In this document: positions 1 through 64,000 of the stretch, one piece after another | Numbering within the stretch: the stretch's first letter is position 1 | Layout: each line of letters begins with the position of its first letter | Source of the DNA: Kondoa subrosea | Lineage: Eukaryota | Length of the DNA stretch: 64,000 nucleotides | Assembly: GCA_039545335.1 (NCBI GenBank) | Contig: BCIN01000002.1 | Location: 1,625,118-1,689,117, forward strand | Direction: 5' to 3' | Translations under genes and position numbers: made by a program | The notes under the pieces: generated by a model | Databases searched by the model: none | What the model was told of the DNA's origin: nothing | Seen by the model: the letters and a program-made list of their open reading frames with translations, nothing else

Positions 1-21
1 TACTGCTGACCATTTGAATAG

Positions 22-107
22 GTTGGGTCAAGGCCAAATGTCAACTGGAATGTCTGGACTACCTCTTTGAACTTGCAGTGAGGAAGAAAGGTCTTGGCGT
101 GTCGTGA
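22..107 (+). CDS. MDE1: Last exon of methylthioribulose-1-phosphate dehydratase (methionine salvage); gene begins upstream of the window
   Basis: After branch point gctgac and acceptor ag (20-21), the exon reads WVKAKCQLECLDYLFELAVRKKGLGVS*, matching the APIP/MtnB C-terminal W-x-KAK-xx-EC-x-DYLF motif. Confidence 0.75.
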
Positions 108-741
108 TAAGCAAATGGTGATTCGCGTTCTTTTCACTTCTTGTTCACAAGCTGATGCAGAGTCATAATTAGCATATACCAACTGCATTCGCAAGAGTTC
201 GGATCTCTCGACTCTCGCGGGCTTTCGAAAAATCGACCAATTCTTGCTTCTGACCACCACTGGACTTTTTTTTGCATGTGAGTTTTCACTTCGACTGTGT
301 ATTCTCCTCTTCTATCCTCTATTCAAATGATTACAAGAATCATACAGCATTAGAACCGCTACTAGGAAGATCCTTATAAAGGCTCAATGTCTCCTTTTTC
401 ATGTTTTAATTAGACAATGATTTTATATTTCCTGCATAGTCATCACGGTCTATAAGAGGAATACTGACTATCGTGCAGTTTGCAGGAGCGGAAAGTTCAA
501 GAGTTGAAGTCTACTTCGTGAAACTTTGCATTAGTGTCATCTGCCCTTTATAGTTGTCTGCCTGCAATAATGAAGGTTGCAACAGCTGTAGAGCTCCTCC
601 TCTTGCCGTAACCCGCCTGCAGACTTGCTATTGACCTCTTGTATAATTTCGAAAAGTAGTCAAGTTGCTCGCTTTTCTCGTCACTACCATATCTCAAGGC
701 TAGATATCTACCACACTAGTCTTCTGTATACTACACGGAAC

Positions 742-1721
742 ATGTCGCAACGACTTCGCCTGAAACAGCTATCAAAATCCATCGAATTGGCATGCAAGCG
801 TTCATTATCGACTGAAGCCTCCTCTGCTCCAGAAGCAGACACCATTACCTACACAAGGTCCATACTCGAAGCTCGTTCACGTCGACAGCTTATCTGTATG
901 TAGCTTCCCCAATCTACACACATACAATGCAATCTTACAGTGCCGTCCTTTTTTTCCAAACAGTACAAGAACTTGGAGCACTAGGATCTACTCAAACTAG
1001 AGAAAACACTTTTCAACCTCATCATACATTACATCGACCAGAAAGTTCACCTACTTTATCCATGCTTTTAGCCAGCACAGCACATTTAGGTCATAATACT
1101 TCTTTAGCTAACGAAGCTTCTTATTCTGCTATTTATGGTACAAGAAATGGGTTCAGCGTTATTGATGTGCGACAGACGTTGAGTGGGTTGAAGAGAGCTT
1201 GTGGGGTTGTTAGAAGTGTGGTAGAGCAAGATGGAACGGTTGTATTCGTCGGTGGTACGCAACAGATAGTGGATGTTAACGCTAAAAGAATGGGAGAGAA
1301 TGGGTTTGGTACTGTCAAGTGGAGACCAGGTTCGTTGGCTTGTGCTAACATCAGATTATTCGCTGATGTGGGAGCACTTCAACAAACAGGAACGATATCT
1401 AACGCCTCGCAAATCTTTCGTACAACCAAAGTCTTCAAACCTTCTCTTCTTATTCTCCTTACACCGCTGAATAACGTATGGGCCCTGAAAGAAGCAACTC
1501 AAGCCAATATTCCAACAATAGGCATTATCGATTCCAACGTGGATCCGCGCTCTGTGACTTACCCTATTCCGGCAAACGACGATTCCATAAGATGCTTGGA
1601 ATTGATTGCTGGTACTTTGGCTTTAGCTGGAAAACAAGGGATGGAAAATCGATTGGCTAAACAGGCAGCAAGGGAATCTGGGCCGCCTGGAAGAGCTAGA
1701 AAGCAGCTCAGGCATCAATGA
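742..1721 (+). CDS. MRP4: Mitochondrial ribosomal protein uS2m (two introns, 896-963 and about 1329-1388)
   Basis: Basic presequence-like N-terminus; S2 motifs AHLGH, IYGTRNG, W-x-PG and IPTIGIIDSNVDP...YPIPANDDS. Confidence 0.9.
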
Positions 1722-2753
1722 AGACATTTCAAAATAAGTGCGGAACGCTCTTTTAAGAGATTGTTTTCTGGAAGCGCATTTTCCGTTTGCATGATTACGA
1801 CATTTCTGGATACTATTCTGCTTCTTTGAACCTCTTTGTGTCTTTTTCTTCTCTTGTATTATCTCCTTTGGTCCTTTCTCCTCCTTTGCTGTTAGCCAGA
1901 GGATATTTCTCACTGTATCAGAACATTTTGTCGTCCTTACTCCTACTTGAGCACATGTCATTCTCGATTGTGTCTCTGATCGTAGGGCAGAAGTATGATG
2001 CGCGAATTCAAAAGCTCTAGAGAAGCTTTGACGACCGCATACATGTCGAATCCCGTATTGAGACTGGCCGTGTTCACTTGTCCCACTGATTGTTGCTTTC
2101 ATCTCTCTGTCTTTCTTTTATATGATCGGGCGACAAGCGTATCTGTCTCATGTTTCTGGCCCCCCAGGGTTCAGCGGAATTTCATTCGCTGCATGATCTT
2201 CTGATTCTCTGGCGAGGAAATGCTGTCAAGGCGATCTAGTCACTGCGGGCACTTGACTGCCAAGAATTCATAGCCTCTTTGCATTGATCTTCAGGAGCTT
2301 TTGCTGTGTCCGGATCAAGTAGGGCAAAGAAAGGTCATTATATCATATGATCTTTCCAGATCAATACCTTAGACTGGGAGTCTGCCATCCGAATCTAATG
2401 GCATACCCACTGTGGCGCTTCTAGTAATGAAGATGATGACAGAGAGGGCCAACAAATTGCCTTTCGTGCAAAAACCGAAGAGCGGATGCTTGGGGTGGGC
2501 GGATGGGCCAGTTCAAAAAATCATCATAGCGGCGATTCAAATTTGTTGTTCCAACCTTTGACCTCGACACCCTGCTGAAGAACTGACAGCACTATCGTCA
2601 AGCGTCAGCACTCCTTCTACCAGCACCTAGTCGAAAGACTGATCTTGTTTTTCCCCAGACTCATATCACCGGAATCTCGCACGCAGGCGGAGTGACCAGT
2701 GGCAGAGATCTCAGATAGTCCTTGGCCATTGAACATCAAATCTTATAGAAGCG

Positions 2754-5453
2754 ATGGAAGCCCATGAATTCGAGCAACCTGTTCCGCAAACCGCGTCAGG
2801 AACTTTACTCAACAATGATTCGGAATCCTCTATTGATCGTTCTCGGAAATACGAAGAGGGTCCAGCTTTCTCCAAAAGAACTTTTCTTTATCAATGGCGA
2901 CCTTTCAGGGGCATGATCTCAGATGTGCGGAGGAGAGCTCCATATTATGCGAGCGATTGGACATTGGCATTCAAGCCAAATAACATCTATCGCGTATCTG
3001 CTGCTGCCGTACGAATGTACTTTGTCAAGTAAGCTCATCAGAGGATTCTTCCTTATTGAATGAAGCTGACCGTGCGTGTAGTCTGATGCCTGCATTGGCC
3101 TACACTGTCGATATGAACATCCGAACAGGCGGCTCATATGGTGTCAATGAGACGCTTCTAGCATCTGCTTTGGCAGCTTTGGTCTTCCCGATACTGGGTT
3201 TGTCACGAAACACTGGATTTATGGTGTTGGCTGGCTAATTGCTCTTGCTTAGGCGTACAGCCACTCACAATCGTTGGAGTTACTGGTCTGATTAACTTGT
3301 ATGTCTTGAATGTGTCATACTTTCAAGCCAAGCTGACTTCAGACCTTATACAGATTCAATGTGAGTTCAGCCTTGCCGAAATAATGCAAAGTTTGAAAAT
3401 GGCAAAAAGTACACAAATTACACCATCGTTGTCAAATATCACAACGTCAACTACTTGCAATTCCAGGCATGGGTTTACATGTACGTTCAGCAAGCTTTAT
3501 CTCAGATGCGCAAATCTGACACGATCGCTCAGATGGTCCGCTATCATGCATTGGGGACTATCAATATTCAATGTCATGGACTATACACGATTCATCACTG
3601 ATATGACAGCCGAATGTTTCGGTTTCTACGTATGATCCATTATTGATGGATAAGTGGAGGAGTTTTTCTAACTGGTATCTCCAGGTCGGCGTTATCTATA
3701 TAGAAAAAGGTATCGAATTACTTGTACACGAGTTCGATACATCCGGAAAAGCTGCTGGATGGCTTGCATGCTTGGTCGCTCTTGTGCTCGCATTCTCTAT
3801 GTTCTACATGGAACGAGCTGGTAAGTTTGGGAACAGTCTATTACGACGGACGAAGCTGACTTCATCCGTAGGCAAGGGAAAATGGGGACCAGCTTGGTTG
3901 AGACGCTTAGTCTGCGACTATGCGTTCATCTTGACCATCGTCTTCTGGGCCGGGTTTACTCATATGTGAGTCATGGAGTGTGATGGCTCTCACTGTGTGC
4001 TGATGTCCAGGGCAATTGAAGTCCCGGTAACATCAAGTCGTCTGGTCTCGAATATCTTGGTATCACAAAGGCATTCTCGCCTACTTTAGAGTAAGTCTTC
4101 TATCGAGATTCTCCCATCGTAGACTGAAGTATCGCCTTAGCCGAAACTGGGTCATCGATTTCTGGAATCTGGACGTCAAGTGGATCTTTGTCGCGATACC
4201 CTTCGGAGTTGTATGTCTCTATTGTGAACAAAAACAGGAATGTGCTGAACCCTCGTACAGCTCCTGACCATGCTCTTCTGGCTCGATCACAATGTTTCTG
4301 CTCTGATGGCTTCCGCTCGCAAGTTCCCTGTTAACCGTCCATCTGGAGCAAACTGGGACTTCTTCCTGCTGGGTTGCACCACTTTCGTTGCTGGTATTAT
4401 TGGCTTGCCAGGTCAGCAATTTATATATGGGAAGTTCGAAATAGTAGCTAACCAGTTTACAGCTCCTAACGGTCTTGTGCCGCAAGCTCCAGAACATACA
4501 GCTGCACTATCAGTAGAGAAGCAGGTAGATAAGGACGATGGCGGAGGAGATGGTGTACAAGTCATGAAGCGAACTCGAGTCATTGAACAGCGGGTCTCGC
4601 ATTTGGCCATCGGAGTGAGTCCATCCTCGCCTTTGAAAACGATTTGACTGACGAGCTTTGTAGCTTCTGACACTCGGCACCATGACTCGACCTCTTCTTG
4701 TAGCCCTACATACTTTACCGCTGGCGATCTTTGCTGGTGTGTTCATTATCGTTGGATGGAATTCGGTTGTCGACAACGCGTGCGTTCCTTTACAAGCGGT
4801 GATGAGTTGATACTCAGTTCTTCAATCAGAATCGTACACAATACTCTATATCTATTTAGACATCCAAAGATGGTCGAAAACGATCATCCGTTGAAATCCA
4901 TTAGAAGATCCAAGATAGCACTCTTTATTTCGATACAGTGGTTGGTCTTTGCCATCGCTGTCGCAATCAGTCAGATTATTGGTTCGTGCCGTCCACTATG
5001 TTTGCACCAGGCTAACTTCTCATCCTCACAGCTGGTATCGGATTGTGCGTATCTTTTTTCCGTGGATTAGAACTCAAACTGATCTTGCGCTATATTCAGC
5101 CCTGTGCCATAGTAAGCCTAACTCTCATTGTTTGATAGGAATCTTTTTAAGGAGGGTTTGCAGCTTAATTCTTATACCTGCTCGACAATGGTTCGGTCCT
5201 AGATGGTTCACCGACTACGAGCTTTCAGTACTAGACGCGCCTGTGGCGAACTCAGAAGCTGTTATTGCTTCCATCGGTGGTGATCTTCGTGAGCTCATCT
5301 TTTGGCTGGTTTGATTTTCGGAAGGCTGAAATCTATATGCTAGATCTCCTCACTGGCGAAAGACCTTCGCCCGAAGAAGAAGAGAAGTCAGCAAACAAAG
5401 CCGACAGCGGCGAAAAAGGATTGCGAAAGCGAAACAAGCAACCTTCTCAATAG
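2754..5453 (+). CDS. BOR1: HCO3-/borate anion exchanger (SLC4/BOR1 family), many introns
   Basis: DVRRRAPYYASDW, QPLTIVGVTG, LFWLDHNVSALM, APNGLVPQAPEH and VIEQRVSHL are SLC4/Bor1 motifs; multiple TM segments. Confidence 0.9.
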
Positions 5454-5608
5454 AACTCGTTCTAGTAGATGTATGTCAGTGTAGTAATAGATCGAGTTTA
5501 GTATGCATATACTTCGTTTAGGCTCCACTTTGATTGTAATCGAAGCTCAAGCATTGCCTTACATAATAATGGTTTCTTATTCCAAACAGTCACCTTTGGC
5601 ATTCAGGC

Positions 5609-8015
5609 ATGGAGGACTCGCAAGTACCCGAATTGACTGATGCACAGCAAGTCATCAAGGGAGCCCTGGCGCTCGACGAAAGTCAGCAAGACTTGGCCGC
5701 TTGGGACAACATGAGCGTATTGCTCGAAGTGTGGGATACAGTTGAGGATCACAGGAAAATGAATGTGACTGCAGCCAAAAGCTGTCTCGAAGAAGCAAAA
5801 ACGACACCCAATATCAAGCTGTCTGGTAAACCTGAAGATTGGAAATCGCTCAAACATAGCGTTCGAAGGGATGCGAAGGACGTAACGCTCTATCGCGCTG
5901 TTGGCCTCTTCTTACGCAAGCGACACATTGAGCATCTGCTAGCTCATGATTCGGAAACTGCTGGTGCAGATATACAAGGCGCTACTCAATTGTTCGCTAC
6001 CTATACTGATCGAACTCAGTCTCCCTTTTTCGATAATTTGACGGATGAGCAAGAACAGCAGTGTCAAAATGAAAGAGACAGCATCACGCAATATATCGAA
6101 GCTGTCCAAGAGCGGCTGAATATTTGGAAAGGAACCTCCAGGAAATCTGAACGGAAACAGCGAGCAGCATTAGAAGCTCTAAAAACTCTCACTCAAAGCT
6201 TTCGGCAACCTGGAGAAATACCATCTCTCGTCGAAGGCATTAATGCTCATGTAGCGAAAGTCGTTGCCGAACGTCAAGCTCTTGAACGTATCTTTCGTTC
6301 GATTAACGATGCCAGAACTCCTGCTCCACCTAGTCCTGCTGTTGTTGCCGTATCAGCTGCTGAAGAAGTCAGTCCTGCTTTGGCCGATGCAATGGACGAA
6401 GACGATGAATTACCACCACCATTGGATTTCGATAAACCTATTTCTCAACAAGCTGCAGCTACTACGAAGAAGCGAAAACGTCAAAGTACTGTTGAGCCTT
6501 CAGAGATGAAACGTAAAAAGAGGAAAGTCGATCCCAAAATACTTTTGCCCGGACTGCCTATCTTCCTATCGGAACATGAAAGAGACGTCCTTCATGCGGC
6601 GTACAGTGAGAGGAAGGATAGAAAGGAAGTGTATCAAACGGAAGAAGATGTTCGAGGTATTGCGAATGATCTCGGCTGGACCAATGAAGCCGTTCTTTCC
6701 TATCTTCGAGTATGTTCTGCTTGCAAAGAGTCACAGTCTCTTGCTTATTCTGTCGGAAGATGTATAGAGCAGCCATCGATGACGATTTCATCGAGAGGCT
6801 GAAAAGCAAGCTCACACCGGGAGAAAAGCTACTGCTAGAGAACAAATCTCAACACAATGAACAAGAACCACCGAATTTGAGTACATTTGAAGATCTGGAG
6901 ATGAATCTGCTTTCGTGGTCGCTTGCGGATCTTGAAAATTGGTTCGAGGTGAGCAGTTACAGTCCGCTGGCGGAATTTACTGATAGTTGAACAAAAGGGC
7001 CATTGCATCAGATGGGCTTTGAAAGAGCGCAAGCTATCAATACCTGTTGTCGTGAACGAACACTGCGAGCGAATACTAGAAGAAGCGTATCAGAAACAAG
7101 CTGGCAGAAAACTGAAGACAGCAGATGCTAAAGCGATTGTCGTTCAGCTCAAAGGTCCTGAAGCAACAGAAGCAGTAGGTTGGAAGTCCGTCAATGTACG
7201 ACAGTGGTTCAAGGTATTTCACATGATGTCTCCCGTGCTAGATCGAACTGATCTGTGCACAAAGAGACGTTTTGATCTGGAAAACTCAACGATGAAACCC
7301 ACCTCAAGAAAGTCATCCACGCGTACACGAACAAGTAGCAACAATTCTCCGCCATTCGAAATTCCCAATCTCCCAGCGGAAAACCTGTACTTGAGAAATC
7401 AAGAGCAAGAGCAAGAAGCTGCTGCAGACTCCGTCCAAGAACAACCAAAACCAGTGGAAACACCTCACAAACCACAGCTCGCACAAGACAATCCCATTAC
7501 GGACTCTGACTTCATCCTTGAACCCGAACCTGCTCAGTCTGCTGGCGAGTTTCAGCAGATACCTGCTGCTCCTGCTGGTCTAAGTACAGCATCGATACCT
7601 GAGGAAGGATCAGCTGCACCTGACGTCCAGGAAGAAGAGCAGCCTTCACCTTCTGTTCCTGTAGTTTCGAAACGATCCGCCAGAGAAGGCTACGAAGCAT
7701 TATGGGCAGCAGCGAAACCTTTGGATCCACATCTGATTCGAATCATACTTTCAATGGGCTTTACCGTCTCCGGTTCAAGACATTCACCTGGCAGGCCGAC
7801 TTCTATAGGCAGACGAGGGGGTTTCATGTCTCGAACCAAATTGAGCCGGGAAGAAAGTGGGTCTGTGATTGATGAGAGTATCAGTAAAGAAGAGATGCTG
7901 GCACCAGTGACGCAAATGCTGGCTGAGTATGGAAGCGAGCGAGAATTGGGATTAGTAAGCAATCCTGTTTCCCTTTTGCTTATAGAGTGTTGACCAAATT
8001 CTTTGTCAGTGGTAG
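5609..8015 (+). CDS. Uncharacterised nuclear protein with three degenerate homeodomain-like HTH repeats
   Basis: Long ORFs joined by GT-AG introns; NLS-like KKRKR and KRKKRK; repeats ending LGWTNEAVLSYLR, LSWSLADLENWFE and VGWKSVNVRQWFKRR. Confidence 0.6.
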
Positions 8016-8178
8016 CGCGAACAGCGGGGAGGCAAGAAGGCTGTGTAATCTGTCCAATGTTATACTGCTGCTGTAATTTTGAGTTTCTACTCACCTGTTC
8101 GACCGCAAACTGCCAAGACCCATTTTTCTGCCTGCATTCGTGCTGTGTCTCAGATCTGGTCGATCAGAGTTGATCAAG

Positions 8179-9544
8179 ATGGGATACTCTGCAACAGAGA
8201 AGCTGAAGACTTCGATCAAGCGTTCAACGATAGATTATGTCGAGCTCGAGATTTGGCAGCATGATAATGAGGTTCTTTTGCATCGCAAACCCCTGCGCAT
8301 CTCTTCTAATGTGCGAAACAGTACATTAAGTCTGGCTACAGGCGACCTAATGGCTCCTATATGGCTTGTTTGGAGTCTTTCTTCACATGGCACAAGTTTG
8401 TCAATTCCGGGCTATCGCAAGGCAGAGATAATGTTTCATCAGCGAACTGGTCAACATGTGGACGCATCTGCTTGCTGCTTTCTTCTTCTTCATTATTGCT
8501 TGTGCACCTCTGTCGCCCGAGCTTTTCTCTACCTTGCACTACTACTTGGGCACCAGCCTGATCGACGTGTCTATTGCTTCCTGGCAAGAGACAGCAGCTG
8601 TGTACACGTTCTTGTCCGGAGCTGTATTTCTCTTTACTGCGTCATGGACCTTTCACTGCTTTTCTTGTCATTCCGCCAAGGTGAGCTGATTAATGTCTGG
8701 TTTCCTTCCTGTCTCATTAATCAGGTCTGCCACACTTGTAATGTAATAGATCATCTTGGTATTGGTATGCCCATCTATTCGACTGTCAGCGACATGTCTC
8801 ATCGGGAACAGTAACTTTGATCTGTACATCTTTCGTACCGGCTGTATATTTCGGCTTTTTCTGCCATCCGACACTTCGACTTGCATATTTGGGCATGATT
8901 ACCGTTCTAGGTAGCGCAACAGCTTACACGTATGTTCCCGATACGCCCGACACAAATTGACCTGATCCGGTGTGCAGTATGATCAATCCTGTCTTCAGAT
9001 GTAGCTCAACGTGTCTCGATGCACAGACATGTCACTGACCTGCTGATCTGAACATGATAGCACCTGAATACCGTCGTTTGAGAGCTTGGTTATTCATTGC
9101 CCTGGGAGCGTCTGCCGTCTTTCCAATATTACACTTCATCTATCTCGAGGGAGTGAGTTGTGCTCATGCTGATTCCTATATCATACTTATAATTTCCAGT
9201 TCGCTATGGCCCAAAAGACTTTCGGCTTGAATTACCTGCTCTTAGAAGGCTTTCTCTACATAGCCGGAGATGAGTGCCTGTGATCTGTTTGCAAATTCCT
9301 GGGCTGATTCTTTGAGGTCTCTACCCATCTTATACGCGGAGCGCTTTCCCGAGCGTATTTTCCCTTATACTTTCGACTATTTCCCATCGCATTCTATCTT
9401 CCATATCGGTAAGTTGTACTTCTCAAAAGTGTATCACTTTTGTTTATGCTATGCTATGATTTAGCTGTCAATCTAGCAGCCTACTCGCATTACATTGGGC
9501 TGAACGTCGCATTTCAGCACAGCAGAAAGATGCATTGCTCGTAG
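8179..9544 (+). CDS. PAQR / haemolysin-III family membrane protein (IZH/adiponectin-receptor-like)
   Basis: Spliced product has WQHDNEYIKSGYR, WHNELVNMWTH, SWTFHCFSCHS, IDHLGI, LYAERFPER and SHSIFHI, all PAQR signatures. Confidence 0.9.
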
Positions 9545-9794
9545 CGTCACGAACAAATAGAAGGATAGACCGGCCTCGAGGACATAGAATAGAACCATAG
9601 AATGCATTCCACGGAATACGGATTCAACCTCGTGCCTTTGACCGTCTTATGCCTTACCTAAACAGCCAAATTGATTAGAAATTTTTACCGGAAGCAGCTT
9701 GGGATACTACAGTCTGCTCAGAGTATACCTATCGCCCTGATCCGTTCCTTCCGCGAACCTTCCTTTCACTCGCGTTTTTGCAAGAAAGAAAGCA

Positions 9795-11366
9795 ATGAGT
9801 AGAGGCTCTGGCATCAAGATCCTGACTGGTTTGCTGTCGTGTTATAAGAGCAATAGCAATGCATGAGACTCCCTTGCAGGAAACAGTCATCCTACACTTG
9901 CTGCAGCTGTTGCTGAACGGTAAGCTTATCCCCGGAAACTGCCTTTTTTTTTTCTCGCTTACATTGTGCTGCTACAACTTAGATTGGGATTGCCTTTATG
10001 TCGTTGCACAGTCAAGAAATTCTCAGACAATGAGACATCCGTGTCAATCGGTGAATCCGTCCGCGAGGAAGATGTCTTTATCATACAAGTAAACCAACGT
10101 CTAGCGAGCGTATAGACTGCTCGCTGATGCTGTAAGAACAGACTGGCTTCAACCCAAATCCCTCAGTCACTTCTCAAGGATATTCGCGTCCACCTTCACC
10201 CACGCAACAAGCTCATTCACCAATCTCAGAAAAGCAGCCTTTCACCCCTCGTTATCAACCAGCAGCAGATCCGAATGATCTTCTTATGGAATTGTTGATC
10301 ATGATCTCGTAAGACTTCCTTCCTCTCTTTCAGTTCTACTTCAATTTGTCTCATATTACGAACAGAGCATGCAAAACTGCTTCAGCTAGAAGAATTACCG
10401 CTGTTCTGCCTTGTTTTCCTTATTCAAGAATGGACAGAAAAGATCGAGCTCGAGCACCTATCACAGCAAAATTAGTAGCCAACATGTTGCAAGTAGCAGG
10501 TTGTGATCGAGTCATTACACTTGATTTACATGCCAGTCAAATTCAAGGCTTCTTTTCCGTCCCAGTAGACAACCTTTGGTCGGAACCAATCATGTTGCAA
10601 TATATTAAACAAGAAGTGGAAGATTGGAAACATTGTATTATAGTCAGTCCAGATGCTGGTGGAGCGAAAAGGTGAGTCTGAGAACAATCGACCAAACCGA
10701 TGGCTTGTTGCTGAAGAAATCGGCAGAGCTACTACATTGGCTGATAGGCTGAACGTCGACTTCGCGCTCATCAACCGACAACGAAGGAAAGGCGACAGTC
10801 CAGACTCGCTAGGCAATATGGAGATCCTGGTTGGAAGCGTGCAAGGCAAAGTGAGCATCTCGGTGTTCTATATGCGCGCAACGCTAAAAGGTGAACTTAG
10901 GTCGCTATTCTTGTAGACGATATGTGCGATACTGGTGAAACTTTGGCTTTGGCTGTCAATACCTTGATGAAGGCGGGAGCAAGACGAGTGTTTGGATTAG
11001 TGTCTCATGGTGAGCGAGATTGATCATTTCCAATATAAGTGCTATCCATCTAACCTTGCGCACAGGTCTGCTATCTGGAGACGCTATCAAGATGATCTCT
11101 CATCTACCTATCGAGAAATTGGTTGTGCGTGATATTTCCTTGCGGCATGAAGGTTGGGTTTGACATTGATTGATACAGGTTACAAATTCTATCAACCAGC
11201 AAGAAACTTCGAAATATGCTTCAGGCAAGCTACAAACAATGGACATCTCACCCATGCTAGCAGAGAGTATTCGAAGGGTAGGCTTCTTCCTTCTGCTAGC
11301 CGGGCACTCGACTGATCGATGTAACAGACTCATAACGGTGAAAGCATGAATGCAATGTATGTATAG
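9795..11366 (+). CDS. PRS: Ribose-phosphate pyrophosphokinase family subunit
   Basis: [55 protein letters not shown] and LVDDMCDTG motifs. Confidence 0.92.
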
Positions 11367-11516
11367 ATAAATAGACCAGTATAGAGCCCTAGAGCTGTTG
11401 AGCGCATGCAATGCAAATGCATCCGCGAACCCTGCAGTTGTGACTGTTGATTTCGATCAGCGACTCGAACTACTATATACAAGACCGTCTATACCTGCTG
11501 ATACATATCATTAATC

Positions 11517-12906
11517 ATGCCCGCATTACCTCAACCGCTGATGCGCCAGCTTTGGAAGCGAAATCTCGTGACGACATCTAGCAGACTTGCTCACGAGAAT
11601 CCCATTGTATGCCTTCATAAAAGGTGTATTTGCTCGTGACTGATAGTTCCAGAGCAGGGTCTACCTATGTCTGGTGCTCCTCCGACGATTCCTAGATCGC
11701 AGCGCGGCTTGCCAACCAAGCGTAAGATTCCAGGCGTCAAGAAGATTGTCATTTGTGCCAGTGGAAAGGGAGGAGTAGGCAAGAGTACAATCAGTGGTAT
11801 GCCGCAGCTGCTTCTAGAAGACGATCCTGGGCTCATCATGTTGAAAGTCAATCTGGCGTTGGCATTAGCTCAAGTCGCATCGACCTCAACAAGGCAAGCA
11901 CGCGTGGGACTGTTGGATCTAGATATATTCGGGCCTAGCAGTAAGCACAGATCGCTCTGTCTATCCTTACCTATGAAAGACATTTGTGTCCAGTACCGAA
12001 ACTCATGGGCTTGGACAAAGCTTTCGAGCCTGAATTAACTCCACGTGTGTGTAGCCTGTGCTACTCTACTGTGTGTAAATTATAGAGCTGATCCTACCTC
12101 GCAGAGAATCGCTTAGTTCCGTTCATCAATCATAACACGCCTTGCATGTCGATGGGATTCCTCTTACCGCCTTCAGCCAATTCGGATCAGCCGATCGTAT
12201 GGAGAGGTATGATGGTTATGAAAGGTTGCTATGTCTATTTATCAGTCGGCAACAAGCTGATGTGATAATCAGCTGTCCAACAATTACTTTTCGACGTGGA
12301 TTGGAAAGCTTCTTCGGGGTTTAATACTATGGAACCAGATTTAGACGTACTGGTCATCGACATGCCTCCGTCAGTGTTTCAAAGTACTATCTTTGTATAT
12401 GTGTACTAACTTCGAGCTCAGAGGCACTGGAGATGTACAGCTCAGCGTCGGCCAGCTAATACAAGCCGACGGTCAGTCTAGTGCTCTAGATTCTGGCTAC
12501 CCTGATATCTTTGTAGGAGCCGTGATCGTATCGACGCCTCAAGATGTAGCGCTTATTGATGTGCGAAAAGGAACGTCCATGTTCCGCAAAGTTGGCATTC
12601 CTGTGCGCCACATATTTCTCCCTCACAGTCGTATTATACTTATGCTGTGGACAGATACTGGGCGGCGTGCTCAACATGTCTCACTTTCGCTGTCCTTCGT
12701 GCTCGGAAGATCATCGCATTTTCGGCGACTCGTCGGCTTTCGACAACGCTATGTCTGATATGGGTCTAGATAAGCTGACCGACATTCCTCTTGAAATTGC
12801 GACCAGCAAGCAAGGCGACGCTGGAAGACCGATAGTTTTGACCGATGGCCACACCAGCAAGGCTTTTCTTTCGTTAGGGAAGAAAGTTTGGGAGCGAATA
12901 CGATAG
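11517..12906 (+). CDS. IND1: Mitochondrial Mrp/NBP35-family P-loop ATPase (complex I Fe-S assembly factor Ind1/NUBPL)
   Basis: Presequence-like N-terminus; [43 protein letters not shown] and NMS-x-F-x-CPSC. Confidence 0.9.
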
Positions 12907-12931
12907 CAAGACAAGATATTATGATGCATTG

Positions 12932-13874
12932 TCAAAACGTTTGTATATCACAGCGGCATCTACATATTCTTCTTTTCCATCTTTACCTGTCTTTAATCGG
13001 CCTGCTTCTGGTATGAGCCCTACTCTCGTGAATCCTAGCTTATCCCAGATGGCGAGCCTGCAAACTTGTGATCAGTTCGGATCAGCCTCTGCATTGTTGA
13101 ATGTACGAAGCCTTGTTCGACACATATACCAAATTGAAGACCGACGCTCGATATCCTGTTTTTTTTCTCTTCTAGTCAGCTTCTCTTCTCTCTGTTGTAT
13201 TCCGTCACTCTTACCCAAAGCGGGAGCGAAGTCCAAGTAACTTGTCCCAAGAGCCATACCCAGCTTCAAACCTCTTTGCTTGGACGGGACTATAAATCCG
13301 GCGTTACAGTTGTGGGAAGATCTACCAGGATAATTGGCTGAATCAACAAACAGATCAAATTAGTATCAAGTTCAACCGAACGAAAAGCGCATCATTTCCA
13401 AAAAATGGGCAAAACTCACGTTTGATATAGTAATACCCTCCTACACAATCTTGCCATGATCTATCTCCTTTCACGTCCTCTAATGTGCTTCCCTCCTCCG
13501 TTTCCCTTGACGTTATTAACCCGAGAAACAGGTCGTAAGCTGGAAATTTGAGAACGTCAGAGTCAATTTTCGATCACAAATTACAACCGCTCCCGCTCCG
13601 TTTCACGCGAGCGGCGCATTACAATGCACATACCTAGGAAATAGCTTTCGAACGCAGTCCCGCTCAAGCTTTCTTCTTGAGGGTAGGTTAAGCCTTCTTC
13701 AATGACTTGATTGAAGATTTGATGCAAGTATTCGAGTAAGTCCGGGGAAATGGTATTCTTGCGTAAGGGGAAAACCGCTAATTGTTTTGACTGATCGAGT
13801 AGTGGGTATAAGCGCATCTTTAGTGGATCGGATGACTTGGTAGCAGGGACAGAGATAGTCCCGTATGGAGACAT
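12932..13874 (-). CDS. GNAT N-acetyltransferase (Mpr1/Spt10-GNAT-like)
   Basis: EEGLTYPQE, GYYIKPNYPGRSSHNCNAGF, GYRASVFNLVY and IWDKLGF..G.IP.AGRL after splicing four introns. Confidence 0.85.
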
Positions 13875-14798
13875 GTTTTTTTGGCTTGGTATGTTTTTGG
13901 CGCCAGTGGTAGCGTGCTGGGCTAAGTCGAATCGGAGATGGGAACGGAGTAGAGCGACAACGTACGAAAAGCAGCAGGGAGATGAGTTGAAGCGAAGGTT
14001 CGTACTAACTTAGGTACTAACGTCTCTCATGTGGAAAAGTGATCAAAAGCCCAAAAAGGACGAGACATTCAGGTCGAAAGGCGTTAACGATAGCGGAGCG
14101 TTTTGGTCCTCCGATAGCAGGGCCTTTGGGCATAGCAATAGCAATATCAAATGTGAATTCCTAATAGCTGTGCGAATTTTATGTACTGTTCCCGATGAAA
14201 GGCCAGGACAGGGATCTCGTCTGACGTCTGCAGATCAGTCGAGTCACACCGGTGTCAAGTCCGCTTGGCACCATGCGATCATCACCGTGGTGGACAAAAA
14301 TCTGTGCCTTGAGGAAATTCCGCGGCGGGACGGCTAAATCCAATCCCTTTCTTTGCTAATACATAATGCATTGCCCTCCGTAGTTCAGCCTTTACTGCAG
14401 CAGCCAAGCACAATTTGAAAAAGGCTCCTCTTCTTCTTCTCCAACGATCTATTGGACTACTATTCAATAAGATCTCAAACCTCAAACATCAGAACTTGAC
14501 TTCCAACCGGAGTCATCCACATAAGCCCAAAAAACCTCGTGTGTGCTCAGATTGGTCTTCCCTCGTGCCGCCACTCTCCTCTCTTTTTCAAGAAGCTCGA
14601 CTCTCTTCTGACAAGTCACCTCTCGGCTAATAATTTCTCATCGCCCGCGCATCAACCCACCTTCCGCTCTTGCTCTTTACGCATAGCAACCACTACTTCC
14701 GACACCCCTCAGCCTCATACCCCTGTACAAGCTTCGCCTTGAATACCACAGCTCGCACTTCGCAAGCATAGCCCGATATTATTACTCATAATTGGGCA

Positions 14799-16062
14799 AT
14801 GTCCGCGCCACGAGCTTCCACTTCTTCCTCTGCTTCTCCTGCATCACCAAGTCGTCGCCCAATGATCAAGGCTCGCAAGGACAAGAGCGCTGCTGCTCCG
14901 CCAGTCGATAAATATTATGGCCAAAAAGGTAATAATGCGCATCACACTGTCACTAAAAATCACATGCTTACTTTATTTTACATTTACAGATCTGGCAGAG
15001 TTCTGCGAATACTTTGTGTCAAACATGTTCTGTCTGGCCTCCGACTGCCCTCAGTCGAGTCACCCGTCTACTTCCGACTCAAAAGAACCTCCTGCATTAG
15101 TACTCTTCATCGTACGTTTCCATTCTGCTCCTTCCACGTATAGACAGAAGCTGACCGGTGTTCTCATTACCTACATGCAGGCCTATGCGTTATATCGTAC
15201 AAGATTACCTACTTCAATAGTCCATCATGCTCTTTACCTCTTGCACCGCTTGAAGACTCGCTATCCCACAGCTCGCGGCACTTCCTCGTCTCCTCATCGA
15301 CTCTTCCTTTCAGCACTCATGCTGTCATCCAAAATTCAAATGGACGATACTTATTCAAATCGGTCGTGGGCGATCGTCGGAGGAAATTTTTTCGCCTTAC
15401 GTGAAGTGAATCAAATGGAACGAGAGCTATTTGCGTTTTTGGAGTGGAATGCAGTCGTGTCAAAGGGTGAATTGGATGCCTACACGGAGGTTATCGAAGC
15501 GGATTGGTCTGGTGTGAAATCAGGTCAACGTCAACAACAAGCAGCTGCAGTCGCGCGCTCGAGGAGCTTCATGGTCTCTTCTGCGGAACAACCAGTCATT
15601 GGCAAGAGGCGAAGAAGCGATACTGCTTACACCGAAGCTGCAATCGAGAAAGCTCAAGCACTTCGACACAAAAGAGCTGCCGATGCTGCTATTGCCTTAT
15701 TGCAGCCTTGTTCTACCACAGCGGCTCGCTATCGTCATTCTATCGATGGTCGATATGTTCAAGACTCTTCTCCAGCTCAAGCATCTTCAGCTACCTCCTC
15801 TTTCGTCTCTTCACCTTCCTCCGACCAGTTCTTTCATTACCATTCCTCTTCTTCCTACGCTACAAGTCCAGATACATCAAGCCCAACGTCTTCAAAAGGG
15901 CCAATCACACCAGAGGAAGCAGAAACTTTTGCAAGGTTCAACGATGTTTGTTCGGTGAACACCGAAGATTCCCTTCCGCCCTCCAAACAATCTTCTTGGT
16001 CTTCGTTCGCTAAACAAAGGTCTTCTCCGAGGATTCCTTCATCTCAAGTTGCAAGATCTTGA
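14799..16062 (+). CDS. Pho80/Pcl/Clg1-type cyclin
   Basis: Cyclin box FIAYALYRTRL...ALYLLHRLK...HRLFLSALMLSSK..MDDTYSNRSW...EVNQMERELF; S/P-rich tail. Confidence 0.88.
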
Positions 16063-16301
16063 AGTGTTGATCCAGAAAAATATAGGATTGGGGCAGTACA
16101 GTACAGTACCTTACTTATATATCTTTTACCAGTTATTCGTTTCGTTTTCAGCCGCATTTCTGTATATAGAATACTAGTCGTTGTATACCAAGGGCAAGTC
16201 GCAAAATTAAAAGTTTAAACAAGCCTTGAAATGTCATATAATATTCAAAGTATTCTAGTTCCCCATCTCTCTTTCATAACTATCCTCCTCTCTTCTGCAA
16301 T

Positions 16302-18928
16302 TTACTTTGCCTTCTTGCGGCCTGGTACAATATTCGCACGACGCAGCGCGGGAAACAACAGTCCTTTCACTCACCTTTAGCAGCAGGTTTCTTTGCAGCC
16401 TTGCCCTTCTTGCCTTTCGGTAACTCTTCTTCCTCTTCCTCTTCCTCCTCTTCTTCGACGGCATCATCTGCTTTTCTCTTCTTGCTGTTAGTACTGCCAT
16501 TATTCTCGATCGGAACGTATTTTCCTTCTTTACAATTCGAACAGAACCAATCCGTTTCCGGTACTTGATCTAAAGGTACGCAAAGTAAATGATAGGCGTC
16601 CTCAAAACCCATACTCTGTTCAGCATTCATGAGATATGGCAATAGAAACGGAAATCTCACCTCGCATTTCTCGCATTCCAGAACAGGGTTCTTTTCATCT
16701 TCTTCACCTTCTTTCTCTTCTTTAGAACAAACAACACAAGTATCAGTCGATTCCAAGATCGGTGGGAACCTTTCCAATTCTTGCCATTTCTCCTCTTTTG
16801 TACTGGAAGGTTTGATATTGACTGAGCCTGGGATAGGCAGTAGAGCAGAGGAAGAAGCAGAAGGTGATGGCGCTGCAGAAGTAGTTTCAGCAGGTGCTTC
16901 GTCCAGTCCCCAACCTGCACTCATTAGGGATTGATATTCCACTGTTAAGTGAAATTGCTTACCTGCATCCCAGGAAGGCGCTTTCACTTCAGCAACAGAA
17001 GGTGATTCTGCTAAGGCGGAAGGTGGAGCAGGTGGGCGAACGAGGAAGAAAGTCGTATTCTGTCCTGCTGCCACATCAATGACATCCAGATCCACCAGAG
17101 GTTCTACACGAGTCGGCTGGACAGAGCGCATGAGTCAAAATTCGGAATTACAAGCTCTCGATGCTTACTTTGGTAGCGGACTTGACTTCTCCAACTCCTA
17201 ATGCAAGTTCGCCGCTGTAGCGTTCGAATTGTCCTTTAGCCGAGAGAAGCAGCAAAAGGCAACTCAACCCTTACTTTGCAGCATTTTGACCCCAAGCTAT
17301 GGAAACGACGTGATCTTTCTCTTCCGCTATAGCCCAAAGCGTCACACCTCCAGAAGCAATAATCTTCATTTGATACGATTGGATATCTTGAACGGTCTTT
17401 GGATTCATCCCTTGATCTGACATCAGCTTTGAAATCAAGAAGACTGGCAAAGACTGACAAGGTTGACCGGAGGAACCATCACCTGAATTTTTGAATTTGC
17501 CGCATATGTATAACATACGCTGACCATCTAGGAACATGGAACAACTCTGACCTGCGGCGATCTTGGTAGCTCGCATGATTCGCTTTGGGTGAGTGAAGGA
17601 GTCGACAATAGTAGGTACAAGGTAGTCTTTTTGCACGCCGTGACCCTGCAGACTCGTTCAGATCTAGTTCCAAAGTGGCACTGAACAACACTCACAAGTC
17701 TGCCAAATCCACCATGACCCCACGAATAGACTGCAATCTGTCAGTACGCTGCAAATTGGACGAAAAGGATTCCTCACCATAGCCATCCTTGTCAAGAGTA
17801 ATAGTATGTTGCTGTCCACAAGCTATATCAATGATCTTCTTGCCTTCCAAAGCACCTTTTACCAAGATCGGTCTAGTTTCGCTTTCGAAATTGACTTTGT
17901 TGCCTCTGAGGAATTCTCCATTCTGTAGACAAAGAAGTTTTTTCTAAGCTATGCAGGTAGCGTTTAAGAAACTTTCTGGCCTACCTTTCCATGACCTAGC
18001 TGTCCTTTTTCCGGACAACCGAAACTATAGACTTTCCCACTTTCACAAAGGACAACAGTGAAATTGATTCCAGCAGAAGCTTTGACTACTTTCTCCTTCT
18101 TTAGCGGACCTTCAATGAGGGTGAATTCCATGACATCTTTTCCGCCGCTATCAATTCCACAAGCTCCATATTGATTCGCTCCCGATGCGTATATTGAACC
18201 AGTAGCGGTAATAAGTAAAGTATGTGATCTACCACAAGCAGCTCCAACGATCTTGGCGTCTTTCAAACCGGAAGGTAATGTAGATAGAGTGGATAGAGGA
18301 ACGGGTTCAATATATTGAGATTGACTGGACCCGAGTTGACCATGATCGTTTCTGCCTACTAACCAGGCTTGGTGAGACGTATCAATAAAGATTGCATGAC
18401 AACCTGAATGAGAAGTATGAAGGGAAATGAAGGCTATATTGGCTACTGAGCGAAGTATTTGCGGTTCTAGTAGATCGGGCCGACTAGGAATCAATCCTGA
18501 GTGAGTAGATAAGGAAAAAGAGACGACTTAAACGCACTCAAGATTGGCGGACGACTTTTCTGCAGCTTTCTTTCCCGTTTGTTTTCTTCCGCTATCAGAA
18601 TTGTCAGACAAGAGGAAGACGTTCAGAGACGAATGCTTACAGAGTAGGCCAATCAGTACTGTAATCGGAAATCAGCCAAAATCGAGTCAAGCATGCGGAA
18701 AGCCCTACCCTCCAGCGATTAAGACTAAACAGAATACCGGCAGTCAGAATGATGTTTTGGCAATATGAGGGAAGGAAAGAGCGCGTGATGAAGCGAGAAA
18801 CGTGATAAATAAGAAGGAAAACACAAGACACGAGGGGACACGTCTCGATTTAGGAAATGGGATGAAGGACAGCAGGGAACAGGATCCTTACCTCTTCCGA
18901 AGACCTGCTTAGTGTCCGCTTTTGACAT
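16302..18928 (-). CDS. RCC1/BLIP-II repeat protein (RCC2-like) with C-terminal PHD finger
   Basis: VLIAGGTDW start; RCC1 repeats GRNDHGQLG, ACGRSHTL, SAGINFT and WGHGGFGRLGHG; PHD CVVC...CEKC..YHLLC...WFCSNC; acidic/basic tail. Confidence 0.85.
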
Positions 18929-18984
18929 CCTGTCAATACCCAAGCTGTGATCCTTGTTTAGTGACAACCGAACTCGCGCAAGAA

Positions 18985-20205
18985 ATGGTCTATGATATGA
19001 GCCAAATAGGTACTCCTTCACCTGTCACGAGGACCTTTGCGACTCCTACGCGCAATATCAGCCAGCCAAAGTCATTCCCAAGTCCGCCTGCCTTCAAAAA
19101 TCCAAATTTCGCAAATCAGCAAGATCAGCAAGTTGCCAGGCAGCCCCAACCTCAGCCTCAATCTAGTCAGAACAATCAGCAACAGTCAAATCAACACCAA
19201 ACTCTGCAGCAGCAGCAGCAGCAGCAATCGCAACAGTTTGCTCACCAATCTTCATCTCAAACTCCAGAGTAGGTCGAGTATTATATCTCAAGCCTCTGTC
19301 TCAATGTAAAGCTAGGAAACGTAACACTTCATCGCAACATCAACCAGCTCCAGCTCAACTCCCATCGAAACCTTCTTCCTCTACTTTGAAAGCTTTACCA
19401 GCAAGGAGATTGAACGATGTTCCACTAAATCAGGACGCACTTCGAGCAAGTCAAGCGAAGAATGCATTCAGGACTTTAAGGTGGAACGTTCTTTTCCTCT
19501 TTGGGCTGTGGTGGATTGGTACAAGTCGGCCGTACAGGTTCGTTAAGTTCGAGCTTTTAGCAATGTACATTGCTAAAAAGTCTGAATGTCGGACAGGCAT
19601 ATACGGCGAGAGTATGCGGATCCTACTGCAGAAACAGTAGCCTACTATCTGGGTTCGCACGACTGTCGCAAATTCGAGCTTGTTCTGAGATAGCCTCGGA
19701 CAGGTCGAGCTCTCGTCTGTCTCTTCCTCTTCAATATTTGCTATGGACTACGGCAACTCTATTTCCCTTCCTCTACTAGTCGCAATGTAGCGTTGGCGAG
19801 TTCTCAGATGAGTACGTTCTCGAATCAGTCTCACACGATTTGACAATGAGCTCATCAATGTACAGCCAGCACAATAGCTAACAAAGACATTATCACCCCA
19901 CTGGCTCGTTCGTCTCCAAAGGTATGCAACTGAGATGCTGTTAAGAGCCAGCTTATGTTTTACAGACTCGCCCTTCAACTCCTTCCCAAGGATCAGCTCA
20001 ACCCAAACGAATCATCTCACCTTCCAAACAATCTCCTTTTGCTTCTTCTCCATCCCTACGCAATCAACTATTAGCTTCTTCAGCTTCAGCTAATTCGCCA
20101 GGCAAACGAGATTTCGTAAGTGAACAGATTTTACTGGATCGATCTTTGAGGGAGAAAGCATTCGAAGCTCGTCATGATACCAGTCCGGGCAAGTCCTCTT
20201 TGTGA
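18985..20205 (+). CDS. Hypothetical protein with Q-rich N-terminus, two TM segments and S/P-rich tail (possibly Pom34-like nuclear pore membrane protein)
   Basis: PolyQ ORF, then LRWNVLFLFGLWW and RALVCLFLFNICY hydrophobic segments across introns; the family call is tentative. Confidence 0.5.
19205..19227 (+). repeat. CAG microsatellite encoding polyQ
   Basis: Run of about six cag units within the coding exon. Confidence 0.8.
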
Positions 20206-20506
20206 AGTTCTGGGTGGAGCTAATGCATTCATAAAGGGAGAAGGATGTGAACCAGCTGTGGCAATCTGATAATATATTCACTCAAGATTTGGCTCGGATA
20301 GGCTGGATAGCATTGACGACAAGTATTGACAGCTGCATTGCATTATATCTTCACTTTGTAGCCACTTTTACCTGTGCCAATTCTCCCGACTCTGTGACAT
20401 TCTCAATCCTTCTTCTAGCAACGACCTCTCGCTCGCTCACTAACTGACCCTCGAACTTCCTCTGGACACCACCCTTATAGACCTGCAGTATCGTCGTTAG
20501 TCCAGC

Positions 20507-22586
20507 ATGAGTTCAGGCGAAATCTTGCAAAATACAGCAGGAGCAAAGCAATTGCAAGACACGATTCAAGTGGAACTTGTCGCTCGCGGCTACGCTTCAG
20601 AAGGAGATGAAGTCATGGCTGAATTCTGTCACGTCATGATCTGTAACAATAAATCACCAGCACAAATTTCAGCTGAACTGCAAGACTTGATAGGACCTGA
20701 TTTCGATGAGAAATTCACAGATTGGTTATTCTTAACTGTTGCTAAACAATACCCAAACTCTAAACCTGCTTTACTTTATGGTCCTCCTAAAAATGAGAGC
20801 GCTCCAAGTAATGGAATGCAACAAGATCAGACAATGGGAACAGACAATTCTTCTTCTTCCACTGGTGGTGGTAACAGGGACGGTAGAGATCAGAGGAGAG
20901 GTGCATTTGGTCAAGCCAGAGGTAGTGGGTCAAGAGGTAGTTCAGGTGTTTTCGGATCAGCGATAGCAGGCGTGAAAAGACCAAATGATGGATCAACAGG
21001 ACGAGATGCTCAAAGACAAAGGATGGACCCTCCTATCAATGCACCTACCGGTCCTAGAAATCCTGGAGCATTGGATGGAGATCCTACAGGAGGTATACCG
21101 ACGAAAAGAGGCATGCACAAGGAAGGTCAACCTCTTTTTGATCGACTTGGTCCTCAACCTTTCCCTCAACCTGGATTATCTATGCCACCTCAAATGATGG
21201 GTAACCCTGCTTTCTTCCCAATGATGATGCCAGATATGGTCAGCCAATATCTTTCACCGTTAGCTTATCATTGGCTTATGTGTTGCTCTTGTGTTGACAG
21301 GTTCAGATGCAAATCGATCAAGTCACAGGCAATCATCGCAACGGAAGATCCTTCTCTCCTCAACAACAGCAACCTCAAATGATGCCCTTCTCGCCAGGAC
21401 CAGGTCAACCACCTCAAATGGCTTTCTTCCCTTATCCAGGCGCACCACCTCAATTCATGCCTTTCCCAGGTCAAGCTAATGGTCAATTCTATCCTCCTCA
21501 AATGCAGCAACAGCAACCTATGATGTCTCCCGGCGGATCGGCTCAACAGAATTTCTCTCCTTTGCCAATGCAGAATATGCAAATACAACAGCAACAATCT
21601 CCTCAGCAATTACCGCCTGTGCCTGAAAGACCTTCAAATGAAGCTCTATGCAAACATGCGACCGATTGCACGAACGCGTATTGTAGATTCGCTCATCCTT
21701 CTCCAGCTGCTACTAAAGAATCTGGTTTGGTACTGAGCTCGGAACCGTGTGAGAAACAATTGGATTGTCAGGATCCCGTCAGTCATCGCGAAATGTCTTT
21801 CAGGGTAAAAACTGATTGAATGTTTATTCGTGGCGACAGGATTGCTCCAAGAGTCATGTTTCACCAAGAGCTAAAGATCCAGCTAATTCAGTTCCTCCTG
21901 CTCCTATGGATACTTCTGCAGCGGGAGGTTTCAAGTCTCGACCTCCAGCACCTCCTGCTCACAGGGAAAAGAATCCTACTTTCTGCAAGGTCAGTCACAT
22001 GCCTTCTCTCATTGCCTAGGCTGATTGAGACTATGTGTTGACAGTTTGGAGCTGCTTGTACTCGACCGGATTGTATTTTCACTCATCCTTGGGATACGAA
22101 ACCTCGTTCTACACATTCACCTAGTGCGAATTTGACACCGTGTCGCTTCGGTGCAGCTTGTACGAGAGGTACGTAGCAACCATTAACAATCAGCTTGGTA
22201 GCTGATTCTGACGTGGTGCACTTACAGTTGATTGCCATTTCACTCACCCACCTTCTCGGCGATTAAACAAATCTACTCCTTCTGCTAATCGAACAGCAAC
22301 TTTCAATGGTTCTTCTTCCACTTCTAACCCTCTTTCTGCATCTACTTCTTCTACTACTTCAGCTTCTATGAACCCAGAAGATGTAGCTGCGAAATTGAAA
22401 GAAAAAGAAGAAGAAAAGGAAAAGCTTAATGAAAGAATGAAACGATTTGCTAGTGCAGCAAAAGAAAAAGAAGAAGCATCTGCAGCGAAAGTAGTCGCTA
22501 CTGAGGGTGGAGCAGAAGCGGTGAAGGATTCAATGGATGTTAAGGAAGCTGACGCGGATTCAGATAATGCTATTATTGCAGAGTAG
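20507..22586 (+). CDS. NAB2: Nab2-like nuclear poly(A)-RNA-binding CCCH zinc-finger protein
   Basis: PWI-like N-terminus (VMAEF...NNKS..QI..EL.DLIG), RG-rich region, repeated C-x5-C-x4-C-x3-H fingers (CKFGAACTRPDCIFTHP). Confidence 0.85.
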
Positions 22587-22957
22587 AAAGGCGCGCAAAG
22601 GTACTTAAGAAAACGTAAAAGTTTAATCAAGGAAGGGGAAAGTCTTTTTATTCGATCAAATGATAAAAATGCTCGAGAGGGCTTAAGTTTGTGGGTTTGT
22701 ATAGAATCTCTTTGCCTTTCATCTTTGCTCAACTTTCTTCTTGTTCTTCTCTTGTTTCCTCAATTTTCGCAGTGCTGCGTCGGTTTTTCTTCCTGTTGCG
22801 ATTGATGTCTTTTATGTCTACCCAATCGCAATGGTCGGACGCGTGAAGGCGAAAAAGCTTGTATTATATTACACCAGTACACCCGAGGGTTCAGCTATGA
22901 AGCTTGACTTCTTGTCTTGTACAAATCGAGTACACATTCCCTGCGCGTCTATTCTCA

Positions 22958-24772
22958 CTAAACCTTTGACCCAATACGAGTCAATTCATACTCGCCTTTC
23001 TCGCTGTCCAGCTCAACAACCATAGTGGGTATAGCCAGATCCTCTTCAGTGCTGTACGACATCGGCAAACGCATTTCGGCAAAAGCGTATTGAGCTCCCT
23101 GAGCGTTATCCTGTCGCATCAGATGAGCTCTCCATGTTCCACACAACAAAAGAAGAGACTGACATCGCAGTCCACGTGAACATAGGTTTCAGTCTTGATT
23201 TGTACACCAGAGCTACTTGAGGCTTGTGTTCTCCGAGTGGTCTAAATTTTTGTAAGTCGAGCGTTCCGCTAAAAAAAAATTACAGCACTTACTCGTTGCG
23301 CCAAAATATTTCTGATTGTACGATAAAGAATGACATAGACTAGGCAAAAGAAGAGAGAAGAGAGGGTCGAAAAGGCCAATGACCAGGCAATGCAGACGAG
23401 TGCTGAATCGGCAACCAGCTGAGATAACAGATAAGCATCAAGCCGTGCAAATCGAAGTCGCACGAACATGTTTAGCGTCTATTCCGATCCAAGAAGCAAT
23501 GCCCGCGAAAAAGAGAGAAAATATGAAGACGATGACTGTTTCGAAGATCATGAGATGGTATGTCCCTCTCAAGCTCTCCATATCGTTTGAGCTCATATCC
23601 TTGCTCGATTTGCGATGAGCCGATTGAACCATGTGCATCTGTTCTCTCAGCATCTTGACATACACGAAGGAGACGGGCGAGAAGCAGAGAAGAGCGAAGA
23701 GAATGCCAGCACTATGGGTCAGATAGCCGTATCCGAACCAGTCCAGCAAGCCATTGCTCTCTTTCGCGAAGGCTGGTACAATCGCAGCCCAAGCCCCGAG
23801 TTGAAAGGGTTCACCAGGAGTCCACGCGTGCATGGTAGGTGCTATAGCCTCTTCCAAATTGCCCAAAATGTTCCACGCTGTCTTCGACTTATTGGCGCTG
23901 GATTCACTGGTCAGCTGATAGCAGAAACGATGAAATGTATAAAACTTGCCTGATACTGAAAACAACGAGCGCAGCTACAGCGTAAATTGGGAAGAAGAGC
24001 AGGAAAAAGACATTAGTAGCCCAAGCAGGAATTCTTGATATGCCTGTGCGGCGTCCACTTCTTCTTCCTGGTTCGTGAACTCTGCCCGTATGGTTGTTCA
24101 AGAAAAGATTGATAGACACAGCCATAGCCCAAGCTTCAGTCCAACTACATCAGACGTGAGCAAGGCAGGAGTTGCAAGTGCGCAGCTCTCTGCACCTCAT
24201 GAGTGCGATGGCCAGCCACAATGCTCCTTGGACACTCTGATACTTGTAGGTCGAAGTTCTTTCAGTCAGTGCAACCAGGGCATACTTAAGAGCAGGTATA
24301 GCAACAGAATAGTAGACCAGAGCTAAACCGCATAGAAGCAACGTTGTATTTGGCATGATAAGATTACCAGCTTGAGTGACTCTGCGACGATACAGCCAGC
24401 TCCCTTTTCCAAATGTTTAGCTCGAGCACGTGATGCGGCAGCGACGCGTACCGTTGTTGAAGACCTTGAGCACGATGACAGCTAGACTGCCGATCAAACC
24501 AAGGCTGGCCTGCACAATGGAAGATGTTAGCGAGATCGACAAGTAAACGTTCCGGACCTACTATCACCCAGTTGAAGTGAACTAATGGCTTGAACCAAGA
24601 TGGTGGCAGAGGCACCGATGCCGCTATCAGCATATCCCTACAATAAGCGGGGAGCGTTATGAGTAAGTAGGAAGCTACATATGAAGGCAACATACACCAA
24701 TGCCTTGTATGGGTTCACATTCGCAGGCAAGGAATTAAGCGTGGTGAGGAGGGCCTGTACTTGGTCTGCCAT
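22958..24772 (-). CDS. Hypothetical multi-pass membrane protein
   Basis: Begins MADQVQALLTTLNSLPANVNPY; several hydrophobic exons with GT-AG introns; no recognised family. Confidence 0.55.
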
Positions 24773-25251
24773 TTTGGTGTCTCCAGGGGAATTATTGAAT
24801 GCAAGATAAGAGAGAGAAAATGGAGAATTGTCACAAGAGTTTAGCTCTCAATTAGCAGAATTAGAAGGCGTGAAAGAGGGAAGAAGCAAGAACGAAGGAG
24901 CATTATGGAGTATACTATAAGATTGCCATCATGGCATCGAAAGACTAACGAAAGAACAGGAAGGAAAACAGCAGAGACTGCAGAGACTATATATCAGAAG
25001 AATCACGAAATCGAACATTTTGATACGATTTGCTTCCATGCTAAGATGTAAGGATACAGGCACAGAAGAAGATGGCTGGCGCTGGAGAGAGCCGAAGCGG
25101 TAAATCTGAGGATCCTGGCAGCAGATTTAACTGGACCGGTATACAGTCATCATGAGTCAGTGCCCAGAAAGGAGTCAGCTCGTGCGTACAGCGTTCGCAT
25201 AGGCGCTTCTGTTCTCTTATTCCGACCTGAGACCTCGTCAGCTTTGCTATC

Positions 25252-26422
25252 ATGAGCAAGACTTATCTCATCACAGGAGCGAAGTGAGAATTCACAATTA
25301 CTGGCAAGGCAAGGCGTTCACTGATCTGGCGCTAGTCGAGGTATTGGACTCAGTCTGGTGACCCAATTAGCAAGTAGAGCAGATACAAGTACGTTGGTCT
25401 CCAACGCTGAAAGTAGTGTCAGCTCACCAATTACTTATATAGTCGTCTTTGCTGGCACTCGCGATCTCGAAAAGGCTCAGGCGCTACATGATTTAGCGAA
25501 GAAGCATCCAGGCCGTCTTGTTGTGGTAAAGCTGTCTTCTGATTCAGTGGAAGAACACGTCGCTGTCATCAATGAAATACAATCAAGGGGTCTACATTTG
25601 GATGTGGTCATAGCTAATGCCGGTCAGTTGATCTCTTGAGTACTGCATTGATGACTGAGAGTGCCATCCTAGCAATCGGCGTTATTAGTAGTCTCTTAAA
25701 CACACCTCTGGCCAAATATGAAGAAGTCCTGAAAACGAACGCACTAGGCCCAATTGCCTTATATCAAGCTACTCAGAAGCTGCTGTCGAAATCCGCGAAT
25801 CCTCAATTTCACGTGATGTGGGTCGAAACTAGACCGAGTTCAAGAAGTCATGCTCAATGACGCTTGATAGCTCGAGTGCAGCTGGGTCAATCACCGACAT
25901 AGTCGGTTTTATGCCGCACTCGGCTTATGGAATGTCGAAAGCGTTTGTCGATATTGCCAAAGCTGTATGATGCAATCTCATCAGTGGGTCTAGTGCGGTC
26001 AATTGGTTCGCTCGTAAGCTGCACTTTGAAGAGGAAGCTTGGACGGTGACTGCACTGCATCCTGGTCTTGTTGTAAGTTCCGCTCCACTGTTTTTGACAG
26101 CGGTAGACTCATCCCAAAACTACCAGACTACTCAAACAGGAGCCGACTCGCTTAAGGAGTGCGTATACTGTTAAGCTAAGGGTCACATAACGCTCATATC
26201 TAACCAAGCATGGGCATGACCTTCGATCAACTGGCAGCAATGGGCATCGAGAGCATTACACCCGAGCAGAGCGCATCTCATCTATTATCTCTGATGGACA
26301 GCGCAACGCGCGAAACTCATGGTAAGTTCTTCAGACCATTCACTATTTTAGGCGATGTCTAATTCAAACGGGAAACAGGCGGTAAGTTCATGGACTACAA
26401 GGGTAACGAGTTGAGGTGGTAA
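25252..26422 (+). CDS. Short-chain dehydrogenase/reductase (carbonyl-reductase-like)
   Basis: MSKTYLITGANRGIG, DVVIANA, TNALGP, YGMSK (YxxxK), LHPGLV and GGKFMDY. Confidence 0.9.
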
Positions 26423-26622
26423 ATCGTGGAATGTCGCATTGTATTTGGCTCTATCGCCTTCAGCAATTGCAAGCTCTCACATATGGCATGATGGTCTTCA
26501 ATCAGGCGAGCTCGTTATATCATCGAAATATAGCTTTCTTCCTTTCCCTTTGTCATCTCGATATTCGCTTGGATTGCTTTTTCTATTCTTTCTATCTCAA
26601 TGCCATATATCTTTGCCGTCTG

Positions 26623-28108
26623 ATGGTAGATACAGCTTTGGCATGTCAGCCTACTGCGACTTCGACAGTATGGTCGAGCTTGACCATCGATGTCCCCGTC
26701 GAATCCATTATTACGAGCATATCAACAGAAGTACCGGATAAGGTGTGCTGGAGCTTCTGTCGTACCGATCAGGCTTACTTGTATTGCCAGCTGGTCGTAA
26801 GCGAAATTGCTCAGACGACTCGCTTTTGTCCTTTTGGTCGTGCTGTTCAAGCTGCTTGTACCGATATAGTACAGACTGTGACAACGACTCTCGAGCCTAT
26901 GGAGAAAAGGTATGTTCTTGTCGCGCAGTGCAAACAATCGGCTCATTCTTTCTAGGCAATCGACAGTGCTCAGCACTGCCACTTCCCTGAGCAAAGTCGT
27001 TACATCTGTACCAGTTTCGACTCTCTTTGCGCCATGCCCGACTCCTTCACAACCTTCTGCGCAGCCGGAAAGCTCTACCGCGCAAGCTTCCTCGCCATCT
27101 CCCAGCGCTGCTTCTGTCTCTTCAGCTCCTAGCTCCTCTCAGATCACGAGTACCGTCATCTCCACCAATGTGGTTACATTTATAAATCTCATTACACCTT
27201 CTAGTAGCCAGGTCACTAGTCTTACCAGTAGCTCTGTCTCCTCTGCAATTTCTTCGTCTCCTCTCACTACATCTACTTCCACATCTATGTCGACTGTCGT
27301 CCTGCCAGAATCTACTCTTCCAGTCCTTTTGCCGAGCAGTAGATTCAATAGCACACTATTGGATCCTCCTATGCCGAAAACAGAAGCAGAGAACAATGTT
27401 GGGGTCATTGTTGGCGCTATTGCTGGCTCTTTGGCTGGCATACTTCTTCCTCTGGCTCTTGTTCGCTTCCTTTACAGGCGATTTGCGCGCAACAAAGAGT
27501 TGGAAGATTTGGATGCCTTTTTCAATCAAAGTCAAAACCACCGATCCAGCTTGGACCAAGATATGGACTATCACGTACAGAGTGTAGATGATGATCATCC
27601 AGGAGAAGAATTCGTACAAGGATTTAAACCTCAAGGACACAAGAAGAGCAATTCTATCAATTCTATCTCGAAAGACGATACGATCTTCATGGTGGAAAGA
27701 AGACCTTCTTCAGCATACAGTATTCCAGCTTCATATCAAGCTTCTACTTCAGCCGTTCCTCATACTGAAACAGCCTGGCAATCACCTGAACAAATTCGAG
27801 ATGGTCGAAATTCAGTTTTGCCTCAAGTCCGGTACAGCCATAGTCGACAATCAAGCTATGATCTTCGAGCCAGCAGTGTCTATAGTACCGATTCGCCAAA
27901 TTTTGCAGGCATCGGTAGTCATTCATCTTATGTTCCGCCATTACCCACTCAACACTATGTTCGCTTCGACACACCTGCTTCTTCTTCTGCTTTTACTTCT
28001 CAAGAAGATCATCAACTCGTCATGCCTGATTATGCTGGAGAGGGGTTGTATTCCCCCATACAGCAAATCGTTGGTCAGCAAGGGAAGCTTAGAGTGATTA
28101 ACGATTGA
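26623..28108 (+). CDS. Ser/Thr-rich single-pass membrane protein (Mid2/Wsc-like architecture)
   Basis: Long S/T-rich region, one TM (VGVIVGAIAGSLAGILLPLALVRFLY) followed by RR, and a cytoplasmic tail; the start codon is uncertain. Confidence 0.65.
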
Positions 28109-28388
28109 ATGGGACTGATTGTACAGATTGCGAATGCATACTTCGCAGAATCCGTGCACTGGAGTGATCTAATACGAGATTGAAGTCACGAGTAGAGGAA
28201 AAGAGCCATCCGCGGTACAATCGTGCAAACGCAACTCAAAGAGATCAGGGCAAAGAATGTTAAGGAATGGAGCTATTCAGAAACTGTATTATAGCAGGAG
28301 GGTGCTTGAGTAGTCTGCTGCAGCATAGTGGCTGATAGAGACGAACCCGATCTCAGCCTTGTCCAATCAAAGGTTGTCGAAAACAACG

Positions 28389-30004
28389 ATGGTTTCCTCC
28401 AGCCTTACGCACAAGATGCTCAAGTCACGCACACAATTCACATTGTTGCCTACAACCCGGAGTTCAGCATATGGCGTTCCTCAAGGACCTCGCTTGAATT
28501 TGGGTGCTCGATGGGCTTCAATGCATGAAGAGGATCACGGAGAGCCTTTAGGCCACAAATTACGCCATGATACTCGCCTACCCTCTTTTTCTACTACCAA
28601 CACTGTCAAGCCAATCATTGGTTTGTTCAATAAAAGCCCTTTGAATGGTGAGCTTGAAATTAGTGCTCTACCTCTGTTCCTCCATCTTATGACTATATCT
28701 CAGCCAATGTTACTACTCCTGGTCGAAGGCTCTTCTCTACCACCTCTTCAACTGAAGCAGGATCAGCAACTTCCATGAATCCAAAATACGAACCTAAATC
28801 TCTAATGCAAGACAATGATCGCTATTCACCAGCTGTGCCCGATTACTCGAAATATACTTCAAAGAGATCAGAACAATCTGGTCGAAATTTTAGTTACTTT
28901 GTTATTGGTTCAATGGGTCTCTTGACTGCTGCTGGAACTAAATCCGTCGTTTCGGATTTCGTTGCCAATTTGTCTGCTTCGGCTGATGTATTGGCTTTGG
29001 CTAAAGTGGAAGTCGATTTGGCTTCTATTCCTGAAGGTATGTTTCTGATCAATATAGTCAGATTGCCGTATGAAGAAGCTGATTGGTTTGAATCATAGGT
29101 TCGTGAAGATACATGCTCTTTTGACTTATGTCTCAAATGACGCTGTAATCTCGTGAACAGGCAAAAACGCAATTATCAAATGGAGAGGAAAGCCAGTCTT
29201 TGTCCGCCACAGAACAGCAGACGATATCAAAGATGCCGAATCAGTTGACATCAAGGCTCTGAGAGATCCTCAAGCAGTGCGTTGATCCTCTGCTTCTTGA
29301 AAAATGATGTACTCAAGGTATTGGGAAACAGGACAAGGACCGAGTCAAGAAGCCTGAATGGTTGGTCATGTTGGGTAAGCAATCTGCCAGTACACGTCAA
29401 AGCCGTAGCTTATGGACTTTTGATCAGGCGTATGCACGCATTTGGGATGTCAGTAACATTTTCACCAAACGAAAGCCTTTCCTGATTTGGTTTCCTCTCA
29501 AGGTGTACCGATCGGTGAAGCTGGGTAAGTTTACGAGGAACACAAGTCGTTCTAGTGCTGATTTGCGTTCGGCGAACTTACAGTGATTATAAGTGAGCTT
29601 TGGTGAAAGGAGAATGTCAATTTCTGCTGACCAACTCGTGATTCTAGTGGATGGTTCTGGTACGCCTACGCACTTCATGTTACGCGATAGTCGCTAAACT
29701 CCTTCTGATCAGCCCTTGCCACGGCTCGCACTGTATGCTATGAAGTATCGCTTGGCAAATTTCTGAGTACTGAGAAACACTTCTACAGACGACAGCAGTG
29801 GAAGAATTCGCAAAGGTCCAGCTCGTGAGTTGCTGTTACTATATGACAACAGCGATGCTTGAACTGATTCAATCCCATCTTTAGCTTTGAACTTGGAAGT
29901 CCCTGGTTAGCTTTTCCTTGATCTTGCTCTTGAAAACTCTTCTGAGCTTGACGGACGTCTATTCAGAATACGATTTCCAAGATGACAAAATGATCATTGG
30001 TTAA
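28389..30004 (+). CDS. RIP1: Ubiquinol-cytochrome c reductase Rieske iron-sulfur subunit
   Basis: Spliced product has [52 protein letters not shown] and RIRKGPAPLNLEVP. Confidence 0.95.
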
Positions 30005-30517
30005 ACACTGTCATTTCATTTGCGGGCGCTTATGTAAGCAAAGTATTTCCTCATACTGAGCGTACAGTAGCAAGCAGTGGGATGAGTAGAGTAGAATGGG
30101 TAGTCCTTGTCTATTCATGCATTGCAAGATTCTTTTGTTTAGCACGCAATCTCAGATCTCTCAACACGAAATTGCGTCTCTTGTTCAGAACGACAGCTCA
30201 AGCTACTTCGACAGGTCAAATCGCCTTATTACAATGTACAGATGATGTTCCAAATCCTATCCAGCCTATATCTCATCGACCTCGCAGTGCGAGCGAGGCA
30301 GCAGGCGAAGCATTTGTCACGGTTCACTGTCTTTTAGAATGGCGATGCCTTATGGGACTTGTTGAGCGCTGCTCGTTAAGGACTCCGTACTCTCTTTGAA
30401 CAGCTTTACGTGGATGCACAGCGTTGGCTCAAAAGTCCTTCAAAATTACCCTTCCTCCCTTTCTTCACCACTAGAGCTTTCTATTTCACTCGTCGCTATT
30501 TCTTCTCTCAGACAATC

Positions 30518-31569
30518 ATGGTAATTCGAAAATCTCTGTCGTACAGCTCTAAAGGACTAAAACTTTCGTTACAGCTTCAAACAATCTACTTCGGCAGGCA
30601 TGGAGACCGTCCTATGAACCTCTTCACCACAGAGCCAGCTACAGAGATCAAGGGAGACGTTGCGTTGACTGAGAGAGTAAATTTCCCTGCTGACTTGCTA
30701 GTATCTCCGCTGATCATCATTTAGGGAGAGCGCCAAGCTCAAGAGTTGGCCGACCTCTTCATTCGAGAACGCATCGAGGTCGATCAAATCTACTCTTCTC
30801 CCTACTACAGAGCTCTTCAGACTATTTACCCCTTGGCTGAAGCCCTTGATAAGCCAATTCACATTGAGTCTGGTTTCGGCGAAGCTTTGTTGGATGATGG
30901 TATGTCTTTAAAAGAGACTTCGTTAAGACAAAGCTGAACTCAATTAACAGATCATCACCCCTTCATGCCCTTCAGAAAGTCTCTGCGCGATCATTTCCCA
31001 AGAGTTGCTGCAGCTCCTGCTTCCAACTACCATACTGACAGGAAGCAAGAGAACGTGGTGAGTTTCAATACGCATTGTGTTTGGTGCTGCTCCTGCTAAC
31101 ATAAGGCCGAAAACAGGACACATGCACAGAAAGAATGGAGAATGTCTTTACTCCTTTAATTGCCAAGCTCGATAAAGAAGGTGTTCAATCTATCATGATT
31201 GTATGTCTATGCTGCAAGTCGTTATTTGTCCCGCAGCTGATGAATTCTGCTAGATGAGTCATGGAACCCCGAACCATTGCATGGCTCGCGCCCTAATTGA
31301 CGACTTTCACAAATCTCATCCCAAGCTGACCTGGTATGTTCTGCCGCCAACACATTCCAATTTAAGTCCTAAATGCAGCGTCATCAATAGGTACATGTGT
31401 GGCTTGAGCAAGGCTGTTCGCCTGCCTGATGGAAAATGGAAACTTGAATGGCAAAGTCGTACCGATTTCCTAAGCGGTGAGTCTAACCTTTTGCCCGCCT
31501 CATTCTATTCTTACGAATGATTCAGATGGAGCTCTCAATGGCTTCACTATCGAGCACAAAGTGCTCTAA
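30518..31569 (+). CDS. Histidine phosphatase / phosphoglycerate-mutase-like protein, paralog 1
   Basis: ATG-only first exon, then LQTIYFGRHGDR, IYSSPYYRALQT, ESGFGE and MSHG. Confidence 0.85.
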
Positions 31570-31744
31570 GATCATCATCATAGATACCCGTATACGTATA
31601 CCGAAATATAGCTTCCTTTCCTTTTCAACGCTCGAATTCTCTTCCCTTTGCCTCTTTTGGTGTGATCAAATCGCTATTCCGATCTGTTAAGCAGATTCGA
31701 CATGCTTTCGGCCCTAGACATTATCGACGGTGTGATCAGCTTGT

Positions 31745-31960
31745 ACTGAAAAAGACTTCAAATTCTCCTTTTTCTTATTCTTTATAATCGTCAGAATCGG
31801 CAGGATATCGGTGTCCATTATAGCAAGTCTCTGATCACTGTTATTCTGTTGAAGTTCCAAGCAATCGATTTCGCTGAAGCTGATGACCGTCCAACGGATC
31901 TCTTCGCTGTTGTCGGCTACTGTGAGCCCTGGTCAATTTGCCTTGGCATCAACGGTATGT
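31745..31960 (+). pseudogene. Decayed 5' fragment of a third histidine-phosphatase copy
   Basis: 31855 onward reads FQAIDFAEADDRPTDLFA versus LQTIYFGRHGDRPMNLFT in paralog 1; preceded by an intron-like acceptor; RHG lost, and no ATG or downstream exons found. Confidence 0.6.
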
Positions 31961-32145
31961 CGAAGATTGCTACGTTAAACGTTTATGGCTATACAGGTCG
32001 TGCAAGATGGCAATAGTCGTACTTTCGCTACGCATAGCCTGACCGGCGGTGAGAGTATTGCTTTGCTGTTCATCTTGTCTTCCCCTGCTTTTACACTTGC
32101 TTCTCTTCTTCTTGTCATTCACTGTCAACTAAGCTCTCGTTCCTA

Positions 32146-33094
32146 ATGCTGCAATCCATCTACTTCGTTAGACATGGCGATCGAGTAAGTCTTCAGTAAT
32201 CGGTCAGGCATTCGTCTGACTTTCCTGCAGCCCATGGACTTGAAGAGTAGCTCTGCAACTCATATTGCGGGTGACGTGCCTCTTACAGTAGCAGGCAAAC
32301 AGCAGGCGCAAGAATTGGCCGATTTCTTCACCACAGAAAAGTTCAGCATCGACAGGCTGTATTCATCTTCATGCTTCAGGTAAGCATGTAGCGCTCTCGC
32401 CTTACTGGCATCTGATCCGTATAACAGGGCATTGCAGACAGCTGCACCTTTAGCTGAAGCCTTGGATATGGATATTCTGGTCGAACCAGGATTCGGCGAA
32501 TTCATCTCAGATGATGGTGAGTCGGTTAAGCATTGACTTGCTGTGATCTCATATGGCCTGGATTAGGCGTTCATCCTTTCATTCCCTTCGACCCGAAATT
32601 GAAGGAAGTTTCCCTCGCATCTCCTCCACCTATCGTTCTTCCTAGACCTATCGCACCAAAAGAAAATATGATTATCCTGACTAAACGAATGGCGGAAGTT
32701 ATCGAGCCATTGATCGCTCAATTGGATCAAGAGAATGTCGCTTCCATCGCAATTATCACTCATTGTGGACCTGGACATGCTCTCACAGCTGCTTTGATGC
32801 CAAATCTCAGTCAAACTCACCCTATCTTGACTTGGAGCGTGTTCTTGGCCAAAGTCTCAGACTTTCTAGACTGACAGCCTCGATCATCGAACAGGTACAT
32901 GGGCGGTCTGACAAAGCTCGAGCGACAAAGTGATGGCAGCTGGATACTTCAGCAGGTTGGCAGTCGCGTACCGACTTCCTCTCAGGTCAGTGTCCGATAG
33001 AGTCATAATTACCTGTGCTCTTGAATTGCTCTGACGTATACGCGAACACGCTTTAGGCGGGCAAATGAACGGATTCACCATTGAGTGCAAATGA
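32146..33094 (+). CDS. Histidine phosphatase / phosphoglycerate-mutase-like protein, paralog 2
   Basis: MLQSIYFVRHGDR, LYSSSCFRALQT, EPGFGE and ITHCG; C-terminal NGFTIE shared with paralog 1. Confidence 0.85.
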
Positions 33095-33210
33095 ATAGAG
33101 AATCAGAGGATTTGTAATTGTCTTCCATGCGCAGAAAGATACGGTACTGCATTGTGCTTGACCCATTACTTCGAGCGCGATTTTGAGCCCACAAGCTCTA
33201 CTCAGCTAAG

Positions 33211-34727
33211 CTGGCTCCCTCAGGGCTCCCTGCACCTGTCACAGCCAACAGCGCGTCCCCGTTCAATTGCATAACAGAAATGTCAAAACTCATTTGCTTG
33301 AGCAGGGCGGACAAGGTCGAAAAGCAGAGATGATCTGTCCAGTCTACTGCAACAGCGATCACGAATCACAAACCTTGCTGTCGTTCTGCTAGCTGGCATT
33401 TGCGTCCTCAGCTTACTCACAAATGTTCGGCTCTACCTTGGTGATGTGGTTCGTCCTCCTTAGCTGCCTTCTTCCCTTGCGAAGATTATACTCACATGCA
33501 TCGTCTAGTTCCGACCGAGGCTGTCTTCCGCTTCAGCTATACCTATCTCTATTACGAGCACAATCGCAAATCATTCTTCCAATCTGGATCACCTGATCAT
33601 GGTACCGGGCCATGCTATATGGACAGGTCATGATTCGACCTACGCTAGGGAAGATGATCAATGGGTCCTAGAGCCTTTTCAGCGAGGAGGATCAGTCAAT
33701 ACGTTCATCAAACACATCCAAAAAGGGTCAGTAGCTGTACAACAGACGTTATAATTCACAGCTGAACGGTGTGATAGAGTTGAGCTTGCAACGCAGAATC
33801 CGTCTTCACTCCTGGTCTTTTCTGGGTAAGCAGAAGTATTATATGTCGGTCGTCTTCTGACTACAGCAGGATGCAGAGGAATGACTCGATCGATAATACA
33901 AGCTACAGAAGGCGAGAGCTATTGGAAACTTGCTGAAGAATTGAAATTGTATCAGCAATACCAGCCAGATGCTTCCAGACCTTTCAATAGAGCAACAACA
34001 GAGCAATTCGCGCTGGACTCGTATCAGGTAGATTACGCTATCACTTACGTTCTGTTAGGTCTTATTACTGTCTACAGAATCTGCTTTTCAGTGTTGCGAG
34101 GTTCAGAGAGTAAGATAGCTACAGCTGTTTTCATCGCCGGACTGAATATCCTTCGCAGAGTAACAGGGCATTATCCTTCTTTCATCACAGTCGTTGGATT
34201 TGGAGTATGTCAAGAGACCTCGCGTGCTGATCCGCAACTTATTTCTACCGCAGATGAAAAGAAAGCGATTCGAGGAACTGCATCGCAGTGCTATGAGATG
34301 GCCAAAAGAAGCTTTCCAATATATAGGAATAGATGATGAAGGAGAAACAGGCCAGAGCTACACAGGAGAGGTAGGTAAAACTTCCATATTGGGTGCACGC
34401 CGACTTATGGTTGTTACCAGCTCGAATATGGCTTACAACCTTTCCAGCAAGACTTATATGGATGTCATGGTCTGCTACTAGATAAGCGGAAATCAAGAAA
34501 CCCATTCAAGTGAGTTCACGTTTCACTTCAAGTAGAAGCTTTCTGAGCAAGACTCTCTTGTATAGTCGATATCACCCGTAAGCCGTACCTGCTTTTCGAA
34601 GTTCTACATCCTCAGTTTTATCTGCAGCTATTATACCAGCGCGCCGGAACTGCATGACTTGCTGGCTTATTGCCCAAGTTCAACGATGAAATTCTCGGGC
34701 AGGCTACCTTGGAGGTCAAGGGATTGA
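33211..34727 (+). CDS. DUF218-family protein (YOR238W-like) with N-terminal signal anchor; start unresolved
   Basis: LDHLIMVPGHAIWTG, W.LEPFQ, LLVFSGG.T, TTEQFALDSYQNLLFSVARFRE, DLYGCHG..DKR..RNPF and LPW at the end. Confidence 0.8.
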
Positions 34728-34772
34728 AAGCATTAGAGATCAATAATAGACGTGCATTGTTATACTTTAGAT

Positions 34773-36409
34773 CTACTTCTGAGCTGCTTTCTTTGCAGAC
34801 ATTGTCTTCTTGGCTTCTGCTATCCTTCCACTCAATTGCCCTGCTTTGGCTAATTGAAGCAATACTTCCGCCGCTAGACCAGTACAATTGTGTCTTCGCA
34901 ATGTATCTGGTAGTAAATCAGCACCCATGACATATAATGGGCCAGGCGCTGCTCACTCTCGAAAGCCCATCGAGATCGTTTTTGCTGTTCATCCGACAAA
35001 TCCGCTTGCAATTGCGCGATTCGACCTTGCGCGTCGGCTTTTGCACTTTCGTCTGCTACGCTTTGGGTTGTAGCTATAAGTGAATCGATTTCGGACTGTA
35101 AGCTGGCTATTCTATCTCCGACAACAGCCATGAGATTGAAGTTTATCTGTAATATTGGGTGAGATTCGGGGGCTCGATTGAATGGAAGCGGACGTACTTC
35201 ACCAACTGCATAGGTTTGCATTCGAGTCTGTATAACTTCAGCTGCTTTATCTAGCCAAGCATCTTTTCCTCCAGGAATTGCGCCATGCGAGAGCGGAAGC
35301 GCTTTCAGGCCGTCGAACTCATACCTATGAGTCTTCCGTTGAGCTAAATCAAGGCAACTTGTTTGAATGCTTGCTTACAGCTCATCGCCTAATGGCATAT
35401 AAGCGCAATAATGGTATCTTTGCGTATGTCAACGATTTTTATGTGTAGATCGTCAGAAAGGGTGACTTACGCGTCTTCCTTCTCGTCGCGATCATTGCTG
35501 AGTTCATCCAACGCAAAAGGATCACTGCACTCATGGGTTAGATAAGCACAGCAACAATGAAGAAGGTGCATACTTTCTCGCAAAGGAATTGTGCACTTTG
35601 CACGTCCAAATCAGCTTATACATAGGAACATGGAAAGACTGCCAAACCTTCTCTAATCTTATCACTGTTTGTCAGGACATGACCTGTTGCAGCGATCAGG
35701 AATTGCGGTCCGTAGATGAACTTGCACTCACCTCTAGTCTCTGGATCGAGAGAGGAAGAGAAAGAATGCAGGTTCGAGAGTTCTTCACCTAGTTCGACTT
35801 TTGGTGATTCGATATTGAGCAGAACATTGAGGATTGCAACTGTGATTTGCATTAGTAGCGCAGATATCTAGCTTAGATCTGTACACACTAGTTGCGCAAG
35901 CGTTCGTTATCGTTTGTTGAGCAAAATAATGCTCTTGAGCAGGCTCTTTCAACGTTCCAGCGGATGGTGCACTGTGCGACTATTAGTCAATCGACAGCAT
36001 GATACGCGAAGAAGCAAACCCACGCAGAAGAATCTCTCCATTTGAACAGGAAGATCAAAGCATAGCTGGAACAAGCTCAGACAAACCGCTTTACGGGCAA
36101 TTCAAACACGACTAACACTGGCTTCAAATGCTCCAGTAAGGAAGGATCCAATCCATATAACTGTATACCAGTCGATTAGACGAGCTTCTCTGCAGCATCT
36201 CTCGTAGCTACCTCTTCAAACTCGATTCCCTTGACCCCTGAGCAGTTGCGAGTAAGCCGAAGATATGGCGCGCATTTTATAAGCATACCGAGATCTCTGT
36301 TGACAACACTAAAGCATCAGATAATGACACACACATTTCTGTTTCGTATAACTCACTCAACGAGCGCAGTGAAAATACTGGGATCGGAGACAGTCAACGA
36401 CCACGACAT
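34773..36409 (-). CDS. UCH37: Ubiquitin C-terminal hydrolase UCH37/UCHL5 (peptidase C12)
   Basis: SDP.IFT, ALIFLFKW, FAQQTITNACAT, VHNSFAR, DAYHY, YEFDGL and the C-terminal EN.LRRHN domain. Confidence 0.92.
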
Positions 36410-36717
36410 CTTGCTTGTATGCTCTGCGTCGATCAATACGGGTCAGCACGGGCTCTTGATCACCGTTTCTGACAAGATCACGAAGTGTACTTCCTCAAAT
36501 GCGACTGTCAGCCCACTTAAGCCTACTTGTTTTCTTGAACAGGCTACAGCTTCAGCTCCCACTAATTGTCTGCATCTGCTGCGTTGTGAAAATTTGCTGG
36601 TTTCCTTATTCCTGTGTCTAACATCGCATTCTTATCATTGAGCTGTGTTTGCTGTACGTACTACTGTATCGTTTTCCGTTCTCCTTTCCTTAACGCTCTT
36701 TACCAACGATGTTCCTC

Positions 36718-38784
36718 ATGTCTACTCATCACGATATTGACGACGAGAAGAAACCTTTGCTTGATCAGAGATCAGGAAAGCAAGCCAGATTGTCCTGGCC
36801 TGCTCGTTTCCTGATTGCCGCCTCCCTTGTACTCGTCTTCGCTACCTTGGCCACTCTTTCCGTTGTATCCCGCTCTCCATTGCTTCCTGATCTTTACGAC
36901 GCAACTGTATCAGATCTTCAAGATGGTTTGTCAGCAGGACATTTCACATCGGTTCAGCTAGTTCGGGTAAGTCTTTGTCTTGTTACAGTCTAGTATCGCT
37001 CAATCCCGGATAGGCATACCAAGCAAGAATGCATGAAGTGGACCATCTCAATGCGATAATACAGATTTCACCTTTTGCTGTGCATGAGGCGCGTGAAGCC
37101 GATCGACAGAGAGCCAAAGGAAGGTATTCGCCTCTCTTAGGAATTCCTATAGTGGTCAAGGACAATATCTGTACCGAAGGATTAAACACTACAGCAGGAT
37201 CTTATGCTCTTTTGAACACAAATCATAAAGATGCTGAGGTGATTAGGAAGTTGAGAGAAGCTGGAGCAATCATACTGGCAAAGGCTAACATGGATCAATG
37301 GTACATCTCTACATGCTCGGAAAGTCGGAAGCTTACAGCCGCACAGGGCTGCCTTCAGGGATTATAAAACAATATCTCAAGGATGGAGTGCCGTGGGTGG
37401 CCTGACGACAAGTCCTTTCTTCAAGAACGGACAGCCCCAAGGCTCTTCCGGTGGCAGTGCGGTAGCTGTGAGCATAGGTTTGTGTCCTATTGCGCTGTAA
37501 GCTGTGTGATTCTCACTTCACCAGTCATATCTGATCTGGATTTAAGGGGAACAAGTACAGGCGGGAGTGTAGAAGGACCAGCTTCACAAAACAATGTCGT
37601 GGGTATACGTGCGACTCAGACCGATGTGTCGCTTGATGGAGGTACGTTGCCTCCCGATCGAAACCCTTCAGTTCCGCTGAGATGCTAGCCCAGTTGTTCC
37701 CCTTACACATCGATCTGATGTGGTTGGACCTTTAGCCAATACTGTGGCAGATGCAGCCTTAGTGCTCACAGCCATCGCAAAGACTGGTGTCAATTACAGC
37801 CAAAGTCTAAGCACCGAAGCTTTGTCTGGCGTTCGCATTGGTCTTCTGCGAAACTCGGATTGGCAATTGGTCGACACTGTAAATCGACGAGAATACGAGA
37901 AGTCTGCAGAGCAGATCATGTCCAATCTGGGTGCGAAAGTCGTAAGTGTAGACCTTGCTTTAATGGACGAATTCCATGATTTGGTATGGGATAAAAGTAT
38001 GACAAAATTTACAAGTCTTCCCTTTCTTCGCTAAAGTATTCTCTTGTCGGCTCAGTTTGGGCTTGTGATTTCAAGCAAGATCTCGCATCATATCTAGAAA
38101 ACCTCGAGTAAGCCTCTTGACTTTGCGAGAGCGTGCTCTGATTACCGTATGTAGCTCTGTTCCTTCAGGCGTGCGATCAATTGCGGATGTTTTGGCATAC
38201 GATATTTCTCACCCAGAATTGGAGCGTCCTGCAACATACGAAAGCCTAAAATACTTGCTTCTTGCGAACTCTTCCGGGTCCGCTAATGATCCTGAACACG
38301 TAGTTCAGGCGGAACACCTGCAACAGCTCGCTCGTCGAATGATAGACGCGGCCCTTGTCAAACACAATGTTTCTGCTCTGGTCTATCTTGCTCCATTCAC
38401 CAGACCTTCTGCATATGCTGGTATGTGGCTGCTACATTACCTTTTCGACACTGATGACAAATGCCAAGGCTATCCGACTGTCATCGTACCTGCTTTCTTC
38501 CTACCTGCAGATGTCGAGCCAAGAATGTCTCAGCCTGAGATGCATCACCCTATCCAGACATACGACATTTATCCAAACCAGCCCTTTGGACTATCTTTGT
38601 GAGCTGACAGCTAGTTTCCCGAATTGCTTCGATTGCTAATAGTATGAATAGCACTGGAACAGCAGGAACTGATGCAGAACTCCTCGGCTTCGCATATGCC
38701 TTCGAGCAAGCTACGCAAATTCGTCTGAAACGCAAGACTTACCACGAGGCACAGCCTAAATCTCAGCTGGCGGATGTGAAGTAA
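36718..38784 (+). CDS. Amidase signature family enzyme with N-terminal TM anchor
   Basis: LLGIPIVVKDNI, TTAGS.AL, AGAIILAKAN, GSSGGSAVAV, GTSTGGSV and GYPTVIVP. Confidence 0.9.
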
Positions 38785-39099
38785 AGTGGTCGTGAGACTC
38801 AGTATATCCTGATAGAAGCTGAAGTGAGGTGAGGTGCTTCAAAGCATTGTATGGCAAATGAGCAGCTGGCGAGTATTCTATTGTAATGATATGCGCGTTG
38901 CGTGCACAAATCAGTGATGGCTATAAACCCAAATTGCCCGCTTTGTTCAAAATCGCTTGTCCTTTTTAACATCAATTTAGCAATAAAGGGTATAGCAAAC
39001 GGAAAGGATCGTGAGTGTTGTATTGTAATGTCTTGATATTTGAAGCTTGCAACCAGGTATCCCAGTGTTTGAGTCGAGACTTAGAAGTCTCGGCGTAAT

Positions 39100-42000
39100 C
39101 AGACTGCTCAACTTCTAGTTAGACCTAATTTGCCGAATGATGTGCAGTTGACTTACATGGCTTGCCACCATACTGCGATCCGTATTGTGACTGCTGTGAG
39201 TAAGAATCGTAACCGTTATTGTTCATTCCCATATAGTTTTGTGCCATGCCATGCGACATCATGTTGTGATCATTTTGTGGCATTCCTCCGTACCCGCGCT
39301 GACTAGATGGACCAGTAGGAGGATTGAAAGGATGCTGCGTGCCAACATTAGGAAGGACATCGATATCGACCGAAAGTAAGCTCACCTGCTGTCGCATAGC
39401 GCCGTTGTTTCCATAACGGTCGAATGACGAGGAGGTCGGAGAAGGAGAGGGCATAGCATTCCCGTAGTTGCCGCCGTAGCCGCGATCACCACCGCCGTAC
39501 TGATTTCTCTGACCATAGCCCTGATCTTGCTGGAAGTGATCAGTTGGTGAGAAACGGTCCATTCCCGAATGACGATCTGCTCCAGGATGGAACCTATCTT
39601 GACGATCACCTTGATAGCGATCTTGTCCATCGAATAAGGCTTTGATGTTTTGCGAATTGCCTTGATTTCGATTGAAAGATGGTTCATCTTCGCCAGGCAT
39701 TCCACCTTGGGTTGCAGTAGAGCCAGATTGTATACCAGCTTCCTGTTGGGCAGCAGCAGCGGCAGCGGCGGCAGCAGCTCTAGCAGCAATACCAGAGCTA
39801 CCAAACAAAGCAGAGTTGAAATGTTGGAAAGGATCGGAAAGAGCTTCGCCTTTGGGACGGGTAGTTCCGGGGTATAGCGTGATCTGTTCGTGATATTGAA
39901 CTGATATTCGCAAATAGTCATGAAATTGCTCACATTGTTAGAAGTCAAGAAGTCTTCTATTTGATCGCGCGCAGCACCGAGGAAGTCCATGTTACTGCGA
40001 TTGAGGCAGAAGCGCAATACAGTCTCTTCACCTGCTCCACTTCGGTCAACCCAAGGTAGAATCGTAATGTTCAGATCGTGCTAAAGCCGAACATCAGCGG
40101 AAATCACAAGTAACAATTCAAACACACCTTGATCCTTTCCGTCAAGGTAGTCCATTCAGTTCCGAGCACAAGCTGAGACATCTCTTGACTGTGGGGCAAT
40201 CGCATTTCCGCTTCAAAAGGAATATGGACAAGCAACATTTGAACAGCGATATGAATTTGACTTTCTGGACCAAAGATGTGGACAACATCACTAGCTGACT
40301 CCTTATTTGGGAATCTGAAGATGGAGTTGGTCTTTGCTTCGATATCATGAATGAATATGCTCTTCTCGCCGAGCAGAGTTCTGTGATAGCGACGTGGAAT
40401 TGTAACCGATTCGACTACAAAGTCCTTGTCGCGTGGATTGACTAGCTCCATAACGGATTGTTTGAGATACTCGAGATTGTATGCGTTCTTGGCTGGAGTG
40501 CGAGCCACGACATTGTCATCGTTATCGAGATATCCACCTAAAGCAGCAAACTCTTCAGCGTTGGAGAATTTAACATATACACCATACTGCCGAGCGATCA
40601 GCATTTTGTTGCATCGGCAATTTCTATAATTCACTCACTTTCTTCATGATGCGCTGAATGTTTTTGCCTCCGACGCCGATGATGCGCTTGTGGTAAGCTT
40701 CAGGAACATGGAATGATACTTCAGCAGGTAATTCTTCTTGAAGCATACTTAGGCCTTGCAAAGCGCCAATGTCGCTTCCAGCGATGTCAATCAAGAAATT
40801 GTAGTCGTTGAAAGTTTCAAACTTGATCTTAACATTAGCAGTCTTCATTACTTTGTTCAACTTGCCGTTTTTCTTTCCGCTGATGAATTCGCGGTGCTCA
40901 TTTGCCAATTCAATCTGGAAGCGAATTTCATGATGGAAAGCCTGCATATCCTTTTAGACCAAGTACGCATTACACGAACTCGGGAGCTGACCTTGACCAA
41001 ATCTAATTCGAGGACAAGCTGAACAGCTGTTCGCACCTCGGACTCAAGACCATGAAGTTCAAAGCAGCTCGACTTGAACACTGCTTCGGCTCCAGAAGTG
41101 ATTGAGATATGTTCGAGAATAGCAGGAACTTGAGCAGGGTTGATGGTTGGAGGAGGCATAAACACATCGAAAGAAGCAGGCAGAAGCCAGAAGGAAGCAA
41201 CATAGAATTGACAGGCCTGGTTATCGATTAGCTATTATCAATACAAATTCGGAGGAAGCATACCATTTGCATAATCGAGCGAATAGTCCTCTCGATATTG
41301 ACACGATGATCACCGTAGACAGAAATTAGACTGGCTTGACTACCGACAACGGGGAAATTGATAAAAGTTCCGTTGTCATTCATGCTCTGCTTGACTTCTT
41401 CGAGACGCTCAGTCAAGATCCAGTCCAGCTTTCTTGGCAAGATAGCTGCATCACGAGAAATGATGCATTTGCTCTGTGTGATGGATTAACGCAATAGACA
41501 TGTACTCAATGGAAGAGCTGACCTTATGCATCGAGACTTGGAATAACATATCTCTAGCTCGCTGAACTCCAAAGAATTCACCGGTGATAAAGATCAAATT
41601 CTGTTTGGCAAGCAGGCCAGGTACTTTTGCACCCAACACGCCCGAAAGAGGTGAGGGAAAGTAAATGTTGGTACCAGTCTCTTCTTGGATAGTCTGAATG
41701 ACACATCGCTTGCGGCCAGCGATAATATTGTGCAGCTTATAATCTATTTCGCAAACTTCAGAGTGTAGACCGCTCTGTCGGCAAGTAAGATGGAGTTATC
41801 CGCAAGCCAGTGAACACGCACTAATTCGTCCAAAAGAACCAACAAGCGGACGCGTGCTTGTTCAACCGATTCATAACTGCCAGTGATGACAATCTCGACG
41901 TTGCGCTCCGTCTCCAAGCCAAATCCAATCTGGCCAGCCATTTGACCGACAATAGCCAAATGAGCTTTAGTCAATGAAGCGATTTCATCTAATTTGCGTC

Positions 42001-42994
42001 GCATTTCAGCTTTTACGTTTTCCTTTGCATCCAAAACTTCTGAACGAGGAACTTTGACTACAGACTTGCGCTGTAAGAGTTGGCCGTGTCAGACTTCAAC
42101 CACGATATCTCGAAAAACATCACTTTACCTTGAAAGGCGAGTCGCGCAAAATAGCTCCCCGAGCACCCATAACTTGCTGATACCCACCAGACAGATGGAA
42201 ATGGAAGCCTTTGCCTTCAGGCATGCCGACCAGAACATTGGAAGCTCCAGCATTAGCAGTAGCAGCTTCATCAGAGTAAGCCTTTTGCGCATCATTGGGC
42301 TGAGGCATAGAAGGATCAGCTCGGTTGGGGAAATCGACTTTGCTGTGTTGGACCATGCACTGATGTTGAGACATGACTTCACTAGTGAGCTTTGTCATGC
42401 CTTCGGACAATTCCTGAACCGTTCGGGCAGTAACAGCTGCAGCAGCAGTAGAAGAAGCGGTTGACGTAGTGGTTGTACGAGTAGTGCCTTCAGTGTTGTT
42501 GGTCAATCTTTCCACAGAAGATTCGGTATTGGCAGTAATAGCGGAAGAAATCGATTTTCTGCTTCCAGCACCTCCAGCATCTCGTTCACCACGGACAGCA
42601 GCTTTGCTTGGATCCTCTAGATTGCTGTTGCTCTCATCTGGTTTGGGTGATTCAGTGGAGGGGAAAGGGACACCGCCAGCCTGAGTTTGCTCGGGAGGAG
42701 AGTTGCGAGCATTGTTGGTATCACCAGCTGCAGCAGAAGGAAAAGTGCTGTTGGTAGGCGATTCGATGACCGAAGTAGGGCGAGAATTGCTGCTATTCTC
42801 TTCAAAGCCTGCGTTGAATGCTTGACCGCCCTGCTGTGACGACGTTTGCCTCGGTATATCAACAGCTTGACTGTGTGTCACAGAGTGCTGCGGGATACAG
42901 AACGAAGCTACAAAGGAGAAGCAGGAGAGCACAACAGTTGGCAAAGAGACCAAGACAAAAAATGTGAACGCAGCTGACTTGTGTATATATCCAT
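39100..42994 (-). CDS. Multi-KH-domain RNA-binding protein with low-complexity G/Q/N/Y tail
   Basis: KH loops HNIIAGRKR, FISGKKNGK, HKRIIGVGGKNI and HRTLLGEK; both termini approximate. Confidence 0.8.
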
Positions 42995-43586
42995 GATCAA
43001 GGAATTTTGCGGTATTGGGTGTCCAGCGACTGGTAAAGCGCGAGAGGATGGTTGTTATCAAAAGTTCCCTTCTTATAAGACAGCCTGAGGGTATCGGAAA
43101 AGTCTGGTTTCCATGAATTCTAGGAATGAACAACTGGATTCGTGGAGTAGAGCTTCGGCTACTCACGAGCAAGTAGCACCGAGTATCACTGATGTCCCTG
43201 TCGACCGGTATATGGTAAAGAAAATGAACAGTTTGGGAGCAAGATAATCCAAAAGTCGAGGTCGGAGGTGGTCTGCGATGCAACGGGTAGTCCGCGAATC
43301 AGGTACTACTATTCAATGACACGCTATCTATGCGAGCCATTTGGTCATTGTAGTAGATTATACATCGAGCACAGCTTTCGCTAGATTGTAACCTGTTCGA
43401 TCAACTCTTCGGGTTGAAGGATGTATTAATACACACAGAGTGTGAAGCCATTGTCTGTGACTTCGGATCATCAGCCAAAGAAGAGTAGGGAGTTGACTAA
43501 ACTGACTTGTGACACGCGCCCTACTTAAATGAATCATTCGAAGCTGACTTCTCGTGATCTTCGCCCATGCGGCTGAATGGTGTCTT

Positions 43587-45022
43587 TCATAATCCAAAGC
43601 AAGCTGTGGTGTTTGCATACGCAGCATCAGCTACTTCTTCCAACGTGATGCCTTTCAAAGCCGAAACAGCCCAAGCGATTTGTCCAATCGTGCACCTGGA
43701 TTGAATGATCAGATGTCTGTTTAATCCTGATGAGGGCCGGAGCTCACGGCTCATTACGAGACTATCACATTCTTGAGCTGTAATACAACGTCCTGTCGGG
43801 CAGAGCTTACTTTCACCATAGCATCTGTCCGGTGTTTTTCCGCTTTCACGGCTTGTGGTGCATAGACTGCTTTTAGATGTGCAAATTTGGACAGATTGAG
43901 CAGTGGGTTCAATAACTTGTGACTGGCATGCGAAGGCCGAATCTAACAGAGCACTTAGGCCAGAGATATTACAGTCAGGTATTTTCTCACTTCGCACCAA
44001 GGCTGTTTTTCTCTCCTGTTAGTCTGGCATAGTATGGACGAGAGTGAAGAGCTCACGCAATCCGTCTCTAGCATAAGCTTATCTAGCGGTATTTCCTTAA
44101 CAGCTTGACAATTCTCTTCCGTTTTGAGTGAACAGCCGTTTACCTGATTCAGCTCAATCAGCCTGGGCAGATGGGAATCATCAAGTCCTTACTCCTATGT
44201 AGAAGCCAAGCTCAATGTACTCGAGCGCTTCTTCTAAAGTACCAGTATGGGAATGAACAACTCCACGCAATTTGCTCTGATGCTGTTTGATAATGGATAC
44301 CATATCTTTGTGAGCTTCCGATGTGCGCGAGTGCAAGAAGAGTGGGAGATCATGTTTTGTTGCCAATTCTAGATGAGGAGGAAATGCTTCTAATTGATCA
44401 GTTTTGTCCGACAGGAAGAGCCTATCGTCTAGGTATCTCTTGAGCGAGCTCTTAACGTTGCGAGTATCACTTACAGTCCAAACCACACTCGCCAACCGCA
44501 ACAATAGGTTCTCCCTTATGTTTCGCTAGCAGGTCATCCAGATCCTTGAAGAAAGCTGAGGAACCTCCAGGATGTGACTTGGCTTCTTTCGCTCGACCTG
44601 CGTCACTTAGTGCACCTTCACGAAACTGTAGCGGAACATACAAGGATGTAAACCAGCTGTTGTCTTTAGTTCTGTTTGCTTCTTAAGCTCGAGATGTAGA
44701 TCTGACGAGTCGGCTCACTGTGTTGATGAGCTAAATCTATGATCTCCAGTGACCCAGCCATGTTGTCACCAGTCAGGATCTGTTGAACTACATTGGCATC
44801 TTTTGCTCGCTGCAGCACGCTGCCAAGGTCGTCTGGATGAATTTGTTTGCTCCTAGGCTTTCCACGAAAGGCTTCACACTTCTCAGTGTCTGTGTCGCGC
44901 TTGACTTGAGAGCTACTGACTCGGATCTCCAAGATTTGACCCAATGCTGTCGCACAATTGAATCAGGGTATGCGAAAGTGATAGCGAGCGCCTTACTCTA
45001 TGAATCTAGGCAGCGAACTCAT
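43587..45022 (-). CDS. TATD: TatD-family DNase
   Basis: FIDIGSNLGDP, TAGLHP, VGECGLDYDR, LPLFLHSR, GVVHS.TG, LMLETDCPW and RNEPC. Confidence 0.92.
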
Positions 45023-46215
45023 ACTGCGTCTTGCTATAGCAGCCAGATTGAGTATCGACGTGCGAGCAGAACAGAGGGCTAATTTAGCTGACGAGAAGTT
45101 GAAACGCGCGATCAAATCGCTGGTTGAGCATTAACAATACTTGGCTTTGACAGCTCCTGTGCTTCGGCAGAATGTCACATAGGTGCTGCAAGGCCTCAGT
45201 TGAGCGATGCCTTGAGTGTGCACCTGATGCAGCCAAAACAGAGCGTCAAAAGCAGCAAAAAGAGCAAAAACGTAAAAAACGTTCAGTCTAGCCTTAACGG
45301 CGTTCAAAGATTCCCAAAAGTCCTAAGACGAATGGAGATATAGGATTTAATTTGCAATAAGCAATTCGAAGCGACTCGGCATAACCTCACTGTTAAAGAA
45401 GCGTAGGCATGAGCGACCAAATGTTGCTGCTAGGCAGGTCTTAGCTTACCTGTCTACTTCAAAACCCGAGCACAAAGATAAAAGTTTCGCTCTTTTTCGT
45501 TGACCTGTATATATGCTTCTAATGAAATTTGTAAAGCGTTTCCATCATGAATTTACGAAACTTGCCTGTTTGCCTTGACGCTCGATAACAGTGTTTCGAC
45601 TTGCTACACAATCCGACCTGACAGGTGATCTGATTGGGAATAGCTGTACGGAGAAGATTGAGTCATGCAAAGATGGGAAAGCGAGGACGTTCACCTCTCA
45701 TCGATTTAGGCATGCTCATCGAATTAGAGCTCCAAATGCGATTTGCAGAAGGTCACGAGTATTCCCTCGAACAGAAGTATAAGTAAGACTTCGAGTCTTT
45801 GTATGGAATGCATACTAGAAGAGAAAGTAATGCTGACAGGCAATTCCGTAATTGAGTGAGACGATGTACAATAATGGACGGAAAAGATAAAGCGGCAAGA
45901 ACACAGCAGTCAGTCAATGACTACATGTGCTGTGACACGGATCATCGCAATGCGTCTGCGGAGATGACGGGTACCCCCCAGCAAGAACACGGAAGCAGGG
46001 AAAAAAGCAAGAGACTGAAGCGTGTGGCTTTATACTGGGCGAATGACTTATACTGGTCGAAGAGCACGAGAAGGGAGAGAAGAGCACGGAAACTTAGAGC
46101 GATGCTTCATCGGCAGACATTGAAATACTTGCATCGCAAATGTGCTGTGTAGTCATATACGCCAGTTGATTATCGGCAGCTTGACTTTCTGGTCTGTGCT
46201 TGTTGAGGTTGCTCT

Positions 46216-47579
46216 TCAGCTTTTACCCAATGTTTCTACCTCTGTCAGCAAAATGAGCGCAATCCCAACATTGGAAAGACGATCTCACCGTCAAGCCAGT
46301 CTTCCATGATGATTTGTTCTTTGCGCAAAGTGATACCATTCCTTACGCAAGCAGCCTCAAGAGCAGCCTCGGGTGCATTTACAACCGGCACTCGATGAAT
46401 TTGTCGAAATCCAGTACGATCACCAATTCCAGTTGCGACAAGAGCTGAGTTTTGGATCATCTCCAATGAGCTGAGGTGTCCATTAGTAAGAGCATCAGCG
46501 ATGTGTGTAATGATACTGGGATGGCAGCGAAGACGCTTCAGAACTGGAAGAGATTGCCATGGCCAATTTTGCTCGTAATTCGAATATCCCGAATATCCGG
46601 TGGATTCGCAATAGAAGCTGAGCAGGGTGTTTCTAGTGATTCACATCAGCGACAAGTTGTGGGTAAAATAGAAATATCACTGACGGCAGGAGCTGCTGGT
46701 TTGAAGCAGCCTGCAGAACCCTAACACCCAGGCCCAAATGCTGCAACGCTGGAAAGCTAGACCAATCACATTGAAACTCGATGCCTTGATAACGCCAGCC
46801 CTTGGCTCGGAATCCAAAGCAAGTCAAAGCAGGAGTAAGGTATTGCAGCAGCCAGCCCAAATCAGAAGATAACAGGCAATAGTGTGCGTCCAGATACAAT
46901 TTGCGCAACGGTTGCAACTGGCTCTTCTCATAATCGCTCAAGGTATTCTCCGGATTGCTAGCGTCCCCTGATGATGGCAATCGCAAATGCAAAGTGTCCA
47001 GCTTGAGCGTTCTGAGGTAGAAGAAAGACGAGCGGAAATTGGCAGTAGTGCAGCTGAAGCCTTTCGTCCATACCCTTGACGTGCTCGCCGCTGGCTTGCA
47101 TACACCCAATGACTTCACCGAGCGCAACCTCCCCTCCGCATTTCCAAATACAACACCCGCAGACTCGTCATATCGAGCACTACTTCAAGAATCGAAGTAC
47201 GTGCCAACTTCATGAAAGAACCACTAGAATAGCTGGTCAAGCTGAACTGACGGACCAAGGTCGAAACACCATCAACAGCTGCAGACTGGAGAGCTTCGAC
47301 AATGTTGCCGCGCAAAGACTGCTGATACTGAAAGAGAGGGCATGAAAGCAGTAGGGCGCGCGCTGCGGGAACTGTTGATTTACAGATGAGGCAAAGGTCG
47401 GCGATTTCTGCTTGATACTTCTTGCAGTGCTCGGTATCGCGCATTTTAGGTTTTGGAATAGCTGCAAAGATGGCCATATGGACTTCCCTAGGCAGAGAAA
47501 GGAAATTGACAGCATGACTTTGCCCTTGATCCTCGTCTCGATTCACCGCTTTGGCTCGACGTGGCCTGAGTGTGCGCAT
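46216..47579 (-). CDS. F-box-like / LRR-like hypothetical protein
   Basis: N-terminal FLSLPREVHMAIF...LCLICK F-box-like motif followed by LxxLxL repeats; three putative introns. Confidence 0.55.
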
Positions 47580-47758
47580 GTTGCTGTCTTGCACTCCTGT
47601 CTCGCGTATTTGCAGAGCAACCTTGACAACGGTGTAATTTCGGGACAAGCTTGATTGAGCGAAACTGCGGTTAATTGGTTGGTTTGGAGTGGCCGACGTG
47701 CAAGCGGACTCGTTCTCGACTGTCCCATCAAGAGAACCACAGCGTCTACAGAGACTGG

Positions 47759-49173
47759 ATGCCTAGGCTGTTCCCCGAAATCTGGGAGCTGGTGTTCGAC
47801 GAATTAATCGCTCTGGACGAAGACTATGCGCAAAGTCATTTGCTGCCTCTATGTCAAGTCAGCAGTGTGTTCAATAATGTTGGTTAGCTGCCAAGCTTGA
47901 TCTGATGCGAAGTCCAGAGGAATTCTGCGGTCTCGCACAGCCTAGACTGTTTCAAGATATCTCACATACACAACTCACACATCCTCAGCTGGCTCTGACG
48001 CTGTTCAAGAAGCCAGAATTTGCTTCCCATGTACGAAGAGTCATTTGGTCGATATTGGCGTTCTCAGACGAATGTCTCTTCTCTCGTCTTTCCTTCTTTT
48101 CGCACAACGCGCCTGCGCTGGCAATCCTACGATTGTGTCACAACATCACCACACTGGGACTAGGTCGTAGCTTCGTTCATCGGCGGACCATCAAGTCTGA
48201 TGTGGAGGAGAAAGACGCAGCTACAGCATCTGAGCTTATGGAAACTGCATCTCTGCCGTTTCTTCCTGGTCTTCGTTCGCTTCAGATTAGCCTGTCTTCC
48301 TCTACTTTAGGCCGAAGATGTGTCAAACAGAATCATAATATCCTAATCTGGTTCTTGCAAAACACTCGCATCGAGGCTCTTTCTACCGGGTCACCAATCC
48401 GAAGCAGTGATCTTGACGGTCAACCCCTCCTTTCTTATAGTCAACCTTTATCCAGTCTGAAAACTCTGGAAATTCTTTACGGAAGCAACCCAATTCTAGT
48501 ATGGCAGCAAATGCTTCCCTACGTATCGCGACTTGTCATCAAAGGCTCCGCTTCCTCAAGAGTAATCTTCCGTACAAGCGCTCCATCTATGCTCAATCAG
48601 TCAAATCTTGTTCGAACGCTCGAAATTTACCGCTATACTCTTTCGAAGCCACCAACGAGAAGCTTCGATAGTATCTTTCCTGGATGTCGAGACTGGCGAC
48701 TAGAACTAGATGCTAGCTTTGCGGATCACAGTCACTTCGTGATGTGGAAGTTGCAAGATCATATTCAAGCTCTTTTCCCAACGAGCACATATGCGCCCAG
48801 CTTATCTTCGGTACGAATTACGCTCAATGATCCTTACCATCTTCTTTTGCAACACGCCGTATCTCTCCAGAAAGATCCATCTTCCTACTTCCAGTGCCTC
48901 TGCAATGATGAAATACTACCTGGTCTCAAAACCTTGACAATCCTGCATAAGCTCGAATCGGCTGAAAACACCGTTGAGGTTCTACAATTGGACAAGAAGG
49001 ATCCAGCTGAACACGTTCTTGATCGGTTTCTTCGTGAAGATCTAGCATACCTGGCTAATCACGCCACCAATGAACTGCAAATCAGTTTTATATACACTTG
49101 GGCCGATAGGAGGGAGTGGAGGTATGAAGTAAGAGGTACCAATACCGTTAGGAGAGAAATCTACTATGTATGA
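47759..49173 (+). CDS. F-box-like / LRR-like hypothetical protein
   Basis: MPRLFPEIWELVFDEL...LLPLCQVSSVFN...QPRLF F-box-like motif and LxxLxI repeats. Confidence 0.6.
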
Positions 49174-49235
49174 TGTGCGGAGACAAGCTCGCTTGCCGAG
49201 TGTTTCGAGCTAATGCTTTGACTTCAGGATTCTAC

Positions 49236-50730
49236 TCAAAAGAGAACCAGTGCAGGCATGATGGCAGATTTCTGGCCGCCTTCGCAAGCCTGCCTCAGTA
49301 ATTCCAGTCCTTCCGCAGGCTAAAACATCAGATCAGTATACTCAAATAGATCCTTCTAAGTACAACGATGATCTCTCAGCACGTATCTTCTCTGCTCGAA
49401 ATAATCAGACGTATGCTATATGCCTATCATACAAAGTCTGGGCTTGGTCCTTCTCTATCACTTGTGCATCTGTTCAAGGGACGATACCCCTTTGTAAAAG
49501 CGCTTTGATCAATTTCTGGTGCAACCCGAGCAGTATCTTCTACTTCTAGCGTTTTCATAGCATTGGTCAGAAGATGTAGATTAGCAGGAGCAGAGGTATG
49601 CCTGGCAAATCTTGCTCCTTGCAAGGGCGATTCCGGAGGTTGAGGCATACCACTGCGCACGAAGGCACTAGTAGACATTGTTGAGTCTTCTGGCGTTTCT
49701 AACACAGTGAGGTAAGATTGATGGCGAGCTGTGTATGGCGACTGGCAAAGCTGACTGAGGAGATTGTCGGGAGACGGTAAAGAAGGCCTCTCTAAGGCTT
49801 GATTTCGCCATACGCCGAGTACGAGCTCTTCTAGATATTGAGAATCTGCGAAAGTTTAACATGATTTAAAGTGTGTAGAAAAAGAACAGAACTCACTGAA
49901 ATCAATGTTTCGCTCTTCAACCTCGCCCATACCAGAGTCCGTGACCAGAGACAACCCGACAAGGCCACTTGCGTCCCCAATAAAATCAGATGAAGCATAA
50001 TGGGCTTTCAATTCTCCTCCGAATAGCTTCTGTTCGACCCAATCTCCTGAATGTCCTTTCAGTAGCCCATCCTGTTGATCATCTTTCTCTCGCTTATCTG
50101 CCCAACCTCTCATCTGTCTAGGGGTCATGTCCTTAGCCAATTTGAACCGGACGTCGTGCGCAATTTCATGCACATAGCACACAGTCAATAGTGCCAAAAG
50201 AGCCTTGATCTGTCCGTCCGAGAGGCTTTCTGTGTCTTGTAGCATAGCATAAAATTCTCTGGCCAGGTATAAGCGAGATGCCCGTGTTCGGCCTGTAGGA
50301 AAAGGTGGTTGTTGCCACACTTCGGAAGGTCTTTCCAGAAAGCCCCACTTCAGCTGATTGTTCGCTTCTTCAGATACAGTCCTTCCAAGCGTAAAGAAGA
50401 TCCATGGGTGCGTGGAAGACCGAAGATACTGAAAGGACAACCTAAGTCTGGACAATACTGGCTGAAAAGTGTGCTCACCTGAGAGACGAGCTGCTTGGCA
50501 ACTGCCAAATCTTTCGCCGGGCCTATAATCTGCCCAGTAGCTACCCTTGCCAAGATGTCTAATGGTCTATCGCTGAGCAAGTGTCGTCTCAGTTCCTCCA
50601 GCTTTTGCGCGATCTCTTCTCTTGGTCCTACGCTGATAGGTCCTAAAGTACCTCCGGGCCTCCAAATTAGCAGAGGATTGAGAGGATCTGCTGTCCCTGC
50701 CACTCTGGGTGTAATTTGAGTATGATCCAT
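49236..50730 (-). CDS. Hypothetical protein with HEXXH zincin-like motif
   Basis: VHEIAH followed by TP...GHSG..VE..LFGG; exons joined by GT-AG introns. Confidence 0.5.
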
Positions 50731-50936
50731 AGGCAACGAAATGTGTAACTTCAGAAGGTAAGAGGCAAGGTCGTGTTAGGAATGAGACTGTTCAAGTGTT
50801 GCTGTACTGTCAGAGTATAGCCCACGATAAAGTAGGTTAAGAGACTTCGTTGTGTCCAAACCAGCAGCTGTCTTATTACTTTGCTCTACAACGGCCGACG
50901 AGCTATACGTGACACTTATGCGAGCAGCAAGAGACT

Positions 50937-53900
50937 ATGGATCCACTTACACGTCCGACTAGTGTTGAAGACTCTGGCACTTCAGCGAATGTCAAGCCTG
51001 TTTATGATGCGAAGAAACGACCTAAGAGATCCATTTTGAAGCGTCCTCCGCCTCCTACGAATGCTCAAAAGATCAATCAGACAATTCAATCTGGTCTCAA
51101 CACGCTCAAAAGGGACTTGTTTGGTGGAATCTATGGAGCGACAACGCCTGAAGTCACTTCGACGGCCATTGCGAATGGATCTTATGCTAGAACTGTGACG
51201 CAAACAAACACGACTAACAACGCAGCTGTGCCGTTCTGGAAGAATGCTTTGCGTCAATATGTTGCGATACCTCAGCATTTCGAACCTGCTTCATCTATAG
51301 CTAGCACTTCAAGTCTAGCTACGACCAATGCTTCTGCCAACGGGAACTCATCCTCTGTCTCTTCTTCTTCGTCTGCACTCAATGTGGATAGCATGAAGGC
51401 TGTTCGCTTTACCATGTCATCCTTAACGGTTGTTTATCCTCTTACCGCCGACGCCTCTCCAGCGGATGAATCCCTCACTCGAGAGCGCGTTAACGAAGAA
51501 CATCGTAAAGCTCTCTCAGATCGGATAGAAGCGAAAGCGTGGACCGGTCAGGCTTTGTTCGACCTCTATGCAAGATGTTGCCTCAGCAGAGAAGAAGCTC
51601 CCAAACAACGATTTGTGGATTTGTTGCTGCAAGATCCACAAGCTGCACCGGAATCAATGGATCTTAGCAACTTGTCGTTGTCACTCAAAGCTGCAGAAGC
51701 TTTCTCTGACATTCTGGCAATCGACTTTGGATTGAAGAGATTAACTCTCGATAACTGCAATTTGGATGATGAGGTGCATAGTCTACTCTCGTGGTTACGT
51801 CAACCCTTGGATTCTGACTGTCTCGACCGGTGCTTAGAGTCTGAAAACTATTTTGCACTCGCTTTTGGTTTCTGGCAGCCTGCCGACACTGAACCTGGCC
51901 AACAATAAGCGGATCAAAGCGAAGGGCTGGCGATATCTAGCTATCTTCATACGCAAAGTCAGTCGACGAGTTCTGCACAATTTAGCACTGGCTAATGTCG
52001 ATGAAAGGCCCGTGCTTTGCGATATATTGACATTTCTGACAACTCAATCGATCGGAGAACAGCGGAATTGCTCGTTAATGCAATTACCTCAGCTTCGGAT
52101 CAACATTACCTGAGCATGAATGGCACTTCATCACCCAAACGCAGCCAATCTTTACCACAGCCGTCTTCTGAAAAAGACGCTACCCCTGAACCAGAAGACA
52201 CCTCTACTTTCACCTCCTCCTTTTCTTTTCCGCTCATGCCGTGTGCGCCCTTACTGCGAGAGATAGACGACACAGGTCAATCCCACTTGGCAACCATTCG
52301 TTTCGACAATTGCAACCTTCGGACTCAGGCACTCGACTTATTAGCGCATGGAATCCGTCATTCCCCGATCAAGCATATCTCCTTACGACGTAACAAGATT
52401 ACGCATCTTGGAGCAGTGGCTTTAGCAATTATAATGCGTGATTACGCTGTGCCGACTGATACTTCTGCTTCCTCTTCGGGATCCATCGTCTCTCCTCCGA
52501 TGTCCAAATCCAACAGGGCAGATAATCTTTCACCCACTTCTGCTATCTCGAACGAAACGAGTTTGCTACCAATGATGCGAAGCAAGATCTTACCTCTTTT
52601 ACCACTCAAACAAGAACCTCAGGTGATTGAAAATGGTCATACCGAATCGCCGACGCCAAATGCTGGTTTCGGAATCGCATCCAGGGAAGAATTGCGTACC
52701 AAATTGAGCAAAGAAATTGGTGAACAACCTAGGATCGGTCATTTGGTAACATTGGATGTCAAGGCCAACGACATTCGCGTGAGTTGTGCCGTCTTGCAGG
52801 CTGAAGTTTAGAAGCTCACAATTGTTGCAGACTGGTGTTACTTATTTGGCACAAGTGCTCAAGAGGAATAGAACGCTCAAAGTGCTGAACCTTAGCGAAA
52901 ACAAAATCGATGTAGCTGGACTCTGCGCGATAGCTGAAGCTTTGGTATTATCTTTGGCATCGAACTGTGGCTTATATGCTAATTCTGCTTCCATCTGCAG
53001 AAATTCAACAGCACATTGGAAACTCTCGATATGAGTCTGAACCCTTGTTGTGGACCAAGACTTGATGGTGTACGCATGGTTATGAGTTCTTGTTATAGTG
53101 CTAACAATTTCAGCAGGTTATTGCTCTTCGTGCCGCCTTCACCTCCAATACGGCTCTCATGCGTGTCTTCCTCAATGCAACAGACCTGAACTCCGAAGGC
53201 GCTATATGTTTGGCTGAATATCTTCCGGAACTCAAAACCGTTATTCACCTCGACCTGACCGAGAACTTCGAAGTGAGTGATAGCTCGAGGTTAGGCCGAC
53301 GAATCGTTGATTGAAGTATGTTAGATCGATATCGCCGGTGTGATGGCTTTATCAGTAGCCGTTAGAATGAACAAGACTCTTCGATGTCTTGATCTCAACA
53401 TCCCAGCCAATGACCCAGATTTCTCTCGCCTGAGTCAAGATATCCTTCAATCATGCATCCGCAATACCGAGGTCGCGCAAGAAGAACTAGTAGCTAAAGG
53501 TTCAACGCAATCCATTGCCACACCAATGCTCAAATCCACTGTCGCGCGCAACTTAGAAGACAGGCAACAGAAGATAGCTGCCATGCGAGAACGTCGCAAT
53601 GGACACATTGGCGAAATTGTAGCAGCTGCGACAGAATGCAAAGATTTGCTAGGCGAAGTGTACAATTCTGTTGAAGGAGATTCGGCTAAAGCTCAAGACG
53701 AATTATACAAAGATGTCCTCAATCAAGCGAGAGCAGCACAGATGCAGCTTGCTGAAGCTGTGAAACTCGCTGCAGAGTCTGATACAAGAAGTGAGTACAT
53801 ACGTTCTCCCTCGTGCTCATCTTTGCTCAATAGATCTCGTTCTAGCGGACGCCGAATTGCTAAATCAAGAGCTTCTGACAATGTGCAATACTGCGACCGC

Positions 53901-54404
53901 CTTGCTTGAGGGGAAGCCTTTGCCTTCCGATTTCCTGCAACCTTCTCCCCTATCACCTACAGTAGTACCTCCACATTCCCCATCGTTTTCGATTACCGAC
54001 TCAGACGATGAAGACTCGGATGGGGAACAACAGTCACATACTAAGCTCTCGTTGGACCTTCCGGTTGACGACACACCGCCTCGACCATCTCTTTCTATTT
54101 CACCTGTTCATAGTCCTTCTGATTCGATCAGGTCACCTGTGGAGAGCGCAAGCAAGTTTATGACTTTGGAAGAAGGCGAAGTATTCAGGAAGAAGACCAT
54201 TCTCGATGCCGAAAACGACGAAGACAGTGAAGATGATCAGGTTTCCGGCGAGGTTCTACGACAAGAGGTTAGATTTCGTTCTCTCGAAAGCTATTGTGTA
54301 CTTACTGTGTCGAACAGATCTTAACTGCTGATGTCCCGCAGCGCACAATTCAGCTTTCACCTCAAACACAACATCAAGCGCATCTAGAGGATTTTAAAGA
54401 ATAA
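50937..54404 (+). CDS. RNI-like LRR protein, probable PP1 regulatory subunit (Mhp1/Gip3-like)
   Basis: LY..CC..REE.P motif, LRRs (LKRLTLDNCNL, LKVLNLSENKI, LRCLDLN), SILK and KAVRF PP1-docking motifs. Confidence 0.8.
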
Positions 54405-54618
54405 AAGGCATAGAGATCAATATTGTAGTACAGGCTTTGTTGTATAGTATGCGTCGCTTGTTGTTACCACTTTCACTAAGATATCGGCTTTTTTTAATGC
54501 ATGTATGGAAAATGACCTTAAATGAATTACAATGAACGCAACGCAACGTACAAGAAAGAGCGTCCTCTACTTCCAATGTGCAACTGAACTATCTCACCTG
54601 ACAAGCACAGTTTCTCTA

Positions 54619-57381
54619 CTAATTAACAAAAGTGGATGGGAACTTTGCTATGATCCCATGTAATTGACCGGTCCACTAAATAAACACTCAGTATTTCATC
54701 TTGCACAATGTGAAAACGAAGAAGGACGAACCCAACCATCGGCGCCTTGTTCAATGACCGCTATTTCATCGCCCGCATGGAAAGTCAATTCATCGGGTCT
54801 GCAAGCTGTGTACGGATGGGCAGCTCGAACTACTCACAAGCAAAATCAGCATATAATGTAATGGCAGATCAAGCGAGACATCTCACCATAGAACATAATT
54901 TGTTGCGAGAGACGATGCGATTGCATCAAGCTAGGTTGACTAGGCGATGAGTACATGCTTTGTGGATGTGTAGGCGATTGAATTGGGCTGGCGTAGGAGA
55001 AAGATTGATGAGGCGATTGCCAGTTCTGAGGACTTGTCGGCTGTTGAGCATAACCAGTATGCGCAAGAGGAGGAGAAAGAGGTGTGTTGCCTCGAGAAAT
55101 TGGAGTATGTTGTCTGCTGATCGGTGTACCTTGTCGATACTGGTCAAAGTTCTGTACGCTTTGGCTACGTTGACGGTTGAAAGAAGGTCGAGAGGCATTG
55201 TTGACGCTTGGCGGTTCGAGAGCTTCTTGTCTCGTGAAGGTAGCTAGTGACGGCACGGAGGGTGAAAGTTGCAAAGAACCGTGTCTACCATGTCCGTGTA
55301 CAGGAGAAGGTGATCGAGTAGGCATTCTCGAGTTGTCAGGAAGGTTCAAATGATGAGCTTGAGGGTGAAGTGATTGTTGTCTGCTGTCTTGATATTGGTA
55401 AGGTTCAACAACGAAAGGTGAGGGAGCTCTTCCAAACATTGCATTAGGATTGGGAGAGACAGCTCGAGTAGGATTGGGCGAAACTGCTCTGGCTTGACCA
55501 AGAGGTGGAGACATGACTGGATCGAAAAGCGTATCTTTGGCTGGAGCAGTGTAAGCCAGCACAGCTGGCGAAGCTGTCCTCTTCTCAGCCCAAGACTTTG
55601 GCTCGTGCGAAGAAGGAGCTGAAGAAGGGAATCCACGATCGCCTGAAGCTGTTCTTCTAGGGAAAGAATTGGCATGATGACCCTCTGCCAAGCCTGCCGG
55701 TCTTCGAAGTTGAGCAGGTGAGATGGTTGGATCTGAACCTTGTCTTCTACTTGGTGGAGGCGTAGGCAAACCTCCTCGTCTTGGTTTCACATTAAGATTG
55801 TCCAGTGCTCGTAAAACGCCTTGTTCCGCCTCTTCCTTCTCGGGTGATTTCGATCTAGCTCGTCTTGATATCGGCGAGTCTTCAGTATTGCCTATGTCCG
55901 ATCCAGGGGAAACATCGACTGGGAAGAGGTGGTTACCAATACTGAGCATAGTGCCAGCTTCCGTCAAAGGCGATACATTTGACTTAGATGATGCAGGTGA
56001 TCCTTGAGCTTCTGATTTGAGCCGAGTTACTCTATTGAAAGGCGGCGTAGACGTCCCAATTTCTGGTCTGGAACTTTTGACTGGTTCGAAGTCGTCTTTC
56101 GTAGGCGATGCAGCAGGGCTTGGTTGCTCAGAATCAGGTGTAGCAGCTCGATCGAGAGAATTATACGAGTCAGAGGGCCGCAAAGTCTGAGTTCCAGGAT
56201 AACGGAAACTTGAGCGGGAGAAGCAAGCTTTTCTAGTTTTAGGTGCAGAGGGTTCTTCTTCACCTTCTCCAAAGTTGATAAAATCAGGAGCAACTATTAT
56301 AACCATCAGCAGCAGCACTCATTCAGCGCTATTCTTTGTTAACCTTGCATTAGTCCTCCTGCGCTCTTCTGCTGCACGAAGGAAGCCACGGCATCGGATG
56401 TGTCCCAAGCATCTAAAGCTAGCTTGAGCTTCTTCATCGGCTGCAGCAAAGGAATCAGCCACCTGTCATAATGTCAAAGAGATAGTTTCCTCACCTGCTG
56501 ATCTGTCTCGCTTGCATCCCCATATAGATGACCGTACTGCAGCAAAGTCTCCCTAATGACATGTACACGATCTTCCTCTAGATCCTCAGCCAGATCACAA
56601 AAGCTTTTCCACTCGAATTCGAAGTTGCGACATGTTTCCTTGAACTGCTTGATGCCAGATTTATAATCTACTTCAGTCTTCTTGATCGACTTCTTTGCTT
56701 TCTCTAGATCAGATTTGACCTGCATGAAACCGTTAGACGAAGCCGCTGTTCTAATTTGGCAGATTTACCTTGTTCAGATCTTTTCGCTTGAGCAAGTTCA
56801 ATTGAGTGTTGTAAGAGCGAATAGCAAGCGCATCAGCTTTGTAGCGTTCTTTCCGGTCAGTAAGCTCTTGCTCAGTCTTTATCTTCGCCTTATGCAAAGT
56901 TGTTACAGCTGCTTGATGCTGAGAGTTACATTAATTCAACAAAGACACCCAATGGATTTTTTAATCCCAACTCACTTTGCGTTTCCTAGTCTCTCGAGCA
57001 GCTTCATGATCCTTCATCTTGGCTTCCAACTGTACAGCAATATCATTCGATAGCTTCTCATGCGTTTCTCCTCTTGCAGCTAATGAAGCCTTGAATTCGC
57101 TTAAGGAGGACGCCAGACCAGGTTCATCTTTACCAATAGAAATGCTAGAGATCTTCTTGAGCTGTTTAGCGTAATCTTTCTCCAGAGCAGCCCTGGAAGC
57201 ATGGCAGGGAAAAATCAAAACAATGTATGACAAGAGATAAGGGAACAGCAAACAGCTCTTTGAAGACAGTACGTAGATCGTTTAACGTAGCAGAAGAGGC
57301 TACAACATGCGATAATAGAGTTTCTTCGCCTGCTTTCGACCAAAAAGCATTCACGAATGGCACATAATTCGATGGTTCCAT
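54619..57381 (-). CDS. F-BAR/SH3 cytokinesis protein (Cdc15/Hof1/Imp2 family)
   Basis: FVNAFWS start, AALEKDYAKQL, FCDLAEDLEEDR, S/P-rich linker and C-terminal SH3 (ELTF.AGD.I.V...DGWWTG...FPSTFV). Confidence 0.85.
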
Positions 57382-57543
57382 GACTGCGATGCTCGTTGTC
57401 GCAGCAAGCAGTAGTGGACGCTGGTATATTCACTGCTTTGGTGTTGTAAGCTGGATGTATCAGGTCAAGAAGGCGAGCTCCAATTGCCCGCGACATAGAT
57501 GTTCTTGTGAGACCTAGTCTTGATCAGCGACCTCTGCAAGTCG

Positions 57544-59919
57544 ATGTCGAGTCTGAGGTCTCGAAGCCCTCTGAGCAGCTCAGGCTTCGCTCCACCTGAC
57601 AGTCTCGGGCTACCCTATCAGCCTTCATCGCGTGTCCATTCATTCTCTCCCAACCGGCGCAAGTATTTCTACTTTCTTGCTGTCTTTCTCTTTGGGACAT
57701 ACTTGTACTCAGCTGGTCATGCTCAAATCCCGCAAAGTCTCGCTGTGGTCCGACCCGCGCGTCTGAAAGCGAAGACATTTGAAGAGCAAGACGGATTGCT
57801 GTATTCTGCTTTAGAGACAGACGAGCATCCTATTGCTCATTTGATACGTAAAGGTCAAAGAGAGTGGAAGGAGAAATTAGCTAGACAAAGCAAGACTTTG
57901 GAAGCTGCTGTTCTTGAGTATCAAAGGAGATATAAGCGTAATCCACCAAAGGGCTTTGATGAATGGTTAGTCCTCTTGCTGATAACTGCGCATGATATCT
58001 GATGTGTATCTCAGGTAGTCTCCATCGCCGGACACAGTTCGAATACTGATCGAAATGTATATCAGGTATCGATTTGCAGTACAAAATGGGGTCAAGTTGA
58101 TAGACGAATACGATCAAATCGATCGCGATATCACTCCCTTTCTTGGATTCCCGCCTTCAGTACTGAATAAACGACTTACAACCTTGATAGAAGATGAAAC
58201 TAATTATTGGCACGGCGGAAGCTACACTTTACAGATCAAGAATGGCAAATCACTTGATACAATTGGACCAATGAGTCATAGTGGAAGATCTCAAGAACAG
58301 ATGAGCTTGATGGAACGTTTCGTTCGACACTTGCCAGACTTGAATATCACTACTTGGGCTCATGACACGCCGATCTTGCATACTTCTGGTGATCTGAAGT
58401 GCGTTGTTTTCTTCTCTTTCAGCTTTTCCCCCTGACATTCGCTGCAGGCAAAAATTGACGACAGCAGCAAGGCAGGGCAAATGTTCGTCTTTTTTCCGTC
58501 CGGTATTGATTCTTGGTCATTGACCCGAGCGCAGTTATCGATCCGGCCTATCATGAAGATGTGCACGATTCGGCTGACAATGTAGGCTGGGAAGCTTTCT
58601 GCTTGCCTTCTTCACCTCTACGAAACTACATGTCCGGAGCTATCAACTCCGTTTCTACTCTACCTCGCTCTTTCGTCTCATCTCATGTCGACGCGATAGA
58701 CATCTGCTTACACCCTGATTATCTGCAATTACATTCCTTGACGGGAAATTATGGAATAGGTCCAACCCCAGTTCCTTTTTGGCCCTTGTTCAGTCATAGC
58801 AAAATGGCCTTGTACTCAGATCTCTTGATCACGCCTTTGGAACAGTATGAACATGAAGTAGGTAAAGATCCAGATTGGGAAAACAAGACAAGGGAGAAAG
58901 TACTTTGGAGAGGAAGCACAACTGGAAGTAGATATGATCGCAGAACTTTGTGGAAATTGTCACAGGTACGAGCTCTGAGTTCCAACTACTTTGTCAGATA
59001 TTGATGCGATACTAGAGAGGAAGACTTAATACTGGCCAGTTGCGAAGCCCTCTGACCGGAATTGAAACTCATATGTGGTTTTAGTCGCGAATTCGAAGTC
59101 CGGATCAGCGCAAATCATGCTCTCTACGCCTACAGATGGATCGCAAGTAGTTAATCGGCCACTCGCGGACTTGAATGCTCATTACTTCGATATTGCTTTC
59201 GCCGGTGAACCGGTAAGATAGCTCTGTCGCCATGTAATTCGCGCTGATGGCAGAGTGTGTGATAGATTCAATGCGCAAACGATGGAACCTGCGATGCCGT
59301 GAAGAGACAGTATCGCTTCGCCGATAAAAAGATGCATCAGGAAGAAGCAAATAGTTACAAATACGTTCTGGACGTCGACGGGTGAGCACTCTCACGCTAC
59401 ATGAATCTAGCTGAGACTCGTGTCAGCAACGGATGGAGCGGAAGATTCCATCGCTTGCTGGCAAGCAAATCAGCTGTGCTCAAATCGACCGGTTTCGTTG
59501 AATGGTACCAAGATCATCTTCAGCCGTTTGTGCAGTGAGTCCGATAATGTGTCTCTCTGGAAATGTAAGTGACCATTGAACAGCTACATTCCCATCAAGC
59601 TGGATTATTCAGATCTGTAAGTCTGTGTACCGCAAAGTCACAAGGCTGAAGTACCTGCAGACACGATGTGATGGCTTTCTTTCTCGGCGATGTCAACGGT
59701 GAAAACTCCCATGACCATTTAGGCAAGGAAATCGGGCTCGCAGGAAAGAAATGGACTGAAGAACATGTAAGTCTGGCGGAATGCCTCTTCTGCTAGCCTG
59801 AAGGTCATGTCTAGTGGCGATTCGAAGATATGGAAGTGTACATATATAGATTATATCTGGAGTATGCCAGAGCGATACATCGAGATGAAAATGGGCAGGG
59901 AATGGATTATCTGGGCTGA
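57544..59919 (+). CDS. Glycosyltransferase family 90 (CAP10/Cxt1-like beta-1,2-xylosyltransferase)
   Basis: HPI..LI..G..EW...L.RQSKTL.AAV.EY.RRY.R.PPKGFD.W, WRGSTTG, YKYVLDVDGNGWSGRF, YIPIKLDYSDL and YRLYLEYAR. Confidence 0.9.
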
Positions 59920-60116
59920 AATCAGCGTCCCTCTGTATTTGTGTCAGTATAGGGTTGTAGACTATAAGCTGAAAGGAACGCATGTAAATCATTAGATGAT
60001 GCGAATTGGAAAACGAATGCATTAAATGCTAATCAACCGAATGCAGAACCCTTTTGCGTTATTGAACAATTTACCATAAGATCTCCCTCGCTCATATTAG
60101 CCCATCTCCCAATATC

Positions 60117-63100
60117 TCAAAACCCATAAAGCTTGACCAAACCGTCCGCACCACAACTGACAACAATCGGAAGCGAAGGATGGTATTTGACGGAGAGGAT
60201 GCCTTCGCTCGCCATTGTTCGATGGGATGAGAGCTCTTGCACGCAAGTCCTACTCGAAAGAAGATCCCAGAACCGAAGACTACAATCATGTCCACCTGAA
60301 ACGACGTTGAGGCCCGCTGGATCTATGTCTAGCGAGATGACAGCGTCAAGATGAGCAAGCATTGAGTGAGTACATTCTCCTGGAAACAAGCTGTCAGCAC
60401 CGCTTGACTACCAAACATGAGATCTTACCTGTATTCAGGTCAAAGACTCGTATATACTTGTCTTCATGTGCAGTCACTAGCAGCGGTAGAGTCGGATGCG
60501 AGACTGCTTGATTAATTTGAGTTGCGCTTGTGCCGTCTAATATGCGATTGTGTTAGAAGGTAAGTGGTTCAGCCGATTCTGACTAACCATAAGTCTCATC
60601 GCTCTTGAACTTCAGAACCTCTTTGCCCGTTTCCATATCAAACAGCTTGACAACGGAATTATCATAGGTGACGATGATCTTGCGCATATCAGTGCAACAA
60701 GCGCTGACACTGGTTGGTATAGGTAGGGTATGACCTTCATCTTCCGCGCCGGTTCCGTTGTACTTCCAGCTCAATCTCAAAGGAGACTCTAACCGATCCG
60801 TGTTCCATATCTTGACCGTTCCATCAGCAGAAGCGGTCGCCAACAGGTTTTCATCTTGCACGCGAAGTGGAATAACAGCGATATCCCAAATCGCATCTGT
60901 ATGACCTTCTAAAGTAGCAAGCTTGAGTTCAGGGTCAAATGGAGCATAAGTTTCTCTTTCTCTTGGCGGAAGAGCCCAAACATGAACTGTTTGATCCAGT
61001 GATGCGCTGTAAAGACGATTTTGGAAAGAAGAAAACGCGACTGCTGTTACTGGCCCAGAGTGACCTCGATAAGTCATTTGAGGTTCTAATTCAGGCATGG
61101 TCGTGTTTCTGTTTGCGAATTATTCAGCTAAGCAAAAGCCGAGCGGACAATATGCTCCGAGACTCACTTGCCAGGAGTTAGCATATGAGGTGCCAATCTC
61201 CATAACTTGACAGTACAATCGTCTCCGCCGCTCGCAAGCGTTACGTCCCCCGTTTTGGCGAAAGCAACACTTCGAACTGCATCCAAGTGACTGCGCAGGA
61301 CCTTCTTGGGTTTCCAAGTTGCATGCTCATGGCTGTCAGCTTCTTTCTTGCCACTGCTGCCATTACTAGTAGGTGGTAACTCTAGATTAGCTAACTCTGA
61401 ATCGGAAACTGAACTGGAATCTTCGAGTAGAGTTGGAACAGCTACATCTTCTGTTGAAGCGACATTCGATTCACCAGCTTGTTTTAGTTTGGCTCTCCAA
61501 GCTCCTTTGCTTTCCGGTCGAAAGATGGCCGTCAATCGTTCTGAAGCACTTGAATCTGTTTCCTGTTCTCCTATTGTTCCTTCCTCTTCTTTCGACTGTG
61601 AGATAGAGAAAGGATCTGAACTCTCGGTAGATGATGGAACAAGGAGTGGTTCTAGAGGCTCATCTTGACTCGAGGTAGAAGGATCAGTGCCATAAGGTAT
61701 GCCTTTGGAGTTGAAAGGATTGCTTTCAAACTTTGCTCGACTGTCATTAGTGGATGACGACATTGTAGGTAAGTCTTGTAAAGGAGAACTGGGCGTTCTT
61801 GGTGATTCGTCAGCCGGTAGAGGAGGAAGAATACCATTGGTATGCGGTGTTTGACTTGTGGGAAGGGCAACTGGATCTGCAGGAGCAATCGTGGGAGGAT
61901 TCTCTACTTCAGCGGCCGTCTGTGCGACGGGTGCATCAGTTGGCTGAGCAGGAGGAAGCTGGAAAGGACGGAAAGATGGTGGCGGCAGTTGAACAGTGGG
62001 AGCAGCAGGTGCTTGGGACTGTTCGGCAGACGTGACTGGCATGGTAGAAGTACTAGCTTGCATAGGAGCTGAAGCAGTTGTCCCAGCGGGTAATTGTATG
62101 ATGCTATTGCGTAGTCTTTGCACGCCAGAGGCTGAACGATCTGGAAGAGGATTGAGTGTAGAAGCGGAAGTAAGGTATGATATCTCTTGTAAGCACCTGC
62201 GTACTGCATCAGGAGAGCAACCACAGGAATCACTAGTACACACTGCTTTAGGTAGTCTCTACTTTTCGCTCGACCTTTTGCATCGCGACCTATTGCAGGG
62301 TTCCAGATTGTACTGCCTAGTACACTTCCACCAGCATTAGATCCTGTTGTACCAAATTGGCCAACATCCTTGATATCCTTGATGGATATCGGAATTCCAT
62401 TTAATGTAGTCATGGGAGCATTCATTGACAGAGCCGAAGTTGGACGGGACATGTTGAGGTGGGAAAGTAGAGCTGATAGTGGTAGATTGATGGTAGCTTG
62501 CGTTGCAGAAGCTGGTGTAGCTGCCGAGTTCGCTTGGGTATTTTCTGGATTAGCAGAAGATTCAGAAGTAGTTGGACTGGATGCTTCATTTGCAGTGCCG
62601 TCTTCTGCCTTTTGCGACGTTTTTGAATTTGAGGCTATCGCTTGTTGCTGATTCGCGGCAAGGGCCAGATACTTTGATCTATATTATTTCCAAGTTCAGT
62701 TGAGCTCAAATACACAAACCAGAGCGAGGGCATGACGAACCTTTCTCCTTTCAAGGCAAACTCTAGCATGCGAACTCTTCTTACCAAGTCATTCCTCGTG
62801 TTCTCGTTGCCTCTTCTTTCACCTTCCAGCAAAGCTATTCGAGCCCTCATTTCACCCCTTTCAATCTCCCATTCATTTCGATCTCTCTCATACTTTCTGA
62901 ATTCAGTTTGCAAGAAGTGCAAGACATGGGACAAAGACATAGCAGGAGGTGCGGGCGCTTGAGCGGAACTCGCTGGCACTGGAGGAGGTGGAATCTGGTT
63001 TTGTTGTTGCTGCTGCTGAGGTTGCACATTTGTAGGAGATTGAGGTTGCTGTTGCTGTTGAACAGGCGGAGCTGGCTGGTTCGGCTGCTGAGTTTGGCCA

Positions 63101-63219
63101 TTCACTTGTTCATTATTCGAAGAATTCAGATTGTTAGACGAGCTTTCAGGATGACTCTGCTGAGACATCTGCTGCAATTGCTGCTGCTGCTGTGATTGCT
63201 GCGGTCTCCATGGTAGCAT
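60117..63219 (-). CDS. PRO11: Striatin (STRIPAK scaffold, Pro11/Far8)
   Basis: Striatin domain LSHVLHFLQTEFRKYERDRNEWEIERGEMRARIALLEGERR, SRDYLKQCLQEISYLTS and C-terminal WD40 repeats. Confidence 0.93.
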
Positions 63220-63700
63220 GATTGAAGGACAGGTATCAATGAAAGATTTGAGATTCGCGTTAAATCTTAGAGTGCATGCAAATGATGCCCGCGAATGCTC
63301 TGGATGGTCAAGCTATCCAGCAAGCGATGGGCGGCGGTATAATGAGTCTCGTATCGGTGGTGAGGAGCAACCCAACCTCAAATCAAGTGTTAACCCAGTT
63401 CTTAGTCCAGAGCGAGCACAGGTAACGGTAGATCCACTCAAATGCAGTCGTGAGGCTATCTGCTGACCGTCGCGTTGCCCTTGTAGCTTCAATATACCCT
63501 CTCTGCTTTGAGGTGCATCTGTTTCGTGTTCGCAGCCTTCTTTTGGCTGCTTCTTCTGTCTAATTCCTGGCTTGGTGCTTCCTGCACTTGCTTTGATAAT
63601 ACCTAATCAATTGGTACCGCTGCTTTGAGGCAAATCGCGGTCACACGGCCCTTTGTTCCAGTATTAGCTTCTTACCTTGCTCTTTTCTTACGTGTCTACC

Positions 63701-64000
63701 ATGGACGAGAAACCTCAGCAAGAGCCACAAGAGATCAGACATTGGCTCATCCAGGATTCCAATGATGGTGTCGAGCGCACAACAGCTCATGTTCGCATCA
63801 CCAGCTACACCTTGGATGGTGTCCGACAGCAACTTTCAGACAAGATACGCTTGACCAGACAGAGTATTTCTACTTGTCGTCTGGTATTGAGGGAAATCTT
63901 CAGCAAAGAGCCTTTTCTTGTCTTCGCTCTATTGGCCGAGAAATGTGTCGAGATTGCTTCCAGCGTCTTCTCGCTTCGATGCACGACGCAAATGACAATG
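63701..64000 (+). CDS. 5' end of an unidentified gene running off the window
   Basis: accATGg start followed by 100 open codons (MDEKPQQEPQEIRHW...) to the window edge. Confidence 0.45.
   Translation, partial: MDEKPQQEPQEIRHWLIQDSNDGVERTTAHVRITSYTLDGVRQQLSDKIRLTRQSISTCRLVLREIFSKEPFLVFALLAEKCVEIASSVFSLRCTTQMTM

Follow-up and report, generated by a model that had tools for sequence, protein, structure and literature searches.

The window analysed here, a 64-kb stretch of DNA, carries on its forward strand a gene of the PAQR/HlyIII family, one intron of which appears to begin with AT and end with AC. As its sequence reads, the gene is intact and intron-rich, and the features on which the argument turns are the following.

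8179-9544, + strand: PAQR/HlyIII (AdipoR-like) gene, 10 exons and 303 aa in the model with the AT-AC intron
8179, + strand: start codon ATG of the PAQR gene
8272-8321, 8396-8442, 8681-8724, 8765-8811, 8930-8977, 9001-9060, 9153-9199, 9270-9324 and 9409-9464, + strand: introns of the PAQR gene, 9270-9324 being the putative one
8978-9000, + strand: micro-exon of 23 nt, between introns 8930-8977 (GTATGT..GCAG) and 9001-9060 (GTAGCT..ATAG)
9153-9199, + strand: intron 7, canonical (GTGAGT...GCTGAT...CCAG), 47 nt, phase 0, unambiguous
9200-9269, + strand: exon 8, 23 codons and the G of a split codon, with most of the predicted sixth membrane helix
9270-9324, + strand: proposed AT-AC intron, 55 nt, phase 1, donor AG/ATGAGT, 3' end CTCTAC
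9274-9316, + strand: competing GT-AG intron, 43 nt, donor GTGCCT, acceptor TTTGAG, with which D-E-S-L-P would replace A
9325-9408, + strand: exon 9, in which CC completes an Ala codon and ILYAERFPER...SHSIFHI follows
9409-9464, + strand: intron 9, canonical (GTAAGT...TTTAG), 56 nt
9542-9544, + strand: stop codon TAG of the PAQR gene

The exon pieces of the gene were searched singly and not as a joined sequence, and membership of the PAQR/HlyIII family (PF03006) is given by a significant profile match of exon 3 alone. This exon (8444-8680) scored 32.2 bits against the Pfam HlyIII profile, at a cut-off of 26.2, over profile positions 6-69, and its alignment reaches residue 129 of AdipoR1 (chain 5lxg_A). 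Exons 5, 7 and 9 matched the same profile below threshold, at consecutive positions (87-120, 134-159 and 187-214): residues 2-35 of exon 5 correspond to AdipoR1 145-178, residues 1-30 of exon 7 align free of gaps with AdipoR1 191-220 and AdipoR2 193-222, and residues 2-27 of exon 9 fall on AdipoR1 246-272 and AdipoR2 248-274. The motif FHCFSCHS lies opposite FHTVYCHS of AdipoR1, and SHSIFHI opposite SHQIFHV; we take the residues of both motifs to have a zinc-binding role. A colinear seven-helix core with conserved His- and Asp-bearing motifs can thus be predicted, which points to the AdipoR-like class of PAQR proteins. With 9270-9324 removed, the spliced coding sequence amounts to 912 nt, with a single, terminal stop and no frameshift.

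The micro-exon supplies exactly the number of residues (183-189) that AdipoR1 has between the anchors at 178/181 and at 191, and in two of the eight homology-defined introns, 8272-8321 and 9001-9060, the donor is weak and +5 is not G (GTTCTT and GTAGCT, respectively), both introns being needed by the AdipoR homology. Exon 8 gave no match in Pfam or the PDB, either alone or together with its read-through, and it could be placed because intron 7 is strong and because of the number of residues between the AdipoR anchors. A homologue search with the 66-aa ORF at 9264-9461, confined to longer proteins, brought up two candidates that shared words with it, neither of which was scored, and searches with the locus in prokaryote genome contigs and in viral contigs returned 142 and 10 pattern matches, respectively, none of them confirmed.

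At the end of exon 8 the sequence reads ...TAC ATA GCC GGA G up to 9269, and if translation continued through AT GAG TGC CTG TGA it would hit the stop at 9281-9283 (ORF 9173-9283). The frame of exon 9 (ILYAERFPER...) cannot be extended upstream beyond the stop at 9261-9263 (ORF 9264-9464). Since the one frame ends at 9281-9283 and the other is closed at 9261-9263, the gene requires an excision, and this excision, shifting the frame by one base, must fall between them. The stretch 9270-9324 begins with ATGAGT, ends with CTAC and has GCTGAT at 9303-9308, of which A 9307, the putative branch point, stands 17 nt before the 3' end. Its removal joins G/CC and gives ...YIAG-A-ILYAERFPER.... The bases, the read-through stop and the junction peptide are all as quoted in the original prediction, which had proposed a rare AT-AC intron of the major spliceosome at this place.

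Which excision is the right one was addressed by enumerating all combinations of GT, GC or AT starts with AG or AC ends that keep the frame of exon 9 and are free of stops. Thirteen such excisions were found, and only four of them leave exon 8 whole, namely AT-AC 9270-9324 (55 nt), GT-AG 9274-9316 (43 nt), GT-AG 9280-9316 (37 nt) and AT-AG 9283-9316 (34 nt). The prediction that 9274-9316 is the only GT-AG option therefore fails, the 37-nt intron being in frame as well at the price of six additional residues. Mixed pairs that spare exon 8 (AT-AG or GT-AC) were rejected as out of frame, except for the 34-nt AT-AG, which adds seven residues. Two further candidates were also set aside: a nested twin intron, 55 nt being too short for two introns, and A-to-I editing of the first intron base, which would leave the AC end unmended.

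Counting residues against the known structures separates the four options. AdipoR1 has 24 residues between 220 and 245 (5lxg_A), and AdipoR2 likewise has 24, between 222 and 247 (5lx9_A); the AT-AC model yields 24, the 43-nt and 37-nt GT-AG models 28 and 30, and the 34-nt AT-AG model 31, and among all 13 excisions 9270-9324 alone yields the number found in AdipoR1. The HlyIII profile gives the same picture, with 27 positions from 159 to 187 that are filled by the three residues left of exon 7, the 23 of exon 8 and the one of the split codon. The canonical junctions 3/4, 4/5, 5/6 and 6/7 reproduce the numbering of AdipoR1 exactly (129, 130-143, 144-181, 182-190, 191), and since these junctions are free of indels we regard colinearity as a fair yardstick for the disputed one. 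It should be added that, exon 8 having no database match of its own, colinearity across junctions 7/8 and 8/9 is fixed only as a sum.

The splice signals were assessed against a local set of 38 putative GT-AG introns, comprising the eight homology-defined introns of the PAQR gene and 30 picked by a filter for donor pattern, branch pattern, YAG and ORF bridging; the matrices built from this set are partly circular, as the filter had fixed positions +3, +5, +6 and -3 in 30 of the 38. A set chosen by ORF bridging alone was dropped, its 88 'unique' candidates having G at +5 in only 21 cases and being swamped by false positives. Donors of U2-type GT-AG introns, which are recognised by U1, follow the consensus CAG/GTRAGT, and the AT-AC donor GAG/ATGAGT agrees with it at seven of nine positions when +1 is counted as a mismatch, within the range of the local introns, which agree at five (n = 15), six (n = 7), seven (n = 13) or eight positions (n = 3). 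When +1 and +2 are left out, the donor context GAG/ATGAGTGC scores 5.78 against a leave-one-out local mean of 3.60 (sd 2.44) in the partly circular matrix, a value equalled or exceeded at 0.26% of the positions in the window, and the 3' context reaches 1.66, the local mean being 0.59, again in a partly circular matrix. The donor hence fits the GT-AG consensus except at +1, as would be expected of a U2-type AT-AC intron.

Length and branch-point spacing had been predicted to match those of neighbouring introns. As to length, 55 nt does lie inside the local range of 44-69 nt, a range taken from the 38 putative GT-AG introns and so partly from motif-selected ones; as to spacing, 17 nt falls within the 9-22 nt of the strict set but on its long side, most of these introns having 11-13 nt. 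The rarity of the motif itself did not withstand scrutiny. By chance alone, ATRAGT..CTRAY..YAC is far from a rarity: it occurs six times in the window on both strands, and when ORF bridging is added, AT-AC is left with two sites against a control mean of 3.2. Under the same strict filter GT-AG had 19 sites, compared with a mean of 3.2 (maximum 12) over 127 control dinucleotide pairs, so that the two AT-AC sites amount to background; a looser filter was barely specific, with 67 donors for GT-AG and 71 for GA-AG. As the AT-AC motif is at background level, the signal lies in where the motif sits and not in its existence. The case for an AT-AC intron is one of predicted protein colinearity, not of motif scans.

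Among the alternatives, the one that survives best is that a canonical GT-AG intron is removed, either 9274-9316 or 9280-9316, leaving four or six extra residues near the cytoplasmic end of the sixth helix, and we judge it to be unlikely. Such an intron has canonical ends, is in frame and stop-free, and uses the AG that is the first downstream of branch A 9307, at a distance of 9 nt that is within the local range. Its donor GTGCCT is only one base off the GTGCGT type that is common locally and, as two other PAQR donors also lack G at +5, is not to be dismissed on strength alone; however, it matches CAG/GTRAGT at no more than four of nine positions, and its context scores -0.33 (-1.94 for the 37-nt option), with a 3' context of -4.99 for the 43-nt intron. 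The acceptor would be GAG, whereas all eight homology-defined PAQR introns have C or T at -3 and none has G, and with 43 or 37 nt the intron would be shorter than every one of the 38 local introns (minimum 44).

The consequences for the protein weigh against this explanation as well. Gap-free colinearity with AdipoR1, AdipoR2 and HlyIII would be broken by 28 or 30 residues in place of 24, and the additional stretch (D-E-S-L-P or D-E-C-L-S-L-P) would land in the hydrophobic part of the sixth helix, bringing two acidic residues and a proline into it; the best 19-residue Kyte-Doolittle window drops from 1.59 in the AT-AC model to 1.06, or to 1.26, in the GT-AG models, the former value being that of the 43-nt intron. 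A weak sign in the same direction is that the local Pfam match to the exon-9 frame begins at the I of ILY and stops short of S-L-P. Furthermore, a GT-AG intron would demand three coincidences, namely an A with TGAGT directly behind it, four bases upstream, a terminal AC in just the register that restores colinearity, and the re-creation of an Ala codon at the junction. If 9270-9324 is removed as an AT-AC intron, by contrast, the inner GT is simply positions +5 and +6 of a consensus donor and an in-frame AG near the 3' end is unremarkable.

Somewhat less probable still, and in our view doubtful, is that the intron has become unspliceable and marks a recently disabled gene or allele, in which case the transcript would retain 9270-9324 and the protein would end after ...YIAGDECL, lacking helix seven along with its histidines. 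The AT-AC ends are indeed non-canonical, and rescue of a G1A change by a terminal C has been described as less efficient (PMC1557818). Against decay stand the other 303 codons and eight introns, all intact, and the improbability that neutral hits would strike exactly the first and the last base of one intron and produce an A...C pair.

A true intron reading GTGAGT...CTAG, with 9270 and 9324 as assembly or sequencing errors, we consider very improbable, as it takes two independent base errors at both ends of a single 55-nt intron, in a window free of N and of any other mark of poor quality. What lies outside the five readings discussed here received an even smaller share of our confidence.

That leaves removal by the minor spliceosome, which we hold to be the least credible of the readings in spite of the terminal dinucleotides, which are those of most U12-type AT-AC introns. 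U12-type introns are marked by /ATATCCTT or, alternatively, GTATCCTT at the donor, and by a branch site resembling TCCTTAAC that precedes the 3' end by 10-15 nt. Neither is found in 9270-9324, which thus shares only the terminal dinucleotides with U12-type AT-AC introns: the donor agrees with /ATATCCTT at two of eight positions, and the best match to the U12 branch consensus, TCTTTGAG, agrees at five of eight and does not keep the consensus AA. This absence of U12 donor and branch motifs is, besides the donor, another mark expected of a U2-type AT-AC intron. The only snRNA gene in the window is of the major type, and a survey of more than 3000 genomes came upon no convincing minor introns in either Ascomycota or Basidiomycota (PMC10639083), a point that bears on the present case with the reservation that the phylum assignment here is weak. 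On both matters, the U12 donor ATATCCTT and the lack of minor introns in Dikarya, the original prediction agrees with PMC5029451 and PMC10639083.

The host is a fungus. Short introns occur in the window in the genes for uS2m, PRPP synthetase, a cyclin, an RCC1 protein, an amidase and others. For both uS2m and PAQR exon 3 the closest Atlas clusters carry the label 'commonest Ascomycota', which gives a slight indication of a dikaryon, and by analogy with such fungi the lineage is likely to be one without the machinery of the minor spliceosome. The snRNA gene mentioned above, the only Rfam match in the 64-kb window, is a U4 snRNA (RF00015) at 45291-45479 on the - strand, which scored 48 bits at a gathering score of 46 over the full length of the model.

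Taken as a whole, we consider it probable that the PAQR gene has a genuine spliceosomal intron with AT-AC ends at 9270-9324 and that the major, U2-type spliceosome excises it; both the splicing at 9270/9324 and the agency of the major spliceosome are what we infer from the genomic sequence. The preference expressed in the original prediction for the AT-AC intron over the GT-AG options is supported, indirectly, by colinearity with AdipoR1, AdipoR2 and HlyIII, by the donor, by the absence of U12 signals and by the otherwise intact state of the gene. An AT-AC intron has a low prior, since such pairs account for only 0.019% of the introns annotated in fungi (PMC7072748); the prior is low too for a 43-nt GTGCCT/GAG intron that inserts D-E-S-L-P into a conserved helix. 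Two further observations count against the AT-AC intron. The AG at 9315-9316 lies between branch A 9307 and the proposed AC, and in ordinary introns an AG past the branch point is normally used; and the distance from branch to 3' end is 17 nt, compared with a local mode of 11-13 nt and with the 9 nt of the GT-AG intron, which is also in range.

If 9270-9324 is such an intron, its removal might proceed as follows. U1 and U6 would recognise the donor through its remaining consensus bases (AG/AUGAGU), and the GCUGAU branch site would be paired by U2. At the second step the first and last bases of the intron would interact as A-C in place of the usual G-G pair, as can be supposed by analogy with published work on yeast and human mutants, and this interaction may be what allows the AC at 9323-9324 to be used while the upstream AG at 9315-9316 is skipped. 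The spliced mRNA would then encode the full seven-helix PAQR receptor.

Introns of the U2-type AT-AC class were recognised as early as the 1990s, and both the class and its mechanism are established. Engineered G1A and terminal G-to-C double mutants in yeast and humans carry the same pair of changes as 9270-9324 in an otherwise consensus U2-type intron; they reportedly go back to Parker and Siliciano in 1993 and others, and are said to be the source of the A-C mechanism for the second step. These mutants are laboratory constructs and less efficient, whereas 9270-9324 would be natural, presumably constitutive, and situated in an essential part of the coding sequence. Rescue of G1A by a change of the last base from G to C, at lower efficiency, has been described in both yeast and human (PMC1557818), and rescue by a terminal-base change, together with natural U2-type AT-AC introns that have a GT-AG-like 5' splice site, is likewise treated in PMC5029451. 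The natural class, termed 'AT-AC II', is defined by AT-AC ends together with a 5' site that conforms to the GT-AG matrix when +1 is A; Sheth et al. (2006) counted 15 such introns in human, 6 in mouse and 3 in fly, but not one in worm or Arabidopsis (PMC1557818).

The AT-AC II introns of human SCN4A/SCN5A and TAF2 share with 9270-9324 the AT-AC ends, a 5' site like that of GT-AG introns except at +1, the lack of U12 motifs and great rarity (PMC1557818). There are differences as well. The published consensus of the class is /ATAAGT (PMC5029451), against /ATGAGT in 9270-9324; the latter is short (55 nt) and of fungal type, with a CTRAY branch and no polypyrimidine tract, unlike the animal introns; and these have been proven by splicing assays and are conserved in orthologues, whereas the present intron is deduced from protein colinearity alone.

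In fungi, U2-type AT-AC introns have already been hypothesised for xylanase genes of filamentous species (PMC1557818), and a search of the full-text literature for AT-AC together with Pezizomycotina or xylanase yielded nothing more specific, other AT-AC hits proving to be strings of polyketide-synthase domains. Annotated fungal introns number 2,302,340 in Table 1 of PMC7072748, of which the 0.019% quoted above are AT-AC, many of these pairs being doubtful. RNA-seq of Trichoderma gave 69 AT-AC junctions among 14305 TopHat junctions (PMC4324775). The first endogenous AT-AC junctions of S. cerevisiae were located inside the RPL30 intron and concern 1-2% of its transcripts (Gould et al., 2016, PMC5029451). 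Those junctions and 9270-9324 would both be instances of AT-AC splicing by an ascomycete that has no minor spliceosome, with the proviso that the status of the present host as an ascomycete is weakly supported; the RPL30 events, however, are a by-product at a 5' site that resembles neither consensus, while the frame requires 9270-9324, an intron whose 5' site is near-perfect for the U2 type.

We thus see in 9270-9324 a plausible addition to a rare class already described and not a new kind of intron, and it opens no new question, because the class and the mechanism are established. If the AT-AC intron is real, it would be one of the few well-founded natural U2-type AT-AC introns in fungi and could provide a natural test case for A-C pairing of the first and last bases at the second splicing step. 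For annotation, gene predictors limited to GT-AG and GC-AG would truncate the PAQR receptor or put five wrong residues into a membrane helix. One may go further and picture an ascomycete devoid of a minor spliceosome whose major one constitutively removes a natural AT-AC intron, a wild counterpart of the compensatory double mutant of first and last base, perhaps kept because a slow second step or competition with the nearby GT-AG pair tunes the level of full-length PAQR protein; should relatives have GT-AG at the same site, the intron would also show a two-step switch in the act. This extended proposal is a speculative one, to which we would give only a small chance.

Some minor observations concern the surroundings of the gene. 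Four long open frames of 390-490 aa, at 54849-56318 (-), 47878-49170 (+), 42123-43298 (-) and 5570-6799 (+), are without a Pfam match at E <= 0.001. Other neighbours are housekeeping genes recognised by Pfam:

816-1718: uS2m mitochondrial ribosomal protein
14866-16059: cyclin
17967-18527: RCC1-repeat protein
34877-35374: C12 ubiquitin hydrolase
37014-37364: amidase
40107-40634: KH-domain protein
60586-62258: WD40 protein

The uS2m protein scores about equally against the yeast and Neurospora mitoribosome chains. Directly 3' of the PAQR gene, at about 9860-11500 on the + strand, lies the gene for PRPP synthetase, with several short introns; its exon 10313-10672 matches Pribosyltran_N with 69 bits, and the exon at about 10140-10310, read by eye, appears to contain a Ser/Pro/Gln-rich insert inside the conserved N-terminal domain.

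Follow-up and report, generated by a model that had tools for sequence, protein, structure and literature searches.

The 124 nt that interrupt the conserved IPEGKN motif in the RIP1 gene of Kondoa subrosea consist of two complete intron units of 62 nt each, which directly adjoin one another at an AG/GT junction (the slash marks a splice junction). The statistics of the local introns give good support to this twin-intron anatomy. The gap is probably removed mainly in two steps, with the junction acting as a zero-nucleotide exon at which a 5' splice site is regenerated after the first ligation. The gap was analysed within a window of 64,000 nt, the whole stretch of DNA under study, to which all positions refer.

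The RIP1 gene and its 124-nt gap

Sequence comparison identifies the gene that carries the gap as the one encoding the mitochondrial Rieske iron-sulfur protein (RIP1/UQCRFS1). Exon 2 encodes a UCR_TM domain (Pfam PF02921, E 1.5e-10), and the spliced model contains both the CTHLGC and the CPCHGS box and aligns end to end with named Rieske proteins. The nearest named matches of the protein are those of Rhodotorula and Sporobolomyces. The nearest relatives are found among JGI transcript-length contigs, whose proteins are 91-94% identical (280, 290, 272 and 285 matching residues in alignments over 300-309 positions).

The initial annotation proposed that the whole stretch from 29037 to 29160 has to be removed to restore the IPEGKN motif, and this is confirmed by homology. 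A protein-to-DNA spliced aligner, written for this analysis, was run on RIP1 with seven homologs. It reproduces the introns of the whole gene with four of the seven and those from 29037 onward with all seven. The gap itself is called as an exact phase 1 intron inside the Gly codon of IPEGKN in 7/7 cases. Furthermore, IPEGKN is ungapped in 124 of the 125 homologs fetched, the exception being P0062 with a 20-aa insertion three residues downstream, and the spliced RIP1 model shows no gap at this motif against any of the 15 homologs chosen for comparison. The coordinates of the gene and of the elements of the gap are collected in Table 1.

Table 1. Features of the RIP1 gene and of its twin intron, in window coordinates
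Feature	Position	Strand	Basis
RIP1 (Rieske iron-sulfur subunit of complex III) coding region, 12 exons, 309 aa	28389..30004	+	exon model
Exon 2, ending in ATT CCT GAA G (IPE and base 1 of the Gly codon)	28704..29036	+	exon model, spliced alignment
Intron unit 1, 62 nt, donor GTATGT, acceptor CATAG	29037..29098	+	sequence, matrix score
GCTGAT, consensus branch motif of unit 1, candidate branch A at 29082	29078..29083	+	sequence motif
AG/GT junction, zero-nucleotide exon and candidate recursive splice site	29098..29099	+	sequence
Intron unit 2, 62 nt, donor GTTCGT, acceptor GAACAG	29099..29160	+	sequence, matrix score
Exon 3, starting with GC AAA AAC (remaining Gly codon bases, then KN)	29161..29276	+	exon model, spliced alignment

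The division of the gap into two equal halves, which had likewise been proposed, is borne out by the letters themselves, as the gap splits at CATAG/GTTCGT into 62 and 62 nt. The reading frame does not survive partial processing. Removal of unit 1 alone yields GAA GGT TCG TGA, an immediate stop that was correctly read from the sequence beforehand, and a gene finder limited to introns of 90 nt likewise stops its RIP1 model there (29106). Read-through of unit 1 runs into a TAG at 29096-29098.

Local introns and the scores of the two halves

All local statistics are based on 53 introns curated by homology in five genes of the window: RIP1 (10 introns), PRPP synthetase (10), a NUBPL-like gene (8, through protein P0205), an amidase (8) and a BOR1-like anion transporter (17). 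The guide proteins disagree on PRPP synthetase intron 4, amidase intron 5 and NUBPL intron 1, for each of which one version was taken. Pfam searches with 118 small open frames of four further genes were too insensitive for exon mapping, and curation stayed at five genes. The curated introns measure 45-79 nt (mean 53.7, sd 5.6, median 53), and the ten RIP1 introns besides the gap measure 53-61 nt, in agreement with the earlier estimate that the gap is about twice the local intron size. Relative to the curated set, 124 nt lies at +12.5 sd and each 62-nt half at +1.5 sd. Long introns may nevertheless make up as much as about 6% of the introns in this genome (upper 95% bound from 0 of 53).

An ab initio gene finder, implemented as our own dynamic programme, predicts 119 introns in 32 models under an intron limit of 90 nt. 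The 87 predicted introns from the better models form a secondary set, whose upper length bound is circular. When introns of up to 300-400 nt were allowed, the gene finder chained neighbouring genes via spurious introns spread evenly over 94-298 nt, and it therefore cannot give the window's count of long introns. In a low-power test, donor-acceptor pairs counted by length exceeded shuffled sequence solely at 45-64 nt.

Intron crowding is extreme in RIP1 and in the BOR1-like gene. In RIP1, nine introns of 53-61 nt crowd the last ~260 coding bases (29277-29966), and the exons in this part measure 43, 21, 22, 9, 12, 20, 36 and 21 nt. The BOR1-like transporter (3029-5343) is broken up by 17 introns, each 49-56 nt long, and has exons as small as 7, 13 and 12 nt. 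Over the curated genes, 5 of 49 internal exons are 13 nt or shorter (7, 9, 12, 12 and 13 nt), the shortest being 7 nt.

Other parts of the window also deserve mention. Downstream of PRPP synthetase (9795-11360) and in the same orientation lies the NUBPL/ParA-like gene (about 11550-12891). The nearest named matches of PRPP synthetase come from Mixia, Cystobasidium and the rusts. P0205 (629 aa), a protein of a Cyphobasidiales metagenome-assembled genome, fuses PRPP synthetase with the NUBPL-like gene. This fusion is probably a gene-calling merge and suggests a gene order in common with that genome. Judged by these protein matches, the source would be a basidiomycete of the Pucciniomycotina, possibly a cystobasidiomycete. 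In the ~8 kb from 42700 to 50900, the gene finder with the 90-nt limit predicts no gene. The region holds a TatD-like frame (44184-44525, minus strand, Pfam) and a 431-aa open frame (47878-49170, plus strand), which may be genes of unusual structure, or the gene finder may be at fault.

The splice signals of the two halves were scored leave-one-out with weight matrices of our own, for which the 53 curated introns served as a small training set. Unit 1 has a donor at the 70th and an acceptor at the 47th percentile, a consensus branch motif and a total score at the 79th percentile. In unit 2, the donor GTTCGT lies at the 25th percentile, the acceptor GAACAG at the 98th and the total at the 49th. 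The initial annotation overstated the use of GTTCGT as a donor in several other introns, for this hexamer is found once among the 53 curated introns (4982-5031, in the BOR1-like gene) and once among the 87 predicted ones (62740-62679, minus strand). Curated donors have C at +4 in 10/53 and T at +3 in 5/53 cases, and 15 of the 53 curated introns end in TAG.

A CTRAY motif is present in 27 of the 53 curated introns. In these 27, the distance from donor to branch A has a median of 37 nt (interquartile range 36-39, maximum 46) and that from branch A to the intron end a median of 13 nt (quartiles 12-17). The first AG past branch A is the acceptor used in 19/27, and in 7 of the 8 others the skipped AG lies 8 nt or less from the A. 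Unit 2 contains no CTRAY and offers weaker branch candidates, in which the A stands at 29124, 29128, 29135, 29140 and 29147. This weak branch region is not unusual, since CTRAY is also missing in 26 of the 53 curated introns. Taken together, each unit is equipped with a separate donor, branch-like motif and acceptor, spaced as is normal for local introns, and the view of the gap as two complete, independent units around a zero-nucleotide exon holds.

How often such a pattern arises by chance was estimated by simulation, in which the true ends of the gap were kept and the interior was replaced by random intron-like sequence (30,000 runs). An AG/GT with both halves of 45-79 nt occurs in 6.1% of the simulations, and both halves score above the 5th percentile of real introns in 3.9%. 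Both observed half-scores are matched or exceeded in 0.03%, and in 0.3% in an earlier run with matrices from predicted introns. Abutting pairs defined by the matrices alone show no excess over the whole window (14 pairs at about 7 junctions, against a shuffle mean of 7.7 and a range of 1-25 in 20 shuffles). The abutting pattern is thus meaningful only because its outer ends match the removal demanded by homology.

Removal of the gap and origin of the twin

GCTGAT is the only consensus motif of the gap that is usable as a branch site. Its branch A lies 45 nt from the donor at 29037, just within the local maximum, and 16 nt before the end of CATAG, inside the local quartiles. The first AG after this A is that of CATAG (29097-29098), with none between. 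A second CTGAT, 9 nt from the donor, sits 112 nt from the end of the gap. Removal in one step would require 87-110 nt from donor to branch, compared to the local maximum of 46. Two-step removal is the best reading because the single consensus branch site stands at local geometry with respect to unit 1, and one-step removal calls for this far longer distance.

In the proposed first reaction, the strong donor GTATGT would pair with GCTGAT and its branch A, and CATAG, as the first AG past this motif, would be taken as the acceptor, joining exon 2 to position 29099. The new junction GAAG/GTTCGT would constitute a regenerated donor. Its sequence falls in the lower part of the donor distribution, as scored above, and is that used by the curated, homology-supported intron 4982-5031. 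A second reaction would then employ a weaker branch site within 29120-29150 together with the strong acceptor GAACAG, producing the IPE-G-KN junction. The reverse order, with unit 2 removed before unit 1, would equally yield the correct mRNA, and either order appears workable as no signal of one unit is interrupted by the other. Any use of the internal sites, like the order of the two reactions, is inferred here from the sequence.

The outer donor and the outer acceptor outscore both inner sites, which makes direct removal of all 124 nt in one step chemically possible. In that case, GTATGT at 29037 would be joined through a weak branch site at 29120-29150 to the acceptor at 29160, and the inner CATAG/GTTCGT would be a chance occurrence or a relic that is hardly or never used. 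Such a single long intron is a possible reading, though not a probable one. It agrees with the strength of the outer pair, the strongest of the four sites (70th and 98th percentile), with the share of random interiors that hold an AG/GT at suitable spacing or pass the lenient score cut, and with the chance-level number of matrix-defined abutting pairs in the window. The weak donor of unit 2 and its want of a consensus branch motif likewise count against two-step removal. In addition, Cryptococcus neoformans and Schizosaccharomyces pombe splice introns far longer than 124 nt (bioRxiv 10.1101/224170). However, the longest of the 53 curated introns measures 79 nt, and the distance from donor to branch would be about twice the largest local one. 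The spliceosome would also have to ignore GCTGAT, which stands at a normal distance from the donor and is followed by an AG 16 nt on. Moreover, the scores of both halves are reached by very few random interiors.

Two further explanations are far less probable. The gap could be a regulated unproductive-splicing switch, in which retention of one unit brings in a premature stop and thereby tunes the level of the Rieske protein. The stops that follow retention of unit 2 or of unit 1 would permit this, and the weak signals of unit 2 could make its removal rate-limiting. Such stops are unspecific, however, since nearly any retained short intron yields one; no conserved regulatory sequence is apparent, and 8/8 transcript-derived relatives (P0001, P0511-P0513, P0002, P0514, P0515 and P0003) encode the fully spliced IPEGKN. 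The switch on a respiratory subunit that had been suggested from the stop after partial splicing is therefore unsupported, as such a stop follows from any retained intron-like sequence, and this explanation is very unlikely. An artefact of the gene model or of the assembly, such as a mis-assembled duplication or a pseudogene, was considered on account of the exactly equal lengths of the halves, and no evidence speaks in its favour. The halves are unrelated, with a global alignment score of -3 compared to -9 to +7 for other intron pairs. Across 28300-30100, Logan contigs from two runs of a single sample show 0 differences, although they are possibly the source of the window itself and thus not independent, and splicing of the model gives a Rieske protein that is of full length and free of gaps. 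An artefact is accordingly even harder to credit than the switch. Two-step removal through the zero-nucleotide exon is preferred over these alternatives.

Concerning the origin of the twin, a tandem duplication of the halves was rejected on the basis of the alignment score of -3. A search of the 64-kb window with the 12 RIP1 intron units (blastn-short) for introner-like similarity returned just chance matches of 9-17 nt (best E 0.035). As the halves are related neither to each other nor to other introns of the window, neither tandem duplication nor a visible introner family accounts for them. The twin may have arisen either when a new intron entered at the edge of an existing one or when an intervening micro-exon was lost. 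A micro-exon that shrank to 0 nt is possible on the sequence, given that local exons are as short as 7 nt, and zero length would continue the local distribution of exon sizes, in which about a tenth of the internal exons (5 of 49) do not exceed 13 nt.

Conservation was followed in relatives as far as their sequences allow. A metagenome scan with 80 loci yielded no genomic DNA of a close relative, the best match being locus L001 with 70% identity. IPEGKN is uninterrupted in 80/80 of these loci, although one of the search patterns (EGKNAIIK) favours exactly that outcome. The annotated proteins of relatives contain no insertion at the IPE/G site. Elsewhere, P0005 (Rhodotorula pacifica) has a 22-aa insertion at CHGS/HYD, the place of the window intron 29733-29788, a long insertion in P0012 (Sporobolomyces phaffii) falls close to the position of intron 28648-28703, and P0062 (Peltigera) has 20 aa extra after EGKN. 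These insertions look like unspliced introns. Insertions at the places of window introns imply that some RIP1 intron positions may be common to Pucciniomycotina.

Partly spliced forms were also sought in the protein clusters of the closest relatives. The shorter member P0515 (231 aa), from the cluster of a 70%-identical relative, is N-terminally truncated and uninformative for the IPEGKN site. It is encoded on a 1081-nt contig, compared to a 997-nt contig for the full 303-aa form, and may be a partly processed or error-bearing transcript. Locus L001 is also 1081 nt long.

Implications and comparison with known systems

If two-step removal is correct, RIP1 offers a minimal example of recursive splicing, in which two introns of unit size with nothing between them are excised from a respiratory gene that is essential. 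Zero-length exons would then serve in more than the splicing of very long introns, and could also be a product of extreme crowding of introns that are recognised by intron definition. Where a genome's intron lengths are tightly distributed, any gap that is twice as long as the mode merits a check for an internal AG/GT. Gene finders with an intron-length limit break such genes, as our own gene finder did when it split RIP1 at this point.

A bolder and rather doubtful extension is that the spliceosome of this lineage is confined to introns of 45-79 nt with at most about 46 nt from donor to branch, and that dense packing now makes some introns touch. Were this so, zero-nucleotide exons would be the natural end of the micro-exon series (7, 9, 12, 12, 13 nt and down to 0), any gap twice as long as one unit would have to be spliced stepwise rather than optionally so, and more than one or two twins would be expected genome-wide. 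Such twins might arise by the insertion of new introns at AG/G or AG/GT borders of existing ones.

Recursive splicing has reportedly been found at ratchet points in Drosophila and at recursive splice sites in vertebrates (Duff 2015 and Sibley 2015, as cited in bioRxiv 10.1101/224170). These sites are said to share with RIP1 the AG/GT juxtaposition, through which the first ligation restores a 5' splice site. They reportedly divide introns that span tens of kilobases, and their proposed role is to make the splicing of long introns more accurate, whereas the whole RIP1 gap is just 124 nt, so that its subdivision cannot concern great length.

The closest counterpart is found in BOT1 (CNAG_07884) of C. 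neoformans, for which spliceosome profiling by Burke et al. revealed recursive splicing at a zero-nucleotide exon that divides 375 nt into 210 and 165 nt (bioRxiv 10.1101/224170). The BOT1 case was demonstrated by junctions, branches and 3' ends. BOT1 resembles RIP1 in being a protein-coding gene for a mitochondrial protein in a basidiomycete yeast. It differs in that its two parts are long for C. neoformans, whereas the RIP1 units are of ordinary minimal size (62 nt) and are known here from DNA.

Further fungal cases come from non-coding genes. A zero-length exon is described by Chen et al. for an intron of S. pombe SPNCRNA.445, the host of snoRNA61 (bioRxiv 10.1101/226894), and zero- or one-base exons are described for the snoRNA host polycistrons of Candida and Debaryomyces (PMC5033589). 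In these cases, as in RIP1, a fungal 3' splice site directly adjoins a 5' splice site, and their introns are removed stepwise. The hosts are non-coding and their introns bear snoRNAs, in contrast to the coding gene RIP1. Zero-length exons have already been shown in C. neoformans, S. pombe and the Candida relatives, and the RIP1 gap is not a new principle. A coding-gene case in which both units are of minimal intron size was not found in a limited search of full texts.

Stwintrons, known from filamentous ascomycetes, consist of two U2-type introns that are removed in consecutive reactions under intron definition (PMC6616335, PMC7138796). Like the RIP1 gap, they are complex intervening sequences of fungi composed of two introns. 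In a stwintron, however, the external intron has its donor, branch site or acceptor split by the internal one, which makes the order of removal obligatory, whereas no signal is interrupted in the RIP1 gap. The initial annotation was right to set the gap apart from the nested-donor stwintron, as both units have intact GT...AG ends and branch-like motifs of their own and neither lies inside a signal of the other. The stwintron authors place abutting U2 introns excised by recursive splicing in a separate class (PMC6616335). The RIP1 gap shares the corresponding features, namely an internal AG directly before a GT within a stretch that is missing from the homology-supported coding sequence, and an upstream segment with its own branch motif at a working distance from that AG.
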